In this document: piece by piece, positions 1 through 64,000 of the stretch
How positions within the stretch are numbered: position 1 is the stretch's first letter
Layout: each line of letters begins with the position of its first letter
Origin: a virus
DNA: 64,000 bases
IMG/VR virus record: IMGVR_UViG_3300042321_002027
Reading direction: 5' to 3' (one strand)
Program-made: the position numbers and the translations under genes
Notes under the pieces: generated by a model
Told to the model about the DNA's origin: nothing
Databases searched by the model: none
What the model saw: only the letters and a program-made list of their open reading frames with translations

Positions 1-322
1 AAACCAAGGTGGTATTAAAAAATCTCATGAATCTTTCATGAAAAACATTGGTCAATTAAGACAAGCAAAAGATAAGGCAAGAGAAGCAGCAAAACCTTTA
101 TCTGCTGCAGCAGGTTTACTTTCTTCCGTAGGAGCTTTATCAGGGGCGGTTGGTGCTGTTTCTGGAGCTGTTGGTGCAGTATCAGGTGCAGTAGGGGCTG
201 TTTCCGGAGCTGTTGGTGCTGTAAGCTCTATTTCTTCTGTCTCTAGTGCAGTTTCCGCTGCACAAACTGTTGTAAAATCAACAGAACACGTGAAATCTTT
301 ATATAACACTATTACGAGTTAA
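1..322 (+). CDS. 3' end of a hypothetical baseplate-region protein with VGAVSGA heptad repeats (probably starts before the window)
   Basis: The frame is open from nt 2 to the stop at 320-322. The ORF track calls it from the ATG at 38. It lies directly upstream of the gp5-like gene. Confidence 0.55.
   Translation, partial: NQGGIKKSHESFMKNIGQLRQAKDKAREAAKPLSAAAGLLSSVGALSGAVGAVSGAVGAVSGAVGAVSGAVGAVSSISSVSSAVSAAQTVVKSTEHVKSLYNTITS
128..226 (+). repeat. 21-nt coding tandem repeat, ~4.7 copies (VGA[LV]SGA)
   Basis: Visible in DNA and protein; third codon positions are diverged. Confidence 0.85.
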
Positions 323-325
323 AAT

Positions 326-1129
326 ATGGTAGATACTAACAAAAAATTACCTAAGCACGGTTGGGATGATGAAATTGTTCCAGAACAAGGTTGGGTTACT
401 GGCGAACAAGACATCCTCGGCAGCAAAAACTTCAAATATGCTAATCCTGACAAACCAGAGGATTTTAGCACACAGAAGGTTTCTGCTACAGGCTCTTATG
501 GAACTACGCAATACGATAAAAACAAAAAAGAAATCGTAACAAACTTATGCGTTGGAGAAATTCGAGGATATACAGCAGGTGGTTGTTCTTCACAAACAGA
601 TGGCCATAAAGACACTAGTGTAGATTCTACTTATCGTGAAAATTGTACAGGAGACAAAGGTGTTTCGAGCAAATCAAGCTTTGAAGCCGCTACAAACAGT
701 AAATATTCTTCAATATCAGGTTCTTATTATACATTTACAGTCGGACCAAGATCAGAGTCTAAAACGTTTAATGGTACAGACGGAGACGTTGCAGAAGAAT
801 TTTCCGGACATCGCCATTCTGCATACGAAAAAGATAAGGTAGAAGCAGTCAAAGGTAACAAAGTTACCATGATTGAGGAAGGCGATTACGCCATTCATAC
901 TAGTAAAGGTAATTTTGACTTACAAGTAAGTGAAGGCAAGCTTCACTTAATGACTTCTGCTGACGACTTAATCGCTAATAGTAATGTTAAAGTTTTATTG
1001 CAGGTTGGAAATCAGTCAAAAGTTACAGTTGAACCTTCTAAAGTTAGACTAGAAGTTGGTGGTGGTTCTTATATTGAAATTACTTCCGGAAGTATAAAAA
1101 TGGTTTCTCCTCGTATTGACTTAAATTGA
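326..1129 (+). CDS. gp5: gp5-like baseplate hub/needle, C-terminal beta-helix part
   Basis: Repetitive beta-strand pattern (VKGNKVTMIEEGDY...), ends in RIDLN as T4-like gp5 spikes do, lies upstream of PAAR and gp25. Confidence 0.6.
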   Translation: MVDTNKKLPKHGWDDEIVPEQGWVTGEQDILGSKNFKYANPDKPEDFSTQKVSATGSYGTTQYDKNKKEIVTNLCVGEIRGYTAGGCSSQTDGHKDTSVDSTYRENCTGDKGVSSKSSFEAATNSKYSSISGSYYTFTVGPRSESKTFNGTDGDVAEEFSGHRHSAYEKDKVEAVKGNKVTMIEEGDYAIHTSKGNFDLQVSEGKLHLMTSADDLIANSNVKVLLQVGNQSKVTVEPSKVRLEVGGGSYIEITSGSIKMVSPRIDLN

Positions 1130-1139
1130 TGGAGGATAT

Positions 1140-1343
1140 ATGGCTCATCAATTTGTTATTTTAAAAAATGGAACTTTAGAAACTTACGATAAATATGAAG
1201 ATATACCTGAAGAATTTGATAACCTTATTAAATTTTTACCCGACATACCTGATGGTCCGCACACACACGAACAACATGAAGAAATTGATAGTTGGAATGA
1301 AAAACTAAAAGAATTGTTAAAGAAAGAAAAAAATTGCCAATAA
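1140..1343 (+). CDS. small hypothetical protein
   Basis: Strong SD (GGAGG) before the ATG; fills the gap between gp5-like and the next gene. Confidence 0.7.
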   Translation: MAHQFVILKNGTLETYDKYEDIPEEFDNLIKFLPDIPDGPHTHEQHEEIDSWNEKLKELLKKEKNCQ

Positions 1344-1786
1344 TAGCTTCTCCAGCTTCTGTACTGACTAGCGTTGAAAGATATCAAACATTTACCGAGA
1401 CTATTACTTTTTCTGCTGATGCTGGCGAAGTAATATCCAGTGCTAATTGCGTAAAGGGGTTTGTAGATAGCGAGGTTTTAGTTACTAACGGAGTTTCTAC
1501 TGTTGTAATAAGCGGCAAGCACACAACAGCGTTTGGGCAAGATGAAGTAAAATATGTAGAAAAAGGAAGTAGCGACAAACTACAGACTCCTAGCGTGGTT
1601 TACAAGTTTTCTGACGTTCCAGCAAACAAAGATTTATTCGAGGTCAATCAAGACCCTTCTGAAGGTATAACAAGAACTTACACAGTAAATGTCACTCATA
1701 GTGCAGGATCAAACACTTTCGTTTTTTCTCAATTTGTAGATAATGATGTATCAGCAGGATATAACTTTTTACAGGATTACTATTAA
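1334..1786 (+). CDS. hypothetical virion protein (beta-rich)
   Basis: 150-aa ORF with TTG start; stop overlaps the PAAR start (TAATG). Confidence 0.6.
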   Translation: MPIIASPASVLTSVERYQTFTETITFSADAGEVISSANCVKGFVDSEVLVTNGVSTVVISGKHTTAFGQDEVKYVEKGSSDKLQTPSVVYKFSDVPANKDLFEVNQDPSEGITRTYTVNVTHSAGSNTFVFSQFVDNDVSAGYNFLQDYY

Positions 1787-2076
1787 TGCCAGCAGCAACT
1801 AGAATAGGTGATGCAGATGTTTCGCATTGCTCAGGTATGGTAAGAGCGCAAGGCTCCCCTAATGTTTTTGTTAATGGTAGAGCTTGGTCTAGACAAGGGG
1901 ACAATAATACAGTTCATTTGCTCCCTGGAGATCCTTGTAGACCTCACGCAGCTCCGATAGCTGTTGGTTCTTCGAAAGTATTTGTTAACGGTAAAGGCGC
2001 TGGTAGAATTGGTGATGCAATTGCCGGCTGTACTTCTGTGGCGGCTGGTTCATCTAACGTATTTGCAGGTGGATAA
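1786..2076 (+). CDS. PAAR-repeat spike-tip protein (gp5.4-like)
   Basis: MPAATRIGD, GSPNVFVNG, GAGRIGD motifs and Cys/His metal ligands. Confidence 0.9.
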   Translation: MPAATRIGDADVSHCSGMVRAQGSPNVFVNGRAWSRQGDNNTVHLLPGDPCRPHAAPIAVGSSKVFVNGKGAGRIGDAIAGCTSVAAGSSNVFAGG

Positions 2077-2507
2077 TGACTAGACTTTCTAGAGCAGAAA
2101 CCTTAATTGGTGGTAACAATAGAAAAATAGAGTATTACTCTGATTTCACCACAAGTTTTACAAAAACTCCTGTTGGCGATCAGTTAGCTCGAGTAATTAA
2201 TGAAAAGTCGATAAATCAGTCTTTGAAAAATTTAATTCTCACGAATTTGGGTGAAAGATTATTTCAACCGTATATTGGTTCTAATGTTCTTGCGACTTTA
2301 TTTGAACTCAACAATGGTGAAAATTTAAATGACGTAGAATTTTACATTGAAAACACAATTAAAAACAACGAAAGAAGAGTAAATTTGCTCGGCGTTGATG
2401 TTTCTTTGGGCGATAACGAAAATGAAGTGAAAATATCGATTGTGTACAATACAATAAATAGTCCAGAACAAATAACATTTGAGTACATTTTAAGAAGAGT
2501 TCGATAA
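2076..2507 (+). CDS. gp25: baseplate wedge subunit gp25
   Basis: SINQSLKNLILTNLGERLFQPYIGS motif; synteny. Confidence 0.9.
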   Translation: MTRLSRAETLIGGNNRKIEYYSDFTTSFTKTPVGDQLARVINEKSINQSLKNLILTNLGERLFQPYIGSNVLATLFELNNGENLNDVEFYIENTIKNNERRVNLLGVDVSLGDNENEVKISIVYNTINSPEQITFEYILRRVR

Positions 2508-4364
2508 ATGGCCACAAACAGCCCACTAACACTAAGTTCTATTGATTTTGATACATTAAAAGAAAATTTTAAAGAATTTTTAAAAACGCAATCAGTATTT
2601 AAAGATTACGATTTTGATGGTTCAAACATCAATGTTCTTCTTGATGTTATGTCTTATAATTCTTTTCTTAATGCATTTTACCTTAATATGGTTGCATCAG
2701 AAATGTTTCTTGATTCAGCTCAAAAGTACGATTCCGTAATTTCTCACGCAAAAGAGTTAAACTATCTTCCAAGAAGTGCAAAATCTTCTATAGCAGAGAT
2801 TAATCTTTCATTACAAACCACAATAAACAGTGGTAAATTGAATATCCCAAAAGGCACCAGATTTTCTGGGTTTAACGCTAATGGTTCCTTTACTTTCACT
2901 ACAGACCAATCAAAAGTTCTTTCTTCAGGATCAAACACATTCACTACAGCTAATCTTTTGATTTACGAAGGCGATTATTACAAAGATTCTTTTGTAGTCG
3001 ATTATAGCATCGAAAATCAGCAGTTTATTTTAACTAACAAAAACATAGACGTTAATAGCCTTACTTTAAATGTTGTAGAAAACAACGGTTCTTCTAATAC
3101 AGAGTTTAAAAGAGTAGAAACTTTGTTCGGATTAAATGGTCAATCTAATGTTTACTTTTTGCAAGGTGCGCAAAGCGATAGTTATGAAATTGTATTTGGA
3201 GACAGCTTGTTTGGTAGAAAACCTCAAGACGGAGCAGTTTTAAATGCAAATTATAGAGTTTCTTCTGGTATAGATGCTGATGGTATAACTGTATTCAGTT
3301 TACAAGACGATTTTGGACCAATTAATAGCGGTCAAATTACTTCATCGACAATAACTCTTGTTTCTTCGTCTTCTGGTGGTTCCGAAAAAGAAAATATGGA
3401 TTCAGTGAGATTTTCAGCGCCAAGATATTTTGCGACTCAACAGAGAGCTATTTCTTCGGACGATTACAAGAGTTTGGTTCTTGTTAACTTTGGTGGTGAA
3501 ATATCAGACGTTACTGTCTATGGTGGTCAAGAAATAGAGCCTAAGTTATATGGCAGAGTAATTGTAGCTGTAAAGCCAACAACAGGAACAATTGCTCCAA
3601 ATTATATTAAAAATAAAATTTATAATTATTTACAAGATTATATTGCTCTTCCAAATAGAATTGTAATAACCGATCCCGAATACACATATTGTGATATATT
3701 TACTGAAGTTCAATATGACCCTAAAAGCACAACAAAAACACCATCTGAAATTCAAACTGCAGTTTTAAGCTCAATTTTAAATTACAGTTCAAATAACTTA
3801 GAAAAGTTTGCTAATGATTTAAGATATAGCAGATTGACAGCTTCTATAGATTCGGCTGACTCAAGTATTACAAGTAATGACACAGAACTTAGAATAATTA
3901 AGAGAATTGTTCCTAATTTCAATCAAGATACTACGTACAACATTTCAGTAGGAAACGTTTTGTACTATGACGCAAGTATTTTTTCTGATAATGCTCAACA
4001 CAAACAACTCCATGACTCTGAAATAGATGCAAGATATGCTCACGCTACTTTAATATCTTCTAATTTTACATATAATGCTAATGATGGAAAAGTTTATGAA
4101 CTTGCGTTTTTCGAAGATGACGCTAAAGGTAATATTTTGTTATATGCTCCTATAGGAACTACGCTTTTACCTATAGAAACTGTCGGCACTATAGATTATG
4201 CGACAGGAAATATAAATTTAAATGAGATTAATGTGGCAAGTTATTCAAACTATATCTCATTGTACATCAGATCTAGATTTAAAGACATATACGCTGCACA
4301 AAATAAAATTATATCAATCGATCCTAATGATGTAACTATCTCTGTAATAGAAACGCAAAGATAA
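2508..4364 (+). CDS. gp6: baseplate wedge subunit gp6
   Basis: DFDTLKENFKEFL..Q..FKDYDFDGS, FLDSAQ, APRYFATQQRAISSDDY motifs. Confidence 0.93.
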   Translation: MATNSPLTLSSIDFDTLKENFKEFLKTQSVFKDYDFDGSNINVLLDVMSYNSFLNAFYLNMVASEMFLDSAQKYDSVISHAKELNYLPRSAKSSIAEINLSLQTTINSGKLNIPKGTRFSGFNANGSFTFTTDQSKVLSSGSNTFTTANLLIYEGDYYKDSFVVDYSIENQQFILTNKNIDVNSLTLNVVENNGSSNTEFKRVETLFGLNGQSNVYFLQGAQSDSYEIVFGDSLFGRKPQDGAVLNANYRVSSGIDADGITVFSLQDDFGPINSGQITSSTITLVSSSSGGSEKENMDSVRFSAPRYFATQQRAISSDDYKSLVLVNFGGEISDVTVYGGQEIEPKLYGRVIVAVKPTTGTIAPNYIKNKIYNYLQDYIALPNRIVITDPEYTYCDIFTEVQYDPKSTTKTPSEIQTAVLSSILNYSSNNLEKFANDLRYSRLTASIDSADSSITSNDTELRIIKRIVPNFNQDTTYNISVGNVLYYDASIFSDNAQHKQLHDSEIDARYAHATLISSNFTYNANDGKVYELAFFEDDAKGNILLYAPIGTTLLPIETVGTIDYATGNINLNEINVASYSNYISLYIRSRFKDIYAAQNKIISIDPNDVTISVIETQR

Positions 4365-6772
4365 TGAAGTTTCAAGAAGAAAAATTTATCTCTAATTTCA
4401 TCAAGAATCAGTTCCCTGCTTTTTACCAAGAAGAGGGTCCAGACTTTGTATTGTTTTTAAAAGCATATTATGAGTGGATGGAATCTTCTGAACAGCCAAT
4501 TTATCAAGCAAGAAGGTTGTTTGATTACAGAGATATTGATAATACTTTAGAAAGCTTTTTAGAGTATTTCCAAAAGAAATATTTGTACGGCATTCCTTTC
4601 AATGTTATTGCTAATAAAAGATTTCTATTGAAACACATTTTGGACGTTTACCGTTCAAAAGGAACTATACAGTGTTATAGATTACTTTTTAAACTGCTGT
4701 ATAATGAAGATATTGAAGTTTATCTTCCCGGTAAAGACGTTCTCAGGGTTTCCGACGGCACTTGGGTTGAGCCAAAGTACCTAGAAGTAACAGACAATGA
4801 AAATTTATCGAATTATGTCGGCAAAACTATTATCGGCGCGACTTCTAAAGTAACAGCCACAGTTGAAAACTTTGTTAGAGAAAACTACAACAACGACATA
4901 ATCAACATTTTATACATTTCGAATATTTTGCCAAGAAAAAAAGAATTCGAAATTAATGAAAAGATAGTTTTGCTTGATGATGAAGAAAACACAGAGGCCA
5001 TCAACCTAGCACCAACTTTGTTGGGCTCTTTAAATAGAATATCAATTGTTAGTGGTGGTCAAGATTATAATATCGGAGATGTTATTAAAATTGTTCATAG
5101 AGATTTAACTAATAACGATGTGATCTCTTATGGTGTTGATGGTATATTAACAGTAACCAAGTTATTCACAGGATTTGGTTCTTTAAGATATGATCTTGTT
5201 GATGGCGGATTTGGTTATACTGCAAACTCGCTAGTGTTCCTTTACAAAACAAGTGCTGCTGGTCGTGGCGCTTCGTTGTCTATTGATTCGTTAACGTCAC
5301 AGCAACTCGTAGAATATAACACAGATATTTTATATGATTATTTGACTCTTCCGCTAAATGCGCCCAATTATGGGTTCCCATTAAATCCTTCAGCAAATAT
5401 AGAAAATACTTTAACAACAACTTTAAGTTATAACACAGAACTTTTTGGTAGTATTTTAGGATTTGGTAACGTTTCTATCGGCAATTCTTATGAAACTGCC
5501 GTAAATGTATTCGTAAGATCGGTGATAACTTCGAATCCGTTGCCTGGAACATTAACTTACAACACAACGTCAAATACTGTTTCTGGAGTTGGTACATCAT
5601 TTGACCTCTATCAAAATAATGACGTTATTGCTTTGCAAGCAAATTCTTCAAATGCTTCAACTATGGAATATGCTGTAATTAGAACTGCAGTTTCTTCTTC
5701 AGAGTTGACTTTATATGGACCACCAACTATAAATTCAACTGCTTCTGCTCAGTATAGACTTGCTCCTACAATTTTACCTTCTGGGTTTGCAAGATATGAA
5801 GACATTATGTATACCAATGATGGTTCATTGGTTGGTGAAAACGAACTTATTCTGGCTTATCCGAACACTGGTAATAACATCGTATTAGAAGCCGAAGCTA
5901 TCAATTCTGGTAAAGGCTATGTACAAAGCGAACAAGTAAGAGCATATATACACTCTAGTGTTTCCAATGTAGTAACTATATCTAGCACAGGTTCCGGATA
6001 TGCAGAAAACGAACAGCTACTGTTCGTTGGCGGTGATCCCTCATTCATAGCCAATGGTTACGTTTCATCAGTTGATGGAAATGGCGCTATATCAGATGTA
6101 ACAATAACATATGGCGGTTCCGGTTATAAAGAAATACCAGAAATAAGAGTTTCTACAGCAAATGGTTCAGGTGCACGTTTAGAATCTTCTTTGGTAGAAT
6201 TTGACACCGTAGGTGACGTATCAGAAAAAATTATTAGAGCAAGAGTAATTAAAGGACCAATTGGTAGAGGCACAGGTTATTACTCTACTACTAGAGGATT
6301 TTTAGACTCTGATAAATATATACAAGATAGCTACTATTATCAAGATTATTCTTATGAGATAAGAGTCGCACAAACATTAAATAAATACAAAGATATAATA
6401 TACGATACATTCCACAGTTCTGGTTCGGAGTTATTTGGTAAGTATTTAAAATTCTTATATGGTACATCGACAGCCAATTTAGTTTTTGATTCTGTTACCA
6501 TTTTTCCTAGCCCATGGTCGACAGATTCAGGTAATAGTATACCGGCGCTGGTTAATACTACTGATAAAACTGCTGATATCACTGTTTTTGGTGTTTATTT
6601 TGCCAATTCAGTAAAATCAGATGCAACCATATTAAATTATTCTAGTTTTTTAAGCGCGGACAGAACAACTGTAACAGCGGATGATCGTAGAGTTATTTCT
6701 TACCTCTTAGCTTCTGAGACAAAATACAGAGCAGATGAGGGTAGAATCATAGTTAATAGATATTACGTTTAA
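4364..6772 (+). CDS. gp7: baseplate wedge initiator gp7-like
   Basis: QFPAFYQEE..FVLFLKAYYEWME, YRSKGT, IQDSYYYQDYSYEI motifs; follows gp6. Confidence 0.8.
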   Translation: MKFQEEKFISNFIKNQFPAFYQEEGPDFVLFLKAYYEWMESSEQPIYQARRLFDYRDIDNTLESFLEYFQKKYLYGIPFNVIANKRFLLKHILDVYRSKGTIQCYRLLFKLLYNEDIEVYLPGKDVLRVSDGTWVEPKYLEVTDNENLSNYVGKTIIGATSKVTATVENFVRENYNNDIINILYISNILPRKKEFEINEKIVLLDDEENTEAINLAPTLLGSLNRISIVSGGQDYNIGDVIKIVHRDLTNNDVISYGVDGILTVTKLFTGFGSLRYDLVDGGFGYTANSLVFLYKTSAAGRGASLSIDSLTSQQLVEYNTDILYDYLTLPLNAPNYGFPLNPSANIENTLTTTLSYNTELFGSILGFGNVSIGNSYETAVNVFVRSVITSNPLPGTLTYNTTSNTVSGVGTSFDLYQNNDVIALQANSSNASTMEYAVIRTAVSSSELTLYGPPTINSTASAQYRLAPTILPSGFARYEDIMYTNDGSLVGENELILAYPNTGNNIVLEAEAINSGKGYVQSEQVRAYIHSSVSNVVTISSTGSGYAENEQLLFVGGDPSFIANGYVSSVDGNGAISDVTITYGGSGYKEIPEIRVSTANGSGARLESSLVEFDTVGDVSEKIIRARVIKGPIGRGTGYYSTTRGFLDSDKYIQDSYYYQDYSYEIRVAQTLNKYKDIIYDTFHSSGSELFGKYLKFLYGTSTANLVFDSVTIFPSPWSTDSGNSIPALVNTTDKTADITVFGVYFANSVKSDATILNYSSFLSADRTTVTADDRRVISYLLASETKYRADEGRIIVNRYYV

Positions 6773-6784
6773 AGGAGAAAAACT

Positions 6785-7606
6785 TTGGCAAAGCAAACAG
6801 TCTTTATTGGTGGATCACCAAATGATGGTACAGGCGATCCAATTCGAGATGCATTTAATAAAGTAAACCAAAATTTTGACGAAGTTTATTCTTCGTATAC
6901 AGCTACTGGGGCAATTAGTATAGGTAACTCTTCAGTTAACTCTGTTGTTTCCAACACAGGTGGTTTTGTAACTTCGACTAACACCACTGTCAATACAAGT
7001 ACAGTAGCTAATACCACAGTTATTCGTATAGGAAATACTGCAGCTAATGCAACAGTAAACTCTACGCAAATTTCTATTTTTGGTAATAGTTCTTTAGGTA
7101 ATGCTACTATTAACACAATTTCTATAAACTTAGGTAACTCCTCTGTAAACTCCTCTCTAACACAAAACACGTTAAGCATTAACGCTTCTGCAACAGTCGG
7201 TGGTGTTCTTGCAAACAGCACAACAGTTTATCTTGGCAATGCAACTGTTAATTGGACAGCAAACTCTTCAAGAATTTCAATTAGAGAAGCAAACGTAACT
7301 ACAAACACTTTCAGTTTAGGTTCTTCTAGCGTAGGCTCTTCAAACTTTGCTAATGGTTATACTGTATTACCAAACGGTTTATTGTATCAGTATGGCTTTA
7401 TCGCAGCTGTTAACTCTACAGCTAACGTCACAACTTTCTCTGCAGTTGGTGGTGTAGCATTCACAAACTTATTTTCTGCATCAGTTTCTTCAAATACTGT
7501 TAATACTTACGTTGCTATTGTTGGCGCTAATTCAACTGCGATTATTTTACAAGGAAACAACGGCACTATATCAACTGGTGTGTATTGGACCGCAATAGGA
7601 AAGTAA
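6785..7606 (+). CDS. gp9/gp10-like baseplate/short fibre protein
   Basis: N-terminal MAKQ..IG..PNDGTGDPIRDAF.KVN.NF motif; C-terminal GYTVLPNGLLYQYG fibre-tip domain; TTG start with AAGGAG SD. Confidence 0.75.
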   Translation: MAKQTVFIGGSPNDGTGDPIRDAFNKVNQNFDEVYSSYTATGAISIGNSSVNSVVSNTGGFVTSTNTTVNTSTVANTTVIRIGNTAANATVNSTQISIFGNSSLGNATINTISINLGNSSVNSSLTQNTLSINASATVGGVLANSTTVYLGNATVNWTANSSRISIREANVTTNTFSLGSSSVGSSNFANGYTVLPNGLLYQYGFIAAVNSTANVTTFSAVGGVAFTNLFSASVSSNTVNTYVAIVGANSTAIILQGNNGTISTGVYWTAIGK

Positions 7607-7610
7607 TTTA

Positions 7611-9179
7611 ATGGGTAAAATCCTTCCTTCCTACAAGAAAGCAGTAATTGATGAAATAGTGGACAATGTGTTCTCGAACACATCACATTATTACGCTTTT
7701 GCTGCTAATCCTGTAGCATATCCGGGTTCCGTTCCGGAAATATCGAACGAAGATTATTCGATTAATTTCATAAACGATTGGCTGATGTTATTTGGTAAAA
7801 AGATAACATCTTCTGAGATCGTTCCAGTCATATCTAAAAAAACTTGGGCTTCTGGTCAATTTTACGATCGTTATGACAACACATCAAATACAGTGTTGGC
7901 TAATAATAATTTTTATGTTATTTCTACACCATCAGTTATTGGCGGTAATTATAACATCTATAAGTGTATCGATAATGCTAATGGTTCAGTTTCTACTATT
8001 GATCCAGGCACAATAGGATCTCCTTCGCAACCTTCGACTTTCCAAACAAGCGATGGATATAAGTGGAGATATATGTATTCTATTACGGAATATAACAACG
8101 ACAGATTTTCTTCAGAAAATTTTGTCCCTGTATACGTCAGTGCAATAGTTTCTTCAACTGCTGCATCTTATAGCGGCGTAGAAGTTGTTATGATAACAAA
8201 TTCTGGTAGTGGCTACACTGCTTATACAAATGGCATCATTAGATCTGTACAGAATTCTACAATTGTACAGATAGAAAACTATGCTTCTTCTTCTGATAAT
8301 TTTTACGTAAATAACTCAATATACATCTACAACACTGTAGAAGCAACATCACAAATCAGAACAATTACAGATTATGTTGCGAACTCTAGCGGTAAGTTTG
8401 TGTTTGTTGCCAACACCAAGCCGTTTGAAATTACTAAAATAACAAGTGGTATAACTCAATACTTGATTAGTCCCGCTGTCGTTTTCGAAACTGACGGAGA
8501 TTCCGATCCTAAAGCATATTCTATAGTTAATACATCAAACTACTCTATCTCTAACGTTGTGATGCTAGATATCGGAACTAATATTTCTTGGGCTAATGTA
8601 AAAATTCAAAGTAGCTATGGTGACGGGGCAAATGTTTATGCTATCGTTCCTCCTCCTGGAGGCCATGCATACGATCCTATTACTGAATTGAACGCTAAAG
8701 GATTAGCAATCGCGTTTAATTTTTCTAATACAGAAGGCACTTCGATACCAACCGCAAACATTTTATACAATAAAATTGGTATTATCAGAAATCCTTATTC
8801 TTTGACATCTAACCTTACTACTGGAACAATTAGTAAAGGAGATCAGTATACTACAAATACATTTAATCAAATTTTAAAAGCTTCGGTTTCTCCTTCTACT
8901 ACTTTTACTCCAGGAGATTTTGTTCTTGGCGTTAATAGCGGTGCTAGAGGAATTGTTGTGTTTTCTAATACAACACAAGTTCATATCTCTGGTGATAAGT
9001 ATTTCATTAATAATGAGGGATTAGCCAATGCTTCAGGTTCTTACGTTTGTAACATTGCTATATCTCATGTTGGTGATGTATACACCAAAGATTTAAAACC
9101 AATTTACATTGACAACATAAATAATGTCAATCGCGCAAATACGCAAACAGAAGTCTTCAAATTGACAATAGAAATTTAA
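7611..9179 (+). CDS. gp8: baseplate wedge subunit gp8
   Basis: W.SG..YD.YD, YNIYKCIDN, TSDGYKWRYMYSI, PPGGH motifs. Confidence 0.85.
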   Translation: MGKILPSYKKAVIDEIVDNVFSNTSHYYAFAANPVAYPGSVPEISNEDYSINFINDWLMLFGKKITSSEIVPVISKKTWASGQFYDRYDNTSNTVLANNNFYVISTPSVIGGNYNIYKCIDNANGSVSTIDPGTIGSPSQPSTFQTSDGYKWRYMYSITEYNNDRFSSENFVPVYVSAIVSSTAASYSGVEVVMITNSGSGYTAYTNGIIRSVQNSTIVQIENYASSSDNFYVNNSIYIYNTVEATSQIRTITDYVANSSGKFVFVANTKPFEITKITSGITQYLISPAVVFETDGDSDPKAYSIVNTSNYSISNVVMLDIGTNISWANVKIQSSYGDGANVYAIVPPPGGHAYDPITELNAKGLAIAFNFSNTEGTSIPTANILYNKIGIIRNPYSLTSNLTTGTISKGDQYTTNTFNQILKASVSPSTTFTPGDFVLGVNSGARGIVVFSNTTQVHISGDKYFINNEGLANASGSYVCNIAISHVGDVYTKDLKPIYIDNINNVNRANTQTEVFKLTIEI

Positions 9180-9191
9180 TAGGTAGTAAGT

Positions 9192-12100
9192 ATGGCAAAT
9201 TTTAACGTTCCTCCGTATTATGATGATTACGATCAGGATAAACAATATTATAAAATCCTATTTCGTCCATCTGTTGCGATACAAGCTCGTGAACTTAATC
9301 AGATGCAAACTATGTTACAGAAACAAATTGAAAGATTTGGTTCTCATATTTTTAGAGAAGGTTCTATAGTATTAGGAGGAGCTTTTGACCTAGAGCTTGA
9401 CGTTTCTTACATCAAGGCTTTATCTATTCAACCTTTAGCCAGTAGTTTGTCCAGTCTTGTTGGTAAAACAGTGGTCGGTGCTACTACAGGTATCACCGCT
9501 GTTGTTAGAGCTGCAGTGTATGATGAAATTAATAACGTTTATGCTATCCTATTAAGATATACATCTTCTTCTGTAACATCAAGTGTGTTTTTAAACGACG
9601 AAGCTGTAACAGTTTCTGATGATGCTTCTTTAGGGTTTACTGTTGTTCCTTCAACTTATGAAAATTACACTGGAACAGGTTCTATTTTCTCAGTAAGTCA
9701 GGGTGTTGTTTTCAGTAAGGGATATTTCCTTGCTTTCCCAGCACAAACTACAGTAATAGAAAAGTACAGCGCAGACCCAACCAAATCAGTTGGTTTGCAG
9801 CTAACTGAGAGTTTTGTTACAGATCTATCAGATCCTAGTTTAGCAGATAATGCTTTAGGATCTCTTAATGAAAATGCTCCAGGTGCACATAGATATAAAA
9901 TTGAATGCCTTCTAACATCAATCGATTATAAAACAGGTTATGATAACGAAAACTTCATAACCTTTATGGACATTCAAAATGGAGTTATTCAAGCTTCAAA
10001 TGAACGTTCTCAATATGCAAGAATTTATGACGAATTAGCAAAAAGAACTTTTGATGAATCTGGAGATTATTACGTTAAAGGTCTCGAAGTAAGAACTAGA
10101 GAACACTTAGACACTGGTAGCAATGAAGGATTGTACACACTAAGCGAAGGCGGAGACGCAACAAAGCTTTCTGTTGATGTAGGACCAGGAGTTGCATATG
10201 TTAAGGGTTATGAAGTAAGTAAAATAACCACACAACATGTCGTAATAGACAAAGGTACAGATTACAACGATGTTAATAACCAGCTAGTAAATGCTAGAAC
10301 TGGTGGTTATTTCTTCATTAATGAAATAACAGGTTCTGTTGACCATGATGAAGCTTTTGTAGTAAATCTTTACTTGAATGCAGAAACTAGATTAACTTCA
10401 GAAGTTACAAATCTAGAAAATTCTCCTGCTACACAAAAGATAATTGGTACTGCCAGAATGAAGGCTATGATTTACGAATCAGGAGTTATGGGAACTCCTA
10501 CAGCCGTAATGAGAGCGTATCTTTACGATTATACTATGAATTCTGGTTACATTTTAACAGATACTAAGGCTATCGGCAGCACAACTGCATCAAATAGGTT
10601 TTTTGCTGACGTAGTTTTAGCTAGTGGAAAATCAATTTTTTACGAAAGCAATCAAAACGTTTTAATTTTCTCAACAGGTGCGTCTAACATCAGATCAATC
10701 AGAACTAGCTCTGGTACTGTTGATACTTCGTTCCAATTTATACGTTCAGAAGATAAAACTGCTAACGTAGCAAATACTTCTTCATTGACTACAACAGTAA
10801 CGACATCTCTAGAAGCATTATCTTATAGCACAGGTACTCTTTCTTCTGCGGAAAAAAGAGAAATTATAGTTTCGTTAAATGCAAACTCTTTAATTCAAGT
10901 TCCTGGTACAGTTTCTGGTGGTGGTTCTCCAGGATCATTTATACTCACAGGTGTTTCAACAGAGTTCGATAAACTTTCTGTTGGCAATCGTATCAAAGTA
11001 AACGGAAATTCGTATTTTATCAATTCTATTACTAATTCTACTTCGTTGACTGTTACTTCTAACGTCAGCCCATCTGCATCGGCAAATCTTGTCTTCAAAG
11101 ATTTAAGAGCTGGCGACATTATTGATCTTACTGCAAATGGTAGTACCGGACAAACAAGAACTGCGACAGTTGCAAGTGGCATTTTAACTTTAGATTTTAA
11201 AGAAGTAGCAACTAACGTTGTTCCAACTGCAGTTTCTGCTAAGATTAGTTATAGAGTTGATAGAACCACAGCTGCTGAAGTTAAAAAAATATTAAATCCT
11301 AATAGATATGTTAAACTCAATACTAATATTTCTAATAGTTCTGGACCATACAATTTAGGTTTGTCTGATGTTTATAAGATCCGTTCAATCAGAATGGATA
11401 ATACTGCATTTACAACTGCAAACGGTACAGCAAATAGTACTAATGTTACTTCATATTTCGTATTAGACAATGGTCAAAGAGATAACCTTTATGACCATGG
11501 TCGTTTGTTGTTCAATGGTGGTATTTCTTTAGCTAATATGCACATGTTAGTCGAATTAGATCATTTTACTCCAGACTATTCTGCTGGATTTGGTTATTTT
11601 TCTGTAGACTCTTATCCTATCGATGATGTAAATACATCAAATAGCACAATATTTACATATGAAATACCAAAGTATATATCAGCTGCTGGTACAGAATATT
11701 CTTTGAGAGATGCGTTAGACTTTAGACCTGTTAAGCAAATTACAGCCACTAGTGCCACAACAGTGGCAGCTGCAACAACTAACCCAGCAACTACAACTTC
11801 GGTTATAGTTGATACTGATGGATTAAGATTACCCGCGCCAGACAGTGATATGTCTATAGATTATTCTTTCTATTTACCTAGAAAAGATGTTGTTACTCTT
11901 GATAAAAACGGATTATTCAATGTAATTAAGGGCGAATCAGGAATTACTCCGATATCACCAAACGTTCCGGAAAACGTGATGGGTGTTGCTAGCGTTTATA
12001 TTCCTCCTTATCCTTCTTTATCTGAAACTTTTGCTAGAATCATAAACACTCCAAAAATTGCTTGTATTAGTAAAAAAATTGCTAATATACGTTACACAAT

Positions 12101-15100
12101 GAGAGAAATTGGAGTTCTTAAGAATAGAATTGAAAATTTAGAGTACTATAATCTACTTACTTTACTTGAAAAGAAAGCAATAGACCTTACTGTTTTGAAC
12201 GACCAAGGTCTTGATAGATTTAAAAACGGTTATTTTGTAGATGGATTTGTCGATCACTCTTTGGGCGACACAGCTAATCCAGATTATAAAATTGCTGTCG
12301 ATAAAGTTGAACAAATAATTAGACCTTTCTTCAAGCTAGATTCATTCCAATACAGAATTGAATCAAGCGGTTCTACAAATTATCAGCAATCTGGCAATCT
12401 TATTACTTTACCTTATACCCAAGTTACTTTACTAGAAAATAGAAATGTAACTACAACAAGAAATATTGAGCAGAGCGTCTTCAGATATATTGGTGCTATG
12501 GAACTTTCTCCAGAAGGAGATACATGGTGTGATACCACTACTGTTGATAAAGTAATACAGTATGGCAATGAAATTCCTATTGAAGAAACTATGACGACAG
12601 AGTGGGGTTCGTGGGAAAATTATGCGGTTGGTTATAACGTATATGATCGTAATTTTGGCGATCGTAGTGGAAACCCGGATCCGTCTAAGTTTCAAGGATC
12701 ATACAGCAGTTATGCAGCTGCACTGTCCGCTGGAAAAAAAGATAAAGACGGAAGATACTTGATTGAAACTCTTGAATCATCAGAGAGAACTGGTATTGTA
12801 ACGACTGTAACCTCGCAAACAAACACACAAGAACTTGGTAATTTCGTTACTGATGTTAGCGTTCAACCTTATATAAGACCACAAGTTATTAGGGTTTATG
12901 TAAAGGGTCTAAAAGCAAATACTAGATATTATTGCTTTTTCGATGGCGAAAACATGTCTTCGTATGTTGTCCCAGGAACAATACCTGCGAATGGTAATAT
13001 AACACAAGTAGTTTCTTTTGGCGCAGAAGGTTCTGAGTGGAGAGCAAATGGATTTGGGGAGCTTCTAGGATACCTTAGACTTCCTGCTACTGGAAAAAGA
13101 TTCCGCACAGGAACAAAAGAAATCATTGTTACAGATAATCCAACTAACTCTATAGACGCTACTTCTTATGCTAAAAAATATTGGTCTGCCATGGGCATCA
13201 GTGTCCAAAAGCAAAACACAATTATTTCAACACAAGTGGCAATAATTCAGCAAGAAGAAATTACCGAACAAAGACAGCTACAAAAAGTTGAAGTTATGGG
13301 TCCATCTTGTATGGCATATAGCTTCAAGGTTGATGTTCCTAGAGGTGAAGAAGGTATCTTCTTAACTTCTGTTGATGTTTGGGTTAGCGCAAAACACGCA
13401 AATCTTGGCGTTTGGTTTGAAATTCGAGAAATGAATTCAGGCGGTAGTATTACTAGAACACAAGTTCCGTATTCAGAAGTTTGGTTGAAAAATTCTGATG
13501 TTACTTTGTGGGACGGCACATCTGGAACTGAAGAAACAGGCAAGACTAGAGTAACTTTCCCTTGTCCTGTTTTCTTAATGAATAACACTCAGTATGCATT
13601 TGTTATTCACACTGAAGGGTTGAACCCAGATTATTATTTCTGGATTTCTAGACTTGGTGAGACTGATGTTCTTACTAAAAAACCAGTAACATCACGTCAG
13701 CTAACAGGTACAGTATTTACCACAAACAATAACTTGAACTATGATATGGTTCCTGATATTGACTTAAAGGTCAGATTTAACAGAGCACAGTTCACAGTTG
13801 GCGCTGCTACCTTGATAATGGGTAACAGAGCTACAGAATTTATTAATCTTTCTACAGCTTCTGGTGATTTTAGCCGCAAAGGTGAACCTGTAATATCTTC
13901 TGAGTTTATGAATTTTAGTTCAACAACAAGTGGTGCTAATTCTATTGCTTTGACTGATATAATCAGAGGTGTAACTTCTGGTACGTCTGCTAATGTTATA
14001 GGAATAACTGGAATCAACTATTATGTTGATTACTATGGCTTTACAGCTAATGAAACATTTAACGTCTTTAATTCTGCCAATACAAGCAAATCAATTTCTG
14101 GAAGAATATTGTCAATTGACAAAGGTTCTGGTACATTAAGATCATATGATAGTGTCAGTAACTTTATGATTATTGATGATAGTAATGGTAAGTTCTACAG
14201 CAATGCCGCGATTTTCGGAGCAAATTCAGGTCATACTGGTAGAATCTCTAGTTTTGACCAATTTAAATATTCGACCACTACATTGAAGCCTTATTATCTT
14301 GTGTTTAACAACACAACTTTGACTTTTGAAAAAGCTGGTTGGTTGTCAAATTCATCGCTGAACGATTTTGATTCTTATATTGGCACATCGATGTGGTATC
14401 CTGGAACATCTGACTCTTACTCAAGTTTCAATAACGAAGTTACTGTTTTGTCTAGAGTAAATGAACTGGCTGCTTTTGGCTCTTCTAGCCCAAATAGCTC
14501 TGCTCGCGTTAGAAGCAGACTAACAACAGTAAGTGAATATGTTTCTCCAGTTATCGATATTTCTAAGTCTCAGTCAATATATGTGCACAATATCATAAAC
14601 AATGATGATACTGGTGAAGCAAATTCAAGCGGTGGAAATTTATTGAACAAATATATTTCTAAACCAGTTACATTAGCAGATGGTCAAGAGGCTGAAGATT
14701 TATTAATTAAGCTTACTGCATACAAACCACCAGGAAGCGACGTTAAAGTTTGGATGAAGCTTCGCCACGATGATGATTCTGCTATTTTCAAAGAAAATAA
14801 GTGGATTGAAATGGACTATGCTAATAACCTTTTCTCTTCTGAAGCAAACAAGAACAACTTCATAGAGCTCGATTATACTATACCTGCTTCTTATAAGAAT
14901 GAAAATGGTGTGGTCCAATACATAAAAAGAGCAACAAACATTTATGCAAATAACTTGTGGTCTAATGCTTCTGGATCTTATGGAATAAATGCAGCTGCTA
15001 ATTCAATATTAATTCCTTCGGCTGATAGTATATTTGCTGCTAATGATGAGGTGTATTATTCTGTTCCTCCTGGAGGAGTTGTAATCTCTGGCACTTACAC

Positions 15101-15395
15101 AAATTCTTCGGGCGGTACTTCATATGTTGAAGCAAATACTTATTTGTATATTAATAGCGTTAACACAACAGCTATAACGCTTAAAGCTGCCAATGGCGCA
15201 ACGACTTTGACAAGCAATTTCTCAAACGTTGACATTATTGACTTTAGAACTGATGCAACAGCGGAAGTTCATACTATTGGTGGTGATGTATTCGTTGGAA
15301 TAAAACAGTTTGGTGTTAAAGTTGGATTGAAGGGTACAAACTCTGCTAAACCAGCCAGAGTAGGCGATCTAAGAGTCATCGCACTGCAGTTGTGA
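9192..15395 (+). CDS. large virion structural protein (VrlC/DUF4815-like)
   Basis: NFNVPPYYDDYD..K.YYKILFRPS.AIQARELNQMQ, APGAHRYKI, LAKRTFDESGDY, RYTMREIG.L..RIENLEYY motifs typical of this family in non-enteric T4-like phages. Confidence 0.8.
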   Translation: MANFNVPPYYDDYDQDKQYYKILFRPSVAIQARELNQMQTMLQKQIERFGSHIFREGSIVLGGAFDLELDVSYIKALSIQPLASSLSSLVGKTVVGATTGITAVVRAAVYDEINNVYAILLRYTSSSVTSSVFLNDEAVTVSDDASLGFTVVPSTYENYTGTGSIFSVSQGVVFSKGYFLAFPAQTTVIEKYSADPTKSVGLQLTESFVTDLSDPSLADNALGSLNENAPGAHRYKIECLLTSIDYKTGYDNENFITFMDIQNGVIQASNERSQYARIYDELAKRTFDESGDYYVKGLEVRTREHLDTGSNEGLYTLSEGGDATKLSVDVGPGVAYVKGYEVSKITTQHVVIDKGTDYNDVNNQLVNARTGGYFFINEITGSVDHDEAFVVNLYLNAETRLTSEVTNLENSPATQKIIGTARMKAMIYESGVMGTPTAVMRAYLYDYTMNSGYILTDTKAIGSTTASNRFFADVVLASGKSIFYESNQNVLIFSTGASNIRSIRTSSGTVDTSFQFIRSEDKTANVANTSSLTTTVTTSLEALSYSTGTLSSAEKREIIVSLNANSLIQVPGTVSGGGSPGSFILTGVSTEFDKLSVGNRIKVNGNSYFINSITNSTSLTVTSNVSPSASANLVFKDLRAGDIIDLTANGSTGQTRTATVASGILTLDFKEVATNVVPTAVSAKISYRVDRTTAAEVKKILNPNRYVKLNTNISNSSGPYNLGLSDVYKIRSIRMDNTAFTTANGTANSTNVTSYFVLDNGQRDNLYDHGRLLFNGGISLANMHMLVELDHFTPDYSAGFGYFSVDSYPIDDVNTSNSTIFTYEIPKYISAAGTEYSLRDALDFRPVKQITATSATTVAAATTNPATTTSVIVDTDGLRLPAPDSDMSIDYSFYLPRKDVVTLDKNGLFNVIKGESGITPISPNVPENVMGVASVYIPPYPSLSETFARIINTPKIACISKKIANIRYTMREIGVLKNRIENLEYYNLLTLLEKKAIDLTVLNDQGLDRFKNGYFVDGFVDHSLGDTANPDYKIAVDKVEQIIRPFFKLDSFQYRIESSGSTNYQQSGNLITLPYTQVTLLENRNVTTTRNIEQSVFRYIGAMELSPEGDTWCDTTTVDKVIQYGNEIPIEETMTTEWGSWENYAVGYNVYDRNFGDRSGNPDPSKFQGSYSSYAAALSAGKKDKDGRYLIETLESSERTGIVTTVTSQTNTQELGNFVTDVSVQPYIRPQVIRVYVKGLKANTRYYCFFDGENMSSYVVPGTIPANGNITQVVSFGAEGSEWRANGFGELLGYLRLPATGKRFRTGTKEIIVTDNPTNSIDATSYAKKYWSAMGISVQKQNTIISTQVAIIQQEEITEQRQLQKVEVMGPSCMAYSFKVDVPRGEEGIFLTSVDVWVSAKHANLGVWFEIREMNSGGSITRTQVPYSEVWLKNSDVTLWDGTSGTEETGKTRVTFPCPVFLMNNTQYAFVIHTEGLNPDYYFWISRLGETDVLTKKPVTSRQLTGTVFTTNNNLNYDMVPDIDLKVRFNRAQFTVGAATLIMGNRATEFINLSTASGDFSRKGEPVISSEFMNFSSTTSGANSIALTDIIRGVTSGTSANVIGITGINYYVDYYGFTANETFNVFNSANTSKSISGRILSIDKGSGTLRSYDSVSNFMIIDDSNGKFYSNAAIFGANSGHTGRISSFDQFKYSTTTLKPYYLVFNNTTLTFEKAGWLSNSSLNDFDSYIGTSMWYPGTSDSYSSFNNEVTVLSRVNELAAFGSSSPNSSARVRSRLTTVSEYVSPVIDISKSQSIYVHNIINNDDTGEANSSGGNLLNKYISKPVTLADGQEAEDLLIKLTAYKPPGSDVKVWMKLRHDDDSAIFKENKWIEMDYANNLFSSEANKNNFIELDYTIPASYKNENGVVQYIKRATNIYANNLWSNASGSYGINAAANSILIPSADSIFAANDEVYYSVPPGGVVISGTYTNSSGGTSYVEANTYLYINSVNTTAITLKAANGATTLTSNFSNVDIIDFRTDATAEVHTIGGDVFVGIKQFGVKVGLKGTNSAKPARVGDLRVIALQL

Positions 15396-15403
15396 GGTAA
15401 ATT

Positions 15404-15616
15404 ATGGGTTATATTAAGACTGAAATAGAGGGAATTATTCGAGATACAAAAAATCAAGCGTTGTTAAATACAGATAACAATAGCCTTGATGCGTATAAGA
15501 AAATTAGAAAGAAAAGTTTGGAAATGGAAGAAGTTAAAAATAAAGTAAATTCTCTCGATAAAGAAGTGAATGTAATCAAATCAATGCTAAAACAAATTTT
15601 AGAGAAACTGTCATGA
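15404..15616 (+). CDS. small coiled-coil protein
   Basis: RD....A.LNTD motif then a heptad-rich C-terminus; GAGGT SD. Confidence 0.7.
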   Translation: MGYIKTEIEGIIRDTKNQALLNTDNNSLDAYKKIRKKSLEMEEVKNKVNSLDKEVNVIKSMLKQILEKLS

Positions 15617-16212
15617 CTATAGAAGTAGCAAATACCGCTAGTATTAATACGTTCCAATTTTTGGTTAACAGAGTTAATGAACTTGCATATGCAATGTCAG
15701 CTAATGCAGTTACAACCGACTCAAATACTGCTTTAGGAAACGCTGCTATAACAGGCGCATTTACAGCAAACGTACTAATTGCTAATACTGTGAGAGTTTC
15801 TAACAGCACATCAAACGTTGTAATTGTTGTTCCAAATACAACCATGGTTTCTAATGGCAACTATTATTTGAATGCTAATGGAAACTGGACCTTACTTAAA
15901 CCAATCGTTACTTCTGTATCGATAAACACTGCTAGCTTTGTTCCGCAAGAAATAGACAATTATAGAATGACAGAAAACGGCGGTGCTGAGTATTTTATTC
16001 GCGTAAAAGATAATAACGCTAATGGATATCAAGCTTCGAAAGTATTAACATTTCATAATTTGGTTAACGCTTTTTCAACTGAATATGGTTCTATGGTTTC
16101 CAATGCTAGTTTGGGAGCTTTTTACGTTACCACAAATACTTCTCACGTTGTTTTGTGGATGGTACCTACTTCATCAAACACAGCAGTAAATATGTCTAGA
16201 GTAAACTTCTAA
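15613..16212 (+). CDS. putative virion structural protein
   Basis: ATGA overlap; N-terminal TFQ...NRVNEL and C-terminal AEYFI...YQASKVL...EYG module; N/S/T-rich. Confidence 0.65.
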   Translation: MTIEVANTASINTFQFLVNRVNELAYAMSANAVTTDSNTALGNAAITGAFTANVLIANTVRVSNSTSNVVIVVPNTTMVSNGNYYLNANGNWTLLKPIVTSVSINTASFVPQEIDNYRMTENGGAEYFIRVKDNNANGYQASKVLTFHNLVNAFSTEYGSMVSNASLGAFYVTTNTSHVVLWMVPTSSNTAVNMSRVNF

Positions 16213-16541
16213 TGGCAACAAAAGCTAATTTAGTAATAGATCAAGGTTCTACTTTTTCAACTGATCTTTCTTTAACAGATGAGAACGGCGATGCTTTAGA
16301 TTTACAAAATTTTACTGCAAATTCGCAGGTAAGAAAATGGTATTCTTCTTCTAATGCAGCTGCTACGTTTTCTACTGCAATAAACGTTTCTTCTGGGGCG
16401 ATAACTTTAAGTTTAACAGCAAATCAAACTTCTAATTTAATTGCAGGTAGATACGTATATGATGTTGAAATAACTTCTGGTTCAGAGGTTTCTCGAATAG
16501 TAGAAGGGATAGTTACCGTAACACCTCAAGTTACTAGGTAA
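16212..16541 (+). CDS. virion structural protein (Ig-like, BppU-N-like)
   Basis: ANLVIDQGSTF...GRYVYDVEI...RIVEGIVTVTP.VTR motif. Confidence 0.75.
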   Translation: MATKANLVIDQGSTFSTDLSLTDENGDALDLQNFTANSQVRKWYSSSNAAATFSTAINVSSGAITLSLTANQTSNLIAGRYVYDVEITSGSEVSRIVEGIVTVTPQVTR

Positions 16542-16544
16542 AAA

Positions 16545-16817
16545 ATGGTTAATGTAGTAGTAAGCAGAAAAAGAACAGTACAAATATCAGCTAATGCAAC
16601 GGCAGGTATTATCGATACTACTACACCTGTTGTTTTAAAAAACAATCCAGTTGTGGTGACTGGAGGAGTGACGAGATTAGATAAATTGACAGATGTTTCA
16701 GCTAATAACGAGATCAACGGCGCTACATTAGTCTATAATGCAGAGAATGATACGTACGTGGTTCAAAAACTTGATCTTTCTAATGTTACTGGCGATTTAG
16801 ATGGTGGGACCTTTTAA
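16545..16817 (+). CDS. small virion/fibre protein
   Basis: LDKLTDV...NGATLVYN motif; ends in LDGGTF as the next gene does. Confidence 0.65.
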   Translation: MVNVVVSRKRTVQISANATAGIIDTTTPVVLKNNPVVVTGGVTRLDKLTDVSANNEINGATLVYNAENDTYVVQKLDLSNVTGDLDGGTF

Positions 16818-16819
16818 AT

Positions 16820-16827
16820 TATAAATA
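16820..16827 (+). promoter_or_regulatory. T4-type late promoter TATAAATA
   Basis: Exact consensus 30 nt upstream of the fibre gene at 16857; gp55 is encoded in the window. Confidence 0.8.
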
Positions 16828-16856
16828 TAAAGAAAAAGTAAAGAGGTTTATCCTAG

Positions 16857-19118
16857 ATGGCAAACAATAAAATTCAAATCAAGCGTTCTACGTCTAACTC
16901 AAACGTAACAGGTTTGAGTAATGGTGAATTAGCTTTTACACAAGCTGGTAATACATTACACATAGGTTTGCCAGACGGTTCTGGAGTGCTTCGCATCGGC
17001 GGAGCTATGGTTCCAGGCGTTCTTACCAATAATCATGCTCTTGTTGCTAATACAACTGGTGGTATTGACAAAGTTATAACAGCAAATCTTACATTGGGCG
17101 GTGCCTCTGTTACTGCTATCAATGCCGTAGCAAACCTTACTACTTTAGGTACACCTTCTAACACAGAATTAACTACAACTTGGGCTATTAAAACCTTTGT
17201 TGATGCTAAGATCGCACAGGCTTCTAACCCACAAGGCACTAACGGTCAGTTCCAGTATAATGATTCAGGAGTTCTTGCTGGCACCAATAACATGGTGTTC
17301 GATAACACCACTGGCCAAATTACAATCGGTAACTCTTCTGTTAACGTACAGATTGGTTATACTGGTTCTATTAATGCTCTAGCTCACTTCCATGGTCAAC
17401 AGAACGGTTACGTTCAAGTTGTTATGCAAAACTCAAATGGTGGTAACAGAGCCTCTTCTGACTTTGTTCTTGAAAATGATTTAGGCACCGAAACAGTAAA
17501 CTTCCTTGATCTTGGCATCAACAGCTCTACTTACGATGATCCTTCGTTCAGCGCCATGGGTGCTGGTGATTCTTACTTGTACGCTTCCAATAACAATTTA
17601 GTTATCGGTACAGCTTCTGCTGCTGATATTAAGTTCATTACAGGTGGTACTACCGCATCAGAAATTCGCGTTGAAATTGATGCTGGTGGTAACGTTGGTA
17701 TCGGTAATACAGCACCAAATGCTAGATTACAAGTTACTGGTACAGCCAATATCTCTGGTTTGGTTACGCTAGGCGCTAACTTAGTATTAACTGCTCCATT
17801 AATTGCTAATGGAACTAGCGGAAGTTCTGGTCAGCTACTTACTTCAAACGGAACTACTGGAGCTCCATATTGGGCGGCTGCTCCTACAACAGTTGCTGGT
17901 TCAACTACACAAGTACAATATAATGATGGTGGATCTCTTGCTGGTGCAGCTGGTCTTACTTTCACAAAGGGTACTAATAACGTAACTATTGCAAATGCCT
18001 TGCTTATAGGCACTTCTGCTAACGCTGCTTCGTTTACTGTCGGTTCTGTTTTTATAGCTAACACTACAACACTAAACACTAACGGCGCTGTAGTAAACTC
18101 TACTGGCGGATTCTTTACTGGTTATGTTAATGCTTCTGGATTCAGCACAACTGGCTCAGCAAACGCTGGTTCGTTCAGAGTTAGTACTAACTTCATTGCT
18201 AACTCGACTCAGCTTACGCTTTCTGGTATACCTTTATCTGCTAATGGCGGTGTGGGATCACAGGCTCAGGTTCTTGCATCTAACGGTGCTACTGGTTCTC
18301 CATACTGGACTACTGCTGCTGTTGGTACAATCACAGGTGTAACAGCTGGTGCTGGTCTAACGGGCGGTGGTTCTTCTGGTTCTGTAACTCTTGATGCTGG
18401 CGCAGGTAACGGTATTTCTGTTTCTGCTGATGCCATCGCTGTATTGGCTAACGGTTCTTCTGCGGTTGTATCTAATACTACTGGCGTTCACATTAAGATC
18501 GGTGCTGGACTTGTATTCGACGGCTCTGGTAACGTAGCAGTTAACAGCAACGCTCTGACAAACTTCCAAGACCTAACAGTTTCCGGAAACTTGACAGTCC
18601 TTGGTGATCTTGTTTCTCTTAACGTTGCTACACTAACTGTTGAAGACTCTATGATCACTTTGGCAAAAGATCAAAGTTCTACCAGCACTTTTACTGATGC
18701 TGTCGACATCGGCTTCTTCGGTACTTACGGTAATACCGCGAATGCATTTGTTTCTGGTTTATTCAGAGACCAGTCTGACTCTGGCATTTGGAAACTGTTT
18801 ACTTCGAACGGTACTTACACAAATGCTATTATTAACACTACTAACACGGTTGCATTTACTCTAGCAACGTTGCAATCTTATCTCACCTCCGGTGGTTTAA
18901 TATCTAATGCTGGTTCTGTTGCTATCACAGCAAACGCTACTGTAAACGTAAACATTTCGGCGAACATTCTGTCTCTATCAGGTAGATCAAATAATGATCT
19001 ATTGTTTACAAACGCCACTGGTGGTGTAACTGCAAGAGCTCTTGGAACTTCTGGTTATGTCGTGCAGTCTAACGGTACTGCTATCGTTTATGATACTCTA
19101 GACGGTGGTACGTTCTAA
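16857..19118 (+). CDS. tail fibre protein
   Basis: KIQIKRS...L.NGELA N-terminus; GNVGIGNTAP and GQ.L.SNG...PYW fibre repeats; ends in LDGGTF. Confidence 0.8.
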   Translation: MANNKIQIKRSTSNSNVTGLSNGELAFTQAGNTLHIGLPDGSGVLRIGGAMVPGVLTNNHALVANTTGGIDKVITANLTLGGASVTAINAVANLTTLGTPSNTELTTTWAIKTFVDAKIAQASNPQGTNGQFQYNDSGVLAGTNNMVFDNTTGQITIGNSSVNVQIGYTGSINALAHFHGQQNGYVQVVMQNSNGGNRASSDFVLENDLGTETVNFLDLGINSSTYDDPSFSAMGAGDSYLYASNNNLVIGTASAADIKFITGGTTASEIRVEIDAGGNVGIGNTAPNARLQVTGTANISGLVTLGANLVLTAPLIANGTSGSSGQLLTSNGTTGAPYWAAAPTTVAGSTTQVQYNDGGSLAGAAGLTFTKGTNNVTIANALLIGTSANAASFTVGSVFIANTTTLNTNGAVVNSTGGFFTGYVNASGFSTTGSANAGSFRVSTNFIANSTQLTLSGIPLSANGGVGSQAQVLASNGATGSPYWTTAAVGTITGVTAGAGLTGGGSSGSVTLDAGAGNGISVSADAIAVLANGSSAVVSNTTGVHIKIGAGLVFDGSGNVAVNSNALTNFQDLTVSGNLTVLGDLVSLNVATLTVEDSMITLAKDQSSTSTFTDAVDIGFFGTYGNTANAFVSGLFRDQSDSGIWKLFTSNGTYTNAIINTTNTVAFTLATLQSYLTSGGLISNAGSVAITANATVNVNISANILSLSGRSNNDLLFTNATGGVTARALGTSGYVVQSNGTAIVYDTLDGGTF

Positions 19119-19139
19119 TATTTCATCAGAACATTACTG

Positions 19140-19167
19140 ATTATACTATAATTTGAATAAAGGTCAA
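19140..19167 (-). promoter_or_regulatory. antisense sigma70-like promoter TTGACC-N16-TATAAT
   Basis: Minus strand reads cTTGACCtttattcaaattatagTATAAT; intergenic. Confidence 0.45.
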
Positions 19168-19172
19168 GTGAA

Positions 19173-19382
19173 ATGAATCCTGAATTGATAAATTTATATA
19201 TCGAACAATTGTTAATAGAAATCGGGGAGAATGCGAAATCACGCATTCTCCTCCAAACACAATTGAGGTATACAGAACGAGTTAATGCACAACTTCAAAC
19301 AAAAATAAATGAATTAGAGTCCCAAGTTGAGAAACTAAATAAAAAGAAAATAAAAGAAGTAAATACTTCTGATCAATTTTAA
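19173..19382 (+). CDS. small coiled-coil protein (possible fibre chaperone)
   Basis: 69 aa with a heptad pattern; lies between fibre genes. Confidence 0.65.
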   Translation: MNPELINLYIEQLLIEIGENAKSRILLQTQLRYTERVNAQLQTKINELESQVEKLNKKKIKEVNTSDQF

Positions 19383-19384
19383 CC

Positions 19385-19426
19385 TCGCTTATATAAGCGA
19401 TTGATTGAGGAGAGCCAATATTGGCT
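19385..19426 (+). promoter_or_regulatory. structured leader: two perfect palindromes flanking the SD and covering the TTG start
   Basis: TCGCTTATATAAGCGA (19385-19400) and AGCCAATATTGGCT (19413-19426). Confidence 0.55.
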
Positions 19427-21877
19427 AATAACGTCTTTCAAGTAAAGCGCACCAGCACATCTGGACGCACCCCGAATACAACGGGGTCATACGCCACAAA
19501 TTCCCAATACATCGCTGCAGGTGAGTTCGCCTTAAATATGGTGGATGGTGTTCTCTATACATCCAATGGTTCTGCTGTAATTACTGTTGGTGCTAATCTT
19601 GTTAATCAAAGAATAACAAATTCAGTTAGTATTGATAATAATAAAAATATAAGGTTCCAAACTGTCAACACGGCTGCTTATGTCGGTATGAGACAGCAGA
19701 ATGATGACAACTTCGTCTTTTATTCAACAAATACCGCATATGGTGAAAGAGCAATTTGGTCAGTTTTTGCTAATAGTATTACAAGTGCTTTTAGTCTTTC
19801 TGTTCCGACCACCTTTAATGGTAACATTACTCTTGGTGGTGTTGCAGTAAGCGCAAACGGAAGCACAGGATCTGCAGGTCAAGTTTTAACAACTAATGGT
19901 TCATCTACATACTGGTCAACTGTAAGTGGTGGTGGCGGTAGTGTTAACGTAAATGCACAATATGCTTGGACAAATATCCACACATTCTCCGCAAACGTAT
20001 CATTTACCGGAAATGGTATTGGTATTACTACAAATACTGGCGCGATTTATCTTGGTGGTCTTGCTGACAACAATTGGAAAATAGGTCGTAATACTGGATC
20101 TACCACAAAGTGGAGATACACCAATAATAGTATTGACATAATTACTGCCAATTCAAATCTTGAAGGTATGACCATTGGTCTCATTAATGGTAATAGCTAT
20201 TTTGAAACTGGATATCTTGGTACATTTATTGCTAGTAATGTAACAATCGGTAATGCAACAGTAAACGTTACAATTAACTCTACATCATTTACAGGAACAG
20301 CAAGTAATGCTTCGTTACTGAATAATAAGACCGAAGGCAACCTAAACGTTAATAACGCAACAACAGCGTATAGTAAAACTGAAGGCAATCTCAACGTTAA
20401 TAACGCAACAACAGCTTACAGTAAAGCTGAATCTGCGTTAAATGTCAATAGTGCATTGACTGCAAACAATTCTACTAATTTAGGTGGTCAAGCAGCTGCT
20501 TATTACACTAACGCTACTAACATAACAACTGGCACTCTTCCATATGCTCAAATACCTGCTAACGTAATCAATACAACAGCAGCATTTACGCGCACTGGCA
20601 TTACTACTTTTTCTGCTAACGTTGTTTTAGGAAGTTCGGGACTATCAGCAAACGGAGGGTTTGGTACGGCTGGTCAAGTACTACACTCAAATGGCACAGC
20701 AACTTACTGGGCTGCTGACGATAATGCCGGAGGAACTGTAACATCTGTAGCATCAGGTAATGGTATAACAGGTGGCACAATTACAACCACAGGCACATTA
20801 ACTGCTGTTGCAGGTGCGGGTGTTGTTGTTAATACGTCTGGTATTAATGTTCTCGCTAATAATGGTATCACGGCAAACTCAACTGGCACATTTGTTAACG
20901 CCCAAACTCCATTAGTTGCTAATGCTACTGGTTTACACATCGCCACAAGTGCAGGTAATGGCACGTTCAGTTCGGGTATTTCAGCGATTACAGTCGACTC
21001 TGTTGGTCGCGTCACTTCTGTTACAGGTTCGGCAGGTTATGTAACTTCTTCTGGTGTTACTTCTGTTGCTACTGGCAACGGTATGACAGGTGGTACAATT
21101 ACCACTACTGGTACTGTTTCTATCTTAGCAAATACGGGTATAGTCGCTAACTCTACAGGCGCTTTTGTTAATGCTACTTACATAGCAACAATCGCTGCAA
21201 ATAGCGCCACAGGATCGTTAACAAACACCTTTACTGTTGGTACAGCATCTTATTTTGTTGCGAATGGTAACTTGGGTATCGGCAACACAGCACCAGCATT
21301 TAAGCTTAGAGTTGAGGGTACAACTTCTTTAGCTGGTGCAGTTTCTGGTATTACTACTTTAGCAGCTGGTAATACTACAATCACTGGATTTGCTAACGTT
21401 ACATCTACAATCCAAGGTGGATCTAGTTTAACAATTGCGGGAGCTCTATCAGGCGTTACTACAGCTGCGATGGGCAACACAACTATCACTGGATTTGCCA
21501 ATGTAACTACCAGTGTTAACTCCGCATTGCTTACGGTTGGTTCAACATTTATCGCTAACACATCTCAACTAACAACAACTGTTCCATTTTCTGCTAATGG
21601 TGCCACAGGCACAGCTGGACATGTTCTAACTTCAAATGGTGCTACTGGATCTCCTTATTGGGCAGCAGCCGCTGGCGGCGGATATTACAAAGGCGGAACA
21701 TCAGCAGTCGGTTCTCTTGCAGTTGGTGGTCAAAACTTATTCCGTGTAAATGCAAACACGTTAAATACAAGTACCACATTTGTAGCAGGTGAAAATGGTT
21801 CAGCAACAGGTCCGATCACAATTGCTTCCGGTATAACTTTAACAATTCAAACAGGCGCTAGGGTGAGTATAGTATAA
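19421..21877 (+). CDS. tail fibre protein
   Basis: FQVKRTS..GR.P N-terminus; GTVTSVASGNGITGGTIT repeats; C-terminal GYYKG...GEN...GP.TIA module; TTG start, GAGGAG SD. Confidence 0.8.
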   Translation: MANNVFQVKRTSTSGRTPNTTGSYATNSQYIAAGEFALNMVDGVLYTSNGSAVITVGANLVNQRITNSVSIDNNKNIRFQTVNTAAYVGMRQQNDDNFVFYSTNTAYGERAIWSVFANSITSAFSLSVPTTFNGNITLGGVAVSANGSTGSAGQVLTTNGSSTYWSTVSGGGGSVNVNAQYAWTNIHTFSANVSFTGNGIGITTNTGAIYLGGLADNNWKIGRNTGSTTKWRYTNNSIDIITANSNLEGMTIGLINGNSYFETGYLGTFIASNVTIGNATVNVTINSTSFTGTASNASLLNNKTEGNLNVNNATTAYSKTEGNLNVNNATTAYSKAESALNVNSALTANNSTNLGGQAAAYYTNATNITTGTLPYAQIPANVINTTAAFTRTGITTFSANVVLGSSGLSANGGFGTAGQVLHSNGTATYWAADDNAGGTVTSVASGNGITGGTITTTGTLTAVAGAGVVVNTSGINVLANNGITANSTGTFVNAQTPLVANATGLHIATSAGNGTFSSGISAITVDSVGRVTSVTGSAGYVTSSGVTSVATGNGMTGGTITTTGTVSILANTGIVANSTGAFVNATYIATIAANSATGSLTNTFTVGTASYFVANGNLGIGNTAPAFKLRVEGTTSLAGAVSGITTLAAGNTTITGFANVTSTIQGGSSLTIAGALSGVTTAAMGNTTITGFANVTTSVNSALLTVGSTFIANTSQLTTTVPFSANGATGTAGHVLTSNGATGSPYWAAAAGGGYYKGGTSAVGSLAVGGQNLFRVNANTLNTSTTFVAGENGSATGPITIASGITLTIQTGARVSIV
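20327..20455 (+). repeat. 48-nt coding tandem repeat (KTEGNLNVNNATTAYS x2 plus a partial third copy)
   Basis: Visible in DNA and protein. Confidence 0.85.
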
Positions 21878-22770
21878 TGTCAACATTAGCAGTAGCAACC
21901 GTAACAACAGGTTCTGGGACCACTGATTTAATTTTATCAACTGCAAATGCAAGTGCTGGCGACATAGTAGTTTTGTCTGGTGGTGGTTTAGTTTTAGCTC
22001 CTAATGCATCAATCAATTCTATTATCGTTTCTGCCGGATCTCCTGCAAACGTTATGGTAACCAATTCAACAGGAATATATCTATCGTCAAACATAGCAAG
22101 CAATTTGGTGTTGTCAAGTAATTTAACAATTACTGGTCTTGCAAATGTCGCTAATATGAACGTTTCGGCCAACGTTGTTGTTACTGATAGAATTACGGCG
22201 AATGTCTTTGTTGGTTCAGTATCAAGCCCTTTTAATCCACAAATAACAGTTGGTGTTGTTGCTGGCGCAAAAGCTATTGCTCCATCAATATCAACAGCTG
22301 CAGCTGGTACTTTAGCATTAACTGCAAATAGACAATACTTTGTGCCAATGTACATTCCTAATATTATTACAACTGCAACAATGGCTTGCGAAGTAACTAC
22401 ACTAGGTACATCTTCTTCAATACGCATGAACATTTATGCAGCTAATGCTTCTACAGGAGCTCCTACTGGCTCACCATTGGCTTCAGATGTGTTAGTTTCT
22501 TCAGCGACAATTGGGGTAAAAACAGGAGCATATGTTGTGACATTAAAACCAGGACTTTATTGGGCTTCCATGGTTTGCAACGCCACTGCGCCAACAATAA
22601 GAACTATGACTGCTCCACCAACAATTGGCGTGTCGACTTTGGGAGCTACGCCAATGTATTCATACATATTTGGCACGTTTACTTTCGCTGCAATGGGCGT
22701 TTATTCTGGTGTTACTTCTATAACCGGAGCCGCAGCTGCTACTCAAACACCGCTAATAGCTATTTACTGA
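21877..22770 (+). CDS. fibre-tip/receptor-binding protein
   Basis: TAATG coupling to the fibre gene; MSTLAV N-terminus; C-terminal beta-sandwich-like region (IRMNIYA...LKPGLYW). Confidence 0.6.
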   Translation: MSTLAVATVTTGSGTTDLILSTANASAGDIVVLSGGGLVLAPNASINSIIVSAGSPANVMVTNSTGIYLSSNIASNLVLSSNLTITGLANVANMNVSANVVVTDRITANVFVGSVSSPFNPQITVGVVAGAKAIAPSISTAAAGTLALTANRQYFVPMYIPNIITTATMACEVTTLGTSSSIRMNIYAANASTGAPTGSPLASDVLVSSATIGVKTGAYVVTLKPGLYWASMVCNATAPTIRTMTAPPTIGVSTLGATPMYSYIFGTFTFAAMGVYSGVTSITGAAAATQTPLIAIY

Positions 22771-22777
22771 GGATAAA

Positions 22778-23089
22778 ATGCAAAAGATTGATTCATACGA
22801 TTCTGAAGGTAATTTAATATCTTCTGTTGATACAAGAACTCTAGAGTTTACTAAAGAGCAAAGAGTTTTATACATTAAGCAGCAGTGCACGACGTATATT
22901 TTAGAAAACTATCCGGATTACAAGCAAAGAAATGCAGGTATGGGAATTTACGCGCCGGAAGAAAATTTAAGAATAATTAATGGCGTGAAAGATTGTATAA
23001 ATAAATGTGACACATTAGAATCTATGATAGCCGCATGTATTAGTAATGACGAAGTTGATTTGATAGATTGGAACATGGAAATACAATAG
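22778..23089 (+). CDS. putative tail fibre assembly chaperone
   Basis: YPDYKQRN...EVDLIDW pattern; follows a fibre-tip gene. Confidence 0.5.
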   Translation: MQKIDSYDSEGNLISSVDTRTLEFTKEQRVLYIKQQCTTYILENYPDYKQRNAGMGIYAPEENLRIINGVKDCINKCDTLESMIAACISNDEVDLIDWNMEIQ

Positions 23090-23122
23090 TCTAGATAATC
23101 TAGCCATAAGGGAAAGGGAACG

Positions 23123-26100
23123 ATGGCAGAAAAAGATTTCGTCGTAAAAAACGGCTTAATAGTAAACACCAGCTTGATTTTCGCTAACGGCGATATAGCT
23201 CGTGTAGGTATTAACAACACATCACCAGATGCATCATTAACAGTTACAGGAACAGCCAATGTTTCTGGCAACGTTATTTTGGGTGCAAACTTAACTGTTG
23301 TCAACACAGTTATTCCCTCTAATATTTTACTGGGCAACGCCTCAGTAAATGCCACACAAAACAGTTCCCTATTACAAATAGCAAACTCTACAGCAACAGC
23401 TAATTTAACTGCAGCTGACTTGAAAATCGGCACAACAACAGTTAACACAACTGCAGTTTCTGTCGGCGTTTCTCAGTTATCTAGCGTTAGAATATCAGTT
23501 GGTAATTCTACTGCCAATGCGTTTATGGGAAATAATGGCGTTAATACGGTATTACTAACTGTCGCCAATTCAACAATCGAAGTTGACATTACACCCGCTA
23601 GTATTACCATTGGTAATTCAGTTGCCAATTCAACTGTAAATTCTACTGCTTTTAATGGTACATCGAATAATTCAACTAATTTTGCCGGAGAGCCAGCCTC
23701 TTATTACGCGAATGCAGAAAACTTAACAAGCGGCACATTACTCAATGCTCGTTTGTCTGCTCAAGTCGTAAACACTTCTGGATCATTCACACTTTCTGGT
23801 AATACTACTCTTGCTGGCACAAATACAACTATTTCTAGTAACGTTAATATTACTGGGTCTTTCTTAAACGTAGCTTCAGCTTTTGTTACAAATTCTACTG
23901 GCGCTTACCATACAGGAACTATAAACGCTGCTTCACACACTGTTGGGGCAAACATTGTAGCTAATAGTACAGGTATTACATTTGTTGGAAACACTACAAA
24001 ACCAACCATTGCGATTTCTAATAGTGGTTCTATTGCTATTGGTAACAGCACTACAAATACCACAGCAATTTCTATATTATTAGCCAACGATTCTACAAGC
24101 GCAAGCATATCACCTGCTGGGTTTACTGGTAATGGATTTAACTTAACTGTAGCTGCCGCTAATATTACCAGCGGAACAATTGCCTCAGCTAGAATTTCGG
24201 GCGCATACACTGGTATAACTTCTGTTGGAACATTATCTACTCTAACATCAGGTAATGTCTCTTTAGGTTCTTCTTTACTACAAGTAAATTCTTCTGCTGG
24301 TAACATTAATACCGTTTCTATCGGAACTGCTAATGTCAACGTTGATTCCGGTGTTCTGTTTGTAGATAGTATTAATAACAGAGTTGGTATCAATAATACT
24401 GGACCAGATGCTGCGTTAACAGTAACAGGATCTGCTAACGTCTCTGGTGACTTGAGAGTTCAAGGTAACTTCTTTATCACAGGTACAACTACACAAACTG
24501 GTACAACAGAATATACTGGTTCTTTAACTCCTACTGCAAATGATATAAATCTTGGTAATGCGTCACAACTTTGGATCTTGTACGCCAACACTGGTTATTT
24601 TAACAGTAACGTTAATTTTGGGGCTAATCTATTAATTAATTCTGCTGCAGTAGTATGGACTGGCAACTCAACTACTTCGCCAACAATAACAATCGCAAAT
24701 AGCGGTAATGTTACCATTGGTAGCAGTACAACAACTCAAACTCTTGCCCGTTTGAATATCAGTAATACAGCTGGTAGTGTTAATATTACTACTGTTAACG
24801 TTTCTGTATCTAATTCTACCACAAGTGCAAATATCACAGCTGCTGGTTTTTTCGGAAATGGCTCTGCTTTAACTTCACTGAATGCTGATAACTTGACAAC
24901 AGGAACTCTCGCATACGCTAGAATTCCTGCTAATATTGTCAATACAACTGGCAGCTTTACATTATCAGGAAACACTATTCTTGGTGGTACAGGAACTGCA
25001 CTGTCAAGTAACATAATTCTTGGCGGTGCTTCTGTACTCATATCTTCAGAAGCTTCAAATATTAATGTTGTTGCAAACACAACAGGTTTCAATAGTACTA
25101 CTAATACTATATCTGTTTCTAACGCAAATATTAGAATGCAATTGAATGATAGAGTTTATTACGCGGTGCCTTCTGGTAATACGCCTATTGCTCCATTATC
25201 AGGCAACACTTATTACTTCGTTTCGTTTGTTAACAGCTCTGCAGTTGCGTTTTCTACGACAGCTGGCGGCGCTAACATTGATATATCCGATTCACGTACT
25301 ACAAATCCTGGCGAATCGCATAATATAAAGTTTGATACTTCTGTTGTTTATAATTCAGCATCAACAACCTCTGTATTCTCAGTAAATGCTAGCACTCTAA
25401 GTCATTCAGGAAGAATAAACGCTGCTTCACACACCGTTGGCGCTAATATTGTTGCTAACAGCACAGGCATTGTTTTTGTAGGCAATTCAACTACTTCACC
25501 AACAATAACTCTAGCTAACACTGGCTCGTTTACTATCGGTAGTGGTACCACTACACAAACCACTGCGTTGATTTCTCTAGCAAACTCTGTCGGTAGTGCA
25601 AATATCACAGCTGCTGGTTTCTTCGGTAATGGTGCTTCTCTTACATCGTTAAACGCTGATAATATTACTAGCGGAACATTGGCATACGCTAGAATTCCTG
25701 CTAACATCGTAAACACTAGTAGCAGCTTCACGTTATCTAGTGCTACATTAGGTGGTGCGAATACAACTGTTTCCAGCAATCTTAACGTTACTGGAACATT
25801 CCTAAACGTTGCTTCTGCTTTTGTAGTTAACTCTATTGGTGCATACCATACTGGTTTAATTAATGCCGCTTCACACAATTCTGGCGCAATAGGTACTGGT
25901 ACTGGTGGAACAGTACAAAACACTACTACTATGTTCCTTGGTAACAATACGATAAACACAGTAATTACTTCTGCGGGTTTAAATGTTAATGCTGTTACAG
26001 TAGCAAATAGCTCTGGTGTGTATACAACAACTGTTAATGCCGCAAGTCATACTGTTGGAGCAAACATTGTTGCCAACAGCACAGGTATTACATTTGTTGG

Positions 26101-27226
26101 AAATACTACAAAACCAACTATTGCGATTTCTAATAGTGGTTCCATAACTATCGGCAGTGGTAGTACTAATACTACAGCAATTTCTATATCATTAGCTAAC
26201 GATTCTACAAGCGCAAGTATAACACCTGCAGGATTTACTGGTAATGGTGCAAGCTTAACTTCACTAAATGCTACAAATATTACTAGCGGAACTTTAGATT
26301 ATGCTAGAATTCCTGCTAATATCGTAAACACCACAGCGGCGTTTACAAGAACTGGTATAACTACTTTCTCTGCTAATATCGTTCTTGGATCATCGGGCGT
26401 TTCTGCTAATGGCGGATTTGGTACAGCTGGACAAGTACTACACTCAAATGGCACTGCAACATACTGGGCAGCAGATGATAACTCAGGCGGTACAGTAACT
26501 TCTGTTGCTTCCGGAAATGGTATTACGGGTGGTACTATCACATCTTCGGGTACGCTTTTTGTAGTTCAAGGAACAGGTATTGTTGTAAACGCCACAGGCG
26601 TACACGTTAACTCTACGTATATCGGAACGTTAACAGCAAACAATTCTAACAATTTGAATGGCCAAGCCGCCTCGTTTTACGCTAATGCTGAAAACTTAAC
26701 TACTGGCGTGTTGCCAACAGCTAGATTGTCCGGAGCATATACAGGCATAAATCAAGTTGGCACTCTTTCGTTCTTTAGTGCTACAGGAAATGCTAACTTT
26801 GATTCTGGTGCATTGTTTGTAGACGGACTAAACAACAGAGTAGGAATTAATAATACTTCTCCTTCTGTTTCGTTGCAAATAACAGCAACAGATGCTATTT
26901 TTGTACCAATTGGTACTACTGCGCAAAGACCTAGTGGCGCAAACGGTATGTTGCGTTTCAATACAGACAGTAGTACTTTCGAAGGGTTCTCTAACAGTGC
27001 TTGGGGTAACATTGTAAGCACTAGCTCCGGTGGTTATTACAAGGGCAATAACGGCGCAATTGGTGCAACCGATAGCAGAAATAATTTATATAGAATAAAT
27101 TCTAATACACAAAGTAATAATATAACAATTATTGCAGGTGAAAATGCACTTACAGTAGGTCCAATGACCATTGCAGATGGATTTAACTTAACAATTGATA
27201 CAGGTGGAAGGGCAGTGATAGTCTAA
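23123..27226 (+). CDS. long tail fibre protein with internal repeats
   Basis: KDFVVKNGL N-terminus; NRVGINNT.P repeats; repeated NAASHTVGANIVANSTG and NIT.GTL.YARIPANIVNT modules; GTTAQRP...GMLRFNT motif; same C-terminal module as 19421. Confidence 0.85.
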   Translation: MAEKDFVVKNGLIVNTSLIFANGDIARVGINNTSPDASLTVTGTANVSGNVILGANLTVVNTVIPSNILLGNASVNATQNSSLLQIANSTATANLTAADLKIGTTTVNTTAVSVGVSQLSSVRISVGNSTANAFMGNNGVNTVLLTVANSTIEVDITPASITIGNSVANSTVNSTAFNGTSNNSTNFAGEPASYYANAENLTSGTLLNARLSAQVVNTSGSFTLSGNTTLAGTNTTISSNVNITGSFLNVASAFVTNSTGAYHTGTINAASHTVGANIVANSTGITFVGNTTKPTIAISNSGSIAIGNSTTNTTAISILLANDSTSASISPAGFTGNGFNLTVAAANITSGTIASARISGAYTGITSVGTLSTLTSGNVSLGSSLLQVNSSAGNINTVSIGTANVNVDSGVLFVDSINNRVGINNTGPDAALTVTGSANVSGDLRVQGNFFITGTTTQTGTTEYTGSLTPTANDINLGNASQLWILYANTGYFNSNVNFGANLLINSAAVVWTGNSTTSPTITIANSGNVTIGSSTTTQTLARLNISNTAGSVNITTVNVSVSNSTTSANITAAGFFGNGSALTSLNADNLTTGTLAYARIPANIVNTTGSFTLSGNTILGGTGTALSSNIILGGASVLISSEASNINVVANTTGFNSTTNTISVSNANIRMQLNDRVYYAVPSGNTPIAPLSGNTYYFVSFVNSSAVAFSTTAGGANIDISDSRTTNPGESHNIKFDTSVVYNSASTTSVFSVNASTLSHSGRINAASHTVGANIVANSTGIVFVGNSTTSPTITLANTGSFTIGSGTTTQTTALISLANSVGSANITAAGFFGNGASLTSLNADNITSGTLAYARIPANIVNTSSSFTLSSATLGGANTTVSSNLNVTGTFLNVASAFVVNSIGAYHTGLINAASHNSGAIGTGTGGTVQNTTTMFLGNNTINTVITSAGLNVNAVTVANSSGVYTTTVNAASHTVGANIVANSTGITFVGNTTKPTIAISNSGSITIGSGSTNTTAISISLANDSTSASITPAGFTGNGASLTSLNATNITSGTLDYARIPANIVNTTAAFTRTGITTFSANIVLGSSGVSANGGFGTAGQVLHSNGTATYWAADDNSGGTVTSVASGNGITGGTITSSGTLFVVQGTGIVVNATGVHVNSTYIGTLTANNSNNLNGQAASFYANAENLTTGVLPTARLSGAYTGINQVGTLSFFSATGNANFDSGALFVDGLNNRVGINNTSPSVSLQITATDAIFVPIGTTAQRPSGANGMLRFNTDSSTFEGFSNSAWGNIVSTSSGGYYKGNNGAIGATDSRNNLYRINSNTQSNNITIIAGENALTVGPMTIADGFNLTIDTGGRAVIV

Positions 27227-27723
27227 TGTCAAGCTTAACAACAACTACAGTAAACACCAAAGATGGTGTAACAAATTTAACTATGCAAACAGGCAATTCT
27301 GCAGCTGCTAGAATTGTTTTAGGATCTGCTGGTGGCATAACTCTAGGCGCAAATTCTTCAGCAAATGTTATAGTTGCCAACTCTACCCTGATTAACGTTT
27401 CAGCAAATGCCAATATGCTTACTGTTAATGCTTCGGCTTTAAACTTATCAGGCGCGAGTATCACTACTAGTGGATATAGCAGACTACCAAATGGATTACT
27501 TTTACAGTGGGGATCAGTTGTAGCAAACTCTACTTCAGGAACAATAACATTCCCAATTACATTTGCTGCTACGCCATATTCAGTGCAAATCACACCGCAA
27601 TCGACTGGTGGCACTAACACTGCAGTAGGTCATGCGGTAACTGCAACAACAACCACTACTGCAACGGTCAGAACCACTAATGCAGTATCATTCACATATT
27701 ATTATATGGCTCTAGGAGTTTAA
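27226..27723 (+). CDS. fibre-tip protein with GYSRLPNGLLLQWG domain
   Basis: TAATG coupling to the long fibre gene; C-terminal domain paralogous to that of 6785. Confidence 0.7.
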   Translation: MSSLTTTTVNTKDGVTNLTMQTGNSAAARIVLGSAGGITLGANSSANVIVANSTLINVSANANMLTVNASALNLSGASITTSGYSRLPNGLLLQWGSVVANSTSGTITFPITFAATPYSVQITPQSTGGTNTAVGHAVTATTTTTATVRTTNAVSFTYYYMALGV

Positions 27724-27726
27724 TTA

Positions 27727-28275
27727 ATGTCAACATTACAGGTCGCAAACATACATCTTGAGTCTACAGCCAATAACAGAATACAGCATATGGGCTCAAA
27801 CACTATTACTCTATTTACTGGAGGTTTAGCCGCCTTTACTGCTAATGACACTACCACATTGGTAAGATTAGGTGGAGCAAATGCTTACATTACTAACTCA
27901 ACTGGTAATTTTTTCGGAAGTAACACTCTCATTGGTCCAGGATCTGTAAGCACTGGTTATAGATTGTATGTTAATGGAACTATCTACGCAACAGGCGATA
28001 TTACCGCTCTTTCGGATATTTCTGTTAAGGACAATATCATGACAATAACAAACGCTCTTGATACTGTAGGTAATCTAAGAGGTGTTTCTTATACAGTTAA
28101 GGAAACTGGCGAAGGAAAAATAGGTCTTATTGCTCAGGAAGTTAAGAAAGTGTTGCCTGAAGTTGTTGTAGAAAACTCAGACAATATTGGTATTGCTTAT
28201 CAAAACATAGTAGCTGTTCTGATCGAAGCTGTAAAAGAGTTGAAAAAGAAAGTTGAAAATTTGGAGTCTAAGTAA
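27727..28275 (+). CDS. short fibre-tip protein with intramolecular chaperone (peptidase S74) domain
   Basis: GDITAL-SD.SVKDNI, LRGVSY, IGLIAQEV..VLPEVV, Y..IVAVLIEAVKEL motifs. Confidence 0.85.
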   Translation: MSTLQVANIHLESTANNRIQHMGSNTITLFTGGLAAFTANDTTTLVRLGGANAYITNSTGNFFGSNTLIGPGSVSTGYRLYVNGTIYATGDITALSDISVKDNIMTITNALDTVGNLRGVSYTVKETGEGKIGLIAQEVKKVLPEVVVENSDNIGIAYQNIVAVLIEAVKELKKKVENLESK

Positions 28276-28278
28276 ATT

Positions 28279-29463
28279 ATGGTAGCGACAACTAATGTTT
28301 CTTTTGCTGCTATTTCTTTGGAGTTAGATGGAACTCCAGGAACAGCATTTAGTATGAGTAATGCTTTTATGAGGTCTACTCTTAGCACTGGACCTTCGAC
28401 TCCAGGTACAGCCATTAGCATAACTGATGTTGCTGGTGCATTTTATAAAACGTTTACCATTAGCACAAACACAGCCAATTATAACATATATGACGCAATT
28501 GCTGCAGCTGGATGGACTGGTATTAAAAGAGCAACAGCAAACGTAACTCTTGTTTCTCCTTCACCAACTACTGCTGTCCAAACTGTGTTATATTCAACAT
28601 CAACTGCTAACGCTGCTTTAGAATCTGGATCGTTTCCTGGTTCCGCGCCTGCAAATGTCAGAATAGTTACTGGTGTAAACACATTTATTGTAGGAATGGG
28701 TGGTGCAGGTGGTGCAGGTGGGACTGCTTCTGCTCCTACTCCACCATCAGGAACAAATTACGCTACTGATCCTGGTGATCCTGGATCGCCCGGAGGCCAT
28801 GCAATACGACTAACTTCTGCAGCAACATATACTATCGTAAACTCCGGTACTATTGGCGGTGGTGGTGGTGGTGGAGGTGGAGGTGGAGATTGGGATTCTT
28901 CGTCAGCACTACCGGACCCTTCTCCTTGTTTAGCTGCTGATAGCCAAATATTAATGTATGATGGCACCACAAAAAATATTTGTGATATAGTTTCTGGAGA
29001 TAAATTAAAAACGCTTACAGGCGAAATAGGTACTGTGCTTTATTTAAATCCAACTACGTTAAAACGACACAGAAAAATTGTTCGTTTAAAAATTAATGAA
29101 AATGCAAAACCATTAAGAATTACTGACGATCATGAGTTGTGGATTAAAGACGAAACAGGCGAACGTTTTGGTGTTTACAATTATAATAGCTGGTTACAAG
29201 ACGAAATTACTACACCATCGTATAAATCTGGCGACCCGATATACGATATGAAAATTTTATCTCCTTTAGGTGTTCATAATTTTGCTACTGTAGATGGATG
29301 GTCAGAAACTAGCTGCGAATGGGAAATAAACTCTGATCCAGAAGAACCTGTTTATTGCATTATGTTAGACAAAGGAGTAGGTTTTATAGCGGATGGGTTT
29401 GTTGTCGCTAATGATGACTGGTATGATGAAGAATTGATCGGAGTTTCTTGGAAAGGCGTATGA
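28279..29463 (+). CDS. gp38-like glycine-rich adhesin, N-terminal half, fused to a Hint domain
   Basis: GMGGAGG, GGHAI...IVNSGTIGGGGGGG motifs as in T-even gp38; follows an S74-bearing tip protein; aa 217-378 form a Hint domain. Confidence 0.75.
   Translation: MVATTNVSFAAISLELDGTPGTAFSMSNAFMRSTLSTGPSTPGTAISITDVAGAFYKTFTISTNTANYNIYDAIAAAGWTGIKRATANVTLVSPSPTTAVQTVLYSTSTANAALESGSFPGSAPANVRIVTGVNTFIVGMGGAGGAGGTASAPTPPSGTNYATDPGDPGSPGGHAIRLTSAATYTIVNSGTIGGGGGGGGGGGDWDSSSALPDPSPCLAADSQILMYDGTTKNICDIVSGDKLKTLTGEIGTVLYLNPTTLKRHRKIVRLKINENAKPLRITDDHELWIKDETGERFGVYNYNSWLQDEITTPSYKSGDPIYDMKILSPLGVHNFATVDGWSETSCEWEINSDPEEPVYCIMLDKGVGFIADGFVVANDDWYDEELIGVSWKGV
28927..29412 (+). other. Hint (intein/BIL/Hedgehog-like) autoprocessing domain
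   Basis: Block A CLAADSQILMYDG..KNICDI..GD, block B LRITDDHELW, block F/G PVYCI...FIADGFVVAN; the +1 residue is Asp; no endonuclease domain. Confidence 0.8.
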
Positions 29464-30110
29464 ATTGTATTTTCGCTATGGGGTTGTACAGATCGGGAAC
29501 TAATTTTTTACAACAGCTTCTTGACAAAAACTTTAAGTATAACTCTACAGTAATTGAAAAATATACTATAGAAGGTAAATTATACAAGCATTGTTTACAC
29601 GATAGTTGGTATAACAAGATGCCAAACGATGTTGTTCCGGTAATCATATATAAAGATCCATTTAAATGGATTGATAGTTTATACCGAAAGTCTTATGATT
29701 TAGAATTGTTTTATGACGTACATTATGAAACAGGGCATACAGAGATATATTTACCGTTTGAAGACCCTGATAATGAAGGGTATGTTGCAGAAGTTCGTTG
29801 CAGCGTAGAAAAACTTTGTAGACTGTACAATAGGTATTTTACATATTGGTCGAATAAAAATGTTGAAATGATTTCACATAAAAAAATAATTTGTGAAACT
29901 GAAAATTGTTTATCTTATTTTCAAAATAAATATTCCTTACAAAGGATAAATGAAAATTTTACCATGTTGAAAGTTGATGAAGTAGATGGATCAAGACCTT
30001 TTACTCAACAGGTAAAATTGTACTATGATACTAATGAAATTGAAAATTTAAACGATGTTCAAATTAAAACAATAAAATCAACTATTGATGTAATATTAAA
30101 GGAGTTTTAA
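29460..30110 (+). CDS. sulfotransferase-like protein
   Basis: 5'-PSB-like GLYRSGTNFL and 3'-PB-like IYKDPFKWIDS motifs; ATGA overlap at 29460 preferred over the TTG at 29448. Confidence 0.7.
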   Translation: MNCIFAMGLYRSGTNFLQQLLDKNFKYNSTVIEKYTIEGKLYKHCLHDSWYNKMPNDVVPVIIYKDPFKWIDSLYRKSYDLELFYDVHYETGHTEIYLPFEDPDNEGYVAEVRCSVEKLCRLYNRYFTYWSNKNVEMISHKKIICETENCLSYFQNKYSLQRINENFTMLKVDEVDGSRPFTQQVKLYYDTNEIENLNDVQIKTIKSTIDVILKEF

Positions 30111-30111
30111 A

Positions 30112-30426
30112 ATGGCCGGAGGAGGCGGAGGTGGAGGCAGAGGAGGATTAACCAATTCTGCAGGAGGACCTGGGGCGTCTCCAGCAGCAGGTGCTGGAAC
30201 ATTTGCAGGCGCTGGCACTGGATCACCGCAGCCTGGAGTTCCAGGTAATGGTGGAAATGGAGGAAATTGGGGTGCAAATGGAAGCAGCGGAACCGCAACC
30301 AGTCCTCCAGGACCAGCACCAGCTGCTACAGGTCCTGGAGGATCTGGTGGAACTTCTGGTAATGCAATTTCAAATTCCGCAGGTATAACTTTTACATATT
30401 CTGGGGCAGGTAGTAGGTTCGCATAA
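30112..30426 (+). CDS. gp38-like glycine-rich adhesin, C-terminal half
   Basis: GGGGGGGRGG...GGNGGNWG...GGSGGTSGNAI...GSRFA matches the C-terminal half of gp38-type adhesins; own AAGGAG SD 7 nt upstream. Confidence 0.7.
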   Translation: MAGGGGGGGRGGLTNSAGGPGASPAAGAGTFAGAGTGSPQPGVPGNGGNGGNWGANGSSGTATSPPGPAPAATGPGGSGGTSGNAISNSAGITFTYSGAGSRFA

Positions 30427-31431
30427 ATGTTTGACAGAGAATGGGCGTTTAAAAATGGTGATGATATTTCACCAAGAAAGTTACCATATTTTTATACAGA
30501 TCCTGTAACTAATACAGTTATAGAAATGACAAATTGTAACTATGATACTAAAAAAAACCTTGGTTGGTATCAAATTGAATTTAAAAATAATTACGAAAAT
30601 AGACCTAACACTCATTGGGAAAGCGTTGGAACATTATACTATAACAAATTAAATGACTCTGTAGAATGCCATTCTTTTGTCTTGAAAGATGGTTGGAGAA
30701 ATATATTATATCAAGAAATTGAAACATTAATACTAAGTTATCTAGGCGAGCCAACAGAAAAAATTACGAATTTACTATCAAAAATAAATTTGTATTTTAT
30801 GAATGAGAAATATGACAATTACCAGCTAGTAGAATATTATAAGATATTTAAAAATTCTGCTTATGACATAGCCATATTCGTTGATAATGTTAACGAATAT
30901 GAAATAGATGGTATTACTGCTTTTGAATTATTGTTTTATGCAGAACCTAATTTTAGACAACAACCTATATTGATGAATTACATTAAGCAAAATTTAAACG
31001 ATTTTGCTGGTAAAAACATAATTTCTTTAGGTTTAACTTCTAGTTTAACAGCTGCATATTTTAATAAAAATAATTTTAGTAGTAAAGCTCTAGATAACAT
31101 TTTCTACCATTCAACGAAATTTAAAAAGTTTCATGTCAATTTAAATTGCGTTTTAACAGCAATAAACAACGATTTGTATTTTGATGTGCTAACAAAGGAT
31201 AATTTTGACGATATTGACGGGGATGTTTTCATATTCGCTAATCCATTTTACGATACAGAATCTGCAGCCATCAATTTACAGTACATGCAAACATTAAAAC
31301 AAAAAGGCAAAAGAACTATTATTCTTTCGCCTTCATTGTGGAACGGAAATAATGAATTTATTACGTTTCCTAAAGAAAATTTACAAGAGCTTTATACAGA
31401 AAATGGAATTACTTTATTTACTCTCAAGTAA
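30427..31431 (+). CDS. hypothetical protein with possible degenerate class I SAM-methyltransferase C-terminal domain
   Basis: NYIKQN...FAGKNIISLG and DVFIFANPFYD resemble motif I and motif IV of protein methyltransferases; the glycine loop is degenerate; AT-rich. Confidence 0.4.
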   Translation: MFDREWAFKNGDDISPRKLPYFYTDPVTNTVIEMTNCNYDTKKNLGWYQIEFKNNYENRPNTHWESVGTLYYNKLNDSVECHSFVLKDGWRNILYQEIETLILSYLGEPTEKITNLLSKINLYFMNEKYDNYQLVEYYKIFKNSAYDIAIFVDNVNEYEIDGITAFELLFYAEPNFRQQPILMNYIKQNLNDFAGKNIISLGLTSSLTAAYFNKNNFSSKALDNIFYHSTKFKKFHVNLNCVLTAINNDLYFDVLTKDNFDDIDGDVFIFANPFYDTESAAINLQYMQTLKQKGKRTIILSPSLWNGNNEFITFPKENLQELYTENGITLFTLK

Positions 31432-32629
31432 AATGTGGTCCGTGAATCCAACCAACTAAAGATTTTCTGACACCTTTTGTAACAGGGGTTACTTCGTGTT
31501 CTGTATAGGCGGGAAAAAACGCAATTAATCCTTTTTTCTTAGGCATGGCTTCTGCACCTCTACTAGACCAAATTAATAGATCTCCGCCTTCATATTCGCT
31601 AGGATCAGAGAGAAGCAAGCTGAAAGAAAGCTTTCTTGTTTTGTGTATCACTCCGTCCGTATGTTTGGTGTATTTGCCAGGAGTTTTATCATCAGCATGA
31701 TATTCAATATATGTCAAGTGTTCTATTTTATCTAAATTAAATTTGTAGTTTTCTAAATTTTGTTTTGCGACTTCTTTTTCAATTAACTTATATAACCATT
31801 CGAAATTTTTAGGATCGATACCAGCAACATATGCGTTTCTTATGTCTTTGTTTATTGATTCCCCTTTGCCGCCGTAACCTATGGTAGCTTGTTCTAGTTC
31901 ATTTTTACCACCTTCGACAATTAAATCAATTAAACCGCTAGACAAAAATTTTTCTTCGTAAACCCAAAGATGTTTTTCTTCTTGTTTATTACCAAAATAC
32001 CAAAATCTATCGTCATATTCTTTTCTTGGTTTTTGAGCTTGTAAAATTGGTTCTTGTTTTGTTGTTTTTAAAGATTTTCTTCCATCATACTCTAAATCTT
32101 TATACTTACCATTAGCATCAACATAATGTAAGAAAACCTGGCACTGCCAATTTCCTTCCTTGTATGGTTGTCTCCAATGATTGATTTCCATACCTCTATA
32201 GATAAGAGCATCACCCAATTCGACTCTATATTCTCTAGGATTATCCTTTGAATCAGTAGATTCTGACAGCCATATTGGCCATAAGTTACCATCGAATCCT
32301 AGCGTAATCGTTGCGCTAATTTCGCATTCTCTTCTGTCGGTGTGAGGTTTTAATTTTTCTCCAGGCTTATAAAAACGAGCGTAAGAGTAAGTAGGATTTA
32401 ACTTCAACCCTGTTGATTCTTCCATTGCTGGCTTTAAATCTTCTAACAAAGTGTCAAACACCGAATCCCCATAAATAGAGGGCGATAAAGGACACTGATG
32501 GTCTCCTTCTTTTAAATCTTTTGATATTTTGATAAGATGTTCAGATAACATTGAACAAGTTTTATCATCAAGAATTTTGGTGATATGGACATACTTGTTG
32601 TTTTTGAAGTATTCTTGTGGCGTGCTCAT
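31424..32629 (-). CDS. tandem two-domain 2OG-Fe(II) oxygenase (prolyl-hydroxylase/PKHD-like)
   Basis: Domain 1: PTYSYAR...PHTDR...HWR...QVFLHYV. Domain 2: KHTDG..RKLS.S..LSDPSEYEGG...HEVTPVTKGVRKSLVGW. AGGAGAG SD on the minus strand. Confidence 0.88.
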   Translation of the reverse strand: MSTPQEYFKNNKYVHITKILDDKTCSMLSEHLIKISKDLKEGDHQCPLSPSIYGDSVFDTLLEDLKPAMEESTGLKLNPTYSYARFYKPGEKLKPHTDRRECEISATITLGFDGNLWPIWLSESTDSKDNPREYRVELGDALIYRGMEINHWRQPYKEGNWQCQVFLHYVDANGKYKDLEYDGRKSLKTTKQEPILQAQKPRKEYDDRFWYFGNKQEEKHLWVYEEKFLSSGLIDLIVEGGKNELEQATIGYGGKGESINKDIRNAYVAGIDPKNFEWLYKLIEKEVAKQNLENYKFNLDKIEHLTYIEYHADDKTPGKYTKHTDGVIHKTRKLSFSLLLSDPSEYEGGDLLIWSSRGAEAMPKKKGLIAFFPAYTEHEVTPVTKGVRKSLVGWIHGPHFT

Positions 32630-32646
32630 CTCGCTCTCCTATGATA

Positions 32647-32654
32647 TATAAATA
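32647..32654 (+). promoter_or_regulatory. T4-type late promoter TATAAATA
   Basis: Exact consensus upstream of 32689. Confidence 0.8.
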
Positions 32655-32688
32655 TTAAAAACTAATTTGAGTTTCCGAAAGGTGTTTT

Positions 32689-34557
32689 ATGTCAGAACTA
32701 CGAGTTTCAACTTTGAATGTTACAGGTAATTTATCTGCTAACACTATTTATGATCCTGATTATGCAAAGAGCATAAACTCTACTAGCGTAGGTATAGATC
32801 CTGGTTCTTATATTGGGTTTACTAGTAACGTTGCTTCTATTAAGTCTGGTTCGATTACTTTAAAAACACCAGTTGCATTTTCGAATTTAACTGTCAATAG
32901 TGTATCCGTAACAAAAATTTACTCAGAAACAGTAAACGCGCAAATATTTACTGCCAATGGAACTTGGTCAAAACCAACTTGGGCTAACACAGGCAACGAG
33001 CTTGTTATGGTTCAAATGTGGGGTGGTGGTGGTTCAGGCAGTCACGATCCTGGAGCAACTGCTGCTGGTGGAGGAGGCGGTGCTTATGTGCAAGGGTATT
33101 TCAAAGCAATTCAGTGTAATTCTGTTTGTAACGTTGTTGTTGGAGTAGGTGGAGCAGTACCTGCCGACGAAAATCCAGGAAACAATGGTGGAAACTCTAT
33201 TTTTTATGCTAATACCACAATCAGTTTAGTTGCTTACGGTGGAGCTGGTGGGTTTGCTAACACTACTGCCACAGGCGGTGGTGCTGGTGGCGGTTGGTTG
33301 GGCGTTGGAACATCTACGGGTGTTGCAGCTACTGGTGGTGCACCACTAGGAGGAACCATAAGTGCGACAGAATCTACAAGAACTTCTACATTTGGTGGTG
33401 GAGCCGGATCAAACTCTTCTACGGGCGGTATCGGCGGATCTTCAGTTTATGGCGGGGGTGGCGGGGGTTACCAAACATCTGCTGGGGGTTCTTCTATTTT
33501 TGGTGGTGGTGGTGGCACTTTTGTCGCTGCTGCAGGATCTTCAGTTTATGGTGGTCGCGGAGCAAACAGCACTCTAACAGTTGCTGGGATTCCTGGTGGT
33601 GGTGGAACTATTACTGGTGCTGGCGCTCGTGGCGAAGTCAGAGTATACACATTTAGATATCTAGATGAAGTTCAAACAAGATACGTTCTTACTACTCCTG
33701 GAGAAACAGCAGTAAAAGTTCCTGCAGGATACACAACAGCCACAATTAAACTTTGGGGTGGTGGTGGAGGCGGAGGCGCTTCTTGGTCTGGTTTAGGTGG
33801 TATTGGTGGTGCTGGAGGATTTGTAAAAGGCACAGTTTCAGTTACTGCTGGTGAAACATTGTTTGCATTTACTGCTGAAGGCGGAGAAGGTGGACTTACT
33901 GCACCAAACGGTGGTGGTTCAGGTGGATCTTGGTCTGGTGTTTTCAGAGGTTCAACTCCGTTACTTATAGCTGGCGGTGGTGGCGGCGGAGGTGGTGGTC
34001 GTGATGCTACATACGCTGGCGGTTCTGGTGGAGGTGGTGGTGGAACCACAGGTCTATCAGGCGGCGGAGGTACTGCTCTAGGTGGTGGCGGCGGATCTCA
34101 AGTTGCTGGGGGTGCCGGGCGCGAGGGTGATAGTGCTACTGCATCATCTGGTGGTTATCTTTTTGGTGGCGATGCTGTCAACGCAAGTAGAGCAGCTGCT
34201 CTAAATGGTTCCGATGGTATTATAACAGCTACTTCAGGATTATCTGGTAGAGGTGGTTATGAAAGTGGACGTGGCTCCGGTGGTGGCGGTGGTGCTGGTT
34301 ATTACGGAGGCGGCGGTGGTGCTCGAGGCGGTAACGGTAACGATGACTCTGGTGGTGGAGGAGGTGGCGGTTCAAGTTACGTTACTGGCGCAACATCCGT
34401 AACAAACACACAAGGTTCGTCTGGATCTACTACTGCTCCTGGAAATGCTGATGCTGATTATAGAAGCGGTGTTGCTGCTGGTGGTAATAGAGGCGCAGTT
34501 TCTGGAGATTCAGGATCTTACGGTGGTAATGGATTGGTAGTTATAGAGTTTGCATAA
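32689..34557 (+). CDS. glycine-rich tail/adhesin protein with two Gly-rich domains
   Basis: IFTANGTWSKP...MWGGGGSG...GARGEVRV domain followed by a VPAG....IKLWGGGGGG...GGNGLVVI domain. Confidence 0.75.
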   Translation: MSELRVSTLNVTGNLSANTIYDPDYAKSINSTSVGIDPGSYIGFTSNVASIKSGSITLKTPVAFSNLTVNSVSVTKIYSETVNAQIFTANGTWSKPTWANTGNELVMVQMWGGGGSGSHDPGATAAGGGGGAYVQGYFKAIQCNSVCNVVVGVGGAVPADENPGNNGGNSIFYANTTISLVAYGGAGGFANTTATGGGAGGGWLGVGTSTGVAATGGAPLGGTISATESTRTSTFGGGAGSNSSTGGIGGSSVYGGGGGGYQTSAGGSSIFGGGGGTFVAAAGSSVYGGRGANSTLTVAGIPGGGGTITGAGARGEVRVYTFRYLDEVQTRYVLTTPGETAVKVPAGYTTATIKLWGGGGGGGASWSGLGGIGGAGGFVKGTVSVTAGETLFAFTAEGGEGGLTAPNGGGSGGSWSGVFRGSTPLLIAGGGGGGGGGRDATYAGGSGGGGGGTTGLSGGGGTALGGGGGSQVAGGAGREGDSATASSGGYLFGGDAVNASRAAALNGSDGIITATSGLSGRGGYESGRGSGGGGGAGYYGGGGGARGGNGNDDSGGGGGGGSSYVTGATSVTNTQGSSGSTTAPGNADADYRSGVAAGGNRGAVSGDSGSYGGNGLVVIEFA

Positions 34558-34566
34558 GGGTTAAAC

Positions 34567-35556
34567 ATGTCACAAGTAAATACTGCTAAATTATCGACAG
34601 ATAGTGTAATTATTGCTGGTAACTTAATTATTACCAGTGCTACAAGTAATTTGACTATTCAGGCTAACACAACAACTATGATAGTTGGTAATAGCACAGC
34701 AAATGTTACAATAAACACAACTGCTATCAGTTTAGGAAATTCTACTTCTAATACAACAATTAATACTACTGCGTTTTCAACCTCTAATTTGACTTATGGT
34801 GGCGTAACATATGATCGCATATCAAACAGTTCAAATATATCAAACGCACAAATATTTACTGCAAATGGAACTTGGTCAAAACCATCTTGGGTTACTAATA
34901 ATGATTTAGTGACAATCATGCTTTGGGGCGGCGGAGGTGGTGGCACTGGAAACTCTACAGGTTTCTCTTTAGGTGGTGGTGGTGGTGCGTGTGTTATAGT
35001 TAATAAGTTAGCAGGTGAATGCAACTCTGTCTGTAACGTAGTAGTTGCAACAGGTGGAGTAGGAAATACAACTACCGCAACAACGACTGCTGGAGGAAAT
35101 TCTATATTTTATCCAAACAGCACAGTGTCTGCGGCGATCACCGCATACGGTGGAGCTGCTGCTAATGGAACTACTAATTGGGCTGGTGGAGGCGGAGGAG
35201 GATGGTTCTCATCTGGCTCTACTTTTACTGGAGGCAGTCCTTTGGGTGGTGCAAATTCAGTGGCCAGCACTTTTGGTGGTGGGGGTGGTGGAAATAGCAC
35301 CAGTGTTGCTGGTGGTGCATCAGTTTATGGAGGCGGAGGTGGCGCCTCTCCTGCTGGCGGCGGAAATACTATTTACGGCGGCGCAGGAGGCGGTAGTGGA
35401 ATTTCTATATTTGGCGGTAACGGGGGAATCGTACTAAGCACTACACTATTAAGGGATGGATATGTTCCGGCGGGTGGTGGTGGAGCGAATACTACTAACG
35501 GTGGTAATGGTGGTCGCGGCGAAGTTCGTGTGTTTATAACAAAGACAGCAGGTTAA
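34567..35556 (+). CDS. glycine-rich tail/adhesin protein (paralogue of 32689)
   Basis: Shares NAQIFTANGTWSKP, CNSVCNVVV and RGEVRV. Confidence 0.75.
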   Translation: MSQVNTAKLSTDSVIIAGNLIITSATSNLTIQANTTTMIVGNSTANVTINTTAISLGNSTSNTTINTTAFSTSNLTYGGVTYDRISNSSNISNAQIFTANGTWSKPSWVTNNDLVTIMLWGGGGGGTGNSTGFSLGGGGGACVIVNKLAGECNSVCNVVVATGGVGNTTTATTTAGGNSIFYPNSTVSAAITAYGGAAANGTTNWAGGGGGGWFSSGSTFTGGSPLGGANSVASTFGGGGGGNSTSVAGGASVYGGGGGASPAGGGNTIYGGAGGGSGISIFGGNGGIVLSTTLLRDGYVPAGGGGANTTNGGNGGRGEVRVFITKTAG

Positions 35557-35557
35557 A

Positions 35558-37081
35558 ATGTCAACATTAAATGTAGCTAATGCAACAGTAACAGATACAG
35601 GTTTATCTGGTAGCGTTATTGTAAAATCTTTAAACGTATTAAACAATGCAATTATTTTAGGCAATTCCTCAGTAAATAGCTCTGTAATTACTGTCGGTAA
35701 TGTAGTAGCTAATTCTTCTGGATTAAATACTCCATTATTGGTTGTTGGTGGTCAACCCTTTAATGGATTTTATGGCGGCATCCTTGATTATCAAGAATTT
35801 TCTCTTAGTGGTACATGGAATAACCCATATTATGCATCGGCTGGTTTAACTTACACATATTATACACAAGGAACAAGTACAAACCCAACGACTGAAGCTG
35901 GATTAGATGCGTTATTCAACACTGTAACAGTCAGTCCAACAGTAACTTTCGGTGGTTCCGGAACACATTCTACTACCATAAATTGGGCAGATGTAGCTAC
36001 TACTGGAGCTGGAGGTGCTACAGGATCTAAACCTGCATATCTTCCGGCTGGTCAATTTTCTTGGATGGTAGAAGGATATATACTTGCTCCCGAAACTGGT
36101 ACATACTTTTTTGGTTGTGATGGCGACGATGCTATGGACGTTTTTGTAAATGGCGTTAATGTTGCTAATTTTTATGGTGGTCATGGTTTTGCAGCTTCAT
36201 GGACGGCTGGCGTAGGACAAGTTTCTGGCTCAATAAGTTTAACAGCTGGACAATACTACACGTTTAGAGCAAGAATGCAAGAAGGTGGAGGTGGTGATGG
36301 ATTTCAGGTCGGTTGGAGAAAACCAAGCGATGGTTCTATTGCATTAATCCCTTCTAGTGTATTTTTTAAAAGCACAACTGGAGCTCCAGCAGGATTAACA
36401 GGAACAGAGCAAGTAATAGTTTATGCTATCTCTGGTGGCGGTGGTGGTTCTTCTAACAACAGTGTTTCAATTGGCGGCGGTGGCGGTGGTGCTGGTATTA
36501 TAACATATGAATTGTCAGATTTAGGATCAACTGTTGCAGTAACTGTTGGTACAGGAGGAAGTGCTTCTAGAACAACAACAACAGCCACAGGCACTGCTGG
36601 TAGCGGATCAAATTCTTCTTTCGGATCTTTTACTGTTTGTGGTGGTGCGGGTGCATCTCCAACTACTGGAGGCGGTGGTGGTGGAACATTCAGTAATGGA
36701 GCTACTACTGGAGCAGGTGGAACTCCATTGGGTGGTGCTACAGGAGCTCCTGGAGGCGCATCAACTTACGGAGGTGGTGGAGGTGGTAATGCATCTGGTG
36801 CTGCTGGTGGATCAAGTATATTTGGAGGCGGTGGTGGCGCAAGAAATGCTAACTCTGGCGGTAATTCAATATACGGCGGTGGTGGTGGCGCTGCTGCAAA
36901 CTCCAACCAAACAATGGTTGGTGGAACTTCTGCATTTGCAGGTTCTGGCGGTGCTGCTAACACTTCGGGCGCATACGCTGGAATTATCCCAGGAGGAGGT
37001 GGTGGAGCATCTAACACTGCAGCAAACACAGGTGCGCGAGGTGAAGTTCGCGTATGGGTAATAGGATTACAAGGAACATGA
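35558..37081 (+). CDS. glycine-rich tail/adhesin protein with inserted PA14-like domain
   Basis: FSWMVEGYILAPETGTYFF..DGDDA...L.AG.YY.F..R.QE.GGGD = PA14/GLEYA-like; ends in GARGEVRVW. Confidence 0.78.
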   Translation: MSTLNVANATVTDTGLSGSVIVKSLNVLNNAIILGNSSVNSSVITVGNVVANSSGLNTPLLVVGGQPFNGFYGGILDYQEFSLSGTWNNPYYASAGLTYTYYTQGTSTNPTTEAGLDALFNTVTVSPTVTFGGSGTHSTTINWADVATTGAGGATGSKPAYLPAGQFSWMVEGYILAPETGTYFFGCDGDDAMDVFVNGVNVANFYGGHGFAASWTAGVGQVSGSISLTAGQYYTFRARMQEGGGGDGFQVGWRKPSDGSIALIPSSVFFKSTTGAPAGLTGTEQVIVYAISGGGGGSSNNSVSIGGGGGGAGIITYELSDLGSTVAVTVGTGGSASRTTTTATGTAGSGSNSSFGSFTVCGGAGASPTTGGGGGGTFSNGATTGAGGTPLGGATGAPGGASTYGGGGGGNASGAAGGSSIFGGGGGARNANSGGNSIYGGGGGAAANSNQTMVGGTSAFAGSGGAANTSGAYAGIIPGGGGGASNTAANTGARGEVRVWVIGLQGT

Positions 37082-37857
37082 TAACCAAGCAACAATTAAA
37101 ACAAATAGCACCAAACTCAAAGGACGAGATTATTGATCCTTTGGTTAAGTATCTAAACATTCATATGCCAAAATATGAAGTAAACACATACCTGCGTGTA
37201 TGTCATTTTCTTTCACAAGCTGCTCACGAATCTGCATCTTTCCGCACTCTCGAAGAATATGCTTCAGGTGCAGCATATGAAGGAAGAGTAAAGTCTCTTG
37301 GAAATACTCAGAAAGGCGACGGCATTCGTTACAAGGGTCGTGGTATTTTCCAGCTTACAGGCAGAGCAAACTACCGCACTATCGGTGCTAAGATTGGATA
37401 TGACTTAGAAAACAATCCTGAGCTTGCTGAGTCTCCAGAGGTTTCTGTTTTAACTGCTCTTGAATATTGGCAGTCAAGAAAGCTTAATGCTCTTGCCGAC
37501 GCTGATAATGTTGAGCTTATTACTCGTCGTATTAACGGTGGTCTAAACGGTTTCGACGACCGCAAAAAATACTTGGCTAGATCTAAACAAGTTATACCTA
37601 AAAATTTCAGCTTTGTTCCGCCTCCTGCACCACCAACAGATCCTATTGTGCCACCTATCGTGGTTGCTAAAGTTGGTGATAACTCTCCTTACGTTGCTGA
37701 CCTTCAAAATATGTTAATTAGGAAGGGCGCTAAAATAACTGCTGATGGAGCGTTTGGTCCTAAAACAGAACAAGCAGTTAAAGAATTTCAACAAAAAAAC
37801 GGTTTAACAGTAACAGGTTCTATCAATACTGATACTTTAAACAAACTAATGGTGTAA
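37078..37857 (+). CDS. endolysin: GH19 domain plus C-terminal peptidoglycan-binding domain
   Basis: HFLSQAAHES, YKGRGIFQLTGRANY, ITRRINGGLNG; V..LQ..L...G...ADG.FGPKT..AV..FQ..NGL; start at the ATGA overlap 37078. Confidence 0.92.
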   Translation: MITKQQLKQIAPNSKDEIIDPLVKYLNIHMPKYEVNTYLRVCHFLSQAAHESASFRTLEEYASGAAYEGRVKSLGNTQKGDGIRYKGRGIFQLTGRANYRTIGAKIGYDLENNPELAESPEVSVLTALEYWQSRKLNALADADNVELITRRINGGLNGFDDRKKYLARSKQVIPKNFSFVPPPAPPTDPIVPPIVVAKVGDNSPYVADLQNMLIRKGAKITADGAFGPKTEQAVKEFQQKNGLTVTGSINTDTLNKLMV

Positions 37858-37859
37858 AC

Positions 37860-38144
37860 ATGGAAGAAAGCTGGATTAAACAATATTGGAGACCTGCAAT
37901 TGCATGGCAGTATCTTGCTGTCTGTGTATTTGACTTCATAATTTTCCCTGCTGCATACATGTATTTCTCACAACAACAATGGAATCCTATCACGCTGAAA
38001 GAGGGCGGCTTCTATCATTTGGCTATGGCAGCTATCATTGGTGTTGCAGCATGGACACGCGGGCAAGAAAAGATTACAAGAATAATGAATGTTGAAGAAA
38101 TAGAAAAAACAAATACAACTCAAACACCAACAGGTAAAAAATAA
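37860..38144 (+). CDS. holin-like membrane protein
   Basis: WRPAIAW plus two hydrophobic segments and AWTRGQEK; next to the endolysin. Confidence 0.65.
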   Translation: MEESWIKQYWRPAIAWQYLAVCVFDFIIFPAAYMYFSQQQWNPITLKEGGFYHLAMAAIIGVAAWTRGQEKITRIMNVEEIEKTNTTQTPTGKK

Positions 38145-39172
38145 TGAAAAAACTAAGAGATATTTTAGAACAATCCGCCGCTGATGAAGGACGAAATCAA
38201 GTTCAGCGAAAAAGATTAGAAATTCAGAAGCGAATTGAAACTGGTTTTGACAAGGTAAATAAAGACCTAAATCAAATGAAATTTCCGCCGATGCCCGCTG
38301 CCGATGGAACAAGTAGAATTACACCAAATGATAATGTAGATTTTACTGGTTCAAGATATGATCTTGGTAACGGACAAACTGTTGATCCTTCAAAAGTTAC
38401 CAATAAAATAAATCCTCAGCGTGAAATTAAACTTCGCAAAGATTATCGTTCACCTCCTGCTGGATATCCAGACTCAATTAAAGATCGTCTTGCTGCGGCA
38501 GAAGCTGGTAATGAACCACCAATGCCAGGTTCTGGTCCTTACAAAACAAAGCAGTCTGATCCATTAAAAACTCCTCCAATAATTGTTACACCTGATAAAC
38601 CTTTAGTGACTAGCAAACCCAATAGTGCTTTGACCGCTGCTGGTTATGATCAATCGGGTAAAAAGATTACCACTATACCAAAACCAAAGTTGAAACCTGA
38701 AAGACCCTCTGATGTAATTCCTAGTGGTCCTGGAATCACAACTCCTGGTTCTATGATTTACATTGAACCAAAGCGACAAAAACTTCAAGATCGTGTACCA
38801 CAGCAGAAAATACAAGATCGTGTTCCACAACAAAAACTTCAAGATCGTGTACCACCATCTGCTGTTAATCCAAAACCAACTTCAGCTGGTCCTTATGCTC
38901 CAGCGCAATCTGATGATCCATTTCATCAGCGTTATGCGAAAACTGCTTCTTATCTTGGACAAGTCCCTCGTGATAGAAAACCATCAGAAAAGAAAGAGCC
39001 TATTCAGAACCTATATCAAATTAATAAGGGCGACACTCTTGAGAAAATTGCTAGAAAAATTGGTGGTGAAAACTGGCAACAAACTCTTAAAGGTATAAGA
39101 GAGAAAAATCCAAAGATTAAAGAAAGAGCTTTGAAGATTGGTGGAGAATTGATTTTACCAGAAAGTAAATAA
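38144..39172 (+). CDS. Pro/Lys-rich protein with C-terminal LysM domain
   Basis: YQINKGDTLEKIARK...KN..I....LKIGGELILP. Confidence 0.75.
   Translation: MKKLRDILEQSAADEGRNQVQRKRLEIQKRIETGFDKVNKDLNQMKFPPMPAADGTSRITPNDNVDFTGSRYDLGNGQTVDPSKVTNKINPQREIKLRKDYRSPPAGYPDSIKDRLAAAEAGNEPPMPGSGPYKTKQSDPLKTPPIIVTPDKPLVTSKPNSALTAAGYDQSGKKITTIPKPKLKPERPSDVIPSGPGITTPGSMIYIEPKRQKLQDRVPQQKIQDRVPQQKLQDRVPPSAVNPKPTSAGPYAPAQSDDPFHQRYAKTASYLGQVPRDRKPSEKKEPIQNLYQINKGDTLEKIARKIGGENWQQTLKGIREKNPKIKERALKIGGELILPESK
38777..38857 (+). repeat. 27-nt coding tandem repeat x3 (QKLQDRVPQ)
   Basis: Visible in DNA and protein. Confidence 0.9.
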
Positions 39173-39183
39173 GGGATAAAAAT

Positions 39184-39681
39184 ATGTTAGCATTACTATC
39201 ACCACTATTTGGTATTTTGGGCAGTTTGCTACCCTCTATTGTGAGAATATTTGAACGTAAGCAGGAGATTAAGTATGAACTTGAACTTACAAAGATCAAA
39301 ATTGATGCAGCCGAACGCCAAGCCGATCTCAATTTCAATGTTGAGGTGGTTAAGGCTGACGCTCAGTCACGACAATCTGCTCTTGATCATGATAAGTCTC
39401 TTGATGGTGGAAAGTTTATTAACGCACTACGCGCTTCTATCCGCCCTGTTATAACTTACTCGTTCTTTTTCGTTTTCGTAGCGATAAAAATCGCAGCTGC
39501 ATGCGTAATGCTTTCAACTGGTCAGTCTGTGCCTGCAATGCTTGATGCTGTATGGGATGCAGAAACTATGACGCTTTTCTCTACAATTATCGCTTTTTGG
39601 TTTGGCAGTCGTATGATGGAAAAACAAGAGCGCATGGCTCCGTCCCAAGTTACTATTACAGCCACAACAAAGAAAAAGTAA
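39184..39681 (+). CDS. holin-like membrane protein (3TM GTA-holin-like)
   Basis: Hydrophobic N-terminus, coiled coil, RASIRPVITY, TM segments, FWFGSR. Confidence 0.6.
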   Translation: MLALLSPLFGILGSLLPSIVRIFERKQEIKYELELTKIKIDAAERQADLNFNVEVVKADAQSRQSALDHDKSLDGGKFINALRASIRPVITYSFFFVFVAIKIAAACVMLSTGQSVPAMLDAVWDAETMTLFSTIIAFWFGSRMMEKQERMAPSQVTITATTKKK

Positions 39682-39692
39682 TTTACTTTTCA

Positions 39693-39700
39693 AATAAATA
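39693..39700 (+). promoter_or_regulatory. late promoter variant AATAAATA
   Basis: Intergenic, upstream of gp13; the same variant precedes gp18 and gp19. Confidence 0.6.
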
Positions 39701-39721
39701 GTAATTAAAACGGAGAGTTAA

Positions 39722-40462
39722 ATGGCATCGCCAACGACCAGAACTGAATTTAAAGAAAATTGTTTGCGTAGACTTGGCAAACCAGTAATAGAAATCAACG
39801 TCGATGACGATCAGGTGGATGATAGGGTCGATGAAGCTTTACGCTATTATTGGGACTATCATTTCGATGGCTCGTCAAAAACGTTCTACAAATATCAAAT
39901 TACACAACAAGACAAAGATAACCAATACATCACTATCCCTGAAAACATCATTGGGGTTATTAATATCTTTGATCTCGGGTCAGCTCTTGGTACTAACAAC
40001 CTATTTAATATTCGTTATCAAATCGCCCTTAATGACCTTTATACACTCACATCTGTGTCCATGGTTCCATACTATATGGCTATACAACATATTCAGTTCC
40101 TTGAATATTTGTTAGTTGGTAAACAACCGTTAAGATATAATAGAAATACCAATCGTTTAAATATAGACATGGATTGGGATAGACTTAACATTGGTGAATA
40201 TTTGATTGTAGAAGCTTACGAAGTCGTTAATCCTGATACGTATACTGATGCTTGGTCTGATCGTTGGTTGTTGAGATATGCTGCATGCTTAATCAAGCAA
40301 CAGTGGGGTCAAAACTTAAAGAAATTCGAAGGCATGAGAATGCCTGGAGGATTGACTTTCAACGGACAAAAAATATATGACGAAGCTACTGCTGAAAGAG
40401 AAAAACTAGAGCAAGAAATGATCTACACTTACAGCTTGCCTGTTACAGACATGATCGGCTAA
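39722..40462 (+). CDS. gp13: neck protein gp13
   Basis: CLRRLGKPVIEINVDDDQ, KQQWGQNL.KF.G..MPGG motifs. Confidence 0.92.
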   Translation: MASPTTRTEFKENCLRRLGKPVIEINVDDDQVDDRVDEALRYYWDYHFDGSSKTFYKYQITQQDKDNQYITIPENIIGVINIFDLGSALGTNNLFNIRYQIALNDLYTLTSVSMVPYYMAIQHIQFLEYLLVGKQPLRYNRNTNRLNIDMDWDRLNIGEYLIVEAYEVVNPDTYTDAWSDRWLLRYAACLIKQQWGQNLKKFEGMRMPGGLTFNGQKIYDEATAEREKLEQEMIYTYSLPVTDMIG

Positions 40463-40466
40463 TACA

Positions 40467-41189
40467 ATGGCAACTAATTTTTTCTTCAATAACTTTCAAT
40501 CTTCTCAAGAACAGCTTTTACTTGAAAATTTGATTATTGAATCCATAAAAATTTATGGAGAGGACATGTATTACATTCCTCGAAAACTTAACAACTACGA
40601 TGCTGTTTATGGAGCTGATGATCAATCAAGTTATGAAAATGCTTACCCTATAGAAATTTATATTAAAAACGTCGACGGTTTTCAGGGCGATGGAAACTTT
40701 ATGTCTAAGTTCGGTTTAGAAATTAGAGACAGAGTTGTATTTTCTATGGCACAAAGAATATTCAATGAAGAAATTGGGACGTTTACTAATCAGGTTCGCC
40801 CTAACGAAGGAGACTTAATTTATTTCCCATTGAATAAGAAATGTTTTCAAATTAAATATGTAAACAAGTTCGAGATGTTTTATCAACTTGGCTCTTTACA
40901 AACTTGGGAAGTTACTTGTGAATTGTTCGAGTATGCTGGTGAAATTTTGAGTACTGGTATTCCAGAAATTGATATTCTGCAAAAGAAATTTGACACCAAT
41001 CAATACCATTGGGCTGTATTAGACGAAACTGGTGCTATGATATTGGATGAAGAAGGCAACATTATTGTCCTTGAAGGATCTAGTATAAATGATCTTATTC
41101 CTTCTGCAGACAACGATGAGATACAAAGAGAGTCTGATTTGTTTGTTGACTTTACTGCTTATGATCCGTTTAGCGAAAGAACAATATAA
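40467..41189 (+). CDS. gp14: neck protein gp14
   Basis: ESIKIYG.DMYYIPR, SKFGLEIRD, RPNEGDLIYFP motifs. Confidence 0.92.
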   Translation: MATNFFFNNFQSSQEQLLLENLIIESIKIYGEDMYYIPRKLNNYDAVYGADDQSSYENAYPIEIYIKNVDGFQGDGNFMSKFGLEIRDRVVFSMAQRIFNEEIGTFTNQVRPNEGDLIYFPLNKKCFQIKYVNKFEMFYQLGSLQTWEVTCELFEYAGEILSTGIPEIDILQKKFDTNQYHWAVLDETGAMILDEEGNIIVLEGSSINDLIPSADNDEIQRESDLFVDFTAYDPFSERTI

Positions 41190-42052
41190 TGTTCAGTACA
41201 CCGTTTTATTTTAGTTTACTACGTAAGTATGTAATTCTTACCGGGACTCTTTTTAATAATATACGTATAACCCGCACTAATTCTAGCGGCAATCAAACGT
41301 CATTGTTGAAAATTCCTATTACATATGCCCCAAAAGATAAAATGCTGTCTCGTGTTATTCAAGATACAGCTATTGATCGTCAAACAGCTACAATTCCTCT
41401 TCCTGCTATTTCTTTTGAAATGGGAAAAATGGTATATGATGGAACAAGAAAACTTAATACGATTGGAAAATCCTCAGTAAAAGACGCTACATCTGCCAGC
41501 AAATTTAAATATCAATACAATCCAGTTCCATACAATATAGAATTTAAAGTTTACATCTATGCAAAAAATGCAGAAGATGGAACTAAAATAATTGAGCAAA
41601 TACTTCCCTATTTTACTCCGGACTGGACTACTACAGTTAATTTGATACCTGAAGTAGAAGTTACTATGGACATACCGATCATATTAAACAATATCAGTTA
41701 TAGTGACAACTATGATGGTGATTTTAAAGAAAGAAGAGCCATTATATGGACTTTAGATTTAGAATTAAAAGGATATTTGTATGGACCTGTTAAAAAGTCT
41801 AACATTATTAAGTTTGTCAACACTAATTTTTACATACCTAATGTTGATGATGGTAAATTACAAACTGCAGTTGGCAACACAACGATCATAGAAAAAGTTA
41901 CGGTGCAACCGGGATTAACTGCTAATGGTGATCCTATAAATTACTTTGGTCAACCAAACACCAGTTTAGGCACGGTAGCATATACTGACATTGAGATTAG
42001 CGATGATTTTGGATATATAACCCAAGTTTACAACACAGATGAGATAGAATGA
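41189..42052 (+). CDS. gp15: tail terminator/sheath stabiliser gp15
   Basis: GTLFNNI, PITYAPKDK, QYNPVPYN, IIEQILPYFTP motifs. Confidence 0.92.
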   Translation: MFSTPFYFSLLRKYVILTGTLFNNIRITRTNSSGNQTSLLKIPITYAPKDKMLSRVIQDTAIDRQTATIPLPAISFEMGKMVYDGTRKLNTIGKSSVKDATSASKFKYQYNPVPYNIEFKVYIYAKNAEDGTKIIEQILPYFTPDWTTTVNLIPEVEVTMDIPIILNNISYSDNYDGDFKERRAIIWTLDLELKGYLYGPVKKSNIIKFVNTNFYIPNVDDGKLQTAVGNTTIIEKVTVQPGLTANGDPINYFGQPNTSLGTVAYTDIEISDDFGYITQVYNTDEIE

Positions 42053-42477
42053 ACGAAGAAAATAATGATGATCCGATTGGTAAAGCTCTTGGATTAACAC
42101 CTGTTGAAAAAGAAGTTGATGTGGTTTCGAAAATGATTGCTGATGCGCATAATGATAGCGCAAAACAAGATTTCGAGGTGGCTAGAGCAAATATCCATAA
42201 TATGATCGAAAACGGTCAAGAAGCTATGATAAAATTAGCTCAGATCGCAGATAGTTCTCAACACCCAAGAGCGTTTGAAGTTCTTGCTAAACTTATGGAC
42301 ACAATGTTAGTAGCTAATGAAAAGCTATTAGATCTACAAACTAAAATCAGAGATATAAGCACTTCTGATAGCCCAATTAACGAAAAAGCTAAAACAATTA
42401 ATAATAACCTGTTTGTTGGTTCAACAGCTGAGCTTCAAAAAGTTTTAAAGGACATGAAGAAGAATGGCGACGCTTGA
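42049..42477 (+). CDS. gp16: terminase small subunit gp16
   Basis: HPRAFEV, NNNLFVGSTAELQK motifs. Confidence 0.9.
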   Translation: MNEENNDDPIGKALGLTPVEKEVDVVSKMIADAHNDSAKQDFEVARANIHNMIENGQEAMIKLAQIADSSQHPRAFEVLAKLMDTMLVANEKLLDLQTKIRDISTSDSPINEKAKTINNNLFVGSTAELQKVLKDMKKNGDA

Positions 42478-44113
42478 AAACGACAAGGGGTACAAAGGTA
42501 ATGTACTTCTAAAAAGAGCTAACGAAGACATTGATTGGTCGCCAGAGCTTATCCAAGAATGGGTTAAGTGTTCTGAAGATCCGATTTATTTTGTTGAAAA
42601 CTATATGAAGATCATTTCCTTAAATGAGGGTTTGGTAACTTTTAATCCATATCCTTATCAGAGAAATATGATAAGCTCTTTCGTTGATAATCGTTATACT
42701 ATCGTTACGACTGCTCGTCAGGCAGGTAAGTCTACAACTACTTGTGGTTTTATTCTTTGGTACATAATTTTCCATGCAGACAAAACTGTTGCTTTGTTGG
42801 CTAACAAGGGCGAAACTGCAAGAGAAATTCTCGGTCGTGTTCAGCTTGCTTATCAGCACCTACCTAAGTGGCTACAGCAGGGTGTGAAAGAATGGAACAA
42901 AGGTTCGTTCGTTCTAGAAAACAACAGTCGTGTTATCGCTTCCGCTACTTCTGCTAGCGCTATTCGTGGTTACACTATCAACCTTTTGTTTATCGACGAA
43001 GCTGCACACATTGAAAACTGGGATGAGTTCTTCACCTCGGTTTATCCTACTATTTCGTCAGGTACCGAATCTAAAATTATTCTTGTTTCAACCCCTAATG
43101 GTTTGAACCACTTCCATAGTACTTGGGCTAATGCTATCCAAGGTAAAAATGGATATAATCCTATACTTGTGAATTGGCGCGATGTTCCGGGAAGAGACGA
43201 TAAGTGGAAAGAACAAACCCTTTCTGGTATGAACTTTGATATTGAGAAGTTCAATCAGGAAATGGAATGCGAGTTCCTTGGTTCTTCTGGCACGCTTATC
43301 GCTGGCTGGAAACTTAAAGAGCTTGTAGAGCAAATTCCGATAACTAAAAAAGACGGTATGTATCAATACATTAAGCCCGAGAAAGGTCGTGCTTATTTAA
43401 TTATAGCTGACGTTTCAAGAGGTAAAGGATTAGACTATTCGGCGTTTCAAGTAATCGATGTTACTAAAATGCCATATAATCAAGTGTGTGCTTTCAGAAA
43501 TAATGGAGTTACACCAATAGATTATGCAGATATTATACACAGAACAGCGGTTGCTTATAACAACGCTGCTGTTTTGGTAGAAATTAATGACATCGGCGAG
43601 CAAGTTTCACATTCGTTGCATTATGATTTTGGATATGAAAATATTCTATTTACGGAAAATTCTGGTCGTGCAGGCAAGAAGGTTACTGCTGGGTTTAGCG
43701 GTCGTACAGCTGACAAGGGTATCAGAACCACAAAACTCGTTAAGTCCGTGGGCTGTTCTATGCTCAAACTATTAATCGAACAGAACCAGTTTGTTGTTAA
43801 TGATTATCACACCATTCACGAATTATCAACCTTCTCAAAAAAAGGTAACTCGTACGAAGCAGAGTCTGGAAAACACGACGACTTAGTAATGTGTCTTGTT
43901 TTGTTCGCTTGGCTTTCAGAGCAGCAATATTTTAAAGACTATACTAACATAAACACTTTGATGTCTCTCCGAGAAAAAACTGAAGAAGATATGGATCAAG
44001 ATTTATCACCTTTTGGATTCGTTTTCGACGGCAGAGAAGATTTTGGAGACCAAGAAGAGTTTGAAAAGTTAGTTCCGGAAAGTTGGATGTGGCAGACGAA
44101 TCAAGACTTCTAA
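42464..44113 (+). CDS. gp17: terminase large subunit gp17
   Basis: Walker A RQAGKST, Walker B LFIDEAAH, STPNG, DVSRGKGLDYS, HDDLVM; no intein. Confidence 0.96.
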   Translation: MATLENDKGYKGNVLLKRANEDIDWSPELIQEWVKCSEDPIYFVENYMKIISLNEGLVTFNPYPYQRNMISSFVDNRYTIVTTARQAGKSTTTCGFILWYIIFHADKTVALLANKGETAREILGRVQLAYQHLPKWLQQGVKEWNKGSFVLENNSRVIASATSASAIRGYTINLLFIDEAAHIENWDEFFTSVYPTISSGTESKIILVSTPNGLNHFHSTWANAIQGKNGYNPILVNWRDVPGRDDKWKEQTLSGMNFDIEKFNQEMECEFLGSSGTLIAGWKLKELVEQIPITKKDGMYQYIKPEKGRAYLIIADVSRGKGLDYSAFQVIDVTKMPYNQVCAFRNNGVTPIDYADIIHRTAVAYNNAAVLVEINDIGEQVSHSLHYDFGYENILFTENSGRAGKKVTAGFSGRTADKGIRTTKLVKSVGCSMLKLLIEQNQFVVNDYHTIHELSTFSKKGNSYEAESGKHDDLVMCLVLFAWLSEQQYFKDYTNINTLMSLREKTEEDMDQDLSPFGFVFDGREDFGDQEEFEKLVPESWMWQTNQDF

Positions 44114-44125
44114 AAAACTAATTTT

Positions 44126-44133
44126 AATAAATA
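44126..44133 (+). promoter_or_regulatory. late promoter variant AATAAATA
   Basis: Intergenic, upstream of gp18. Confidence 0.65.
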
Positions 44134-44173
44134 ATTGAAATATGTTCTACATTCTCGCAAAAAGGAGAAAAAA

Positions 44174-46768
44174 ATGCCATTTCAACTAAGTCCAGGTGTT
44201 AATATCAGCGAAATTGATTTAACCACAGTTGTTCCTACAGTAGCTACTACTGACGGCGCTATTGCTGGTGTGTTTCGTTGGGGTCCGATAGGCCAGAGAA
44301 TTCTGGTTGATTCTGAAAACAATTTAGCAGTTCGTTTCGGAAAGCCAACAAACTTCAACGCAGAAACATTCTTTACCGCTGCAAACTTCTTAGCATACGG
44401 TAATCGCCTTTATGTTTCACGTGCAGCTAAAACTACAGGTTCTACTCCAAGTTTAGAAATAAATTTGGCAGCTAATACTGGTTCATCAAATAACATTTTT
44501 ACAGTTGCAAACACTGCTGAACTAGCAGTTGGTATGTACGTTACACAGTCTAGTAACACATCAGCTGTTCCAAACGGTTCTGAGAATCTTAAAATTACAG
44601 AAATTATAAACGCTACAGCTGTAAGAATATCTACTAATGTGTTTTCTCAAGGCACTGGAGCTAGTGGTAACTCTAACGTAGTATTTGCTCGTTCTGATAC
44701 AGCTTATACAGCTGTTGCAACTGAAACCAATGCCGTTGTCGCAAATATTGCTTCGCAAATTGTAAAGAATGAAAACGAGTACAGTTCACTAGATGGTACA
44801 TTTGATCCGGATATTTTATATATTGCTAAGTATCCTGGTTCTATCGGAAACTCTCTAAAAGTTTCGGTTTGTAGTTCCGCAAATCAATTCAATTCTAACA
44901 TCACATTGACAGACAGTCAATTAGTATTGAATGTAGGTTCAACCGTTGCGACATTAACTACTAATGCTTCAAGTAACACTCTTGCTAACACTGTGATACC
45001 TTCACTTTCAGTAGGTGATTTTATTATTGCTGGAAACAGCTTGAACAACCAGCAGTATTTAACTGTTAAAACTATTTCTACTGTTGTAAGTAATACATCT
45101 TTAAACCTTACGTTTGGAAATACTGGTACTAACGGAAGCGTTAATGCGTTTAATGGATTTATTTCCATTAACAATATTTCAAATGGAAATTTGATCTTTA
45201 ATTATGGCGACACAGTAGTTTATGCAAATGCTGCAGGAAATACTGTTACTGGTGGATTGGGTAGTGGAAGCCGCTACATTATCTTCGAAGCAAACAGTAC
45301 AGGCGTCAAAATTGCTGCCGACTACGCAAAGTTCTTAACTGGTACTTCAGCAGTTACTGCTAATGCTAGCGGAGCAGGAAATAGCCACACATTTACTCTA
45401 GACCAAAAAAAATTGAGTATAACTTTTGAAGAGCCTTACAGACTAAGCAGTGATATTGCTTCAAACACTATCCAACGTTATTGGGGATTCTTCAATGTTG
45501 TTGACACTCCTCCTGGTCAGTCCGACTATGTTCGCTTAAACGGTAACACTTCAGCTAGCGACGAACTTCACGTTGTTGTTTCCGATGAAGATGGATTGTT
45601 CACAGGTACTCCAGGAACTATCTTAGAAATTTATAACGGTGTATCTCGCGCTACAGATGCTACAAATAATGACGGTTCAACAAATTACTACAAAACAGTA
45701 ATAAATGAAAACTCAAATTACATATGGTTTGCAAAAGATAGATCATCTGGTCCTTCAAATACTGCTTTGAATTTAGTAAATGAAAGTAATAATGCTCCGC
45801 TATATATGAATATGACATTGGGTTCAGATGGATTAAGTGAAGAAAATGCAACACTTCCAATTCTTGGAAGCGCATTAGACCTCTTTATTTCTCCAGAAGA
45901 CATTGACATTTCTCTAGTATTGCAGGGTCGTCCAATTGGCGGAACAACTGTTGTTGGTGGTGAAACAATCAACAACTTCCTACTTGCAAATTACATTATC
46001 GATAATATCTGCGAAGTTCGTAAGGATTGTATCGCTCTTATCTCGCCAGATAAGTCAAAGGTTCTTAACAACGTTGGTAACGAAGCATTGAGCTTGAAGA
46101 ACTGGAGAGGCGCTATCCGTAACACCTCTTATGCGGTTCTTGATTCTGGATATAAGTACCAATACGATCGTTACAACGACATTTATCGTTGGATTCCTTT
46201 GAATGGTGATATTGCTGGTCTATGTGTACGCACTGATAGCACTAACGACGCATGGTGGTCTCCAGCTGGTTTCAACCGTGGTAATATTAAGAATGTTGTA
46301 AAGCTTTCTTGGAATCCTCGTAAAGCTGAACGTGATGTTCTTTATAGCAACGGAATCAACCCAGTTGTAACATTCCCAGGTCAGGGAACTGTGTTGTTTG
46401 GTGACAAGACATTACAAGCCAAGCCTTCTGCCTTTGACAGAATAAACGTTCGTAGATTGTTCATTGTTCTAGAAAAAGCTATCTCTACTGCCGCTAAGTT
46501 CTCTCTATTCGAGTTCAACGATGCGTTCACTAGAGCACAGTTCAAGAACCTTGTAACTCCTTACCTACGTAACATTCAGGGTCGTCGCGGTATTACTGAT
46601 TTCTTGGTAGTTTGCGATGACACTAATAATACTCCAGCGATTATTGATTCGAACCAGTTTGTTGGTGATATCTACATTAAGCCAGCAAGAAGCATCAACT
46701 TTATCCAGTTGAACTTCGTCGCTGTTGGAACTGGCGTTCAATTCTCCGAAGTTGTCGGCAAGTTCTAA
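44174..46768 (+). CDS. gp18: tail sheath protein gp18 with inserted domains
   Basis: LSPGV...EIDLT, WWSPAGFNRG, FDRINVRRLF, FEFNDAFTR; start moved to the ATG at 44174 after the AAGGAG SD. Confidence 0.95.
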   Translation: MPFQLSPGVNISEIDLTTVVPTVATTDGAIAGVFRWGPIGQRILVDSENNLAVRFGKPTNFNAETFFTAANFLAYGNRLYVSRAAKTTGSTPSLEINLAANTGSSNNIFTVANTAELAVGMYVTQSSNTSAVPNGSENLKITEIINATAVRISTNVFSQGTGASGNSNVVFARSDTAYTAVATETNAVVANIASQIVKNENEYSSLDGTFDPDILYIAKYPGSIGNSLKVSVCSSANQFNSNITLTDSQLVLNVGSTVATLTTNASSNTLANTVIPSLSVGDFIIAGNSLNNQQYLTVKTISTVVSNTSLNLTFGNTGTNGSVNAFNGFISINNISNGNLIFNYGDTVVYANAAGNTVTGGLGSGSRYIIFEANSTGVKIAADYAKFLTGTSAVTANASGAGNSHTFTLDQKKLSITFEEPYRLSSDIASNTIQRYWGFFNVVDTPPGQSDYVRLNGNTSASDELHVVVSDEDGLFTGTPGTILEIYNGVSRATDATNNDGSTNYYKTVINENSNYIWFAKDRSSGPSNTALNLVNESNNAPLYMNMTLGSDGLSEENATLPILGSALDLFISPEDIDISLVLQGRPIGGTTVVGGETINNFLLANYIIDNICEVRKDCIALISPDKSKVLNNVGNEALSLKNWRGAIRNTSYAVLDSGYKYQYDRYNDIYRWIPLNGDIAGLCVRTDSTNDAWWSPAGFNRGNIKNVVKLSWNPRKAERDVLYSNGINPVVTFPGQGTVLFGDKTLQAKPSAFDRINVRRLFIVLEKAISTAAKFSLFEFNDAFTRAQFKNLVTPYLRNIQGRRGITDFLVVCDDTNNTPAIIDSNQFVGDIYIKPARSINFIQLNFVAVGTGVQFSEVVGKF

Positions 46769-46774
46769 TAAATA
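46767..46774 (+). promoter_or_regulatory. late promoter variant AATAAATA
   Basis: At the gp18 stop, upstream of gp19. Confidence 0.6.
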
Positions 46775-46802
46775 GATGAAAGCTCAAAAGGAGTAAAAAT
46801 AG

Positions 46803-47417
46803 ATGCCATTTAATATTAGCGCATTCAAGTCAAACGGTCTGGTATACGGTGGTGCCAGACCATCTCTATTCAATGTGTTCATGTCTGTCCCACCTGGAAT
46901 CGGTATTGATAATGTGTCAAAGGATAAGTTCCGTTTTGTTTGTAGAACAGCGGAAATTCCTGAATCTTCAGTTTCTGTAATCGAAGTTCCTTATTTTGGA
47001 CGTAAAATCAAGGTAGCTGGCGAAAGAGCGTTTGCTGATTGGTCTGTTTCGGTGTTAAACGATGAAGACTTCTCAGTGCGTTCGATGTTCGAAACTTGGT
47101 CAAATGCTATCAATCGTTTAGTTTCTAACGTTCGTGACCCAGCAATTGCGACTGAAAACTACAAGGTTGACCTTGATATCATTCAGTATGGTAAGGATGG
47201 TTCAACAATCAGATCTTATCAGCTTATCGGTGCTTTCCCAACAGGAATTGGTGCTATTGGTCTCAACTGGGACTCTGCTAATGCTATCGAAGAGTTCAGC
47301 GTAAACTTTGCTTACGATTATTGGATTCCGCTCGTAGAAACTTCTGATAAGAAAGCTGGTGGCGTTAACACTTATGGTGATGCTGCCCAGCAAGATGGTC
47401 CTAACGGTCCAACGTAA
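46803..47417 (+). CDS. gp19: tail tube protein gp19
   Basis: GGARPSLF.V, VPYFGRKIKVAGER.F.DW, IEEFSV.FAYDYW motifs. Confidence 0.94.
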   Translation: MPFNISAFKSNGLVYGGARPSLFNVFMSVPPGIGIDNVSKDKFRFVCRTAEIPESSVSVIEVPYFGRKIKVAGERAFADWSVSVLNDEDFSVRSMFETWSNAINRLVSNVRDPAIATENYKVDLDIIQYGKDGSTIRSYQLIGAFPTGIGAIGLNWDSANAIEEFSVNFAYDYWIPLVETSDKKAGGVNTYGDAAQQDGPNGPT

Positions 47418-47440
47418 TCTATTCAATTGAATAATGATAA

Positions 47441-47467
47441 GGGGGGAACTCAATTTCCCCCCAATTT
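47441..47467 (+). terminator. hairpin between gp19 and gp20 (weak terminator/attenuator)
   Basis: GGGGGGAA-ctcaat-TTCCCCCC followed by AATTT. Confidence 0.6.
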
Positions 47468-47477
47468 GGAGAAATAA

Positions 47478-49226
47478 ATGGAATTATTTGGATTCGAGTT
47501 TAAAAGAAAAGAAGAAAAACCGTTAGTTTCTTTTTCGGCAACGAAAGATACTGATGATGGCGCATTAGTAATTTCGGCTGGTGGTGCTTATGGCACTTAT
47601 GTCGACCTTGATGGTACAGTAAGATCAGAAGCAGATTTAGTTACCAAATATCGTGAAATGGCTTTAAATCCAGAATGCGATTCAGCAATTGATGAAATTG
47701 TCAACGAATCAATAGCTATTGATGATAAAAACTTAGTAAAAATTATTGTTGATGATTTAAAAGTTTCAGATCAGTTAAAGAAAATTATTAGAGAAGAATT
47801 TGATAACTGTTTAAAGATCATTGAATTTAACAAGTATGCATACGAAATTTATCGTCGTTGGTACATCGATGGTCGTTTATATTATCATGTGTTGATTGAC
47901 GACAAAAATCCAAAAGACGGCATTAAAGAATTAAGATATATTGACCCTCGTAAAATCCGTAAAGTGCGAGAAGTACAGAAGAAAAGATCAGCGCAAAATA
48001 CTACTGAAATTGCTGTCACTAAAGTAGTTAACGAATACTACATTTTCAATGATAAAGGTTTCAATTACGGAAACAAAACAGTTGGTCCTAATACCACTGG
48101 TTTAAAAATTTCTAGAGACTCTATTGTGCACGTTGTATCTGGTTTAACTGATAACCAAGGCACAATGGTTCTTTCTTATTTACATAAAGCAATTAAAGCT
48201 TTAAATCAGCTGAGCACTCTTGAAGACGCTTTGGTTATTTACCGCCTCGCACGTGCGCCCGAGCGCAGAATTTGGTACATCGATGTTGGTAACTTACCAA
48301 AAATGAAGGCTGAGCAGTACGTTCGCGAAATTATGGTTAAGCATAAAAACCGTTTGATCTATGATGCTGCTACTGGTCAAGTTAGAGACGATCGTAAGTT
48401 CATGACTATGTTGGAAGATTATTGGCTTCCTCGCCGCGAAGGTGGTCGTGGCACAGAAGTTACTACCCTTCCGGGTGGCCAGAACCTTGGCCAGATGGAC
48501 GACGTACTATATTTCCAAAAGAAATTTTTACAAACACTAAACGTTCCAGTAAGCAGATTAAATTCTGACGCACTATTTTCTATTGGTCGTGCTACAGAAA
48601 TTACTCGTGACGAATTGAAGTTTGAACGTTTCATCACTCGTTTAAGATCTCGTTTCTCGCATCTGTTTGTAAAGATGTTAGAAAAGCAATTGATTTTAAA
48701 AGGCATCTTAACTGTTGAGGAATGGCAAGTAATACAAAATCAAATTCGTTTTGATTTCGCTAAGGACAATTACTTTGCCGAGCTTAAGAAAGCTGAGATT
48801 CTTCAAAACCGCATTTCTCAAACTCGTGATTTGCAAGATATGGCTGGTAAATACGTTTCTCATAACTGGATTCGTAAGAACGTTATGCAGCAGTCTGAAG
48901 AAGAAATAGAAATGCAAGATGCATATATTAACGACGAAATGCAATCTGGCGATCCACGTTGGATTAATCCGTTAGTTATGCAAAACGAACAAATGTTGCA
49001 GCAAGATCAAGCTGGTGCGCAAGACCAACAAGGCGAACAACAGCCTGAAGATGATGAAACAAGACAAAAAATGGAACAAGTTAGACAGGCTATGATTACT
49101 GTTGAACAAATGAAAGAAAAGGGTGTACAAAACAGATCAACTCAAGAACAGTCAGCATATAAGGCTGCAGTACAGTTGGTTGCTAAGAACCCTGAAATCG
49201 CTCAACGTATAGGCGCAGTTAAGTAA
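47478..49226 (+). CDS. gp20: portal protein gp20
   Basis: YREMA..PECDSAIDEIVNE, WYIDGR, IYRLARAPERR.WYIDVGNLPK, EDYWLPRREGGRGTEV. Confidence 0.97.
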   Translation: MELFGFEFKRKEEKPLVSFSATKDTDDGALVISAGGAYGTYVDLDGTVRSEADLVTKYREMALNPECDSAIDEIVNESIAIDDKNLVKIIVDDLKVSDQLKKIIREEFDNCLKIIEFNKYAYEIYRRWYIDGRLYYHVLIDDKNPKDGIKELRYIDPRKIRKVREVQKKRSAQNTTEIAVTKVVNEYYIFNDKGFNYGNKTVGPNTTGLKISRDSIVHVVSGLTDNQGTMVLSYLHKAIKALNQLSTLEDALVIYRLARAPERRIWYIDVGNLPKMKAEQYVREIMVKHKNRLIYDAATGQVRDDRKFMTMLEDYWLPRREGGRGTEVTTLPGGQNLGQMDDVLYFQKKFLQTLNVPVSRLNSDALFSIGRATEITRDELKFERFITRLRSRFSHLFVKMLEKQLILKGILTVEEWQVIQNQIRFDFAKDNYFAELKKAEILQNRISQTRDLQDMAGKYVSHNWIRKNVMQQSEEEIEMQDAYINDEMQSGDPRWINPLVMQNEQMLQQDQAGAQDQQGEQQPEDDETRQKMEQVRQAMITVEQMKEKGVQNRSTQEQSAYKAAVQLVAKNPEIAQRIGAVK

Positions 49227-49238
49227 AGGATGATATAA

Positions 49239-49487
49239 ATGGTAGAAGATAATAAATATGATTTGACCGATTTAGTTGTTTCTGCAATTGAACAGAAGCC
49301 ATTAGATTTTGAATCAGCATTCAACGATCTTATTGTTGATAGAATTCGTGGCGCTGTTGAACAAAAGAAAATTGATATAGCTCAACAGATGTATGGATAT
49401 GAGCCTGAAGAACAGTATGATGACGCCGAAACAGAAGAAGATATAGAAGATAATTCAGAGGAAGAATTTAATGGCGAAGAGTCTTAA
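49239..49487 (+). CDS. small acidic prohead core protein (gp67 position)
   Basis: Glu/Asp-rich C-terminus; directly after the portal gene. Confidence 0.55.
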   Translation: MVEDNKYDLTDLVVSAIEQKPLDFESAFNDLIVDRIRGAVEQKKIDIAQQMYGYEPEEQYDDAETEEDIEDNSEEEFNGEES

Positions 49488-50628
49488 CGATATTTTACAA
49501 CGTTATAGCGACGTTATTTTAGGCAAACTACCGCCTTCGAAAATCGAATCATTAACTACTGGCGAAAATCCAGGAGTTGATTATGCAGATAAAATGAAGG
49601 ATGGTCGCGATTTCATTGCTCAACATTCAGTTGAAAAACATCCTGATCGTAACGGAAACGGCGATGATGTATTTAAAGGTTCAACTAAGAAAGCCGAGAT
49701 GGAACGTCATGGCCATGAACCAAAGCCAAAGGACATTCAGGTTTATAACAAGACCCAGCAGGTTTCTGAAGAAAAAGAAGATATGTCTGGCAAAACTTGT
49801 AAGAAATGCAAAAAAGGCAAATATGTAGAAACATCTCAGCACGACGACATGAAAGGTGTTTTACATTGTTCAAAGTGTGGATCGGGTACTAAGCGTTGGG
49901 CGCTTAAAGAAGCCAAGGACGAAAGAGAATATGGCTACGAAGGCGATATGGCTATCACTCAGTTAAAAACTATTTGCCGTAATGCCGAACATTTAATGAA
50001 GATGATGAAGCCTGACACTGATTTGCCAGAGTGGGTGCAGTCAAAGATTACTAAGGCTGAAGATTATATCTCGACTGCTCACGATTATCTAATGTCAGAA
50101 ATGAATGAAGAAGCCCTTGATGAAGCAAAGTGCAACATGACTGAAGCAGGTAAGATGTGTGAAGTTCATGGTATGAAGGCTTGTACAAAAGAAGACAATG
50201 AATCAGCTTCGGATAAAGAACCACGTTATAATGGTAAGAAAAAAGAAGGTCGTCAGCTAATCACTGATAAGAAGCTTCAAGAAATGGCAGCTTCACAAAA
50301 TCAGGCAATCGCTGCTCGTATTGCTTTACAGCATAAGCGCGAAGGAACTATGCCTCCAAAGGGAACTGCTTCTTACTCAATGATGGACATGTCAGAAAAG
50401 CAATTACACGATTATACTAAAGCTAAAAAAGGCGCTCCTGATAAAGTTGTAGAGTCACTTTCTGATCAGCGTTCAGCAAAAGCAACTGCTTCTGAAAAAG
50501 CAAGAGAAAAAATTACCGCTGCTTTAGAAAAAAGAAAGTTAGCTAAAATGAAAATGGAACAATCTGCTCCTGCCGAAACAGTTATAAGAATGCCAAGTGG
50601 GGAAGTTGGAGACACAGGAAGGGTATAA
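49471..50628 (+). CDS. putative prohead core/internal protein (gp68 position)
   Basis: Highly charged; CxxC pairs; YEGDMAITQL...LPEWVQSKIT motif; between portal and protease. Confidence 0.5.
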   Translation: MAKSLNDILQRYSDVILGKLPPSKIESLTTGENPGVDYADKMKDGRDFIAQHSVEKHPDRNGNGDDVFKGSTKKAEMERHGHEPKPKDIQVYNKTQQVSEEKEDMSGKTCKKCKKGKYVETSQHDDMKGVLHCSKCGSGTKRWALKEAKDEREYGYEGDMAITQLKTICRNAEHLMKMMKPDTDLPEWVQSKITKAEDYISTAHDYLMSEMNEEALDEAKCNMTEAGKMCEVHGMKACTKEDNESASDKEPRYNGKKKEGRQLITDKKLQEMAASQNQAIAARIALQHKREGTMPPKGTASYSMMDMSEKQLHDYTKAKKGAPDKVVESLSDQRSAKATASEKAREKITAALEKRKLAKMKMEQSAPAETVIRMPSGEVGDTGRV

Positions 50629-50873
50629 TGATTTACAAATTTTCAAATACGGAAATTGTTGTTACAACAGCAAATACAGTTTATGACAATCCGCTTATAA
50701 GACTGACTAATCCAACTACAGCGGTTGTTAATGTTACTATTTCAGTTAATTCCACTGCCAACTTATATTCTTTTAGTATACTTGGTAATTCGGAGATAGT
50801 AATTGAAAAAGGACCAACTAATAGAGTTCAAGGAAGTGGTGTTTTCGCATCACCCGTAGCATACAGGTACTAA
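50628..50873 (+). CDS. small hypothetical head-associated protein
   Basis: 81 aa, beta-rich, TAATG coupling; precedes gp21. Confidence 0.6.
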   Translation: MIYKFSNTEIVVTTANTVYDNPLIRLTNPTTAVVNVTISVNSTANLYSFSILGNSEIVIEKGPTNRVQGSGVFASPVAYRY

Positions 50874-50874
50874 A

Positions 50875-51540
50875 ATGAAACTTTTTACTGAGTTAGTAGA
50901 AGACGTTCAATTAATTTCCGAAGCTAAAGAAAGCGGCGGAAAAGACTATTATATTGAAGGTATTTTTCTACAAGCAAATATCAAAAACCGTAATGGAAGA
51001 ATGTATCCAGTTGAAGTGTTAGAGACTGAAGTAAAGAGGTATGTTAAAGAAGTAGTTGATAAGAACAGAGCTTTTGGCGAGCTAGGTCATCCATCTGGAC
51101 CTTCCATTAATTTAGATCGCGTTTCTCATATCATTACAGAATTAAATCGCGATGGTTCAAATTTTATTGGCAGAGCTAAACTTTCTAAAACTCCAATGGG
51201 TGAAATTGCTCGCGGTATTATGGAATCAGGCGGTCAATTAGGCGTTTCCTCTAGAGCCATGGGTTCTTTGAAAGAAGAAAAAGGCATGATGGTTGTTCAA
51301 AGCGATCTTCGCCTTTCAACAGCAGCTGATATCGTTGCTGATCCTTCTGCTCCAGACGCTTTTGTTAATGGTATTATGGAAGGAGTTGAATGGTTATATG
51401 ACCCAATTAAAGATACTTGGTTAGAACAAAAACTACATGACACCAAGAAAAAAATCCATAACATGACAAAATCAAAGTTAGAAGAACAGAGAATGGCTAT
51501 CCTAGAAGACTACATTGCTTCACTAGCTGTAAAAAATTAA
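50875..51540 (+). CDS. gp21: prohead protease gp21
   Basis: IEGIFLQ..IKNRNGR.YP, GELGHP, GVSSRAMGSL, DIVADPSAPDAFV. Confidence 0.96.
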   Translation: MKLFTELVEDVQLISEAKESGGKDYYIEGIFLQANIKNRNGRMYPVEVLETEVKRYVKEVVDKNRAFGELGHPSGPSINLDRVSHIITELNRDGSNFIGRAKLSKTPMGEIARGIMESGGQLGVSSRAMGSLKEEKGMMVVQSDLRLSTAADIVADPSAPDAFVNGIMEGVEWLYDPIKDTWLEQKLHDTKKKIHNMTKSKLEEQRMAILEDYIASLAVKN

Positions 51541-51545
51541 AATTA

Positions 51546-51553
51546 TATAAATA
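51546..51553 (+). promoter_or_regulatory. T4-type late promoter TATAAATA
   Basis: Exact consensus upstream of gp22. Confidence 0.85.
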
Positions 51554-51580
51554 ATTAAAATCACAAAGGAGAATTTTCTT

Positions 51581-52585
51581 ATGTCAAATAGAGAAGAAAT
51601 TCTAGATCAAGAAGAGCTAGAAATTGCTGATAATGTTGAAACTGTAGAAGAAGAAACATTAGCTGCTAAGTCTATTGCTCCAAAGGGCAAAGCTGCTAGC
51701 ATGAACGCAGTTATGGATCTAATGAGCAAGATGTCAGGCGATGACATAAACAAGTTTGTGGCCACTATGACTCAGTTTGGTCCAAACAAGGATTATGGCG
51801 TTGGCGATAATTCAGAACAAATGAGAGCTTCTGTGGCTATGAAGCCATCTGCTGCTTCAGGAATGAGCGAAGATTTGCAGGCTATTTTTAATGGCGAAGA
51901 ACTATCTGAAGAGTTTGTTGAAAAGACAACTATTCTTTTTGAAGCTGCTCTTAATGCTAGAATCATCGTTGAGACAACTCGTCTAGAAGAAGAATATGCT
52001 GTTAAGCTTGAAGAACAAGTTGCAGAAATTTCTGAAGAATTGACTAACAAGCTTGATTCATATCTAACTTATACAGTTGAAAACTGGATGAAGGAAAATG
52101 AAGTAGCTATCGAATCAACTCTAAGAAACGAGTTGATGGAAGAATTCATTGAAGGTCTAAGAAATTTATTCGCTGAGCATTACATTTCTGTTCCGCAAGA
52201 GCAGGTTAATGTTCTAGAATCCTTAGCCGATAAAGTAAATCAGTTACAGGCAAAACTAGATGAATCTATTGACAATAACAACGAACTTCGTGGTTTGTTA
52301 GTAGTTGAAGCCGCAAACAAAATTTTCTCAGAACTAGCTTCTGACTTAGTTGTTTCCCAGCAGGAAAAGTTTGCTGCTCTTGCTGAAGGAATCGAATTTG
52401 ACGGCGATCTAGAAATTTACGCAAAGAAGCTTTCTATTATTAAAGAAAACTATTTTGGCGGCGAATCACAGTATTCTTCAAATATTGAAGAAGAAACTTT
52501 CGAAGGCCAAATTGCTGAATCAGTAAATCTGGACCCACAGGTTAATCGCTACGTTCAGGCAATCGCAAGAACTATTAAAAAGTAA
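51581..52585 (+). CDS. gp22: prohead scaffold gp22
   Basis: ELSEEF..K...LFEAA, LDSYL.Y.VENW..EN..AIE, IKENYF. Confidence 0.92.
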   Translation: MSNREEILDQEELEIADNVETVEEETLAAKSIAPKGKAASMNAVMDLMSKMSGDDINKFVATMTQFGPNKDYGVGDNSEQMRASVAMKPSAASGMSEDLQAIFNGEELSEEFVEKTTILFEAALNARIIVETTRLEEEYAVKLEEQVAEISEELTNKLDSYLTYTVENWMKENEVAIESTLRNELMEEFIEGLRNLFAEHYISVPQEQVNVLESLADKVNQLQAKLDESIDNNNELRGLLVVEAANKIFSELASDLVVSQQEKFAALAEGIEFDGDLEIYAKKLSIIKENYFGGESQYSSNIEEETFEGQIAESVNLDPQVNRYVQAIARTIKK

Positions 52586-52590
52586 GATTG

Positions 52591-52598
52591 TATAAATA
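52591..52598 (+). promoter_or_regulatory. T4-type late promoter TATAAATA
   Basis: Exact consensus upstream of gp23. Confidence 0.85.
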
Positions 52599-52635
52599 AT
52601 TACAAGATTATATTTCTCTAAGAAAGGAAAAATAA

Positions 52636-54039
52636 ATGTATCTATCTGAGGAAATTCAAAACAAGTGGGCTCCAGTCCTTGACCACGACGCTTTGTCACC
52701 AATTAAGGACCAGCACCGCCGTTCTGTAACTGCTATGATGCTAGAAAACACCGAGAAGGCTCTCGTTGAATCATCTGCACATGGCCAGTACCAGACACTA
52801 AACGAAACAGTTCCAGTAAACTTCATGGGCTCTTCAAGCTCAACTGCAGGTGCTGGTGGTATTGACACTTTCGATCCAGTGCTTATTTCACTTGTTCGTC
52901 GTGCAATGCCAAATCTAATGGCCTATGATATCTGCGGCGTTCAGCCAATGACTGGTCCAACTGGTTTAATTTTCGCTATGCGTTCACGCTATAGCAACCA
53001 GACTGGTTCAGAAACATTCTACAACGAAGTTGATACTACATTCTCTTCTGTTACTTCTGGTGCTAACACCTTCGGTAACAAGTTTGTTGGTACAATTCCT
53101 GGCGCAACTAATACATCACCACTAACAGCTGTTAACACTTATAACACTGGTGCTGGTATGTCAACTGCTCAGTCAGAAGCTCTTGGTGATTTTAGTTTGG
53201 CTAATACAACTGGCGGTTCTACTGGAACTCTATACCAGTATCAGTCAAACGCTTCATTCCCACAGATGGCTTTCTCAATCGAGAAGGTTACTGTAACTGC
53301 TAACACTCGTGCTCTAAAGGCTGAGTACACTATGGAACTTGCCCAGGATCTAAAGGCAATCCATGGTCTAGACGCAGAAACTGAGCTTGCTAACATTCTT
53401 TCTACTGAAATCCTTGCAGAAATCAACCGTGAAGTTGTTCGTACTATCAACATCACTGCTGAAGCTGGTGCTCAGGAAAATACAACTACTGCTGGTGTGT
53501 TCGATCTTGACACTGACTCAAACGGTCGTTGGTCAGTTGAAAAGTTCAAGGGCTTGATGTTCCAGTTGGAACGTGAAGCTAACCAGATCGCCAAGCAGAC
53601 TCGTCGTGGTAAGGGTAACATCGTTATCTGTTCTTCAGACGTTGCTTCTGCTCTACAGATGGCTGGTGTTCTTGACTACGCTCCTGCTCTTAACGGTAAC
53701 AATCTACAGGTAGACGATACTGGCCAGACATTCGCTGGTGTTCTAAATGGTCGCCTACGTGTTTACATCGACCCATATGCTCTAGGTGGTAACTATCTAA
53801 CTGTTGGCTACAAGGGTTCTTCTGCCTTTGACGCTGGCTTGTTCTACTGCCCATACGTTCCTCTGCAGATGGTACGTGCAGTTGATCAGAATAGCTTCCA
53901 GCCAAAGATCGGCTTTAAGACTCGTTACGGCATGGTAGCAAATCCATTCGCTGAAGGTCTAACCAAGGGTAATGGTCGTGCTAACGTAATTAGCACTAAC
54001 AAGTACTATCGTCGCGTTATCGTCAATAACTTGATGTAA
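52636..54039 (+). CDS. gp23: major capsid protein gp23
   Basis: LVRRAMPNL.AYDICGVQPM.GPTGLIFA, RALKAEYT.ELAQDLKAIHGLDAE, FYCPYVPL, FQPKIGFKTRYG. Confidence 0.98.
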   Translation: MYLSEEIQNKWAPVLDHDALSPIKDQHRRSVTAMMLENTEKALVESSAHGQYQTLNETVPVNFMGSSSSTAGAGGIDTFDPVLISLVRRAMPNLMAYDICGVQPMTGPTGLIFAMRSRYSNQTGSETFYNEVDTTFSSVTSGANTFGNKFVGTIPGATNTSPLTAVNTYNTGAGMSTAQSEALGDFSLANTTGGSTGTLYQYQSNASFPQMAFSIEKVTVTANTRALKAEYTMELAQDLKAIHGLDAETELANILSTEILAEINREVVRTINITAEAGAQENTTTAGVFDLDTDSNGRWSVEKFKGLMFQLEREANQIAKQTRRGKGNIVICSSDVASALQMAGVLDYAPALNGNNLQVDDTGQTFAGVLNGRLRVYIDPYALGGNYLTVGYKGSSAFDAGLFYCPYVPLQMVRAVDQNSFQPKIGFKTRYGMVANPFAEGLTKGNGRANVISTNKYYRRVIVNNLM

Positions 54040-54066
54040 TAAGATTCGGGTTAACCGAACTACTAA

Positions 54067-54090
54067 GGGGAGCTTCGGCTCCCCTTTTTT
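54067..54090 (+). terminator. intrinsic terminator after gp23 with C(UUCG)G tetraloop
   Basis: GGGGAGC-TTCG-GCTCCCC-TTTTTT. Confidence 0.92.
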
Positions 54091-54091
54091 A

Positions 54092-54099
54092 TATAAATA
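54092..54099 (+). promoter_or_regulatory. T4-type late promoter TATAAATA
   Basis: Exact consensus immediately after the terminator. Confidence 0.8.
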
Positions 54100-54117
54100 G
54101 TAATAAAAAGGTGCGTC

Positions 54118-54537
54118 ATGAAAACATTTAAGCAATTTACTCTTGACGAAGGTTGGAAAAATTATCTTCCTTCAATGCCTTCTATGAATGATGTTTACGC
54201 CACTGGTTTAAATTATGCAGATACTATTTCAGGCGGAACATATAAAGATTTCATAAGACCAGGCATTGATTATGCGGCAAAAAATACTATGAAACTTGCT
54301 GGTTATGGTAAGGGTACTACGTTTGAAAAAGAAAGAAAGCAAGAATACGAAAAGCTAGCCAAAGCAGAAAAAGAATCGCCAAAAGCATCAGCTATAGGTG
54401 ATATTGCTGCGTATGCTACCATGATAGGAATGCCTTATTTAAGATTAAGTTTAGCTGATAAAGCAATGAAAGCTAATGAAGCAGGAGCTAAAACAGCAGC
54501 TGTTGCAAAAGGATTAAGAACAATTATAGGCAGATAA
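54118..54537 (+). CDS. putative internal head protein
   Basis: N-terminus MKTFKQFTLDE resembles the T4 internal-protein capsid-targeting sequence; has a late promoter. Confidence 0.55.
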   Translation: MKTFKQFTLDEGWKNYLPSMPSMNDVYATGLNYADTISGGTYKDFIRPGIDYAAKNTMKLAGYGKGTTFEKERKQEYEKLAKAEKESPKASAIGDIAAYATMIGMPYLRLSLADKAMKANEAGAKTAAVAKGLRTIIGR

Positions 54538-55059
54538 ATGTCAGCAATAGATAATACACCATCAAATCGAAATTTTCTTTCTCCTCTTAATTTCAAGTTT
54601 CAAATTAAGAAGGCTCCGCACGTTAACTTCTTTATACAGAAAGTTAACATCCCCTCTATTTCTATTCCTCCGCCACAACCAAACAACCCATTTGTAAAAA
54701 CACCAATTCCTGGCGAGCACGTTAATTTTGGCGATCTCACAATTACATTTAAAGTTGACGAAGAGCTAAAGAATTACCTTGAAATTTATAACTGGTTGAT
54801 CGCCCTTGGTAAACCAGAAAACTTTGAACAATATAAAACTATTCAAGATCAACCTATAACTTCGGGTGATGGTATTTACTCTGATATTTCATTAATGATT
54901 TTATCAAGTACAAAAATGCCAAATTATGATATCACTTTTGTTGATGCATTTCCTGTAGATCTTACTCAAGTTGTTTTTAATACAACTGATAACAACGTAA
55001 ACTATATCGAAGCTTCTTCAACTTTTAAGTATAGCTACTATACAATTACTAATATTTAA
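54538..55059 (+). CDS. gp3: tail tube terminator gp3
   Basis: NRNFLSP..FKF.I, P.VNFF.Q.VNIP, F.VDE.L.NY.EIYNW, F.DAFP. Confidence 0.88.
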   Translation: MSAIDNTPSNRNFLSPLNFKFQIKKAPHVNFFIQKVNIPSISIPPPQPNNPFVKTPIPGEHVNFGDLTITFKVDEELKNYLEIYNWLIALGKPENFEQYKTIQDQPITSGDGIYSDISLMILSSTKMPNYDITFVDAFPVDLTQVVFNTTDNNVNYIEASSTFKYSYYTITNI

Positions 55060-55060
55060 C

Positions 55061-55089
55061 TTTACTTTTATTCGTTATTGCAGTATTAT
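55061..55089 (+). promoter_or_regulatory. sigma70-like promoter TTTACT-N17-TATTAT for uvsY/uvsW
   Basis: 17-bp spacer; intergenic. Confidence 0.6.
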
Positions 55090-55119
55090 ATACTCTATTA
55101 ATAATTTAGAGATCTTGAA

Positions 55120-55554
55120 ATGAAAATTGAAGAAATACACGAGCTTTGGAAAGTTGATGCTGAAATCGACAAGACCGAGCCTGGAGAAGAGGCTCTTAAA
55201 ATAGCCAAGCTTCATCATAAATACTTCCAGATTCTTTCTTCAGAAAGACTTTCGCTTAGAAAATTCGAGTCTGATTTAAAGAAGCTTAGGTTAGACAAGT
55301 ACGAGTTTTACACTCAGGGTCCAAACGAAGAAACTCAAGAAAAGGGTTGGAAGCTTCCTTCTAAAGGTCTTATACTTAAAGCTGACATTCCAATGTATAT
55401 GGATGCAGACCAAGATATAATAAACCTTTCTCTTAGAATTGGATTGCAACAAGAAAAAGTAGAACTTCTAGAGTCAATAATCAAGACTATAATGAATAGA
55501 GGTTACAACCTCAAAGTGTATGTTGAATGGGTTAAATTTACAAATGGTTCATAA
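55120..55554 (+). CDS. uvsY: recombination mediator UvsY
   Basis: W..D..ID, I.KLH.KY, Y..AD.D, I..R.Y..K..VEW.KF. Confidence 0.88.
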   Translation: MKIEEIHELWKVDAEIDKTEPGEEALKIAKLHHKYFQILSSERLSLRKFESDLKKLRLDKYEFYTQGPNEETQEKGWKLPSKGLILKADIPMYMDADQDIINLSLRIGLQQEKVELLESIIKTIMNRGYNLKVYVEWVKFTNGS

Positions 55555-57101
55555 TGGAAACTGTAAGAATAAGAAAACTTAACGAAGTTTATAATAAGAT
55601 TGATTGTGAACCTTCTATAGCTATGGAATTAAATACGTATTTTACGTTTGAAGTTCCAGGAGCTAAATTTATGCCAGCTGTCCGAAACAAAGTTTGGGAC
55701 GGCAAAATAAGACTTTTCAATTTAATGACTTGCACTTTATACGGTGGATTAAATCGTTACGTTGAAGAATTTTGCAAGTCTAGAAATTATGAAATAGAAT
55801 ACGAAACAGATTTTAGTTCTGATGAATTTTCTTTGATTGAAGCTAAAAAGTTTATCGAAACTTTAAGTATACCAAACAAATTTAAACCAAGAGATTACCA
55901 GCTCGATGCTTTCGTACATGCAGTACGAGAACGTCGGGCTTTATTATTATCACCGACTGCCTCAGGCAAGTCATTTATTATCTATCTATTAATGAGGTAT
56001 TACAATGCTAAAACGCTTATTATCGTTCCTACGACGACTTTGGTTCACCAACTCGCATCCGACTTCGAAGAGTACGGATACTGCAGTGAACAATCAGATC
56101 ACAGACGCAGTGACTCAGGGAGCCGTAGGGTCGGAAGTGGTTCCGAAAACTCCTTCAGCAATGAACGGTCCAGCTGGACCATCGGGATCCACAAAATCTA
56201 CGCAGGGCAAGAAAAGAGGTCGCAAGCCCAAGTCACGATAACAACTTGGCAAAGCATCTACAAAGCACCGAAAGAATGGTTCGATCAATATGATGTAGTG
56301 ATTGGCGATGAGGCTCATAACTTCAAAGCCAAATCACTAACATCTATTTTGACCAAACTGGAAAACTGTCAATATAGATTTGGCTTTACTGGTACACTTG
56401 ATGGCACTCAAACTCATAAGCTCGTACTTGAAGGTTTGTTTGGTCCTGTCCGTAAAGTAACTACAACGGCAGAACTCATCGAGCAGAAGCACCTTGCCGA
56501 TTTCAGGATCAAGGCTATCGTGCTTTCTTACCCAGACGAGATTCGTCAGATGATCGCGAGGGCTGGAGATTACCAGTCCGAAATCGACTACATCGTTCGA
56601 CTCGAGGCACGTAACAACTTTATCAAAAATCTTGTACTCTCGCTTGATGGGAATACTCTTCTTCTCTTTCAGTTCGTTGATAAACACGGTAAAATCCTTT
56701 ACGATAAGTTAGAGAAAGAAACTAAAGATAGAAAAATATTTTTTATCCACGGCGGCGTCGATGGTGAAGAAAGAGATAAGGTAAGAGAAATTGTCGAGAA
56801 AGAATCTAATGCGATTATTGTGGCTAGTTTTGGCACTTTCAGCACTGGCATCAATATTAAAAATCTTCACAATGTTATATTTGCTTCTCCGTCTAAGTCT
56901 CGTGTAAGGAACCTACAGTCTATTGGACGTGGACTTAGAACAAGCGATACAAAGAAGTCAGCAACTCTATTTGATATTGCTGACGATATGACATGGAAAA
57001 CTAAGAAAAATTATACTCTGCTCCACTTCATGGAGCGTGTTAAGGTTTACAACGAAGAGAAGTTCGACTACAAGATCTACAAAGTATCATTAACGTTCTA
57101 A
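55554..57101 (+). CDS. uvsW: UvsW SF2 helicase with ~35-aa insertion
   Basis: WDGKIRLF, SPTASGKS, DEAH, GFTGTL, QSIGRGLR motifs. Confidence 0.95.
   Translation: METVRIRKLNEVYNKIDCEPSIAMELNTYFTFEVPGAKFMPAVRNKVWDGKIRLFNLMTCTLYGGLNRYVEEFCKSRNYEIEYETDFSSDEFSLIEAKKFIETLSIPNKFKPRDYQLDAFVHAVRERRALLLSPTASGKSFIIYLLMRYYNAKTLIIVPTTTLVHQLASDFEEYGYCSEQSDHRRSDSGSRRVGSGSENSFSNERSSWTIGIHKIYAGQEKRSQAQVTITTWQSIYKAPKEWFDQYDVVIGDEAHNFKAKSLTSILTKLENCQYRFGFTGTLDGTQTHKLVLEGLFGPVRKVTTTAELIEQKHLADFRIKAIVLSYPDEIRQMIARAGDYQSEIDYIVRLEARNNFIKNLVLSLDGNTLLLFQFVDKHGKILYDKLEKETKDRKIFFIHGGVDGEERDKVREIVEKESNAIIVASFGTFSTGINIKNLHNVIFASPSKSRVRNLQSIGRGLRTSDTKKSATLFDIADDMTWKTKKNYTLLHFMERVKVYNEEKFDYKIYKVSLTF
56005..56241 (+). CDS. 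putative overprinted 78-aa protein inside uvsW (+1 frame)
   Basis: TGAGGT SD 6 nt before the ATG; amphipathic N-terminus MLKRLLSFLRRLWF; basic tail KKRGRKPKSR; spans the uvsW insertion. Confidence 0.65.
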   Translation: MLKRLLSFLRRLWFTNSHPTSKSTDTAVNNQITDAVTQGAVGSEVVPKTPSAMNGPAGPSGSTKSTQGKKRGRKPKSR

Positions 57102-57123
57102 TGCATTCATATTGACACATGTG

Positions 57124-57151
57124 ATTATACGCAAATTTGAATTTAAGTAAA
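57124..57151 (-). promoter_or_regulatory. antisense sigma70-like promoter TTTACT-N16-TATAAT
   Basis: Minus strand reads TTTACTtaaattcaaatttgcgTATAAT in the uvsW-gp55 gap. Confidence 0.45.
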
Positions 57152-57161
57152 GGACTATTTT

Positions 57162-57710
57162 ATGGCAAAGCGAGTAGTAAATTATATCAATAACAAGACA
57201 CTTTATTCTGCAATGATTCAATATAAAAACTCAGTTGAAGAAGCAGTTAAGGAAAGCAGACAGAAACCAAAGGTTTCAGAGTACATCGGTCAATCAATTC
57301 TTTTAATTTGTAATAATCTGGCAAAGAAACCAAACTTTTCTGGATATACATATAAACAGGATATGATTTCGGATGGTATAATTGATTGTGTTGCTGCAGT
57401 TGATAATTTTAATCCTGACAAAACGAATAATCCATTCGCTTACTTTACACAGATTGCTTGGAATGCTTTTATTAGAAGAATACACAAAGAGAAAAAGCAA
57501 ACTTATATTAAGCATAAGAATTACGAGAACAGTGTTTTGTTAGAAGAACATTGGGAGCATTCTACAGGTCAATTAAAAACAAATGAATACTCAGATGAAG
57601 TGGTTAGAAACTTTGAAAATAAGTTGACTAAAACTAAAAAACCTAGTAAACTTAGTGGGATTGAAGTGTTTTCAGAAGAGTTGAATGATGAAGATAGCGT
57701 TAATAACTGA
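57162..57710 (+). CDS. gp55: late transcription sigma factor gp55
   Basis: YINNK, YIG.SI..I...LA.KPNF.GY, MISDGI..C, NPFAYFTQI. Confidence 0.95.
   Translation: MAKRVVNYINNKTLYSAMIQYKNSVEEAVKESRQKPKVSEYIGQSILLICNNLAKKPNFSGYTYKQDMISDGIIDCVAAVDNFNPDKTNNPFAYFTQIAWNAFIRRIHKEKKQTYIKHKNYENSVLLEEHWEHSTGQLKTNEYSDEVVRNFENKLTKTKKPSKLSGIEVFSEELNDEDSVNN
57624..57652 (+). promoter_or_regulatory. sigma70-like promoter TTGACT-N17-TAAACT for gp47/gp46
   Basis: Inside the 3' end of gp55; 17-bp spacer. Confidence 0.5.
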
Positions 57711-58755
57711 TACACATTGGGGTGTAAGAAACGACAATGTGGCATTCCTTGACAACAATAAAAAGTTTCTTGATGAAATCTTTTTTCCCTATATTGACAG
57801 GAACGGTATTAACACTGTTGTTCATCTTGGTGATCTTGTCGATAGGCGTAAGTACATTAACATAAACACTGCTCGTAGAATGAGGGTCGACTTTCTTGAA
57901 AAACTTAAAGAACGCAATCTCGAAGTTCATCTTATCGCTGGCAATCACGACACTCATTATAAAAATACAAATGAAGTTAACGCTATTAAGGAGCTTGTTG
58001 AAAATGCATACCCTTCTTTCAAAACTTACACCAAGCATGCCGAATCTGTCACTTTTGGTGGAGTACCTATTCTATTCATCCCTTGGATTTGCGATGATAA
58101 TCGGGAGCAAGTTCTAAATGCCATTAAAACCACCTCCAGCCAAATTGCCCTCGGTCACCTTGAGATCTGCGGCTTTGAAATGTTTAAAGGGTCTGTTGTC
58201 TCTCATGGTGATGATCGTAGCCTTTTCAATAAGTTTGATATTGTTATGTCTGGGCATTTCCATCATAGGTCCACTGATGGTCATATTGTTTATCTTGGTA
58301 GCCATGGCGAGTTTACTTGGTCTGACTTCGATGATCCACGAGGTTTTCATGTATTCGATACGGAAACTAGGGAACTAATCTTTATTGAAAATCCTTTTAA
58401 GATGTTCAAAAAGGTTTGGTATAATGATGCTGATGATGCTTTTCTTCAAAAGAAGATAGACTATAGTCAATATCGTGGTTGTATACTTAAAGTTATTGTT
58501 ACAAACAAAACAAACCACTATTGGTTCGATAAGTTTATTGAAAATTTAGAAAGCGAAAATCCTCTAGAAATACAAATAGTCGAAGATAATTTACACTTGA
58601 ATCTTGAAGATGATCAAGACATAGTTAACGAAGCTGAATCGACTCTTGATATTTTCAAGAAATATATCGAAAACTATGAAATGAAAAACATCAATAAAGA
58701 TAAGTTGACTAAAAAGATATTCGACTTATACAATGAGGCTATTAGTATAGTATGA
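57685..58755 (+). CDS. gp47: recombination nuclease gp47 (Mre11/SbcD-like)
   Basis: DTHWG, HLGDL.DRR, GNHD, GHLE, SGHFH motifs. Confidence 0.95.
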   Translation: MMKIALITDTHWGVRNDNVAFLDNNKKFLDEIFFPYIDRNGINTVVHLGDLVDRRKYININTARRMRVDFLEKLKERNLEVHLIAGNHDTHYKNTNEVNAIKELVENAYPSFKTYTKHAESVTFGGVPILFIPWICDDNREQVLNAIKTTSSQIALGHLEICGFEMFKGSVVSHGDDRSLFNKFDIVMSGHFHHRSTDGHIVYLGSHGEFTWSDFDDPRGFHVFDTETRELIFIENPFKMFKKVWYNDADDAFLQKKIDYSQYRGCILKVIVTNKTNHYWFDKFIENLESENPLEIQIVEDNLHLNLEDDQDIVNEAESTLDIFKKYIENYEMKNINKDKLTKKIFDLYNEAISIV

Positions 58756-60458
58756 TTTTATTTAAAAAGATACGTTGGAAAAACTTTTTATCTACTGGAA
58801 ATATCTTTACAGAACTTCAGCTGAATAACAGTAATACCACTTTAGTCGTTGGTGAAAATGGCGCTGGTAAATCAACTTTACTGGATGCTTTGTCATTCGT
58901 TTTGTTTAGTAAGCCGTTTAGAAAAATCAATAAGCCACAATTGGTTAATACCATCACACAGAAACAATTGATTGTTGAGGTTGAATTTTCTATTGGATCT
59001 AACGAGTATAAGATCGTCCGTGGTATGAAGCCAAACCTTTTCGAGGTTTACCAAAACGGTAAGCTTATGAATCAATCTGCAGAAATGAAAGACTATCAGG
59101 AAATACTCGAAAAGCAAATTATCAAAGTAAACCATAAATCGTTTTGTCAAGTTGTTGTATTGGGTTCTGCAACATTCCAACCCTTCATGCAGCTTACTGC
59201 GTATCAACGTAGAGAAATTATTGAAGATCTTTTAGACCTTCAGATATTTACTACAATGAACTCTCTGTTGAAAGACAAAGTTCTAATCAATTCTGAAAAC
59301 ATACAATCTGCAAGTTCTGATAAAAAATTGATAGAAGAAAAGATTGTTCTTGTTAAGGAACACTTAAAAGAAATACAAAACAATAATGTAAAATTAATTG
59401 AAGAAAAACAATCACGTATTCAAGAAACCAATAATCAGATCACAAAGTTAAATAATGAATATTGGGAGTATGAAACCAAGCGGAAAAATCTCGAAAATTC
59501 TTTAGCTGACGAGGAAACAGTTTCAAAGAAGCTTAATAAGCTGGGCCAATTGAGGCATCAAATTGAAGCAAATCTCAATATCTTGAACAAAGAAGTTGGG
59601 TTTTTCCACAAGTATGATAACTGTCCAACCTGCAAACAGCAAATTGATGAGAAGTTTAAGAACGAAACAATCAACACAAAAGAATCTGAGATTGTAAAAA
59701 TTCAAGACGGTCTTGAAATGCTCAGCAAAGAATACGAAAAGGTCAACACTCGTCTTAATGAGCTGATCGAGATACACTCTGAAATCAACCACAACAAACT
59801 TGAAATCAGCAGAGTTAAAACAAAAATATCATCACTAATTGAATATCGTGACGCTCTTGAAAAAGAAATAAAAACCATAGACAAAAAGACCGTTGAGGAA
59901 GAAAACAATAAAGTTCCAGAACTAGAAAAGAGCTTAAAGGGCATAGAAGAAAAATACTATGATCTTATGGAAGAAAGAAACATACTTTCGATCGCATCTA
60001 ACTTATTGAAAGACGGCGGCATTAAAGCTAAGATTATCAAGCAGTATATCCCCGTAATCAATAAGCTGATCAACAAATATCTCTCTTCAATGGAATTCAT
60101 GTGTCAGTTTGAACTTGATGAAGAGTTCAATGAGACTATTAAATCAAGATATAGAGACGTTTTCAGTTATGCTTCCTTCTCTGAAGGCGAAAAGATGCGT
60201 ATCAATCTTGCTATTCTTTTCACTTGGAGAGCTATTGCTAAGTTGAGAAACTCTATCAATACGAACATTCTTATCATGGACGAAGTGTTTGACAGTTCTT
60301 TAGACTCTAATGGAACAGAAGAGTTCCTCAAGATAATAAACAGCTTGACTTCAGATACAAACACGTTTATAATAAGCCATAAAACTGATCAGCTTTACGA
60401 CAAGTTTGAAAAGGTCATAAAGTTCGAGAAACATAAAAATTTTAGTAGGATAGTGTAA
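58752..60458 (+). CDS. gp46: recombination ATPase gp46 (Rad50/SbcC-like)
   Basis: GENGAGKST, CPTC zinc hook, FSEGEK, MDEVFDSSLD. Confidence 0.96.
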   Translation: MILFKKIRWKNFLSTGNIFTELQLNNSNTTLVVGENGAGKSTLLDALSFVLFSKPFRKINKPQLVNTITQKQLIVEVEFSIGSNEYKIVRGMKPNLFEVYQNGKLMNQSAEMKDYQEILEKQIIKVNHKSFCQVVVLGSATFQPFMQLTAYQRREIIEDLLDLQIFTTMNSLLKDKVLINSENIQSASSDKKLIEEKIVLVKEHLKEIQNNNVKLIEEKQSRIQETNNQITKLNNEYWEYETKRKNLENSLADEETVSKKLNKLGQLRHQIEANLNILNKEVGFFHKYDNCPTCKQQIDEKFKNETINTKESEIVKIQDGLEMLSKEYEKVNTRLNELIEIHSEINHNKLEISRVKTKISSLIEYRDALEKEIKTIDKKTVEEENNKVPELEKSLKGIEEKYYDLMEERNILSIASNLLKDGGIKAKIIKQYIPVINKLINKYLSSMEFMCQFELDEEFNETIKSRYRDVFSYASFSEGEKMRINLAILFTWRAIAKLRNSINTNILIMDEVFDSSLDSNGTEEFLKIINSLTSDTNTFIISHKTDQLYDKFEKVIKFEKHKNFSRIV

Positions 60459-60964
60459 TGCAGTTAGTAAATCATAATGACCCAATATTAACCACTCCTT
60501 GTAAAACATTTAATTTTTTAAGTGCTCCATTTGATCCTGTGCAGTTTGCTAAAGATCTTGTCAAGTTCATGCATGATAGTAATGGAATCGGTATTGCAGC
60601 TAACCAAGTTGGTATCCCATATAGAATTTTTGCTATGAGAGGAGCTCCTGAAAACTTCGTTTGTATTAACCCAAAGATTGTATGGAAATCAGAAGCTAAT
60701 GTAGAGCTTGAAGAAGGATGCTTGACTTATAATGGGTTATTAGTTAAGATTACTAGACCGCAGCATATTCGTGTTAGATTCAGCACGCCTAATGGCGATG
60801 TGTTAACGAAACAGTTTACGGGAATGACTGCTAGAATATTTCAACATGAACTAGATCATTTGGATGGAATCCTTTTCTACAACAGAGCAAACCGCTATCA
60901 CCGCGACCAAGCATTGAAGAAATGGAAACGTGGCGATAAATTTGAAATGAAAGTATCTGCATGA
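60458..60964 (+). CDS. def: peptide deformylase
   Basis: GIGIAANQVG, EGCL, QHELDHLDG motifs. Confidence 0.93.
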   Translation: MQLVNHNDPILTTPCKTFNFLSAPFDPVQFAKDLVKFMHDSNGIGIAANQVGIPYRIFAMRGAPENFVCINPKIVWKSEANVELEEGCLTYNGLLVKITRPQHIRVRFSTPNGDVLTKQFTGMTARIFQHELDHLDGILFYNRANRYHRDQALKKWKRGDKFEMKVSA

Positions 60965-61500
60965 ACATTTTCTACATTGATAAAGATCCAGTACAAGCTG
61001 CTCAGTGGATGGTTGACAAGCATGTTGTCAAAATGATCCTTGAGTCTGCGCAACTTCTTTGTACTGCGCATCGTTTGCTCGATGGTGTTGAAAATCTTGG
61101 TAAATCTGCGACTGGCCGTAATGTAAAGCGTTGGACTCTCGCAGATGCTCGCGAGCCAGTTTTGTATTCAGCAACTCACATCAATCATCCCTCTGCTGTT
61201 TGGTGTCGCAAGTCTGTTGAAAACTATAACTGGCTCGCGGATCATATGTTTGCGTTATTAAACGAGTACACTCATCGTTATAATAAGAACCATAAAGTAG
61301 AAGGCGATCTTAGCTATATGCTTCAGTCTCCGCCACATAATCTTAAAGAATATGATATGACTCTAATGCCTTCGGCCATGGCTGACGAATATAAAATTTC
61401 AAATGACCCCTTGACTAATTATCGGAATTATTATAAGATTGGCAAGGCTAAAATGCACAAGTGGACCAACAGGCAACCTCCGGAGTGGATTAATGATTGA
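60961..61500 (+). CDS. pyrimidine-dimer DNA glycosylase (DenV-like family)
   Basis: MNIFY.D.DP..AA....DKHVVKMILESAQLLCTAH, H.NHPSAVW, YR.YY motifs. Confidence 0.7.
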   Translation: MNIFYIDKDPVQAAQWMVDKHVVKMILESAQLLCTAHRLLDGVENLGKSATGRNVKRWTLADAREPVLYSATHINHPSAVWCRKSVENYNWLADHMFALLNEYTHRYNKNHKVEGDLSYMLQSPPHNLKEYDMTLMPSAMADEYKISNDPLTNYRNYYKIGKAKMHKWTNRQPPEWIND

Positions 61501-61756
61501 CGACCAAAACAACCCTCATACTCTTCACCAGTCAGGATACATGGTTTCTTTCTTCAAGAAGAATACAGCGTGCGGCGTGAACGATGACTGGGATAGTTGC
61601 AATCTTTCCTGTTGGTCTTCAGGTGGTGCACTTGATGTTACTATAAAAGATAAGCATTTATATTATGGTATTGTTGGATTGCTTGAGTGTGTTTATCACT
61701 CTGGTGAGTTTAACGCAAAGAAAGAAATTCGTAAAATTTTAGGAGTAAGAGATTAA
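61493..61756 (+). CDS. hypothetical protein
   Basis: ATG at 61493 with GGAG SD, preferred over 61439. Confidence 0.55.
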   Translation: MIDDQNNPHTLHQSGYMVSFFKKNTACGVNDDWDSCNLSCWSSGGALDVTIKDKHLYYGIVGLLECVYHSGEFNAKKEIRKILGVRD

Positions 61757-61757
61757 T

Positions 61758-62138
61758 ATGGCAACTATGTTTGAAAAAGTTCGTGATTTCCATGCAGCGT
61801 TTGGGCAGCGTGTTGGCGAGAAGCCAGAGCTTCCTTCTTATGAAGAACGCGAACTTCGCATGAGATTAATGAAGGAAGAGTTCAACGAGTATAACAAGGC
61901 AGAAGATAATAGCGATATTACTAATCTTGCTGTTGAGCTTGCCGATATTATCTACATCGCTTGCGGTACTGCTGTTTCTTACGGCATTCCTCTTGATGAA
62001 GTATTCAATGCGATTCATTCAGCGAACATGAACAAGCTCGTTGATGGTAAGGTCATCCGTCGCGAAGATGGAAAAATTAAGAAGCCCGAAGGTTGGCAAC
62101 CTGCTGACATAGAAGGTATTCTTAAAAAGTATAGCTAA
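61758..62138 (+). CDS. MazG-like (all-alpha) NTP pyrophosphohydrolase
   Basis: V.DFH.AF, LM.EE..E, ELADIIY, IH.ANM.K, REDGKI.KP. Confidence 0.85.
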   Translation: MATMFEKVRDFHAAFGQRVGEKPELPSYEERELRMRLMKEEFNEYNKAEDNSDITNLAVELADIIYIACGTAVSYGIPLDEVFNAIHSANMNKLVDGKVIRREDGKIKKPEGWQPADIEGILKKYS

Positions 62139-62141
62139 TGC

Positions 62142-62170
62142 TTGACATTAATTCAATTTTGAATTATGAT
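62142..62170 (+). promoter_or_regulatory. sigma70-type promoter TTGACA-N17-TATGAT
   Basis: Near-consensus, intergenic, upstream of the TET/JBP-like gene. Confidence 0.8.
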
Positions 62171-62185
62171 TCGTATATATACGAA
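62170..62185. promoter_or_regulatory. 16-bp perfect palindrome over the predicted transcription start (operator-like)
   Basis: TTCGTATATATACGAA. Confidence 0.5.
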
Positions 62186-62216
62186 GTATCGTACATATAC
62201 AAACATGGAGAAGTAA

Positions 62217-63521
62217 ATGGTTGAGGTTCTTGTAAGAAAGAAGATTAGTTCAGAAGAAACTCTTGGTTCTTTTATTACTTGTAAAGATTATACGGATAGG
62301 ATCATAACTGAAGATTGTGATCTTTATGCTGAATCTATTGATGGTAAACTTTCTGAAGAGAATATCATTTTTAAGTTCAGGAAGAACGTATTTACCAAAG
62401 AAGAAATGGACATGGCGTATGCTGGTCTTAGAGATGCTGCAACTGAGTCGCAAAATCGTGGCATGGCGGCTGGTCCACGTGGCGATCAGTTAGGTCAGGA
62501 AGGTCGTGGCAACCGCGATTGGGTGACTGCTGAACACCTTGAGATTCTTTCTTTCTTGGCAAGACCTACTAATACATTTGATGATGGCACAACTATCGAA
62601 TCAATTCGTGAAAGCCATAAGAAGGGCTCAAAAGAAGAAACTCGTGGTCAGGTTTGGTTACGTTCTGCAGTTACAAAAAAGTATCCTGAGTACCACGGTT
62701 GGTTTGAAAAGTGGCTTACTGGCACTCATAATCTTTCTCGTGAAGAACAAATCAAAGAAGCTAATTACGTAATCAATAATTATATTTCTGATACTAATTA
62801 TGCTCAATCTGTAATGTCTGGCATTGCTGGATATTTTGACAGATATCCCCGCATCCCTCATGGTCGTGTTTGTTCTTATAATGAAAAAAATCCAGAAAAG
62901 TTTAAGCTTGCTTTCCCTTATCTTCGTAAGTTAAATGACCAGTTTAGAGAACTTTTACCTATTCGCTGGGGCAATCAGCGCCGCGAAGCTGACAAGCTTG
63001 ACACGAGATTCCTTGTTGATGAGACAGTTTTCACAACACTGACAGTTAATCATAACTGGCGTACAGCTTGTCACCGAGACGCTGGTGATTTGCATGAAGG
63101 GTTTTCTAACATCTGTGGCATCACTGGTCCTGAAGGTAAGGGTTGGAAAGGTGCTGAGTTTATTCTCCCTGAATATCGTATAGGTATCAATCTTCTACCT
63201 GGAGATATGTTGCTCGTTAACAACCATGGTGGTATTCATGGTAATGACGCTCTTATTGGTGACGATAATGATCGGTTGACACTTGTTTGTTATTTCCGTG
63301 AAAAGATGGTTGAATTGAAATCTTGGGATTACGAGATGCTTCGTAAACAGTTTGTTGAGGAGCGCCGCCTTAATAAGGATCACAAGTTACAAAGACCATT
63401 ATGGAATGGTGTTTCTCCCGGAATGTGGGATGATCAAGAGTGGTTTGATTATATGAAGAAGCACAACATTACAGATCCATACGCAAAGGAAGCAGCAGCG
63501 AGCTTGGATGCATTCTTTTAA
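62217..63521 (+). CDS. TET/JBP-family 2OG-Fe(II) dioxygenase
   Basis: SGIAGYFDR, VFTTLTVN.N.RTACHRDAGD (HxD), GDMLL...H..IHGN, R.TLVCYFRE motifs. Confidence 0.78.
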   Translation: MVEVLVRKKISSEETLGSFITCKDYTDRIITEDCDLYAESIDGKLSEENIIFKFRKNVFTKEEMDMAYAGLRDAATESQNRGMAAGPRGDQLGQEGRGNRDWVTAEHLEILSFLARPTNTFDDGTTIESIRESHKKGSKEETRGQVWLRSAVTKKYPEYHGWFEKWLTGTHNLSREEQIKEANYVINNYISDTNYAQSVMSGIAGYFDRYPRIPHGRVCSYNEKNPEKFKLAFPYLRKLNDQFRELLPIRWGNQRREADKLDTRFLVDETVFTTLTVNHNWRTACHRDAGDLHEGFSNICGITGPEGKGWKGAEFILPEYRIGINLLPGDMLLVNNHGGIHGNDALIGDDNDRLTLVCYFREKMVELKSWDYEMLRKQFVEERRLNKDHKLQRPLWNGVSPGMWDDQEWFDYMKKHNITDPYAKEAAASLDAFF

Positions 63522-64000
63522 TGTGTGGAGTCCTTGGCATAACAATTGCTGATTTTAACGAGAGAGACTACGGAATTATCCGTAGTCTTTTTCAACAGTC
63601 AATGATTCGTGGCAAGCATGCTACTGGTGTTTCTTATGTAAAGAATGGTAAAGTTCACACAATTAAAGAACCAATTCCGGCTGATAAGTTTATACAAAAA
63701 CAAAACTTAGAAACTTGGAGAAACGAAGATGGTAATCTCTATTGTATTGGTCACATTCGCTATAGCACTTCTGACCTACGTTACAATCAGCCTTTTGCAA
63801 CTGATGAGTTGGGCGTTGTGCATAACGGAGTCATATCCCAAGAACCTCCTAGCACATGGCGTCAGCTATTTGGCTATGAAACAGAAACAGCAAACGACTC
63901 CGAGCTTGTTCTGCGAGCAATGGAAAAAGACGAAAATCCACTAGCTGTGTTTCACCCAGCTAGTATGGCGGTCTGTGCGCTGTTTGCCGATAAAAGATTA
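63521..64000 (+). CDS. class II (Ntn) glutamine amidotransferase, truncated by the window end; absent from the ORF track
   Basis: Hand translation: MCGVLG...RGKHATG...GHIRYSTS...NQP...VVHNGVI...NDSE, open to nt 64000; TAATG coupling to the TET/JBP gene. Confidence 0.88.
   Translation, partial: MCGVLGITIADFNERDYGIIRSLFQQSMIRGKHATGVSYVKNGKVHTIKEPIPADKFIQKQNLETWRNEDGNLYCIGHIRYSTSDLRYNQPFATDELGVVHNGVISQEPPSTWRQLFGYETETANDSELVLRAMEKDENPLAVFHPASMAVCALFADKRL

What the first reader, a model, noticed from the sequence alone, without database searches (positions are those of the whole stretch)
28279..30426. gp38-like adhesin split in two by a Hint domain and a sulfotransferase-like gene: possible Hint-dependent assembly of a receptor-binding protein
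Seen: ORF 28279 runs like a gp38-type adhesin up to ...GGHAI...NSGTIGGGGGGGGGGGDWDSSSALPDPSP. It then switches at Cys217 into a Hint domain and stops 16 aa after the Hint Asn. After an intervening sulfotransferase-like gene, ORF 30112 resumes with the missing half (MAGGGGGGGRGG...GGNWG...GGTSGNAI...GSRFA) and has its own AAGGAG SD. Known: T2/S16-type gp38 is one chain of glycine-rich motifs separated by variable loops, ends in GSR-x, and caps a gp37 carrying an S74 chaperone; an S74 protein is directly upstream here. The Hint keeps Cys1 and the TxxH block needed for thioester formation. It ends A-N|D, without the penultimate His or a +1 Cys/Ser/Thr, so canonical cis-splicing is unlikely. Inference: the split falls in a variable loop and both halves look intact. 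One option is Hint self-cleavage followed by non-covalent assembly of the halves. Another is attack on the thioester by the Ala-Gly7 N-terminus of the second half (trans-ligation; the phage encodes a deformylase). A third is attack by a small molecule, Hedgehog-style.
Basis: partly seen in the sequence, partly recalled or inferred. Interest (0 to 1): 0.9.

Follow-up and report, generated by a model that had tools for sequence, protein, structure and literature searches.

The report
Phage adhesin gene split by Hint
An uncultured T4-like phage makes its tail-fibre tip adhesin from two separate genes, and the first piece carries a self-processing Hint (intein-like) cap; relatives have kept this layout through long divergence, so it is a working and unusual way to build a receptor-binding protein.

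Summary
ORF 28279-29463 is the N-terminal two thirds of a gp38-like glycine-rich adhesin (aa 1-216) fused at Cys217 to a complete Hint domain. ORF 30112-30426 is the missing C-terminal third, and a sulfotransferase-fold gene (29460-30110) lies between them. Unsplit homologues of 300-325 aa align across both pieces, and the break falls in a hypervariable loop between two poly-Gly motifs.

The layout recurs in independent metagenome assemblies down to 53% identity. All four parts are under purifying selection, so it is neither an artefact nor a pseudogene. A complex prediction has the two pieces co-folding (0.78 against 0.00 for controls).

New here:
- The Hint belongs to a large unannotated family of C-terminal caps on phage tail proteins. 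Cys1 and the TxxH His are near-invariant, the 16-aa tail is part of the domain, and the terminal Asn is kept only in the split-gp38 clade.
- The sulfotransferase gene is not required for the split: one sister lineage lacks it.
- The closest solved structure is Tetrahymena BIL2, which hands its N-extein to amines.

Most likely the Hint cuts itself off and the pieces assemble non-covalently. Ligation to the second piece is not excluded.

This scan has noted Hint caps on phage adhesins on other DNA, but not a conserved split adhesin.

The parts
27727..28275 (+). 182-aa fibre-tip protein with a C-terminal Peptidase_S74 intramolecular chaperone; the likely docking site for the adhesin
   Evidence: Pfam PF13884 E 1.1e-14. 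PHROG tail-fibre families match. The same gene precedes the adhesin in L001, L004, L019, L022 and L023.
28279..28926 (+). N piece of the gp38-like adhesin (aa 1-216): attachment region plus the first glycine-rich motifs
   Evidence: Pfam GP38 31.5 bits against a 25-bit cut-off. It aligns to the first two thirds of unsplit 300-325-aa homologues (A5). dN/dS is 0.10-0.26.
28855..28887 (+). poly-Gly motif (aa 193-203) that ends the N piece's conserved core; a (GGN)n DNA repeat
   Evidence: G194-G202 are invariant in A5. It forms a direct repeat with 30118-30142.
28888..28926 (+). hypervariable Pro-rich junction loop DWDSSSALPDPSP (aa 204-216), with Pro at -1
   Evidence: It is one of the most variable stretches of the N piece among 13 homologues, second only to aa 151-160 in the 10-aa bins. 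Length and sequence differ even between homologues 83-94% identical, and -1 is always Pro.
28927..29463 (+). Complete Hint (BIL-like) domain, aa 217-394. Cys217 is at 28927-28929, T282xxH285 at 29122-29133 and Asn378 at 29410-29412. The conserved 16-aa tail is at 29413-29460 and the stop at 29461-29463.
   Evidence: AF2 model has pLDDT 96.1 including the tail. Foldseek top hits are BIL2 6y75 (E 1.6e-8), then inteins, BIL 2lwy and Hedgehog 1at0. Across the family Cys is 68/68 and His 67/68. dN/dS is 0.08-0.19.
29460..30110 (+). 216-aa sulfotransferase-fold gene, translationally coupled (ATGA) to the Hint ORF; an accessory gene not needed for the split
   Evidence: AF2 model has pLDDT 87.7. VIA-align gives Z 11.5, rmsd 3.2-3.5 over 178-180 residues, to tyrosylprotein and cytosolic sulfotransferases. 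The RSGTN P-loop is invariant. Pfam Sulfotransfer_3 scores only 17.2 bits against a 27-bit cut-off. The gene is absent from L019.
30099..30104 (+). Shine-Dalgarno AAGGAG for the C piece
   Evidence: Read directly from the sequence. GGAG-type elements sit upstream of the C piece in all six loci listed.
30112..30426 (+). C piece of the gp38-like adhesin (104 aa): the remaining glycine-rich motifs and the C-terminal ...GSRFA end
   Evidence: It aligns to the last third of unsplit homologues at 39-51% identity, with GGGGGR, GGxGG and ITx motifs invariant (A1 and A6). dN/dS is 0.24-0.45. It is predicted to interdigitate with the N piece.

Best explanation
This is a two-gene gp38-like tail-fibre adhesin. 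Gene 1 is translated as a 41-kDa precursor: adhesin residues 1-216, a hypervariable Pro-rich loop, then a BIL-type Hint cap (217-394). The Hint performs an N-S acyl shift at Pro216-Cys217. The resulting thioester is resolved by water, so the 20-kDa Hint leaves and the N piece ends in a free loop at the receptor-binding face. Gene 3 is translated on its own from its own ribosome-binding site as an 8.7-kDa C piece. The two pieces co-fold non-covalently into one glycine-rich sandwich, which sits on the fibre tip matured by the S74 chaperone protein encoded just upstream. The Hint only needs its N-terminal half-reaction, because a stop codon and a restart replace the C-terminal splice junction. 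The sulfotransferase-fold gene between the pieces is a passenger or accessory modifier and not part of the joining mechanism.

Shown: the gene architecture, the homology of both pieces to unsplit adhesins, a complete Hint fold with conserved Cys/His, conservation with purifying selection, and predicted co-folding. Inferred: the cleavage itself, hydrolysis as the outcome, and the position of the loop on the binding face.
For: 1. Unsplit 300-325-aa homologues span both pieces. The break lies between ...GGGGGGGG and GGGGGGGR, where they have a 10-20-aa variable loop.

2. The gene order S74 protein, N piece-Hint, 216-aa gene, C piece, 334-aa gene, 2OG oxygenase is kept in L004, L005 and L023 (83-94% identity) and L001 (53%). 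L022 (56%) matches as far as its contig reaches, up to the cut-off C piece. A sister lineage, L019, has N piece-Hint followed directly by the C piece.

3. The Hints of split adhesins form one clade (100/100) with long internal branches. That points to one old event that has been maintained.

4. dN/dS is below 0.5 for the N piece, Hint, enzyme and C piece.

5. The Hint model has pLDDT 96. The best PDB matches are BIL2, inteins, Cth BIL and Hedgehog.

6. Across 68 C-terminal caps, Cys1 is 68/68, the block-B His 67/68 and S/T 65/68, while the terminal Asn is not conserved. The family's shared chemistry is therefore the N-terminal half-reaction only. In most members the Hint ends the protein, and the three non-gp38 contexts examined (L016, L017, PSTNGR1) show no recognisable second half.

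7. Complex prediction of the N piece with the C piece scored 0.78, with the best of 3 controls at 0.00. That mark was reached by 58 of 80 solved complexes and 2 of 110 mismatched pairs; these counts hold only roughly because my own alignments were used. The runs agree in at least 94% of contacts, the partner's pLDDT is at least 77, and there are about 367 contacts through the Gly-rich motifs of both chains. Halves of a split gene can pass by likeness to the solved gp38 structure (6F45), so this shows likeness to one domain and not binding.

8. The junction loop is one of the most variable segments of the N piece, as expected of a receptor-facing loop that should be uncovered.
Against: - No processing has been observed; everything about the chemistry is inference.
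- The -1 residue is Pro in all 13 split proteins. From my knowledge of engineered inteins (Sce VMA, Mxe GyrA), Pro at -1 strongly slows N-terminal cleavage.
- The terminal Asn is retained only in the split clade. Simple N-cleavage does not explain that.
- It is unclear what advantage a cleavable cap gives over a plain stop codon.
- The closest solved structure, BIL2, resolves its thioester with an amine, not with water.
Confidence: 0.5

Rival explanations
1. Trans-ligation. Co-folding of the two pieces places the free alpha-amine of the C piece (after Met removal) next to the Pro216-Cys217 thioester. Aminolysis then makes a normal peptide bond, giving one 319-aa, 29.6-kDa gp38-like chain and a free Hint.
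For: - The best structural match is Tetrahymena BIL2 (E 1.6e-8). BIL2 transfers its N-extein to amines of other proteins without ATP (PMC8616854).
- From my memory of Dassa et al. 2004 (JBC 279:32001, reference 69 in PMC7765530), an A-type BIL splices by aminolysis without a +1 nucleophile.
- The joined loop would have a natural length: about 9-17 aa against 10-20 aa in unsplit homologues.
- The second residue of every C piece is Ala, Pro or Val. From my knowledge of MetAP specificity, all three allow Met excision.
- The split clade has a distinctive Hint, with the terminal Asn kept and -1 Pro.
Against: - The N-termini of the C pieces are not conserved (MAGGG, MPANGG, MVDNPGSGG). Two lineages would present a Pro secondary amine to a Pro-thioester.
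- The other family members whose contexts were examined (L016, L017, PSTNGR1) have no second piece, so ligation is not the family's ancestral job.
- The C piece has no intein fragment or docking motif.
- There is no junction peptide evidence.
Confidence: 0.15
2. The thioester is used for something else, or the Hint is not removed. Either the cap stays on the virion at the adhesin tip, or its thioester is resolved by another nucleophile. That could be a small molecule (Hedgehog-style C-terminal adduct), another virion protein, or an amine on the host surface (covalent adhesion).
For: - Cys and His are near-invariant, which implies that thioester chemistry matters.
- The Hint has a conserved insert (WGxYNYNxW, aa 297-305) and a conserved tail that could form a binding site.
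- Transferase and 2OG-oxygenase genes recur next to Hint-capped tail proteins.
- Pro at -1 may slow spontaneous cleavage (plus my knowledge of inteins).
- The attachment point is a hypervariable, presumably receptor-facing loop.
Against: - There is no sterol- or adduct-recognition domain after the Hint, only 16 aa.
- The neighbouring enzymes are not constant: none in L019, a methyltransferase-like gene in L017.
- A 20-kDa cap on a binding loop would probably block it.
- There is no precedent in phages.
Confidence: 0.2
3. A decaying gene. A Hint-plus-enzyme cassette landed in the adhesin gene and killed it. The phage relies on its other glycine-rich adhesins (for example 32689-34557), and the pieces are leftovers.
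For: - (GGN)n direct repeats bracket the insert.
- The phage encodes other Gly-rich tail proteins.
- The enzyme family moves among phage contexts.
Against: - Both pieces keep open frames, start codons and SD sites across lineages down to 53% identity, and in the L019 clade.
- dN/dS is 0.10-0.45.
- The split clade has a single origin followed by long persistence.
Confidence: 0.04
4. An assembly chimera, or an RNA-level join (intron) that restores one reading frame.
For: - Both adhesin ORFs are in the same frame.
- Earlier 'split gp38' cases in this scan were artefacts or point mutations.
Against: - The same layout appears in at least 8 independent assemblies from different samples and pipelines.
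- About 20 in-frame stops and a conserved enzyme gene fill the gap.
- No Rfam intron or other RNA family matches in 28000-31000.
Confidence: 0.01

Closest known systems
Fractured genes (Dassa et al. 2009, NAR 37:2560; PMC2677866)
   Same: A phage gene is broken into two ORFs at an intein-type element, with a free-standing gene lodged between the pieces. They were found in environmental phage DNA.
   Different: In fractured genes each piece carries half of a split intein, and the halves trans-splice. The inserted gene is a homing endonuclease, and the hosts are DNA-metabolism enzymes. Here the whole Hint sits on the first piece and the second piece has no intein fragment. The inserted gene has a sulfotransferase fold and is dispensable (L019). 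The host is a virion adhesin.
Bacterial intein-like (BIL) domains, including Tetrahymena BUBL BIL2 (PDB 6Y75/6TMM) and C. thermocellum BIL (2LWY)
   Same: It has the Hint fold with Cys1 and the block-B His, and no +1 nucleophile. It lies in a hypervariable region of a non-conserved protein, and autoprocessing rather than clean splicing is expected. These are the best structural matches (PMC7765530; PMC8616854).
   Different: No Pfam Hint family reaches threshold, and identity to BIL2 is about 14%. The domain ends the polypeptide with a short conserved tail. It ends in Ala-Asn rather than the His-Asn of A-type BILs. The host is a phage tail protein, and the rest of the host domain is encoded by another gene.
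T2/S16-type gp38 adhesin on a gp37 tip matured by an S74 chaperone (PF05268; PDB 6F45)
   Same: It has glycine-rich motifs separated by variable loops and a Pfam GP38 match. The gene lies directly after an S74-bearing fibre-tip gene, and an N-terminal attachment region is present.
   Different: Sequence similarity to 6F45 is only marginal (E 0.13). The protein is made from two genes, and a Hint cap is attached to an internal loop. The S74 module is on a separate 182-aa protein and not at the end of a long gp37.
Hedgehog/Hog C-terminal autoprocessing domain (PDB 1AT0)
   Same: It is a C-terminal Hint that activates the last residue of the cargo as a thioester and leaves (rank 38).
   Different: There is no sterol- or adduct-recognition region, only a 16-aa tail. 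It is phage-encoded, and the cargo is an incomplete domain.
C-terminal Hint caps on phage adhesins and bacterial surface proteins noted earlier in this scan (e1-3279561, e1-700115, e1-1467668)
   Same: These are Hint caps at the end of fibre or adhesin proteins, with transferase genes sometimes adjacent and the same closest PDB entries.
   Different: Those cargos are complete proteins. Here the cap interrupts a single fold whose remainder is a separate gene.

Membership tests
gp38 adhesin (Pfam PF05268, T2/S16 type) | Match to the GP38 profile above the gathering score | tested here: met
   N piece scores 31.5 bits against a 25-bit cut-off, E 2e-7. The C piece alone gives no hit. Unsplit homologue P0014 gives a sub-threshold match across profile positions 4-216 of 218.
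gp38 adhesin (Pfam PF05268, T2/S16 type) | One polypeptide that contains all glycine-rich motifs | tested here: not met
   There are two ORFs, separated by a Hint domain, a stop codon and a 216-aa gene.
gp38 adhesin (Pfam PF05268, T2/S16 type) | Glycine-rich motifs fold into one polyglycine-II sandwich | tested here: inconclusive
   The complex prediction supports co-folding through the Gly-rich motifs (0.78 against a best control of 0.00). Coordinates were not inspected, and the pass may reflect likeness to 6F45.
gp38 adhesin (Pfam PF05268, T2/S16 type) | Gene follows a fibre-tip gene with an S74 intramolecular chaperone | tested here: met
   ORF 27727-28275 matches PF13884 with E 1.1e-14. 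The same holds for unsplit homologues in L007 and L009.
Canonical (class 1) intein | Cys/Ser/Thr as first residue and block B TxxH | tested here: met
   Cys217 and T282-D-D-H285 are present.
Canonical (class 1) intein | C-terminal Asn followed by a Cys/Ser/Thr +1 nucleophile | tested here: not met
   Asn378 is present, but +1 is Asp379 (Gln in P0051).
Canonical (class 1) intein | In-frame insertion with the host protein continuing after it | tested here: not met
   Only 16 conserved residues follow and then a stop. These residues belong to the folded domain: the tail has pLDDT 93-95 and Trp391 is kept in 55/68.
Split intein / fractured gene | Host gene in two ORFs with a free-standing gene between them | tested here: met
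Split intein / fractured gene | N-intein fragment on piece 1 and C-intein fragment on piece 2 | tested here: not met
   The complete Hint fold, including blocks F and G, is on piece 1. Piece 2 starts directly with the GGGGGGGR motif of the adhesin.
Split intein / fractured gene | The intervening gene is a homing endonuclease | tested here: not met
   It has a sulfotransferase fold: Z 11.5 over 178-180 of 216 residues.
Bacterial intein-like (BIL) / Hint autoprocessing domain | Hint fold | tested here: met
   The model has pLDDT 96.1. Foldseek probability is 1.00 to BIL2 (E 1.6e-8), inteins, BIL 2lwy and Hedgehog 1at0.
Bacterial intein-like (BIL) / Hint autoprocessing domain | Sits in a variable region of a non-conserved protein, without a +1 nucleophile | tested here: met
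   The junction loop is hypervariable, +1 is Asp or Gln, and the cargos across the family are varied.
Bacterial intein-like (BIL) / Hint autoprocessing domain | Match to a curated Hint/BIL profile (Pfam Hint, Hint_2, Vint, PT-HINT) | tested here: not met
   There are only sub-threshold hits, to Vint (15.3 bits against 27), Hom_end_hint (14.5 against 32.1) and Hint (14 against 29.7), and only over the first 70-80 residues.
Bacterial intein-like (BIL) / Hint autoprocessing domain | Autocatalytic cleavage at the N-terminal junction | not testable with these tools
   This needs expression and mass spectrometry.
Hedgehog/Hog domain | Hint followed by a sterol/adduct-recognition region | tested here: not met
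   Only 16 residues follow the Hint core.
PAPS-dependent sulfotransferase (the gene at 29460-30110) | Sulfotransferase fold with a 5'-phosphosulfate-binding loop | tested here: met
   Z is 11.5, rmsd 3.2-3.5, against TPST1/2 and SULTs. The GLYRSGTN loop is invariant in 11 homologues.
PAPS-dependent sulfotransferase (the gene at 29460-30110) | Curated profile match above threshold | tested here: not met
   Sulfotransfer_3 scores 17.2 bits against a 27-bit cut-off, over residues 8-32 only.

The most novel reading that the evidence does not exclude
A complete, unsplit Hint domain acts as a one-shot ligase between two separately encoded polypeptides. Co-folding of the adhesin pieces positions the alpha-amine of the second piece to attack the Hint thioester on the first. 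This would be a natural counterpart of expressed protein ligation that needs neither an N-terminal Cys nor an intein fragment on the acceptor, and it would rebuild a full-length receptor-binding protein. A variant reading is that the thioester survives on the virion and reacts with a host-surface amine, giving covalent adsorption.
Probability: 0.15. Interest if true: 0.9.

Novelty: new variant of a known kind. Interest (0 to 1): 0.62.

Why it matters
Hint domains are known as inteins (selfish, trace-free), as Hedgehog-type lipidating modules and as poorly understood BIL domains. This locus shows a Hint embedded in the construction of a phage receptor-binding protein, kept by selection, where only the N-terminal half-reaction can matter.

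- If it simply cleaves, it shows how a fold can be tolerated as two genes: a 'one-sided intein' plus a translational restart. It would also extend the 'fractured gene' idea to structural proteins.
- If it ligates or transfers, it is a new natural protein-ligation route, with clear use as a tool for Cys-free ligation driven by fragment complementation.

It also points to a large, unannotated family of Hint caps on phage tail proteins. That matters for annotating receptor-binding proteins and for engineering host range in laboratory phages. The question is directly testable with two plasmids and a mass spectrometer.

Tried and rejected
- No whole genome is held for this window.
- blastn of the locus against GenBank phages found nothing. 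By protein search only Providencia phage PSTNGR1 matched.
- The word-indexed search with the 104-aa C piece returned no hit at E 1e-5, probably because of its low-complexity composition. C pieces were therefore collected from fetched loci instead.
- With the neighbouring 334-aa and S74 proteins, the search for related loci gave only near-identical contigs or unrelated fibre loci. No close T4-like relative with an unsplit adhesin at this position was found.
- Rfam showed no intron or other RNA family in 28000-31000.
- Profile searches of both adhesin pieces against PDB sequences gave only a marginal hit to S16 gp38 for the N piece (E 0.13) and none for the C piece.
- I considered Tyr382 in the acidic tail DDWYDEE as a target of the sulfotransferase and dropped the idea. 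The Tyr is Phe in P0011 and P0012, and absent in P0052, although those loci also carry the enzyme.
- I considered a Lys in the tail as a BIL2-like acceptor and dropped it. Lys392 is Arg in P0011 and P0012 and absent in P0051.
- I considered a strict Hint-enzyme module and rejected it, because of L019, L020 and L021.
- The paper by Dassa et al. 2004 could not be read here. What I say about it is from memory.
Full report
**Setting.** The window is part of an uncultured T4-like myovirus. Major head protein, portal and sheath are recognisable at 52636, 47478 and 44135. No whole genome is held, and no GenBank phage matches the locus at DNA level. The finding lies in a tail-fibre operon:

| Coordinates | Product |
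|---|---|
| 23123-27226 | 1367-aa fibre |
| 27226-27723 | Gp53-like_C protein |
| 27727-28275 | 182-aa protein ending in a Peptidase_S74 chaperone |
| 28279-29463 | ORF with the adhesin N piece and the Hint |
| 29460-30110 | 216-aa gene |
| 30112-30426 | ORF with the adhesin C piece |
| 30427-31431 | 334-aa unknown |
| 31424-32629 (minus strand) | 2OG-Fe(II) oxygenase |
| 32689-34557 | 622-aa Gly_rich_2 protein |

**Observation.**
- ORF 28279 matches Pfam GP38 above threshold (31.5 bits).
- It reaches ...NSGTIGGGGGGGGGGGDWDSSSALPDPSP and continues from Cys217 into a Hint with T282DDH285.
- The Hint ends VVAN378|D, followed by 16 residues and a stop.
- The stop overlaps the ATG of the 216-aa gene (ATGA).
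- The 104-aa ORF follows that gene's stop by one base and has AAGGAG 7 nt upstream.
- The two adhesin ORFs share a frame, but about 20 stops separate them.

**Is it really one adhesin in two pieces?** Yes.
- A search of 5.8 billion proteins found 12 proteins with the same N piece-Hint build (53-94% identity). It also found about 35 unsplit gp38-like proteins of 245-326 aa, most of them 300-325 aa; 216 + 104 = 320.
- In the unsplit proteins the motif ...NNGTIGGGGGGGGGG is followed by a 10-20-aa variable loop, then GGGGGGGR..., and they end ...TGTRLGAIx.
- The 104-aa ORF aligns to this last third at 39-51% identity, with the GGGGGR, GGxGG and ITx motifs invariant (A1 and A6).
- So the break lies exactly in a loop between two glycine-rich motifs.
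- A complex prediction of the N piece with the C piece, each with its alignment, scored 0.78, with the best of 3 controls at 0.00. That mark was reached by 58 of 80 solved complexes and 2 of 110 mismatched pairs, and these counts hold only roughly because my own alignments were used. The runs agree in at least 94% of contacts, the partner's pLDDT is at least 77, and about 367 contacts run through the Gly-rich segments of both chains.
- Halves of a split gene can pass by likeness to solved gp38 (6F45). I take the result as 'looks like one domain', not as proof of binding.

**Is it real and functional?**
- The gene order is the same in L004, L005, L023 (83-94%) and L001 (53%). L022 (56%) matches as far as its contig reaches, and a contig held without DNA (P0010, 69%) has the same gene order. 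These come from different samples and assemblers.
- A more distant lineage (L019; Hint 49% identical) has the S74 protein, then N piece-Hint, then directly a C piece (MVDNPGSGGGGGRSG...), with no enzyme gene in between.
- A maximum-likelihood tree of 34 Hint domains puts all split-adhesin Hints in one clade (100/100). The path length between the window and L019 types is 1.36 changes per site. This points to one old event that has since been maintained.
- dN/dS against three relatives is 0.10-0.26 (N piece), 0.08-0.19 (Hint), 0.13-0.19 (enzyme) and 0.24-0.45 (C piece).
- Every C piece keeps its own start codon and a GGAG-type site.
- Rfam finds no intron.
- Artefact and pseudogene readings are therefore very unlikely. 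This matters because earlier 'split gp38' cases in this scan were an assembly joint and a point mutation.

**What the Hint is.**
- An exhaustive profile search with residues 216-394 found 130 clusters. In about 67 of them the whole domain, including the tail, lies at the very end of proteins of many sizes.
- Several of these look like tail or receptor-binding proteins, for example P0052 (629 aa), P0053 (335 aa) and P0085 (494 aa).
- In an alignment of 68 such caps, Cys217 is invariant and His285 is 67/68. S/T282 is 65/68, Trp288 64/68 and the tail Trp391 55/68. The position of Asn378 is S, A or G in nearly all.
- Asn occurs there only in the split-adhesin clade (VAN|DD, ICN|QD) and in three fragments ending VHNC or VHNK, which I take to be truncated true inteins.
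- The AF2 model is very confident (pLDDT 96.1), and the tail is ordered.
- Foldseek's best PDB hits are BIL2 of the Tetrahymena BUBL1 locus (E 1.6e-8, TM 0.64-0.76). Inteins, the C. thermocellum BIL and the Hedgehog autoprocessing domain follow.
- Pfam's Hint models only reach sub-threshold scores.
- Block A (CLAADSQILMYDGTTKNICDI) closely resembles block A of true inteins in a DnaB-like and a D5-like gene of other viral contigs.
- The only GenBank phage with this cap is Providencia phage PSTNGR1. Its 317-aa 'hypothetical protein' has a gp38-like N-terminal adaptor, another head domain and the Hint.
- BFVD lists several uncultured-phage 'Hint domain containing' proteins.
- The domain is thus a BIL-like, C-terminal autoprocessing cap that is common on phage tail proteins. 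The conserved chemistry is the N-S acyl shift only.

**The gene in the gap.**
- Its AF2 model (pLDDT 87.7) aligns over its whole length to tyrosylprotein and cytosolic sulfotransferases (Z 11.5, rmsd 3.2-3.5, 178-180 residues). Foldseek E-values are weak (1.7e-3).
- The GLYRSGTN loop is invariant. The language-model search also points to a sulfotransferase cluster.
- A 24%-identical homologue (E 1e-14) follows, with overlapping stop and start, the Hint-capped 629-aa protein of L016. No second piece exists there.
- The family also occurs next to a ferredoxin gene (L020) and a GMP-reductase-like gene (L021), and L019 lacks it.
- It is therefore an accessory gene and not part of the joining device. 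What it sulfates is unknown.

**Mechanism.** What is shown:
- a precursor with a complete Hint whose catalytic Cys/His are under strong constraint
- a separately translated second piece
- predicted co-folding
- a junction loop that is one of the most variable parts of the N piece, as expected of a receptor-facing loop

What is inferred: the Hint forms a thioester at Pro216-Cys217 and leaves.

I rate hydrolysis followed by non-covalent assembly as most likely (0.5). The three non-gp38 family members whose gene contexts I examined show no second piece to ligate to, so self-removal is the simplest common function. A stop plus restart makes a C-terminal splice reaction unnecessary.

Ligation to the alpha-amine of the C piece (0.15) has real precedents. 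BIL2 conjugates its N-extein to amines. From memory of Dassa et al. 2004, A-type BILs splice by aminolysis. The second residues of the C pieces (A, P, V) permit Met removal. However, the acceptor N-termini are not conserved.

A retained cap, or another nucleophile, gets 0.2.

Two features remain unexplained by simple cleavage. Pro at -1 occurs in all 13 split proteins, and in engineered inteins this slows cleavage (my knowledge). Asn378 is kept only in this clade.

**Comparison with known systems.**
- The closest arrangement is the 'fractured gene' of Dassa et al. 2009. There both pieces carry split-intein halves, the insert is a homing endonuclease and the hosts are DNA enzymes. Three defining features are not met here.
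- The domain works like a BIL/Hog autoprocessing module. It matches no curated profile and has no adduct-recognition region.
- The adhesin is a distant gp38 relative by Pfam, but it fails the 'single chain' feature.
- This scan has already noted C-terminal Hint caps on phage adhesins and bacterial surface proteins on other DNA, sometimes beside transferase genes. A conserved Hint-split adhesin had not been noted.
- I found no paper that describes either.

**Verdict.** This is a real, conserved and unusual architecture: a new variant of known kinds (BIL-type Hint cap, fractured gene, gp38-like adhesin). The chemistry is open and easily testable.

Noticed in passing
window 28852-28888 and 30118-30142: The two poly-Gly coding runs are imperfect (GGN)n direct repeats 1254 nt apart, and they bracket the loop, Hint and enzyme insert. 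They could have been the recombination site that created the split. They could also delete the insert, leaving a shortened fused adhesin.
   Followed up: partly
L006:3554-4507 (Providencia phage PSTNGR1, MW145136.1, QPB11246.1): This annotated 'hypothetical protein' of a cultured Autographiviridae phage has a gp38-like N-terminal adaptor (MALPSSGPITMAQIAAEIG...), an unknown head domain and a C-terminal Hint cap of this family. Cys is kept and the terminal Asn is replaced by Ser. It lies just after the tail-fibre gene and is a tractable model for testing Hint processing.
   Followed up: partly
window 31424-32629 (-); L016:6509-7649 and 8317-8808; L017:6944-8140: 2OG-Fe(II) oxygenase (prolyl-hydroxylase-type) genes recur within a few genes of Hint-capped tail proteins whose linkers are Pro-rich. 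In L017 a methyltransferase-like gene overlaps the end of the Hint gene, where this window has a sulfotransferase-like gene.
   Followed up: partly
L020:3426-4232 and L021:2917-3576: Homologues of the 216-aa sulfotransferase-fold protein (QRSGTNFLQQ loop) occur in other phage contigs next to a ferredoxin gene and a GMP-reductase-like gene. The family is a widespread, unannotated phage accessory enzyme.
   Followed up: partly
L011:5443-8670 and L012:4207-7977: A DnaB-like helicase and a D5-like primase-helicase of other viral contigs carry true inteins. Their block A (C[LF]AKGTK[IV][LM]MYDGTTKN[IV]EDI) is nearly identical to the start of this Hint cap, which suggests the cap derives from phage or giant-virus inteins.
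   Followed up: no
L028:4381-6312: A 643-aa adhesin follows an S74-bearing fibre. It has the same N-terminal adaptor motif (MALPLSGDLSFNQIGIEI...) as gp38-like proteins but a quite different, Gly-poor head. The adaptor appears to be a portable module for capping S74-matured fibre tips.
   Followed up: no
window 30427-31431: This 334-aa gene is tightly coupled to the C piece and conserved in L001, L004 and L023. It has no Pfam or PHROG match, and its function is unknown.
   Followed up: no
window 32689-34557: This 622-aa protein matches Pfam Gly_rich_2 and has very long poly-Gly runs. It is a second, unsplit glycine-rich tail protein in the same operon.
   Followed up: no

Follow-up and report, generated by a model that had tools for sequence, protein, structure and literature searches.

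The window analyzed here is a stretch of 64,000 nucleotides of viral DNA (IMG/VR virus record IMGVR_UViG_3300042321_002027), and the locus of interest is its uvsW gene, the start of which overlaps the stop codon of uvsY (TAATG). The Pfam matches of the uvsW product above the cut-offs are UvsW_N (PF21241), ResIII (PF04851) and Helicase_C (PF00271), the match between the window UvsW and phage T4 UvsW (2OCA) has an E-value of 1e-83 (1.4e-83), and both a Walker A motif (SPTASGKS, aa 133-140) and a DEAH motif (aa 252-255) are present. By its domains, its motifs and its homology to the T4 protein, the gene product is a UvsW-type SF2 helicase. Its AlphaFold2 model has a mean pLDDT of 80 and is confident outside a single insert. 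A second, shorter reading frame lies inside uvsW, shifted by one base and covering this insert. The features of the locus are:

55,554-57,101, plus strand: gene for the UvsW helicase (515 aa), the ancestral gene that hosts the overlap
55,993-55,998, plus strand: Shine-Dalgarno-like TGAGGT, 6 nt 5' of the nested ATG, read directly from the sequence
56,005-56,241, plus strand: candidate nested gene in the +1 frame, 78 codons plus TAA; its first codon position falls on the second of uvsW
56,008-56,046, plus strand: LKRLLSFLRRLWF, an amphipathic basic helix that AlphaFold2 predicts at the N-terminus of the nested protein
56,082-56,183, plus strand: helicase insert, uvsW aa 177-210 (CSEQSD...WTIG), G+C-rich, which coincides with the middle part of the nested protein, disordered and S/T/P/G-rich
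56,209-56,238, plus strand: basic C-terminal tail of the nested protein, KKRGRKPKSR, overlapping the conserved UvsW sequence YAGQEKRSQAQV
56,239-56,241, plus strand: lineage-specific TAA stop within the uvsW codons ACG ATA ACA, which makes the nested gene about 19 codons shorter than in sister lineages
56,242-56,304, plus strand: probable one-time C-terminal extension of the nested gene, now 3' of the stop, where synonymous constraint is relaxed in the window's lineage

The first-pass annotation had reported a segment between Walker A and DEAH that is unlike a helicase, together with a turn to CG-rich codons at the same place, and both reports were borne out. In alignments, the window UvsW has 30-32 residues more than the insert-free UvsW of relative L007 and that of a cyanophage. 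The insert lies between YGY176 and IHKIY, after motif Ia and before DEAH (motif II). The HMMER alignment of the window UvsW to 2OCA passes over aa 179-220, and AlphaFold2 models residues 180-209 without secondary structure at pLDDT values below 50 (31-37). The G+C content is 0.52-0.55 at positions 56,050-56,249, compared to 0.26-0.41 in the flanking sequences. This rise starts 5' of the insert, within uvsW codons that are conserved and at which the nested protein has been recoded from hydrophobic to polar residues.

The 78-aa ORF and the TGAGGT 6 nt before its ATG are present as originally quoted. The GAGG core (55,994-55,997) ends 7 nt 5' of the ATG and is built from the uvsW Met-Arg codons ATG AGG. 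GAGG is found at equivalent spacing before just 12 of the 1204 plus-strand ATGs of the window, and GAGG, GGAG or AGGA stands upstream of 19 of its 49 long ORFs. An alternative that we consider unlikely is that the ORF is open by chance and that the insert is a tolerated low-complexity expansion of a UvsW loop (e.g. by slippage or duplication), the +1 frame being open since G+C-rich sequence and NTT-type Leu, Ile and Val codons seldom yield +1 stops. The +1 stops in uvsW come from NTA followed by R and from NTG followed by A, i.e. from Leu, Ile, Val and Met codons. In line with this alternative, the open frame is only mildly unusual when synonymous codons are shuffled (P=0.037 in the window, 0.01-0.1 per sequence across relatives), many uvsW genes have further open stretches in the +1 and antisense frames that are not genes, and ORFs of 40-116 aa in alternative frames are frequent near the nested one. 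Furthermore, the nested product is without relatives: a Pfam search returned no family at E≤1 (AT-hook included), the sole match in a set of 5.8 billion proteins was the orthologous ORF on L163, and the ESM Atlas gave no usable match. The shuffling null is also anti-conservative, and the +1 frame of a control stretch (uvsW aa 391-451), which has no conserved start, is open in 27 of 87 genes where about 3 would be expected. The shuffles were accordingly downgraded as main evidence, and because an open frame alone is only mildly unusual, the significance of the nested gene was taken from the comparison with relatives.

This comparison drew on about 110 distinct uvsW genes located on viral contigs and on contigs from metagenomes. 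A homologous ORF with a like start and stop is present in 42 diverged, distinct uvsW genes, most of which are insert-free. It begins 5-6 codons 5' of the IIVPT motif, with ATG in 40 cases and GTG in the other 2, and ends 18-20 codons 3' of the TWQ motif. The start persists even though the underlying UvsW residues change (AAT GCN, TAT GCT, GAT GCN, AGT GCT). The Arg codon within the Shine-Dalgarno-like sequence is AGG in 37 of the 42 ORF-bearing genes, as compared to 13% of all Arg codons in those genes, and GAGG is located 4 or 7 nt 5' of the start in 36 of the 42. Neither the retention of the ATG through changes in the underlying residues nor the rare AGG at the Shine-Dalgarno position is explained by a chance ORF. 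In the tree, the ORF is confined to one clade of 50 rows, 36 of which have it, and it is absent from the outgroups and cultured relatives examined. Within the clade it has been lost at least 3-4 times: in the nested lineages that lack it (L086, L087, L091, L082, L122 and a clade of 9 rows) ATG, GAGG and open frame are all missing together. The ORF has been annotated just once by gene calling, on a contig where uvsW is split by a scaffold gap. The 3' end of the ORF differs between lineages in that ATA A forms a stop in the window, L003 and L163, whereas L004, L084, L005, L006 and L007 have ATC A and continue past the window's stop site to ...SQPGKVSTKRRKNGS.NT.S.

Seven sequences carry the insert (the window, L003, L004/L083, L005, L006, L084 and L163). 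The inserted segment measures about 50-125 nt across them and changes length in threes, and all seven retain an open +1 frame even though the indel lengths differ. A closed +1 frame in relatives that keep the insert had been named beforehand as the observation that would count against a nested gene; no such relative was found among the carriers. Both antisense frames that use the triplets of the insert contain stops in several carriers. Within the insert, the wobble position of uvsW varies least, with 27% of the parsimony changes compared to 65% elsewhere in uvsW (Fisher p=1.7e-9), which the chance explanation does not account for. The pN/pS ratio in the insert is 0.2-0.6 for the +1 frame and 1-4 for the uvsW frame in pairs without L163; in pairs with L163, the +1 ratio is about 0.6-1.7. 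A tree-aware test of codon-position periodicity in the insert gave 16, 9 and 17 changes at ORF positions 1, 2 and 3, which is not significant (p=0.26). The +1 motifs NQITD(A/S)VT and GAVGSE(V/I)(V/I)PETPPA are preserved among the carriers though the uvsW-frame residues vary. Judged from these substitution patterns, the insert appears to evolve unlike uvsW-coding sequence.

Three other candidates were considered and rejected. Birth of the insert by tandem duplication of the adjoining HKIYxGQEK was not upheld, as local alignments of insert against flank were not significant (best p=0.07); L005 has a 22-nt repeat with 77% identity. The split uvsW of Synechococcus phage ACG-2014d isolate KJ019130, which had seemed to contain a similar insertion, actually has a 95-nt tandem duplication at another site. 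Lastly, the frame of an antisense ORF at 56,115-56,318, which has its wobble position in common with the nested frame, contains stops inside the insert in the window, L003, L004 and L005.

The synonymous variation of uvsW is lowered over the ORF. In 26 ORF-bearing genes outside the window's subclade, the ratio of observed to expected codon entropy is about 0.34-0.44 at aa 145-178, where the ORF starts, and 0.66-0.73 from there up to aa 253, compared to 0.8-0.98 elsewhere in uvsW. No such dip was seen in the 22 ORF-lacking genes analyzed for contrast. In the window's clade, wobble changes per codon amount to 0.16 in the overlap versus 0.54 in the rest of uvsW, and the pooled pS to 0.38 versus 0.68. 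A chance ORF leaves unexplained why synonymous variation drops two- to threefold exactly over the ORF and in ORF-bearing lineages only. Alignment to relatives, which the first-pass annotation had proposed as a check, thus showed conservation of the ATG and the Shine-Dalgarno-like sequence as well as reduced synonymous variation. The truncated clade (window, L003 and L163) provides a control, albeit one that represents a single evolutionary event of 19 codons: 3' of the stop (56,242-56,304), wobble changes per codon return to 0.53, compared to 0.54 in the rest of the gene, whereas the equivalent region of the long-ORF sister clade has 0.53 compared to 1.36 (Fisher p about 0.04). In these alignments the synonymous constraint tracks the extent of the ORF, being lost past the new stop and retained in the long-ORF sisters.

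Synonymous constraint alone cannot tell coding from non-coding function (PMC8227390), and this counts for the possibility that a non-coding element in uvsW (a folded RNA, a regulatory site or internal promoter, or a site on the DNA) causes the constraint, with the open +1 frame as a by-product. The strongest constraint indeed spans just about 100 nt at the ORF start. Nonetheless we regard such an element as quite unlikely. No Rfam family matched and the RNA fold is ordinary (z=-0.86); an element of this kind would need neither an ATG with a correctly spaced GAGG nor multiple-of-three indels and a stop-free +1 frame over a variable insert; and it does not predict that constraint is lost directly 3' of a newly gained stop. 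Programmed ribosomal frameshifting from uvsW into the +1 frame, which would fuse a truncated N-terminal domain of UvsW to the +1 peptide rather than yield a separate protein, could draw on the rare AGG codon just 5' as a potential ribosome pause. However, TAA and TGA close the +1 frame just 3-4 codons 5' of the ATG, which leaves a window of about 10 nt without a slippery motif. The codon preceding AGG also varies (ATG, ACG, GTG, GCG), and this fits a Shine-Dalgarno sequence (xGAGG) but not a slip site, so that frameshifting appears highly improbable. It is barely credible that the insert is foreign or mobile DNA unrelated to the nested gene (an intron, an intein, a homing-element remnant or horizontally acquired sequence), since the sharp G+C rise (0.52-0.55 versus about 0.35) and the presence or lack of the insert among close relatives are countered by its small size and three-base length steps, the lack of similarity elsewhere, the absence of terminal repeats but for one 10-nt chance inverted match, and the upstream onset of the G+C rise in conserved uvsW codons.

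The protein that the nested gene would encode is poorly conserved and takes two very different physico-chemical forms, one hydrophobic and one basic and disordered. In most relatives it resembles a single-pass membrane protein that is rich in Leu and has a basic tail (maximal Kyte-Doolittle values over 19 residues of 2.2-3.1). Values in this range, as expected of at least one transmembrane helix, occur in 32 of the 42 relatives but not in the window's subclade or L030. The window product has a net charge of +11, and AlphaFold2 run on alignment A2 predicts a 13-residue amphipathic helix at residues 2-14 (pLDDT about 78), in agreement with the N-terminal amphipathic helix originally proposed, the remainder being disordered. 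Because the maximal Kyte-Doolittle value over 19 residues is 0.33 in the window product, this helix is not considered to be transmembrane. Two further proposals concerning the protein were not sustained. The tail had been called AT-hook-like, but it lacks the GRP core and has no Pfam match, and its residues are largely dictated by the conserved UvsW residues (YAGQEK...) of the other frame; in relatives it varies, reading KKKRAPRKS in L007 and KINKQINK in hydrophobic forms. A role as membrane-to-nucleic-acid tether found no support either, the window product having no hydrophobic segment while most relatives have one.

Based on the present data, positions 56,005-56,241 probably represent a genuine overprinted gene in the +1 frame, the expansion of which would explain the insert in UvsW. 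The earlier idea of a real nested gene that lengthened a helicase loop has thereby gained comparative support, but the gene appears older and more widespread than had been assumed, occurring in the 42 mostly insert-free uvsW genes. Its de novo origin in the uvsW +1 frame would date back to the ancestor of a clade of T4-like (Kyanoviridae-like) phages that are uncultured and come mainly from freshwater, and it would be expressed by internal initiation on the uvsW mRNA at its own GAGG-N7-ATG. In most of this clade the product would be about 68 aa long and consist of a Leu-rich single-pass membrane helix and, behind it, a basic tail; the helix would be spelled by T-rich wobble positions in motif Ia of uvsW. 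In the sub-lineage of the window, the hydrophobic core would have been swapped for polar and basic residues, the disordered S/T/P-rich middle would next have expanded by in-frame indels, and a new stop would later have cut off about 19 C-terminal residues; these three steps would together give a product of 78 aa with a charge of +11 that is largely disordered apart from its N-terminal amphipathic helix. Since both genes lie on one DNA, growth of the nested middle would show up as a disordered surface loop of 30 residues in UvsW, which the helicase would tolerate rather than need. As to function, we infer a small accessory protein, the hydrophobic form of which would act at the membrane, while the basic form of the window may bind a membrane surface or a polyanion via its helix and basic tail. 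A bolder reading, which we find doubtful, joins these parts into a functional host-directed effector born in a core replication/recombination gene of a large myovirus. For most of the clade this would mean a PhiX174 E-like single-pass membrane protein concerned with lysis, lysis timing or exclusion, and for the lineage of the window a re-invention as a soluble, highly basic, disordered binder of nucleic acids or membrane surfaces, the ongoing expansion of which would remodel the UvsW surface. If true, this would be a traceable new gene that switches class and alters the structure of an essential enzyme along the way.

The phage was found repeatedly in lake metagenomes from 2020 to 2024, which makes environmental proteomic or transcriptomic tests feasible. 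The +1-frame peptides of the window product include LWFTNSHPTSK, STDTAVNNQITDAVTQGAVGSEVVPK and TPSAMNGPAGPSGSTK. The DNA sequencing runs contain the identical sequence, and population variation can therefore not be obtained from them. One RNA contig derives from a relative with less than 90% identity and has 133 other letters where the insert sits; judging from this single metatranscriptome contig, the uvsW of a relative with a different insert may be transcribed.

The well-supported overprinted genes known to date come chiefly from tiny viruses. Large dsDNA phages are seldom searched for such genes, and gene callers throw them out. A literature search yielded no paper joining uvsW with 'overlapping gene'. 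The nested gene proposed here presents a dated series of origin, loss of hydrophobicity, linker expansion, truncation and several losses, along which the maturation of a de novo gene could be studied. It would also account for the puzzling disordered stretch of a conserved helicase as a side effect of selection in the other frame, and it serves as a warning that hidden genes may lie behind insertions and unusual codon usage in the core genes of phages.

The window UvsW is a clear orthologue of phage T4 UvsW (PDB 2OCA, 1RIF), with which it shares domains and motifs. However, the UvsW proteins of T4, of a cyanophage, of a Pelagibacter phage and of a Methylophilales phage have neither the insert nor the nested ORF, whereas the window has both. 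The tail KKRGRKPKSR is like an AT-hook in being short, very basic and rich in K, R, G and P, but unlike one in that Gly, Arg and Pro do not form a contiguous core and that it is not conserved as such. The lysis gene E of PhiX174 lies in the +1 frame of scaffold gene D, where T-rich wobble positions of the host gene give rise to a Leu-rich N-terminal membrane helix that is followed by a basic C-terminal part (PMC8227390). The nested gene would likewise be a small de novo gene located fully within an older gene and one base out of frame, and the hydrophobic form of the relatives has exactly the layout of E. The two nevertheless have no sequence similarity, the setting here is a large T4-like dsDNA phage with a helicase as host gene, and the version in the window has lost the membrane helix. 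In Hepatitis B virus, the 'spacer' of the polymerase overlaps preS of the surface gene, and synonymous rates are lowered in the overlap (PMC8227390). The virus type and the proteins are different there, and the present case concerns a short nested gene and a disordered loop within a RecA-like helicase domain; like the spacer, this loop would be an indel-tolerant linker and the passive read-out of selection on the overlapping frame.

The nested ORF lies in a T4-like replication/recombination block, the features of which are as follows.

55120-55554, uvsY
55554-57101, + strand, uvsW (515 aa)
56005-56241, + strand, nested ORF in the +1 frame of uvsW (78 aa)
between motif Ia (IIVPTTTLV) and motif II (DEAH, aa 252-255) of UvsW, insert
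57162-57710, gp55
57685-58755, gp47

The uvsY and uvsW genes overlap in the sequence TAATG (55550-55556), which suggests translational coupling, and gp55 shares 26 nt with gp47 (57685-57710). To judge by its Pfam matches (UvsW_N, ResIII and Helicase_C) and its match to the T4 UvsW structure 2OCA (E=1.4e-83), the 515-aa protein is a genuine UvsW. The first-pass annotation had claimed an insert of about 35 aa in this helicase, and our alignment places 30-32 extra residues at the same site, after YGY176, relative to cyanophage UvsW and the nearest insert-free relatives. Residues 179-220 are skipped when HMMER aligns the protein to 2OCA, and AlphaFold2 predicts residues 180-209 to be an unstructured loop (pLDDT 31-37) in a model that is confident elsewhere (mean pLDDT 80). 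Direct reading of the window agreed with the annotation on the 78-aa +1 ORF and on the TGAGGT located 6 nt upstream of its ATG; the claimed shift in base composition was also found, the G+C content being 0.52-0.55 at 56050-56249 versus 0.26-0.41 around it. The comparisons with relatives indicate that the nested ORF is probably a real overprinted gene.

For these comparisons we used about 110 distinct uvsW genes (52-90% identity) from IMG/VR and metagenome contigs; no cultured phage in the phage collection was close, the highest UvsW identity there being about 52%. Lake-water metagenomes of 2020-2024 repeatedly contain a sequence identical to that of the window. The insert is present at the same site in 7 distinct genes (those of the window and of the relatives' contigs L003, L004 (=L083), L005, L006, L084 and L163), and its length, about 16 to 40 residues, always varies by multiples of 3 bases. 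The nested ORF itself was found in 42 distinct uvsW genes, the majority of which lack the insert. Its start lies 5-6 codons ahead of IIVPT and its end 18-20 codons past TWQ, and its length is 66-70 aa in most genes, 76-105 aa in the insert carriers and 122 aa in one group that has lost the usual stop. These 122-codon ORFs run through the DEAH region (L024:2443-2808, L055:2443-2808, L093:1943-2308, L097:1943-2308), and in L010 a second +1 ORF of 70 codons (2659-2871) starts directly after the first. In the UvsW tree the ORF-bearing genes belong to a single 50-row clade, 36 rows of which have the ORF; the ORF-free groups nested within it (L086/L087/L091, L082, L122 and one 9-row clade) lack ATG, GAGG and open frame all at once. 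At this site the +1 frame is interrupted by stops in Melnitz, Mosig, S-SCSM2R and ACG-2014d, and in DSL-LC02 it is open by chance and has no start. One ACG-2014d isolate, Synechococcus phage Syn7803US94 (KJ019130.1), carries a perfect 95-nt tandem duplication in uvsW (L001:2260-2354), because of which the gene is annotated as two CDS. Sister isolate KJ019129 lacks this duplication and shows only 1 other difference across uvsW; the duplication is either real, recent and uvsW-inactivating, or an assembly artefact.

The start signals, whose conservation in relatives the first-pass annotation had proposed as a check, are kept: 40 of the 42 genes start the ORF with ATG and 2 with GTG, despite differing underlying UvsW residues (Asn-Ala, Tyr-Ala, Asp-Ala, Ser-Ala), and the Arg codon forming the GAGG is AGG in 37/42, although AGG makes up 13% of the Arg codons of the same genes. 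GAGG-type signals are those used by the window phage, preceding 19 of its 49 long ORFs, and GAGG stands at that distance before only 12 of the 1204 + strand ATGs in the window. A chance ORF accounts for less than an overprinted gene does. Openness as such is a poor guide. Synonymous-codon shuffles gave a probability of 0.01-0.1 per sequence that the frame is open, but in a control stretch (aa 391-451) the +1 frame was open in 27 of 87 uvsW genes versus about 3 expected from shuffles, with heterogeneous starts and ends, none of them common. The shuffle null is too strict, and the case for the gene is therefore built on the start codon with its SD, on localised constraint at synonymous sites, on the pattern seen in the insert and on the truncation control. 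The control stretch (window 56724-56906, over helicase motifs V-VI) has mildly reduced uvsW synonymous entropy (0.71-0.77); its openness probably stems from codon choice where residues are conserved, and it may be a second element.

Reduced synonymous variation over the ORF, which the annotation had also proposed to look for, was observed. At columns with a conserved UvsW residue in 26 ORF-bearing genes outside the window's subclade, the observed/expected codon entropy was 0.34-0.44 at aa 145-178, 0.66-0.73 up to aa 253 and 0.8-0.98 elsewhere, whereas no such dip was found in 22 ORF-lacking genes. Within the window's subclade, pooled pS was 0.38 in the overlap versus 0.68 in the rest of uvsW, and wobble changes per codon among the window, L003 and L163 were 0.16 versus 0.54. 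These three share a new TAA (uvsW codons ACG ATA ACA) that cuts the last ~19 nested codons, downstream of which their wobble rate is 0.53 versus 0.54 for the gene; the long-ORF sister lineages remain constrained in the same stretch, with 0.53 versus 1.36 in the rest of the gene (Fisher p about 0.04). This truncation control, being one evolutionary event over 19 codons, is supportive, not decisive. A non-coding element would explain less of these data than the overprinted gene. So would a frameshift isoform of UvsW, as stops close the +1 frame 3-4 codons upstream of the ATG and a slippery site is absent between this closure and the ATG.

Closure of the +1 frame in insert-bearing relatives had been named as evidence against the gene; the frame is open across the insert in 7/7 carriers. 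Stops occur in several carriers in both antisense frames that share the insert triplets. When the UvsW frame guides the alignment, only 27% of the parsimony changes within the insert fall at uvsW wobble positions, versus 65% across the remainder of the gene (Fisher p=1.7e-9). Coding in the uvsW frame would predict the reverse, whereas +1 coding predicts such a low share, since the third position of a uvsW codon is the second of a nested one. For pairs without L163, pairwise pN/pS in the insert is 0.2-0.6 in the +1 frame versus 1-4 in the uvsW frame; the diverged insert of L163 gives about 0.6-1.7 in the +1 frame. The +1 motifs NQITD[A/S]VT and GAVGSE..PETPPA.NGP are kept while the uvsW-frame residues differ. 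A tree-aware test for periodicity, with 16, 9 and 17 changes falling at positions 1, 2 and 3 of the nested codons, was not significant (p=0.26). Foreign DNA, the last alternative, also accounts for less than an overprinted gene. A 925-nt freshwater metatranscriptome contig from RNA run X20 matches a relative's uvsW at <90% identity, with 133 different letters replacing the window's 94-nt insert core (56080-56175); it thus represents a further insert variant, which may be transcribed, and does not bear on translation.

The N-terminus is strongly hydrophobic in 32 of the 42 predicted products (maximum Kyte-Doolittle over 19 residues 2.2-3.1, e.g. MPVLLLLCQLLLLLVSLPVTLLIMVL...) and is followed by a basic, polar tail. 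Motif Ia of uvsW has T-rich wobble positions, which the nested frame reads as the second letters of Leu, Ile and Val codons. At these positions T has given way to C or G in two separate groups, the window's subclade and the L030 group, whose products are consequently non-hydrophobic (0.2-0.6) and very basic (+9 to +15). The L030 product (L030:1747-1944; also L031, L032 and L063) begins MMRRLSLLFRRLLWSIRW... with net charge +15; in the UvsW tree this lineage lies apart from the window's subclade, its basic form reflecting either convergence or recombination of the segment. For the window product, AlphaFold2 predicts a helix at residues 2-14 only, the remainder being disordered. A search for a family, homologue or Atlas look-alike of the nested protein found only the orthologous ORF on ENA contig L163, where uvsW (835-2522) contains a run of N. 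Because this scaffold gap broke uvsW, the nested 76-aa ORF was called (P0001) and the helicase skipped; P0001 is the sole database entry for the nested protein.

From the comparative data, uvsW would be ancestral and the +1 gene born in one clade. Its product may be translated by internal initiation on uvsW mRNA. The window's lineage would have lost the hydrophobic core, then grown a disordered middle by in-frame indels and later lost the C-terminal 19 residues, with the UvsW loop a passive read-out of the expansion. Sequence comparison thus favours the first-pass proposal of a nested gene whose linker expansion lengthened the helicase loop, but not its AT-hook-like tail: KKRGRKPKSR has no GRP core, as an AT-hook would, and for the most part reflects residues conserved in UvsW. 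No paper linking uvsW with an overlapping gene was found in the literature searched. The interest of the nested gene lies in its traceable evolution and in its setting inside a core helicase gene of a large phage. The conversion of wobble positions into hydrophobic residues is the same mechanism by which those of gene E arise inside gene D of PhiX174 (PMC8227390).

Follow-up and report, generated by a model that had tools for sequence, protein, structure and literature searches.

The locus at the end of the window, by which we mean the whole 64-kb stretch of DNA that was analyzed, raises the question of why a phage should couple a TET/JBP-like dioxygenase gene to the gene of a stand-alone glutamine amidotransferase (GATase), and which DNA modification could result. 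The phage is an uncultured T4-like freshwater (lake) phage, the locus lies in a T4-like myophage replication module, and a megablast search of positions 60400-64000 against 50,697 phage records gave no match. Our answer is that the window end falls within the first two genes, those of the dioxygenase and the GATase, of an operon for post-replicative thymidine hypermodification, and we assign a probability of about 0.75 to this explanation as a whole, that is, to the hypermodification steps together with carriage by the sliding clamp gp45. The cluster type as such is already predicted from metaviromes (Lee 2021; O'Toole 2026).

The first gene (62217-63521; all features are on the plus strand) encodes a 434-aa protein that an earlier note on this DNA had described as TET/JBP-like with an extension, and this description was borne out. 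The Pfam profile search matched Tet_JBP (PF12851) to residues 204-362 with an E-value of 1.2e-14 and 54.4 bits, the curated cut-off being 34.9 bits. An AlphaFold2 (AF2) model with a pLDDT of 93.2 resembles TET2 (Z 20.7, 265 aa aligned, rmsd 3.8), CMD1 (Z 19.4) and NgTET1 (Z 18.7), with AlkB, ALKBH3 and FTO below the TET enzymes at Z ≤14.4, and the same three enzymes were the matches in Foldseek (E 2.4e-10) and VIA. No matches were obtained when the PDB was searched by sequence with the dioxygenase, the amino acid:DNA transferase (AADT, see below) and the amidoligase profile. The oxygenase thus groups with TET/JBP by profile as well as by fold, and the case that the earlier note had named as speaking against its proposal, an oxygenase outside this family, was therefore not found. 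The Fe/2OG residues of the HxD...H...R pattern are H286, D288, H341 and R353 (63072, 63078, 63237 and 63273); among 76 homologs, the first three do not vary and R353 is kept in at least 90%. On the basis of sequence and model, the protein is predicted to be a 5-methylpyrimidine dioxygenase (5mYOX) that hydroxylates thymine in DNA to 5-hydroxymethyluracil (5hmU).

With its 434 residues, the dioxygenase exceeds the ~300-aa homologs by about 130 aa. Alignment occupancy and the AF2 model place a helical insertion domain of about 90 aa at approximately residues 91-180 (62487-62756; modeled helices at 105-189), with an occupancy of ≤0.3 in 44 short (~300 aa) homologs and a high occupancy in those of at least 400 aa, and it falls at the same place as the variable insertion (vi) domain of phage 5mYOXs (PMC13229309). 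A C-terminal extension, approximately residues 385-434, is also missing from the 44 short homologs, and both elements are common to the homologs of at least 400 aa (alignment A3). The family further contains fusions with a kinase (P0091) and with the glycosyltransferase TAGT (P0060, P0067, P0101). Homologs of about 1100 aa were considered as JBP2-like TET+SNF2 proteins, an architecture that would have accounted for the label 'SNF2 DNA repair protein' in DLP6 and Cr30, but this was rejected, as they are TET+TAGT fusions without an SNF2 domain.

The near-consensus sigma70 promoter that had been noted ahead of the dioxygenase gene was also recovered (TTGACA-17-TATGAT, 62142-62170, 11/12 matches). 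Most related loci have a -35/-10 pair at this position, although the sequences have drifted. As the promoter is of the sigma70 type, expression by the host RNA polymerase is likely. Just 3' of the -10 box lies a conserved palindromic element, TTCGTATATATACGAA, a possible operator or 5'-leader hairpin, which is followed 18 nt on by a second copy, GTACATATAC (62170-62200). The combined pattern of promoter and element occurs a single time in the window, against an expectation of 0.02, and GTATATATAC-like cores are found downstream of the -10 box in many related loci, with two copies here. A GTATATATAC-like site at 5942 lies within a coding region and was dismissed as probably due to chance.

The TAA stop of the dioxygenase gene overlaps the ATG of the GATase gene as TAATG at 63519-63523, so the coupling to an Ntn amidotransferase with an MCG start, as claimed before, is real. 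The window contains the first 160 of about 233 residues of this stand-alone class-II (Ntn) enzyme (63521-64000), which starts with MCGVLG and matches GATase_6 (PF13522) with an E-value of 8.5e-8 and 32.7 bits (cut-off 27 bits). The cysteine directly after the initiator methionine, Cys2, is predicted from the sequence to be the nucleophile, and 11 orthologs agree without exception at C2, R30, R80, N102, G103 and D126. In an NCBIfam search, the GATase was only distantly similar to the N-terminal domains of purF and asnB; the protein consists of a single 233-aa domain, and the next gene encodes a glutamine synthetase (GS)-like ligase in all of the 19 loci with enough sequence.

Since the window carries only the dioxygenase and the 160 GATase residues, the downstream genes were read in relatives, and these bear out the suspicion that the pathway runs past the window. 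The closest guide is the L004 contig, which has about 90% DNA identity to the window over the shared region and a full-length GATase that is 98% identical. Here the GATase gene is followed by genes for an amidoligase-like protein, a GNAT (PF00583), an AADT (PF18724, E 2.8e-23) and the start of a kinase-like gene; of the downstream genes whose inspection had been suggested, a GNAT is present in this relative. Kinase homologs directly follow the AADT in every locus that is long enough, the gene start being visible in L004 and L005, and the L006 kinase matches PF18751, the 5-hmdU DNA kinase type, with an E-value of 2.8e-12. An AADT, and then the kinase, is present in 14 of 14 GATase cassettes with enough sequence, and the AADT is about 32% identical to the AADTs of Dickeya Limestone-type (ViI-like) phages. 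The L004 amidoligase reaches 16.1 bits against PF12224, below the cut-off of 22, and relatives at 55-58% identity carry this domain. An amidoligase model (pLDDT 93.1) is most similar to YbdK/GCS2 (Z 10.6-10.8), with glutamine synthetases and glutamate-cysteine ligases ranking next, and all 50 of the top 50 fold matches are GS, GCL, GmaS or glutathione-synthetase-type ligases; Foldseek E-values for this model are weak (1.7e-3). Homologs of ParB, the kinase or the AADT were not detected elsewhere within the 64-kb window.

The gene set of L004 points to post-replicative thymidine hypermodification, with conversion of T to 5hmU, phosphorylation, amino-acid transfer and tailoring. The TET/JBP dioxygenase would hydroxylate thymine in phage DNA. 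This is suggested by its family, its fold and its catalytic residues, and also by the lack of a C5-methyltransferase; neither such an enzyme nor a ThyA-type hydroxymethylase was found in five related records, one of them 85% complete. The hydroxymethyl group would then be phosphorylated by the 5-HMUDK-type P-loop kinase, and the AADT would exchange the phosphate for an amino acid or an amine, by analogy with the characterized M6, ViI and PaMx11 pathways. GATase and GS-like amidoligase may form a split glutamine-dependent amidating enzyme that turns a carboxylate, located either on the appended group or on the not yet transferred donor, into a carboxamide or a new amide, and the GNAT may acylate a free amine; this amidation and this acylation are the least certain steps. 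The earlier idea of oxidation followed by amination holds insofar as a TET/JBP-primed DNA hypermodification locus is concerned, whereas its other part, a direct amination of the oxidized base by the GATase, needs correction: the kinase/AADT route described by Lee et al. is the most likely source of the amine, and it is more plausible that the GATase supplies ammonia to the amidoligase next to it.

Contigs have been reported in which TET_JBP and AADT/5-HMUDK genes are accompanied by genes for amidoligases and glutaminotransferases, and amidoligases and amidotransferases were listed by Lee et al. (2021) among the thymidine-hypermodification genes whose activities await discovery (PMC8989533); phage T-dioxygenases have also been linked to GATases, P-loop kinases and AADTs (PMC13229309). 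The locus resembles these metavirome clusters (PMC8989533, Fig. 2 sequences 22-25; PMC13229309, clade C1 5mYOX) in that TET/JBP takes the place of the dUMP hydroxymethylase, and in that a 5-HMUDK-type kinase and an AADT adjoin, together with GATase, amidoligase and GNAT and without a C5-methyltransferase. It differs by its T4-like myophage replication module and by closest relatives that lack a ParB-like partner despite the C-terminal extension of the dioxygenase. With PaMx11 and M6 (Pseudomonas) and ViI (Salmonella), it shares the logic of kinase and AADT and, in the case of PaMx11, a GNAT acetyltransferase as tailoring enzyme, but in those phages 5hmU is made before replication via the dUMP hydroxymethylase, and tailoring relies on PLP, radical-SAM or FAD enzymes instead of a GATase and a GS-like ligase. 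Trypanosome JBP1/2 with base J and the phage TAGTs (PF20691) likewise combine TET/JBP thymine hydroxylation with subsequent decoration, but the cassette type of the window lacks a glycosyltransferase at the corresponding place in the pathway and would use amino-acid transfer instead.

The slot 3' of the dioxygenase gene is a swap hot-spot, with at least six cassette types behind one conserved dioxygenase, and TAGT genes replace the GATase cassette in sister loci of the lineage. This exchange also bears on the role of the neighbors. The MazG-like and glycosylase genes pointed out earlier are both present: a MazG/PRA-PH-type nucleotide pyrophosphohydrolase of 126 aa (61758-62138; PF01503, E 2.2e-18; phrog_671, E 5.7e-38) and a Pyr_excise-like (T4 endoV-like) protein of 179 aa (60961-61500; PF03013, 23.7 bits at a cut-off of 23 bits; phrog_624, E 5.5e-54), which probably has a role in UV or base repair. 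However, they are not specific pathway partners. The MazG gene adjoins the dioxygenase gene in all cassette types and is also found in DLP6 and Cr30, the Pyr_excise-like gene occurs in nearly all related loci with any cassette type, and MazG, peptide deformylase and glycosylase-like genes flank the dioxygenase gene with every cassette type or none; they are conserved synteny of the T4-like replication module. Because the deformylase gene accompanies every cassette type, we do not claim a link between deformylase and the exposure of the GATase cysteine. Two other candidates for dioxygenase-specific partners were rejected as well: the DUF3310 gene is part of the constant flank, and the gene for a glycosyltransferase-like protein of 283-288 aa upstream of gp45 is also present in phiM12, phiN3 and Ochrobactrum phages, in which no dioxygenase match was found.

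How would such enzymes find newly replicated DNA? The dioxygenase ends with ...ASLDAFF, and its tail SLDAFF (63501-63518) is a predicted gp45 docking peptide that matches the gp43 polymerase tails of related phages (STLENFFS, ATLEDFFQ). A [ST]L[DE]xFF end is found on one of the 159 ORFs of the window, the dioxygenase, and on two of the 420 ORFs of a 141-kb relative, the dioxygenase and gp43 only. It also terminates the AADT, a TET-associated glycosyltransferase and a methyltransferase-like protein. The low pLDDT of the dioxygenase tail in the AF2 model indicates that it is probably flexible. In T4, gp45 is an established partner of gp43, gp55 and gp33, which bind it by their acidic-hydrophobic C-termini (PMC2988020). 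The T4/RB69 epitopes and the tails described here have in common that a short peptide of acidic and hydrophobic residues forms the very C-terminal end, that it sits on a flexible linker and that it also occurs on the polymerase; here, such tails are found on DNA base-modifying enzymes, and their binding to gp45 is a prediction from sequence. The sole T4 precedent for such an enzyme, the once reported interaction of alpha-GT with gp45, is disputed and was not reproduced in a 2025 preprint. Polymerase-like tails are not mentioned for the metavirome TET_JBP clusters in PMC8989533 and PMC13229309. The shared tails suggest gp45 docking of the dioxygenase and the AADT, and as both end like the phage DNA polymerase, they are probably carried by gp45, so that modification would trail the replication fork.

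A gene for a ParB-like protein was found neither in the window nor in the closest loci L004-L006, and 11 other GATase-type loci have one, of 425-501 aa and with weak matches (ParB_N, E 0.036; Noc, E 0.015). In published assays, no activity was seen for some of the clade C1 5mYOXs that have no ParB (PMC13229309), and the lack of a ParB-like gene in the closest relatives, as in these inactive enzymes, counts against our best explanation.

The distribution of the tail also bears on an alternative for the later steps, in which GATase, amidoligase and GNAT do not tailor DNA but make an unusual small molecule, for example the amide or an N-acyl derivative of an amino acid, or else a gamma-glutamyl amine, as the donor from which the AADT modifies phosphorylated 5hmU. 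GATase, amidoligase and most GNATs indeed lack the clamp-type tail that is present on the dioxygenase, AADT, TAGT and methyltransferase-like enzyme, and the GS/GCS2-type ligases found by the fold comparison normally use small molecules. However, the tail is also missing from the kinase, which has to act on DNA and thus shows that the tail is no simple marker of DNA-acting enzymes, and in PaMx11, M6 and ViI tailoring occurs on the DNA polymer (PMC8989533). We consider a donor pathway rather unlikely.

Two further alternatives question the pathway itself. Stand-alone class-II GATases are annotated as GlmS-like in many podophages, and GATase and amidoligase could serve peptide, protein or cell-wall modification, as proposed for LUZ24-like phages, and be chance neighbors of the DNA-modification genes; this is highly improbable, as in this lineage the pair occurs only in cassettes with AADT and kinase (14/14) and is translationally coupled within the operon. 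It is also highly improbable that the dioxygenase oxidizes 5-methylcytosine like the phage clade A/B TETs and that the cassette decorates cytosine. The TET/JBP fold is common to both activities, and published phage T-dioxygenases also oxidize 5mC in vitro, but no C5-methyltransferase was found in the window, in which a motif scan gave no PCQ motif, or in the five related records, and AADT and 5-HMUDK-type kinase are known only from thymidine pathways.

Returning to thymidine hypermodification, we consider possible, at somewhat less than even odds, a joint reading in which the thymine dioxygenase and the later transferases ride gp45 and thereby couple hypermodification to replication, and in which GATase, GS-like amidoligase and GNAT yield a chemically undescribed amidated or acylated aminoacyl-thymidine. 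If this is true, riding on gp45 would be functionally analogous to the ParB clamp by which other phage T-dioxygenases are activated. The tails bear on the question of what makes a clamp-like ParB necessary for some phage T-dioxygenases, as well as on the disputed T4 glucosyltransferase–gp45 interaction, and they represent a testable mechanism by which post-replicative modifiers may find newly made phage DNA. The operon of this lineage is compact and well conserved and is suited to resolving the GATase/amidoligase step, and the at least six alternative cassettes behind one dioxygenase constitute a natural experiment in the diversification of DNA chemistry against restriction-type defenses.

The protein encoded at positions 62217-63521 (+ strand; 434 aa) is a TET/JBP dioxygenase by profile (Pfam Tet_JBP, 54.4 bits against a cut-off of 34.9) and by fold, so that the grouping on whose failure the earlier note would have been abandoned holds. 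The AlphaFold2 model (76 homologs in the alignment; pLDDT 93.2, pTM 0.89) retrieved human TET2, Coprinopsis CcTet, Naegleria NgTET1, and Chlamydomonas CMD1 as top ranks in Foldseek, with E-values down to 2.4e-10, and VIA-align gave Z-scores of 20.7 for TET2 (265 residues, rmsd 3.8), 19.4 for CMD1, and 18.7 for NgTET1, with AlkB, ALKBH3, and FTO all at or below 14.4. H286, D288, and H341 are invariant in the homolog alignment and R353 is almost invariant. A HMMER search of the whole library found 1115 relatives, most of them about 300 aa long; compared with these short homologs, the protein has an insertion at approximately residues 91-180, which the model shows as helical, and an extension at approximately 385-434, both of which are common to homologs of at least 400 aa. 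The insertion is at the same position as the "variable insertion" of phage 5-methylpyrimidine dioxygenases (5mYOXs; O'Toole et al., PMC13229309). In the cultured phages DLP6 (L001 6974-8320), Caulobacter phage Cr30 (L003 7001-8329), S-CBWM1, and HTVC112P, the ortholog bears the annotation "SNF2 DNA repair protein"; none of the four contains a SNF2 domain, and trypanosome JBP2 is a possible source of the label.

The gene has its own near-consensus sigma70 promoter (TTGACA-17-TATGAT, 62142-62170, +), and its stop overlaps, as TAATG, the start of an ORF that begins with MCGVLG at 63521 (+), is cut by the window end, and matches class-II (Ntn) glutamine amidotransferase (GATase) profiles. The extended TET/JBP-like gene, the coupling to an MCG-start amidotransferase, and the promoter had all been noticed before from the sequence, and all are borne out. 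Immediately 3' of the -10 lies the palindrome TTCGTATATATACGAA (62170-62200), with a second copy, GTACATATAC, 18 nt on, and in many related loci a (C)GTATATATAC(G)-like core likewise follows the -10; this element is a possible operator or leader hairpin that would set the timing of the cassette.

The likely continuation of the operon can be read from relatives, as an IMG/VR scan with the dioxygenase returned 47 related loci. One of the closest, L004, shares about 90% DNA identity with window 57688-64000 and encodes an identical dioxygenase, which is followed by a GATase, a 307-aa protein, a GNAT, an amino acid:DNA transferase (AADT; PF18724, E 2.8e-23), and the start of a P-loop kinase. The earlier note's expectation that the pathway runs past the window is thus confirmed in this relative, including the GNAT that it had suggested looking for. 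The full-length kinase of locus L006 matches Ploopntkinase3 (PF18751, E 2.8e-12), to which the 5-hmdU DNA kinases (5-HMUDKs) belong. The L004 GATase is a stand-alone protein of 233 aa with 98% identity to the window fragment, and it is likely an active glutaminase, as judged from the conservation of Cys2, R30, R80, N102-G103, and D126 in 11 orthologs. The 307-aa protein matches Amidoligase_2 weakly, and relatives at 55-58% identity carry PF12224; the best fold matches of its model (pLDDT 93.1) are YbdK/GCS2 carboxylate-amine ligases (Z 10.6-10.8), with nothing but glutamine synthetases and glutamate-cysteine ligases ranked next. This amidoligase adjoins the GATase in 19/19 loci, and the pair is confined to cassettes that also contain an AADT and a kinase (14/14).

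By analogy, the gene set points to post-replicative thymidine hypermodification as in phages M6, PaMx11, and ViI, in which 5-HMUDK phosphorylates 5hmU in DNA, an AADT swaps the phosphate for an amino acid, and later enzymes sculpt the adduct (PMC8989533). The dioxygenase would make 5hmU from thymine within the DNA polymer, because five related records, of which one is 85% complete, yielded neither a ThyA-type hydroxymethylase nor a C5-methyltransferase, the window contains no PCQ-type methyltransferase motif, and natural fusions join members of the dioxygenase family to the kinase (P0091) or to TET-associated glycosyltransferases (TAGTs; P0060, P0067, and P0101). For the GATase and the amidoligase, we favor a split glutamine-dependent amidating enzyme, in which the ligase would activate a carboxylate for attack by ammonia from the Ntn domain; the carboxylate could be on the DNA-borne adduct or on a free donor.

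Clusters of this type have already been published as predictions, and therefore the locus is not new in kind: Lee et al. (2021; PMC8989533) described contigs with TET_JBP together with AADT, 5-HMUDK, amidoligase, and glutaminotransferase, and O'Toole et al. (2026; PMC13229309) linked clade C1 5mYOXs to GATases, P-loop kinases, and AADTs. The present locus differs in belonging to a T4-like replication module, in its long form of the dioxygenase, in having closest relatives without a ParB-like gene although the dioxygenase has a C-terminal extension, and in its polymerase-like tails and cassette hot-spot.

The hot-spot lies between the dioxygenase and a DUF3310 gene, where the related loci contain at least six cassette types. 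The window's closest relatives have GATase-amidoligase-GNAT-AADT-kinase; a second type adds to this set a weakly ParB-like gene of 425-501 aa (ParB_N E 0.036; Noc E 0.015), a third has a methyltransferase-like gene with a divergent AADT and a kinase, a fourth one or two TAGTs (PF20691), a fifth two proteins of no recognized family (326 and 159 aa), and a sixth an AADT-like gene, an inositol-phosphate-synthase-like gene, and a kinase. On the maximum-likelihood dioxygenase tree of 37 rows, there are at least 12 changes of type (14-17 changes in the first 10 of 200 label shuffles), and sister dioxygenases (SH-aLRT 98-100) have different cassettes. This turnover is in line with the "modular gene pool" of Lee et al. 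(PMC8989533). Some of the ParB-like proteins have a GIY-YIG-like N-terminus (PF01541, E 0.003; L020:13103-14548, alignment A1), and their consensus contains a degenerate DGNTTTYA box that resembles a degenerate ParB nucleotide-binding motif. In Cr30 (L003 10027-13474) and a metagenomic locus (L029:3938-6448), the dioxygenase is accompanied by AADT-like and TAGT-like genes and a myo-inositol-1-phosphate synthase homolog, a tentative hint that a cultured phage makes a DNA adduct derived from inositol.

Around the hot-spot, the loci keep to the order gp47-gp46-deformylase-Pyr_excise-MazG-dioxygenase-[cassette]-DUF3310-287-aa protein-gp45-gp44 whatever the cassette. In the window, which belongs to an uncultured T4-like phage, the uvsW-like helicase, gp55, gp47, gp46, and peptide deformylase genes are all upstream of the dioxygenase locus, and profile matches identify the Pyr_excise-like, glycosylase-like protein (60961-61500, +) and the MazG/PRA-PH pyrophosphohydrolase (61758-62138, +). 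Both had been noted as neighbors of the dioxygenase and are indeed present; because the flanking order is constant across cassette types, the two are better regarded as replication-module neighbors than as established members of the pathway. MazG, the deformylase, and the 287-aa protein are also near the dioxygenase in DLP6 and Cr30, and the 287-aa glycosyltransferase-like protein occurs in phiM12-type phages that gave no dioxygenase match. Between the glycosylase-like gene and MazG is a 105-aa ORF of uncertain status (61439-61756, +) without a family match, present only in the closest relatives (L004, L046); at the other loci, a gap of roughly 200 bp takes its place.

The C-terminus of the dioxygenase, ...ASLDAFF, lies in a segment that is flexible in the model (pLDDT approximately 50-60). 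Every ortholog of the dioxygenase terminates with [ST]L[DE]xFF followed by 0-2 residues, and so do the AADTs (...GLEEFM, ...NLEEFFK), TAGTs (...TLEDFFN), and methyltransferase-like proteins (...TLDNFF). The specificity of the motif is high: it occurs in 1/159 window ORFs, the dioxygenase, and in 2/420 ORFs of a 141-kb relative, the dioxygenase and the gp43 DNA polymerase, and none of the other gene families of the loci has it; GATase, amidoligase, and kinase lack it, as do 502 unlabelled ORFs. Among distant homologs, the tail goes with the long dioxygenase form (9/26 strict matches and several looser ones) and was found in 0/44 short forms. Nearly all orthologs of the GATase share a terminal ...EDLQ (L004:9491-10192 and its orthologs, alignment A4), a sequence distinct from the clamp-type tails and possibly a peptide on which the amidoligase docks. 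In the 141-kb relative, a 219-aa ORF separates gp43 into an N-part of 424 aa and a C-part of 465 aa (L052/L053, G001:C1:137151-140393), which looks like a homing-endonuclease-type interruption. The window's late sigma factor gp55 (57162-57710) ends in ...LSGIEVFSEELNDEDSVNN, without the strict terminal motif; its clamp binding in this lineage may follow another mode or go through an internal GIEVF. The searchable literature on phage 5mYOXs makes no mention of a replication-clamp motif, and a 2025 preprint, working with C-terminally tagged enzymes, did not reproduce the sole T4 precedent, alpha-GT/gp45. The gp43 polymerases of two related phages have the same tail as the base modifiers (...STLENFFS, ...ATLEDFFQ), and in T4 the ligands of the gp45 sliding clamp are the interchangeable acidic-hydrophobic C-termini of gp43, gp55, and gp33 (PMC2988020). 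Because the tails match both, it is a well-motivated prediction that the base modifiers of these phages dock on the gp45 sliding clamp.
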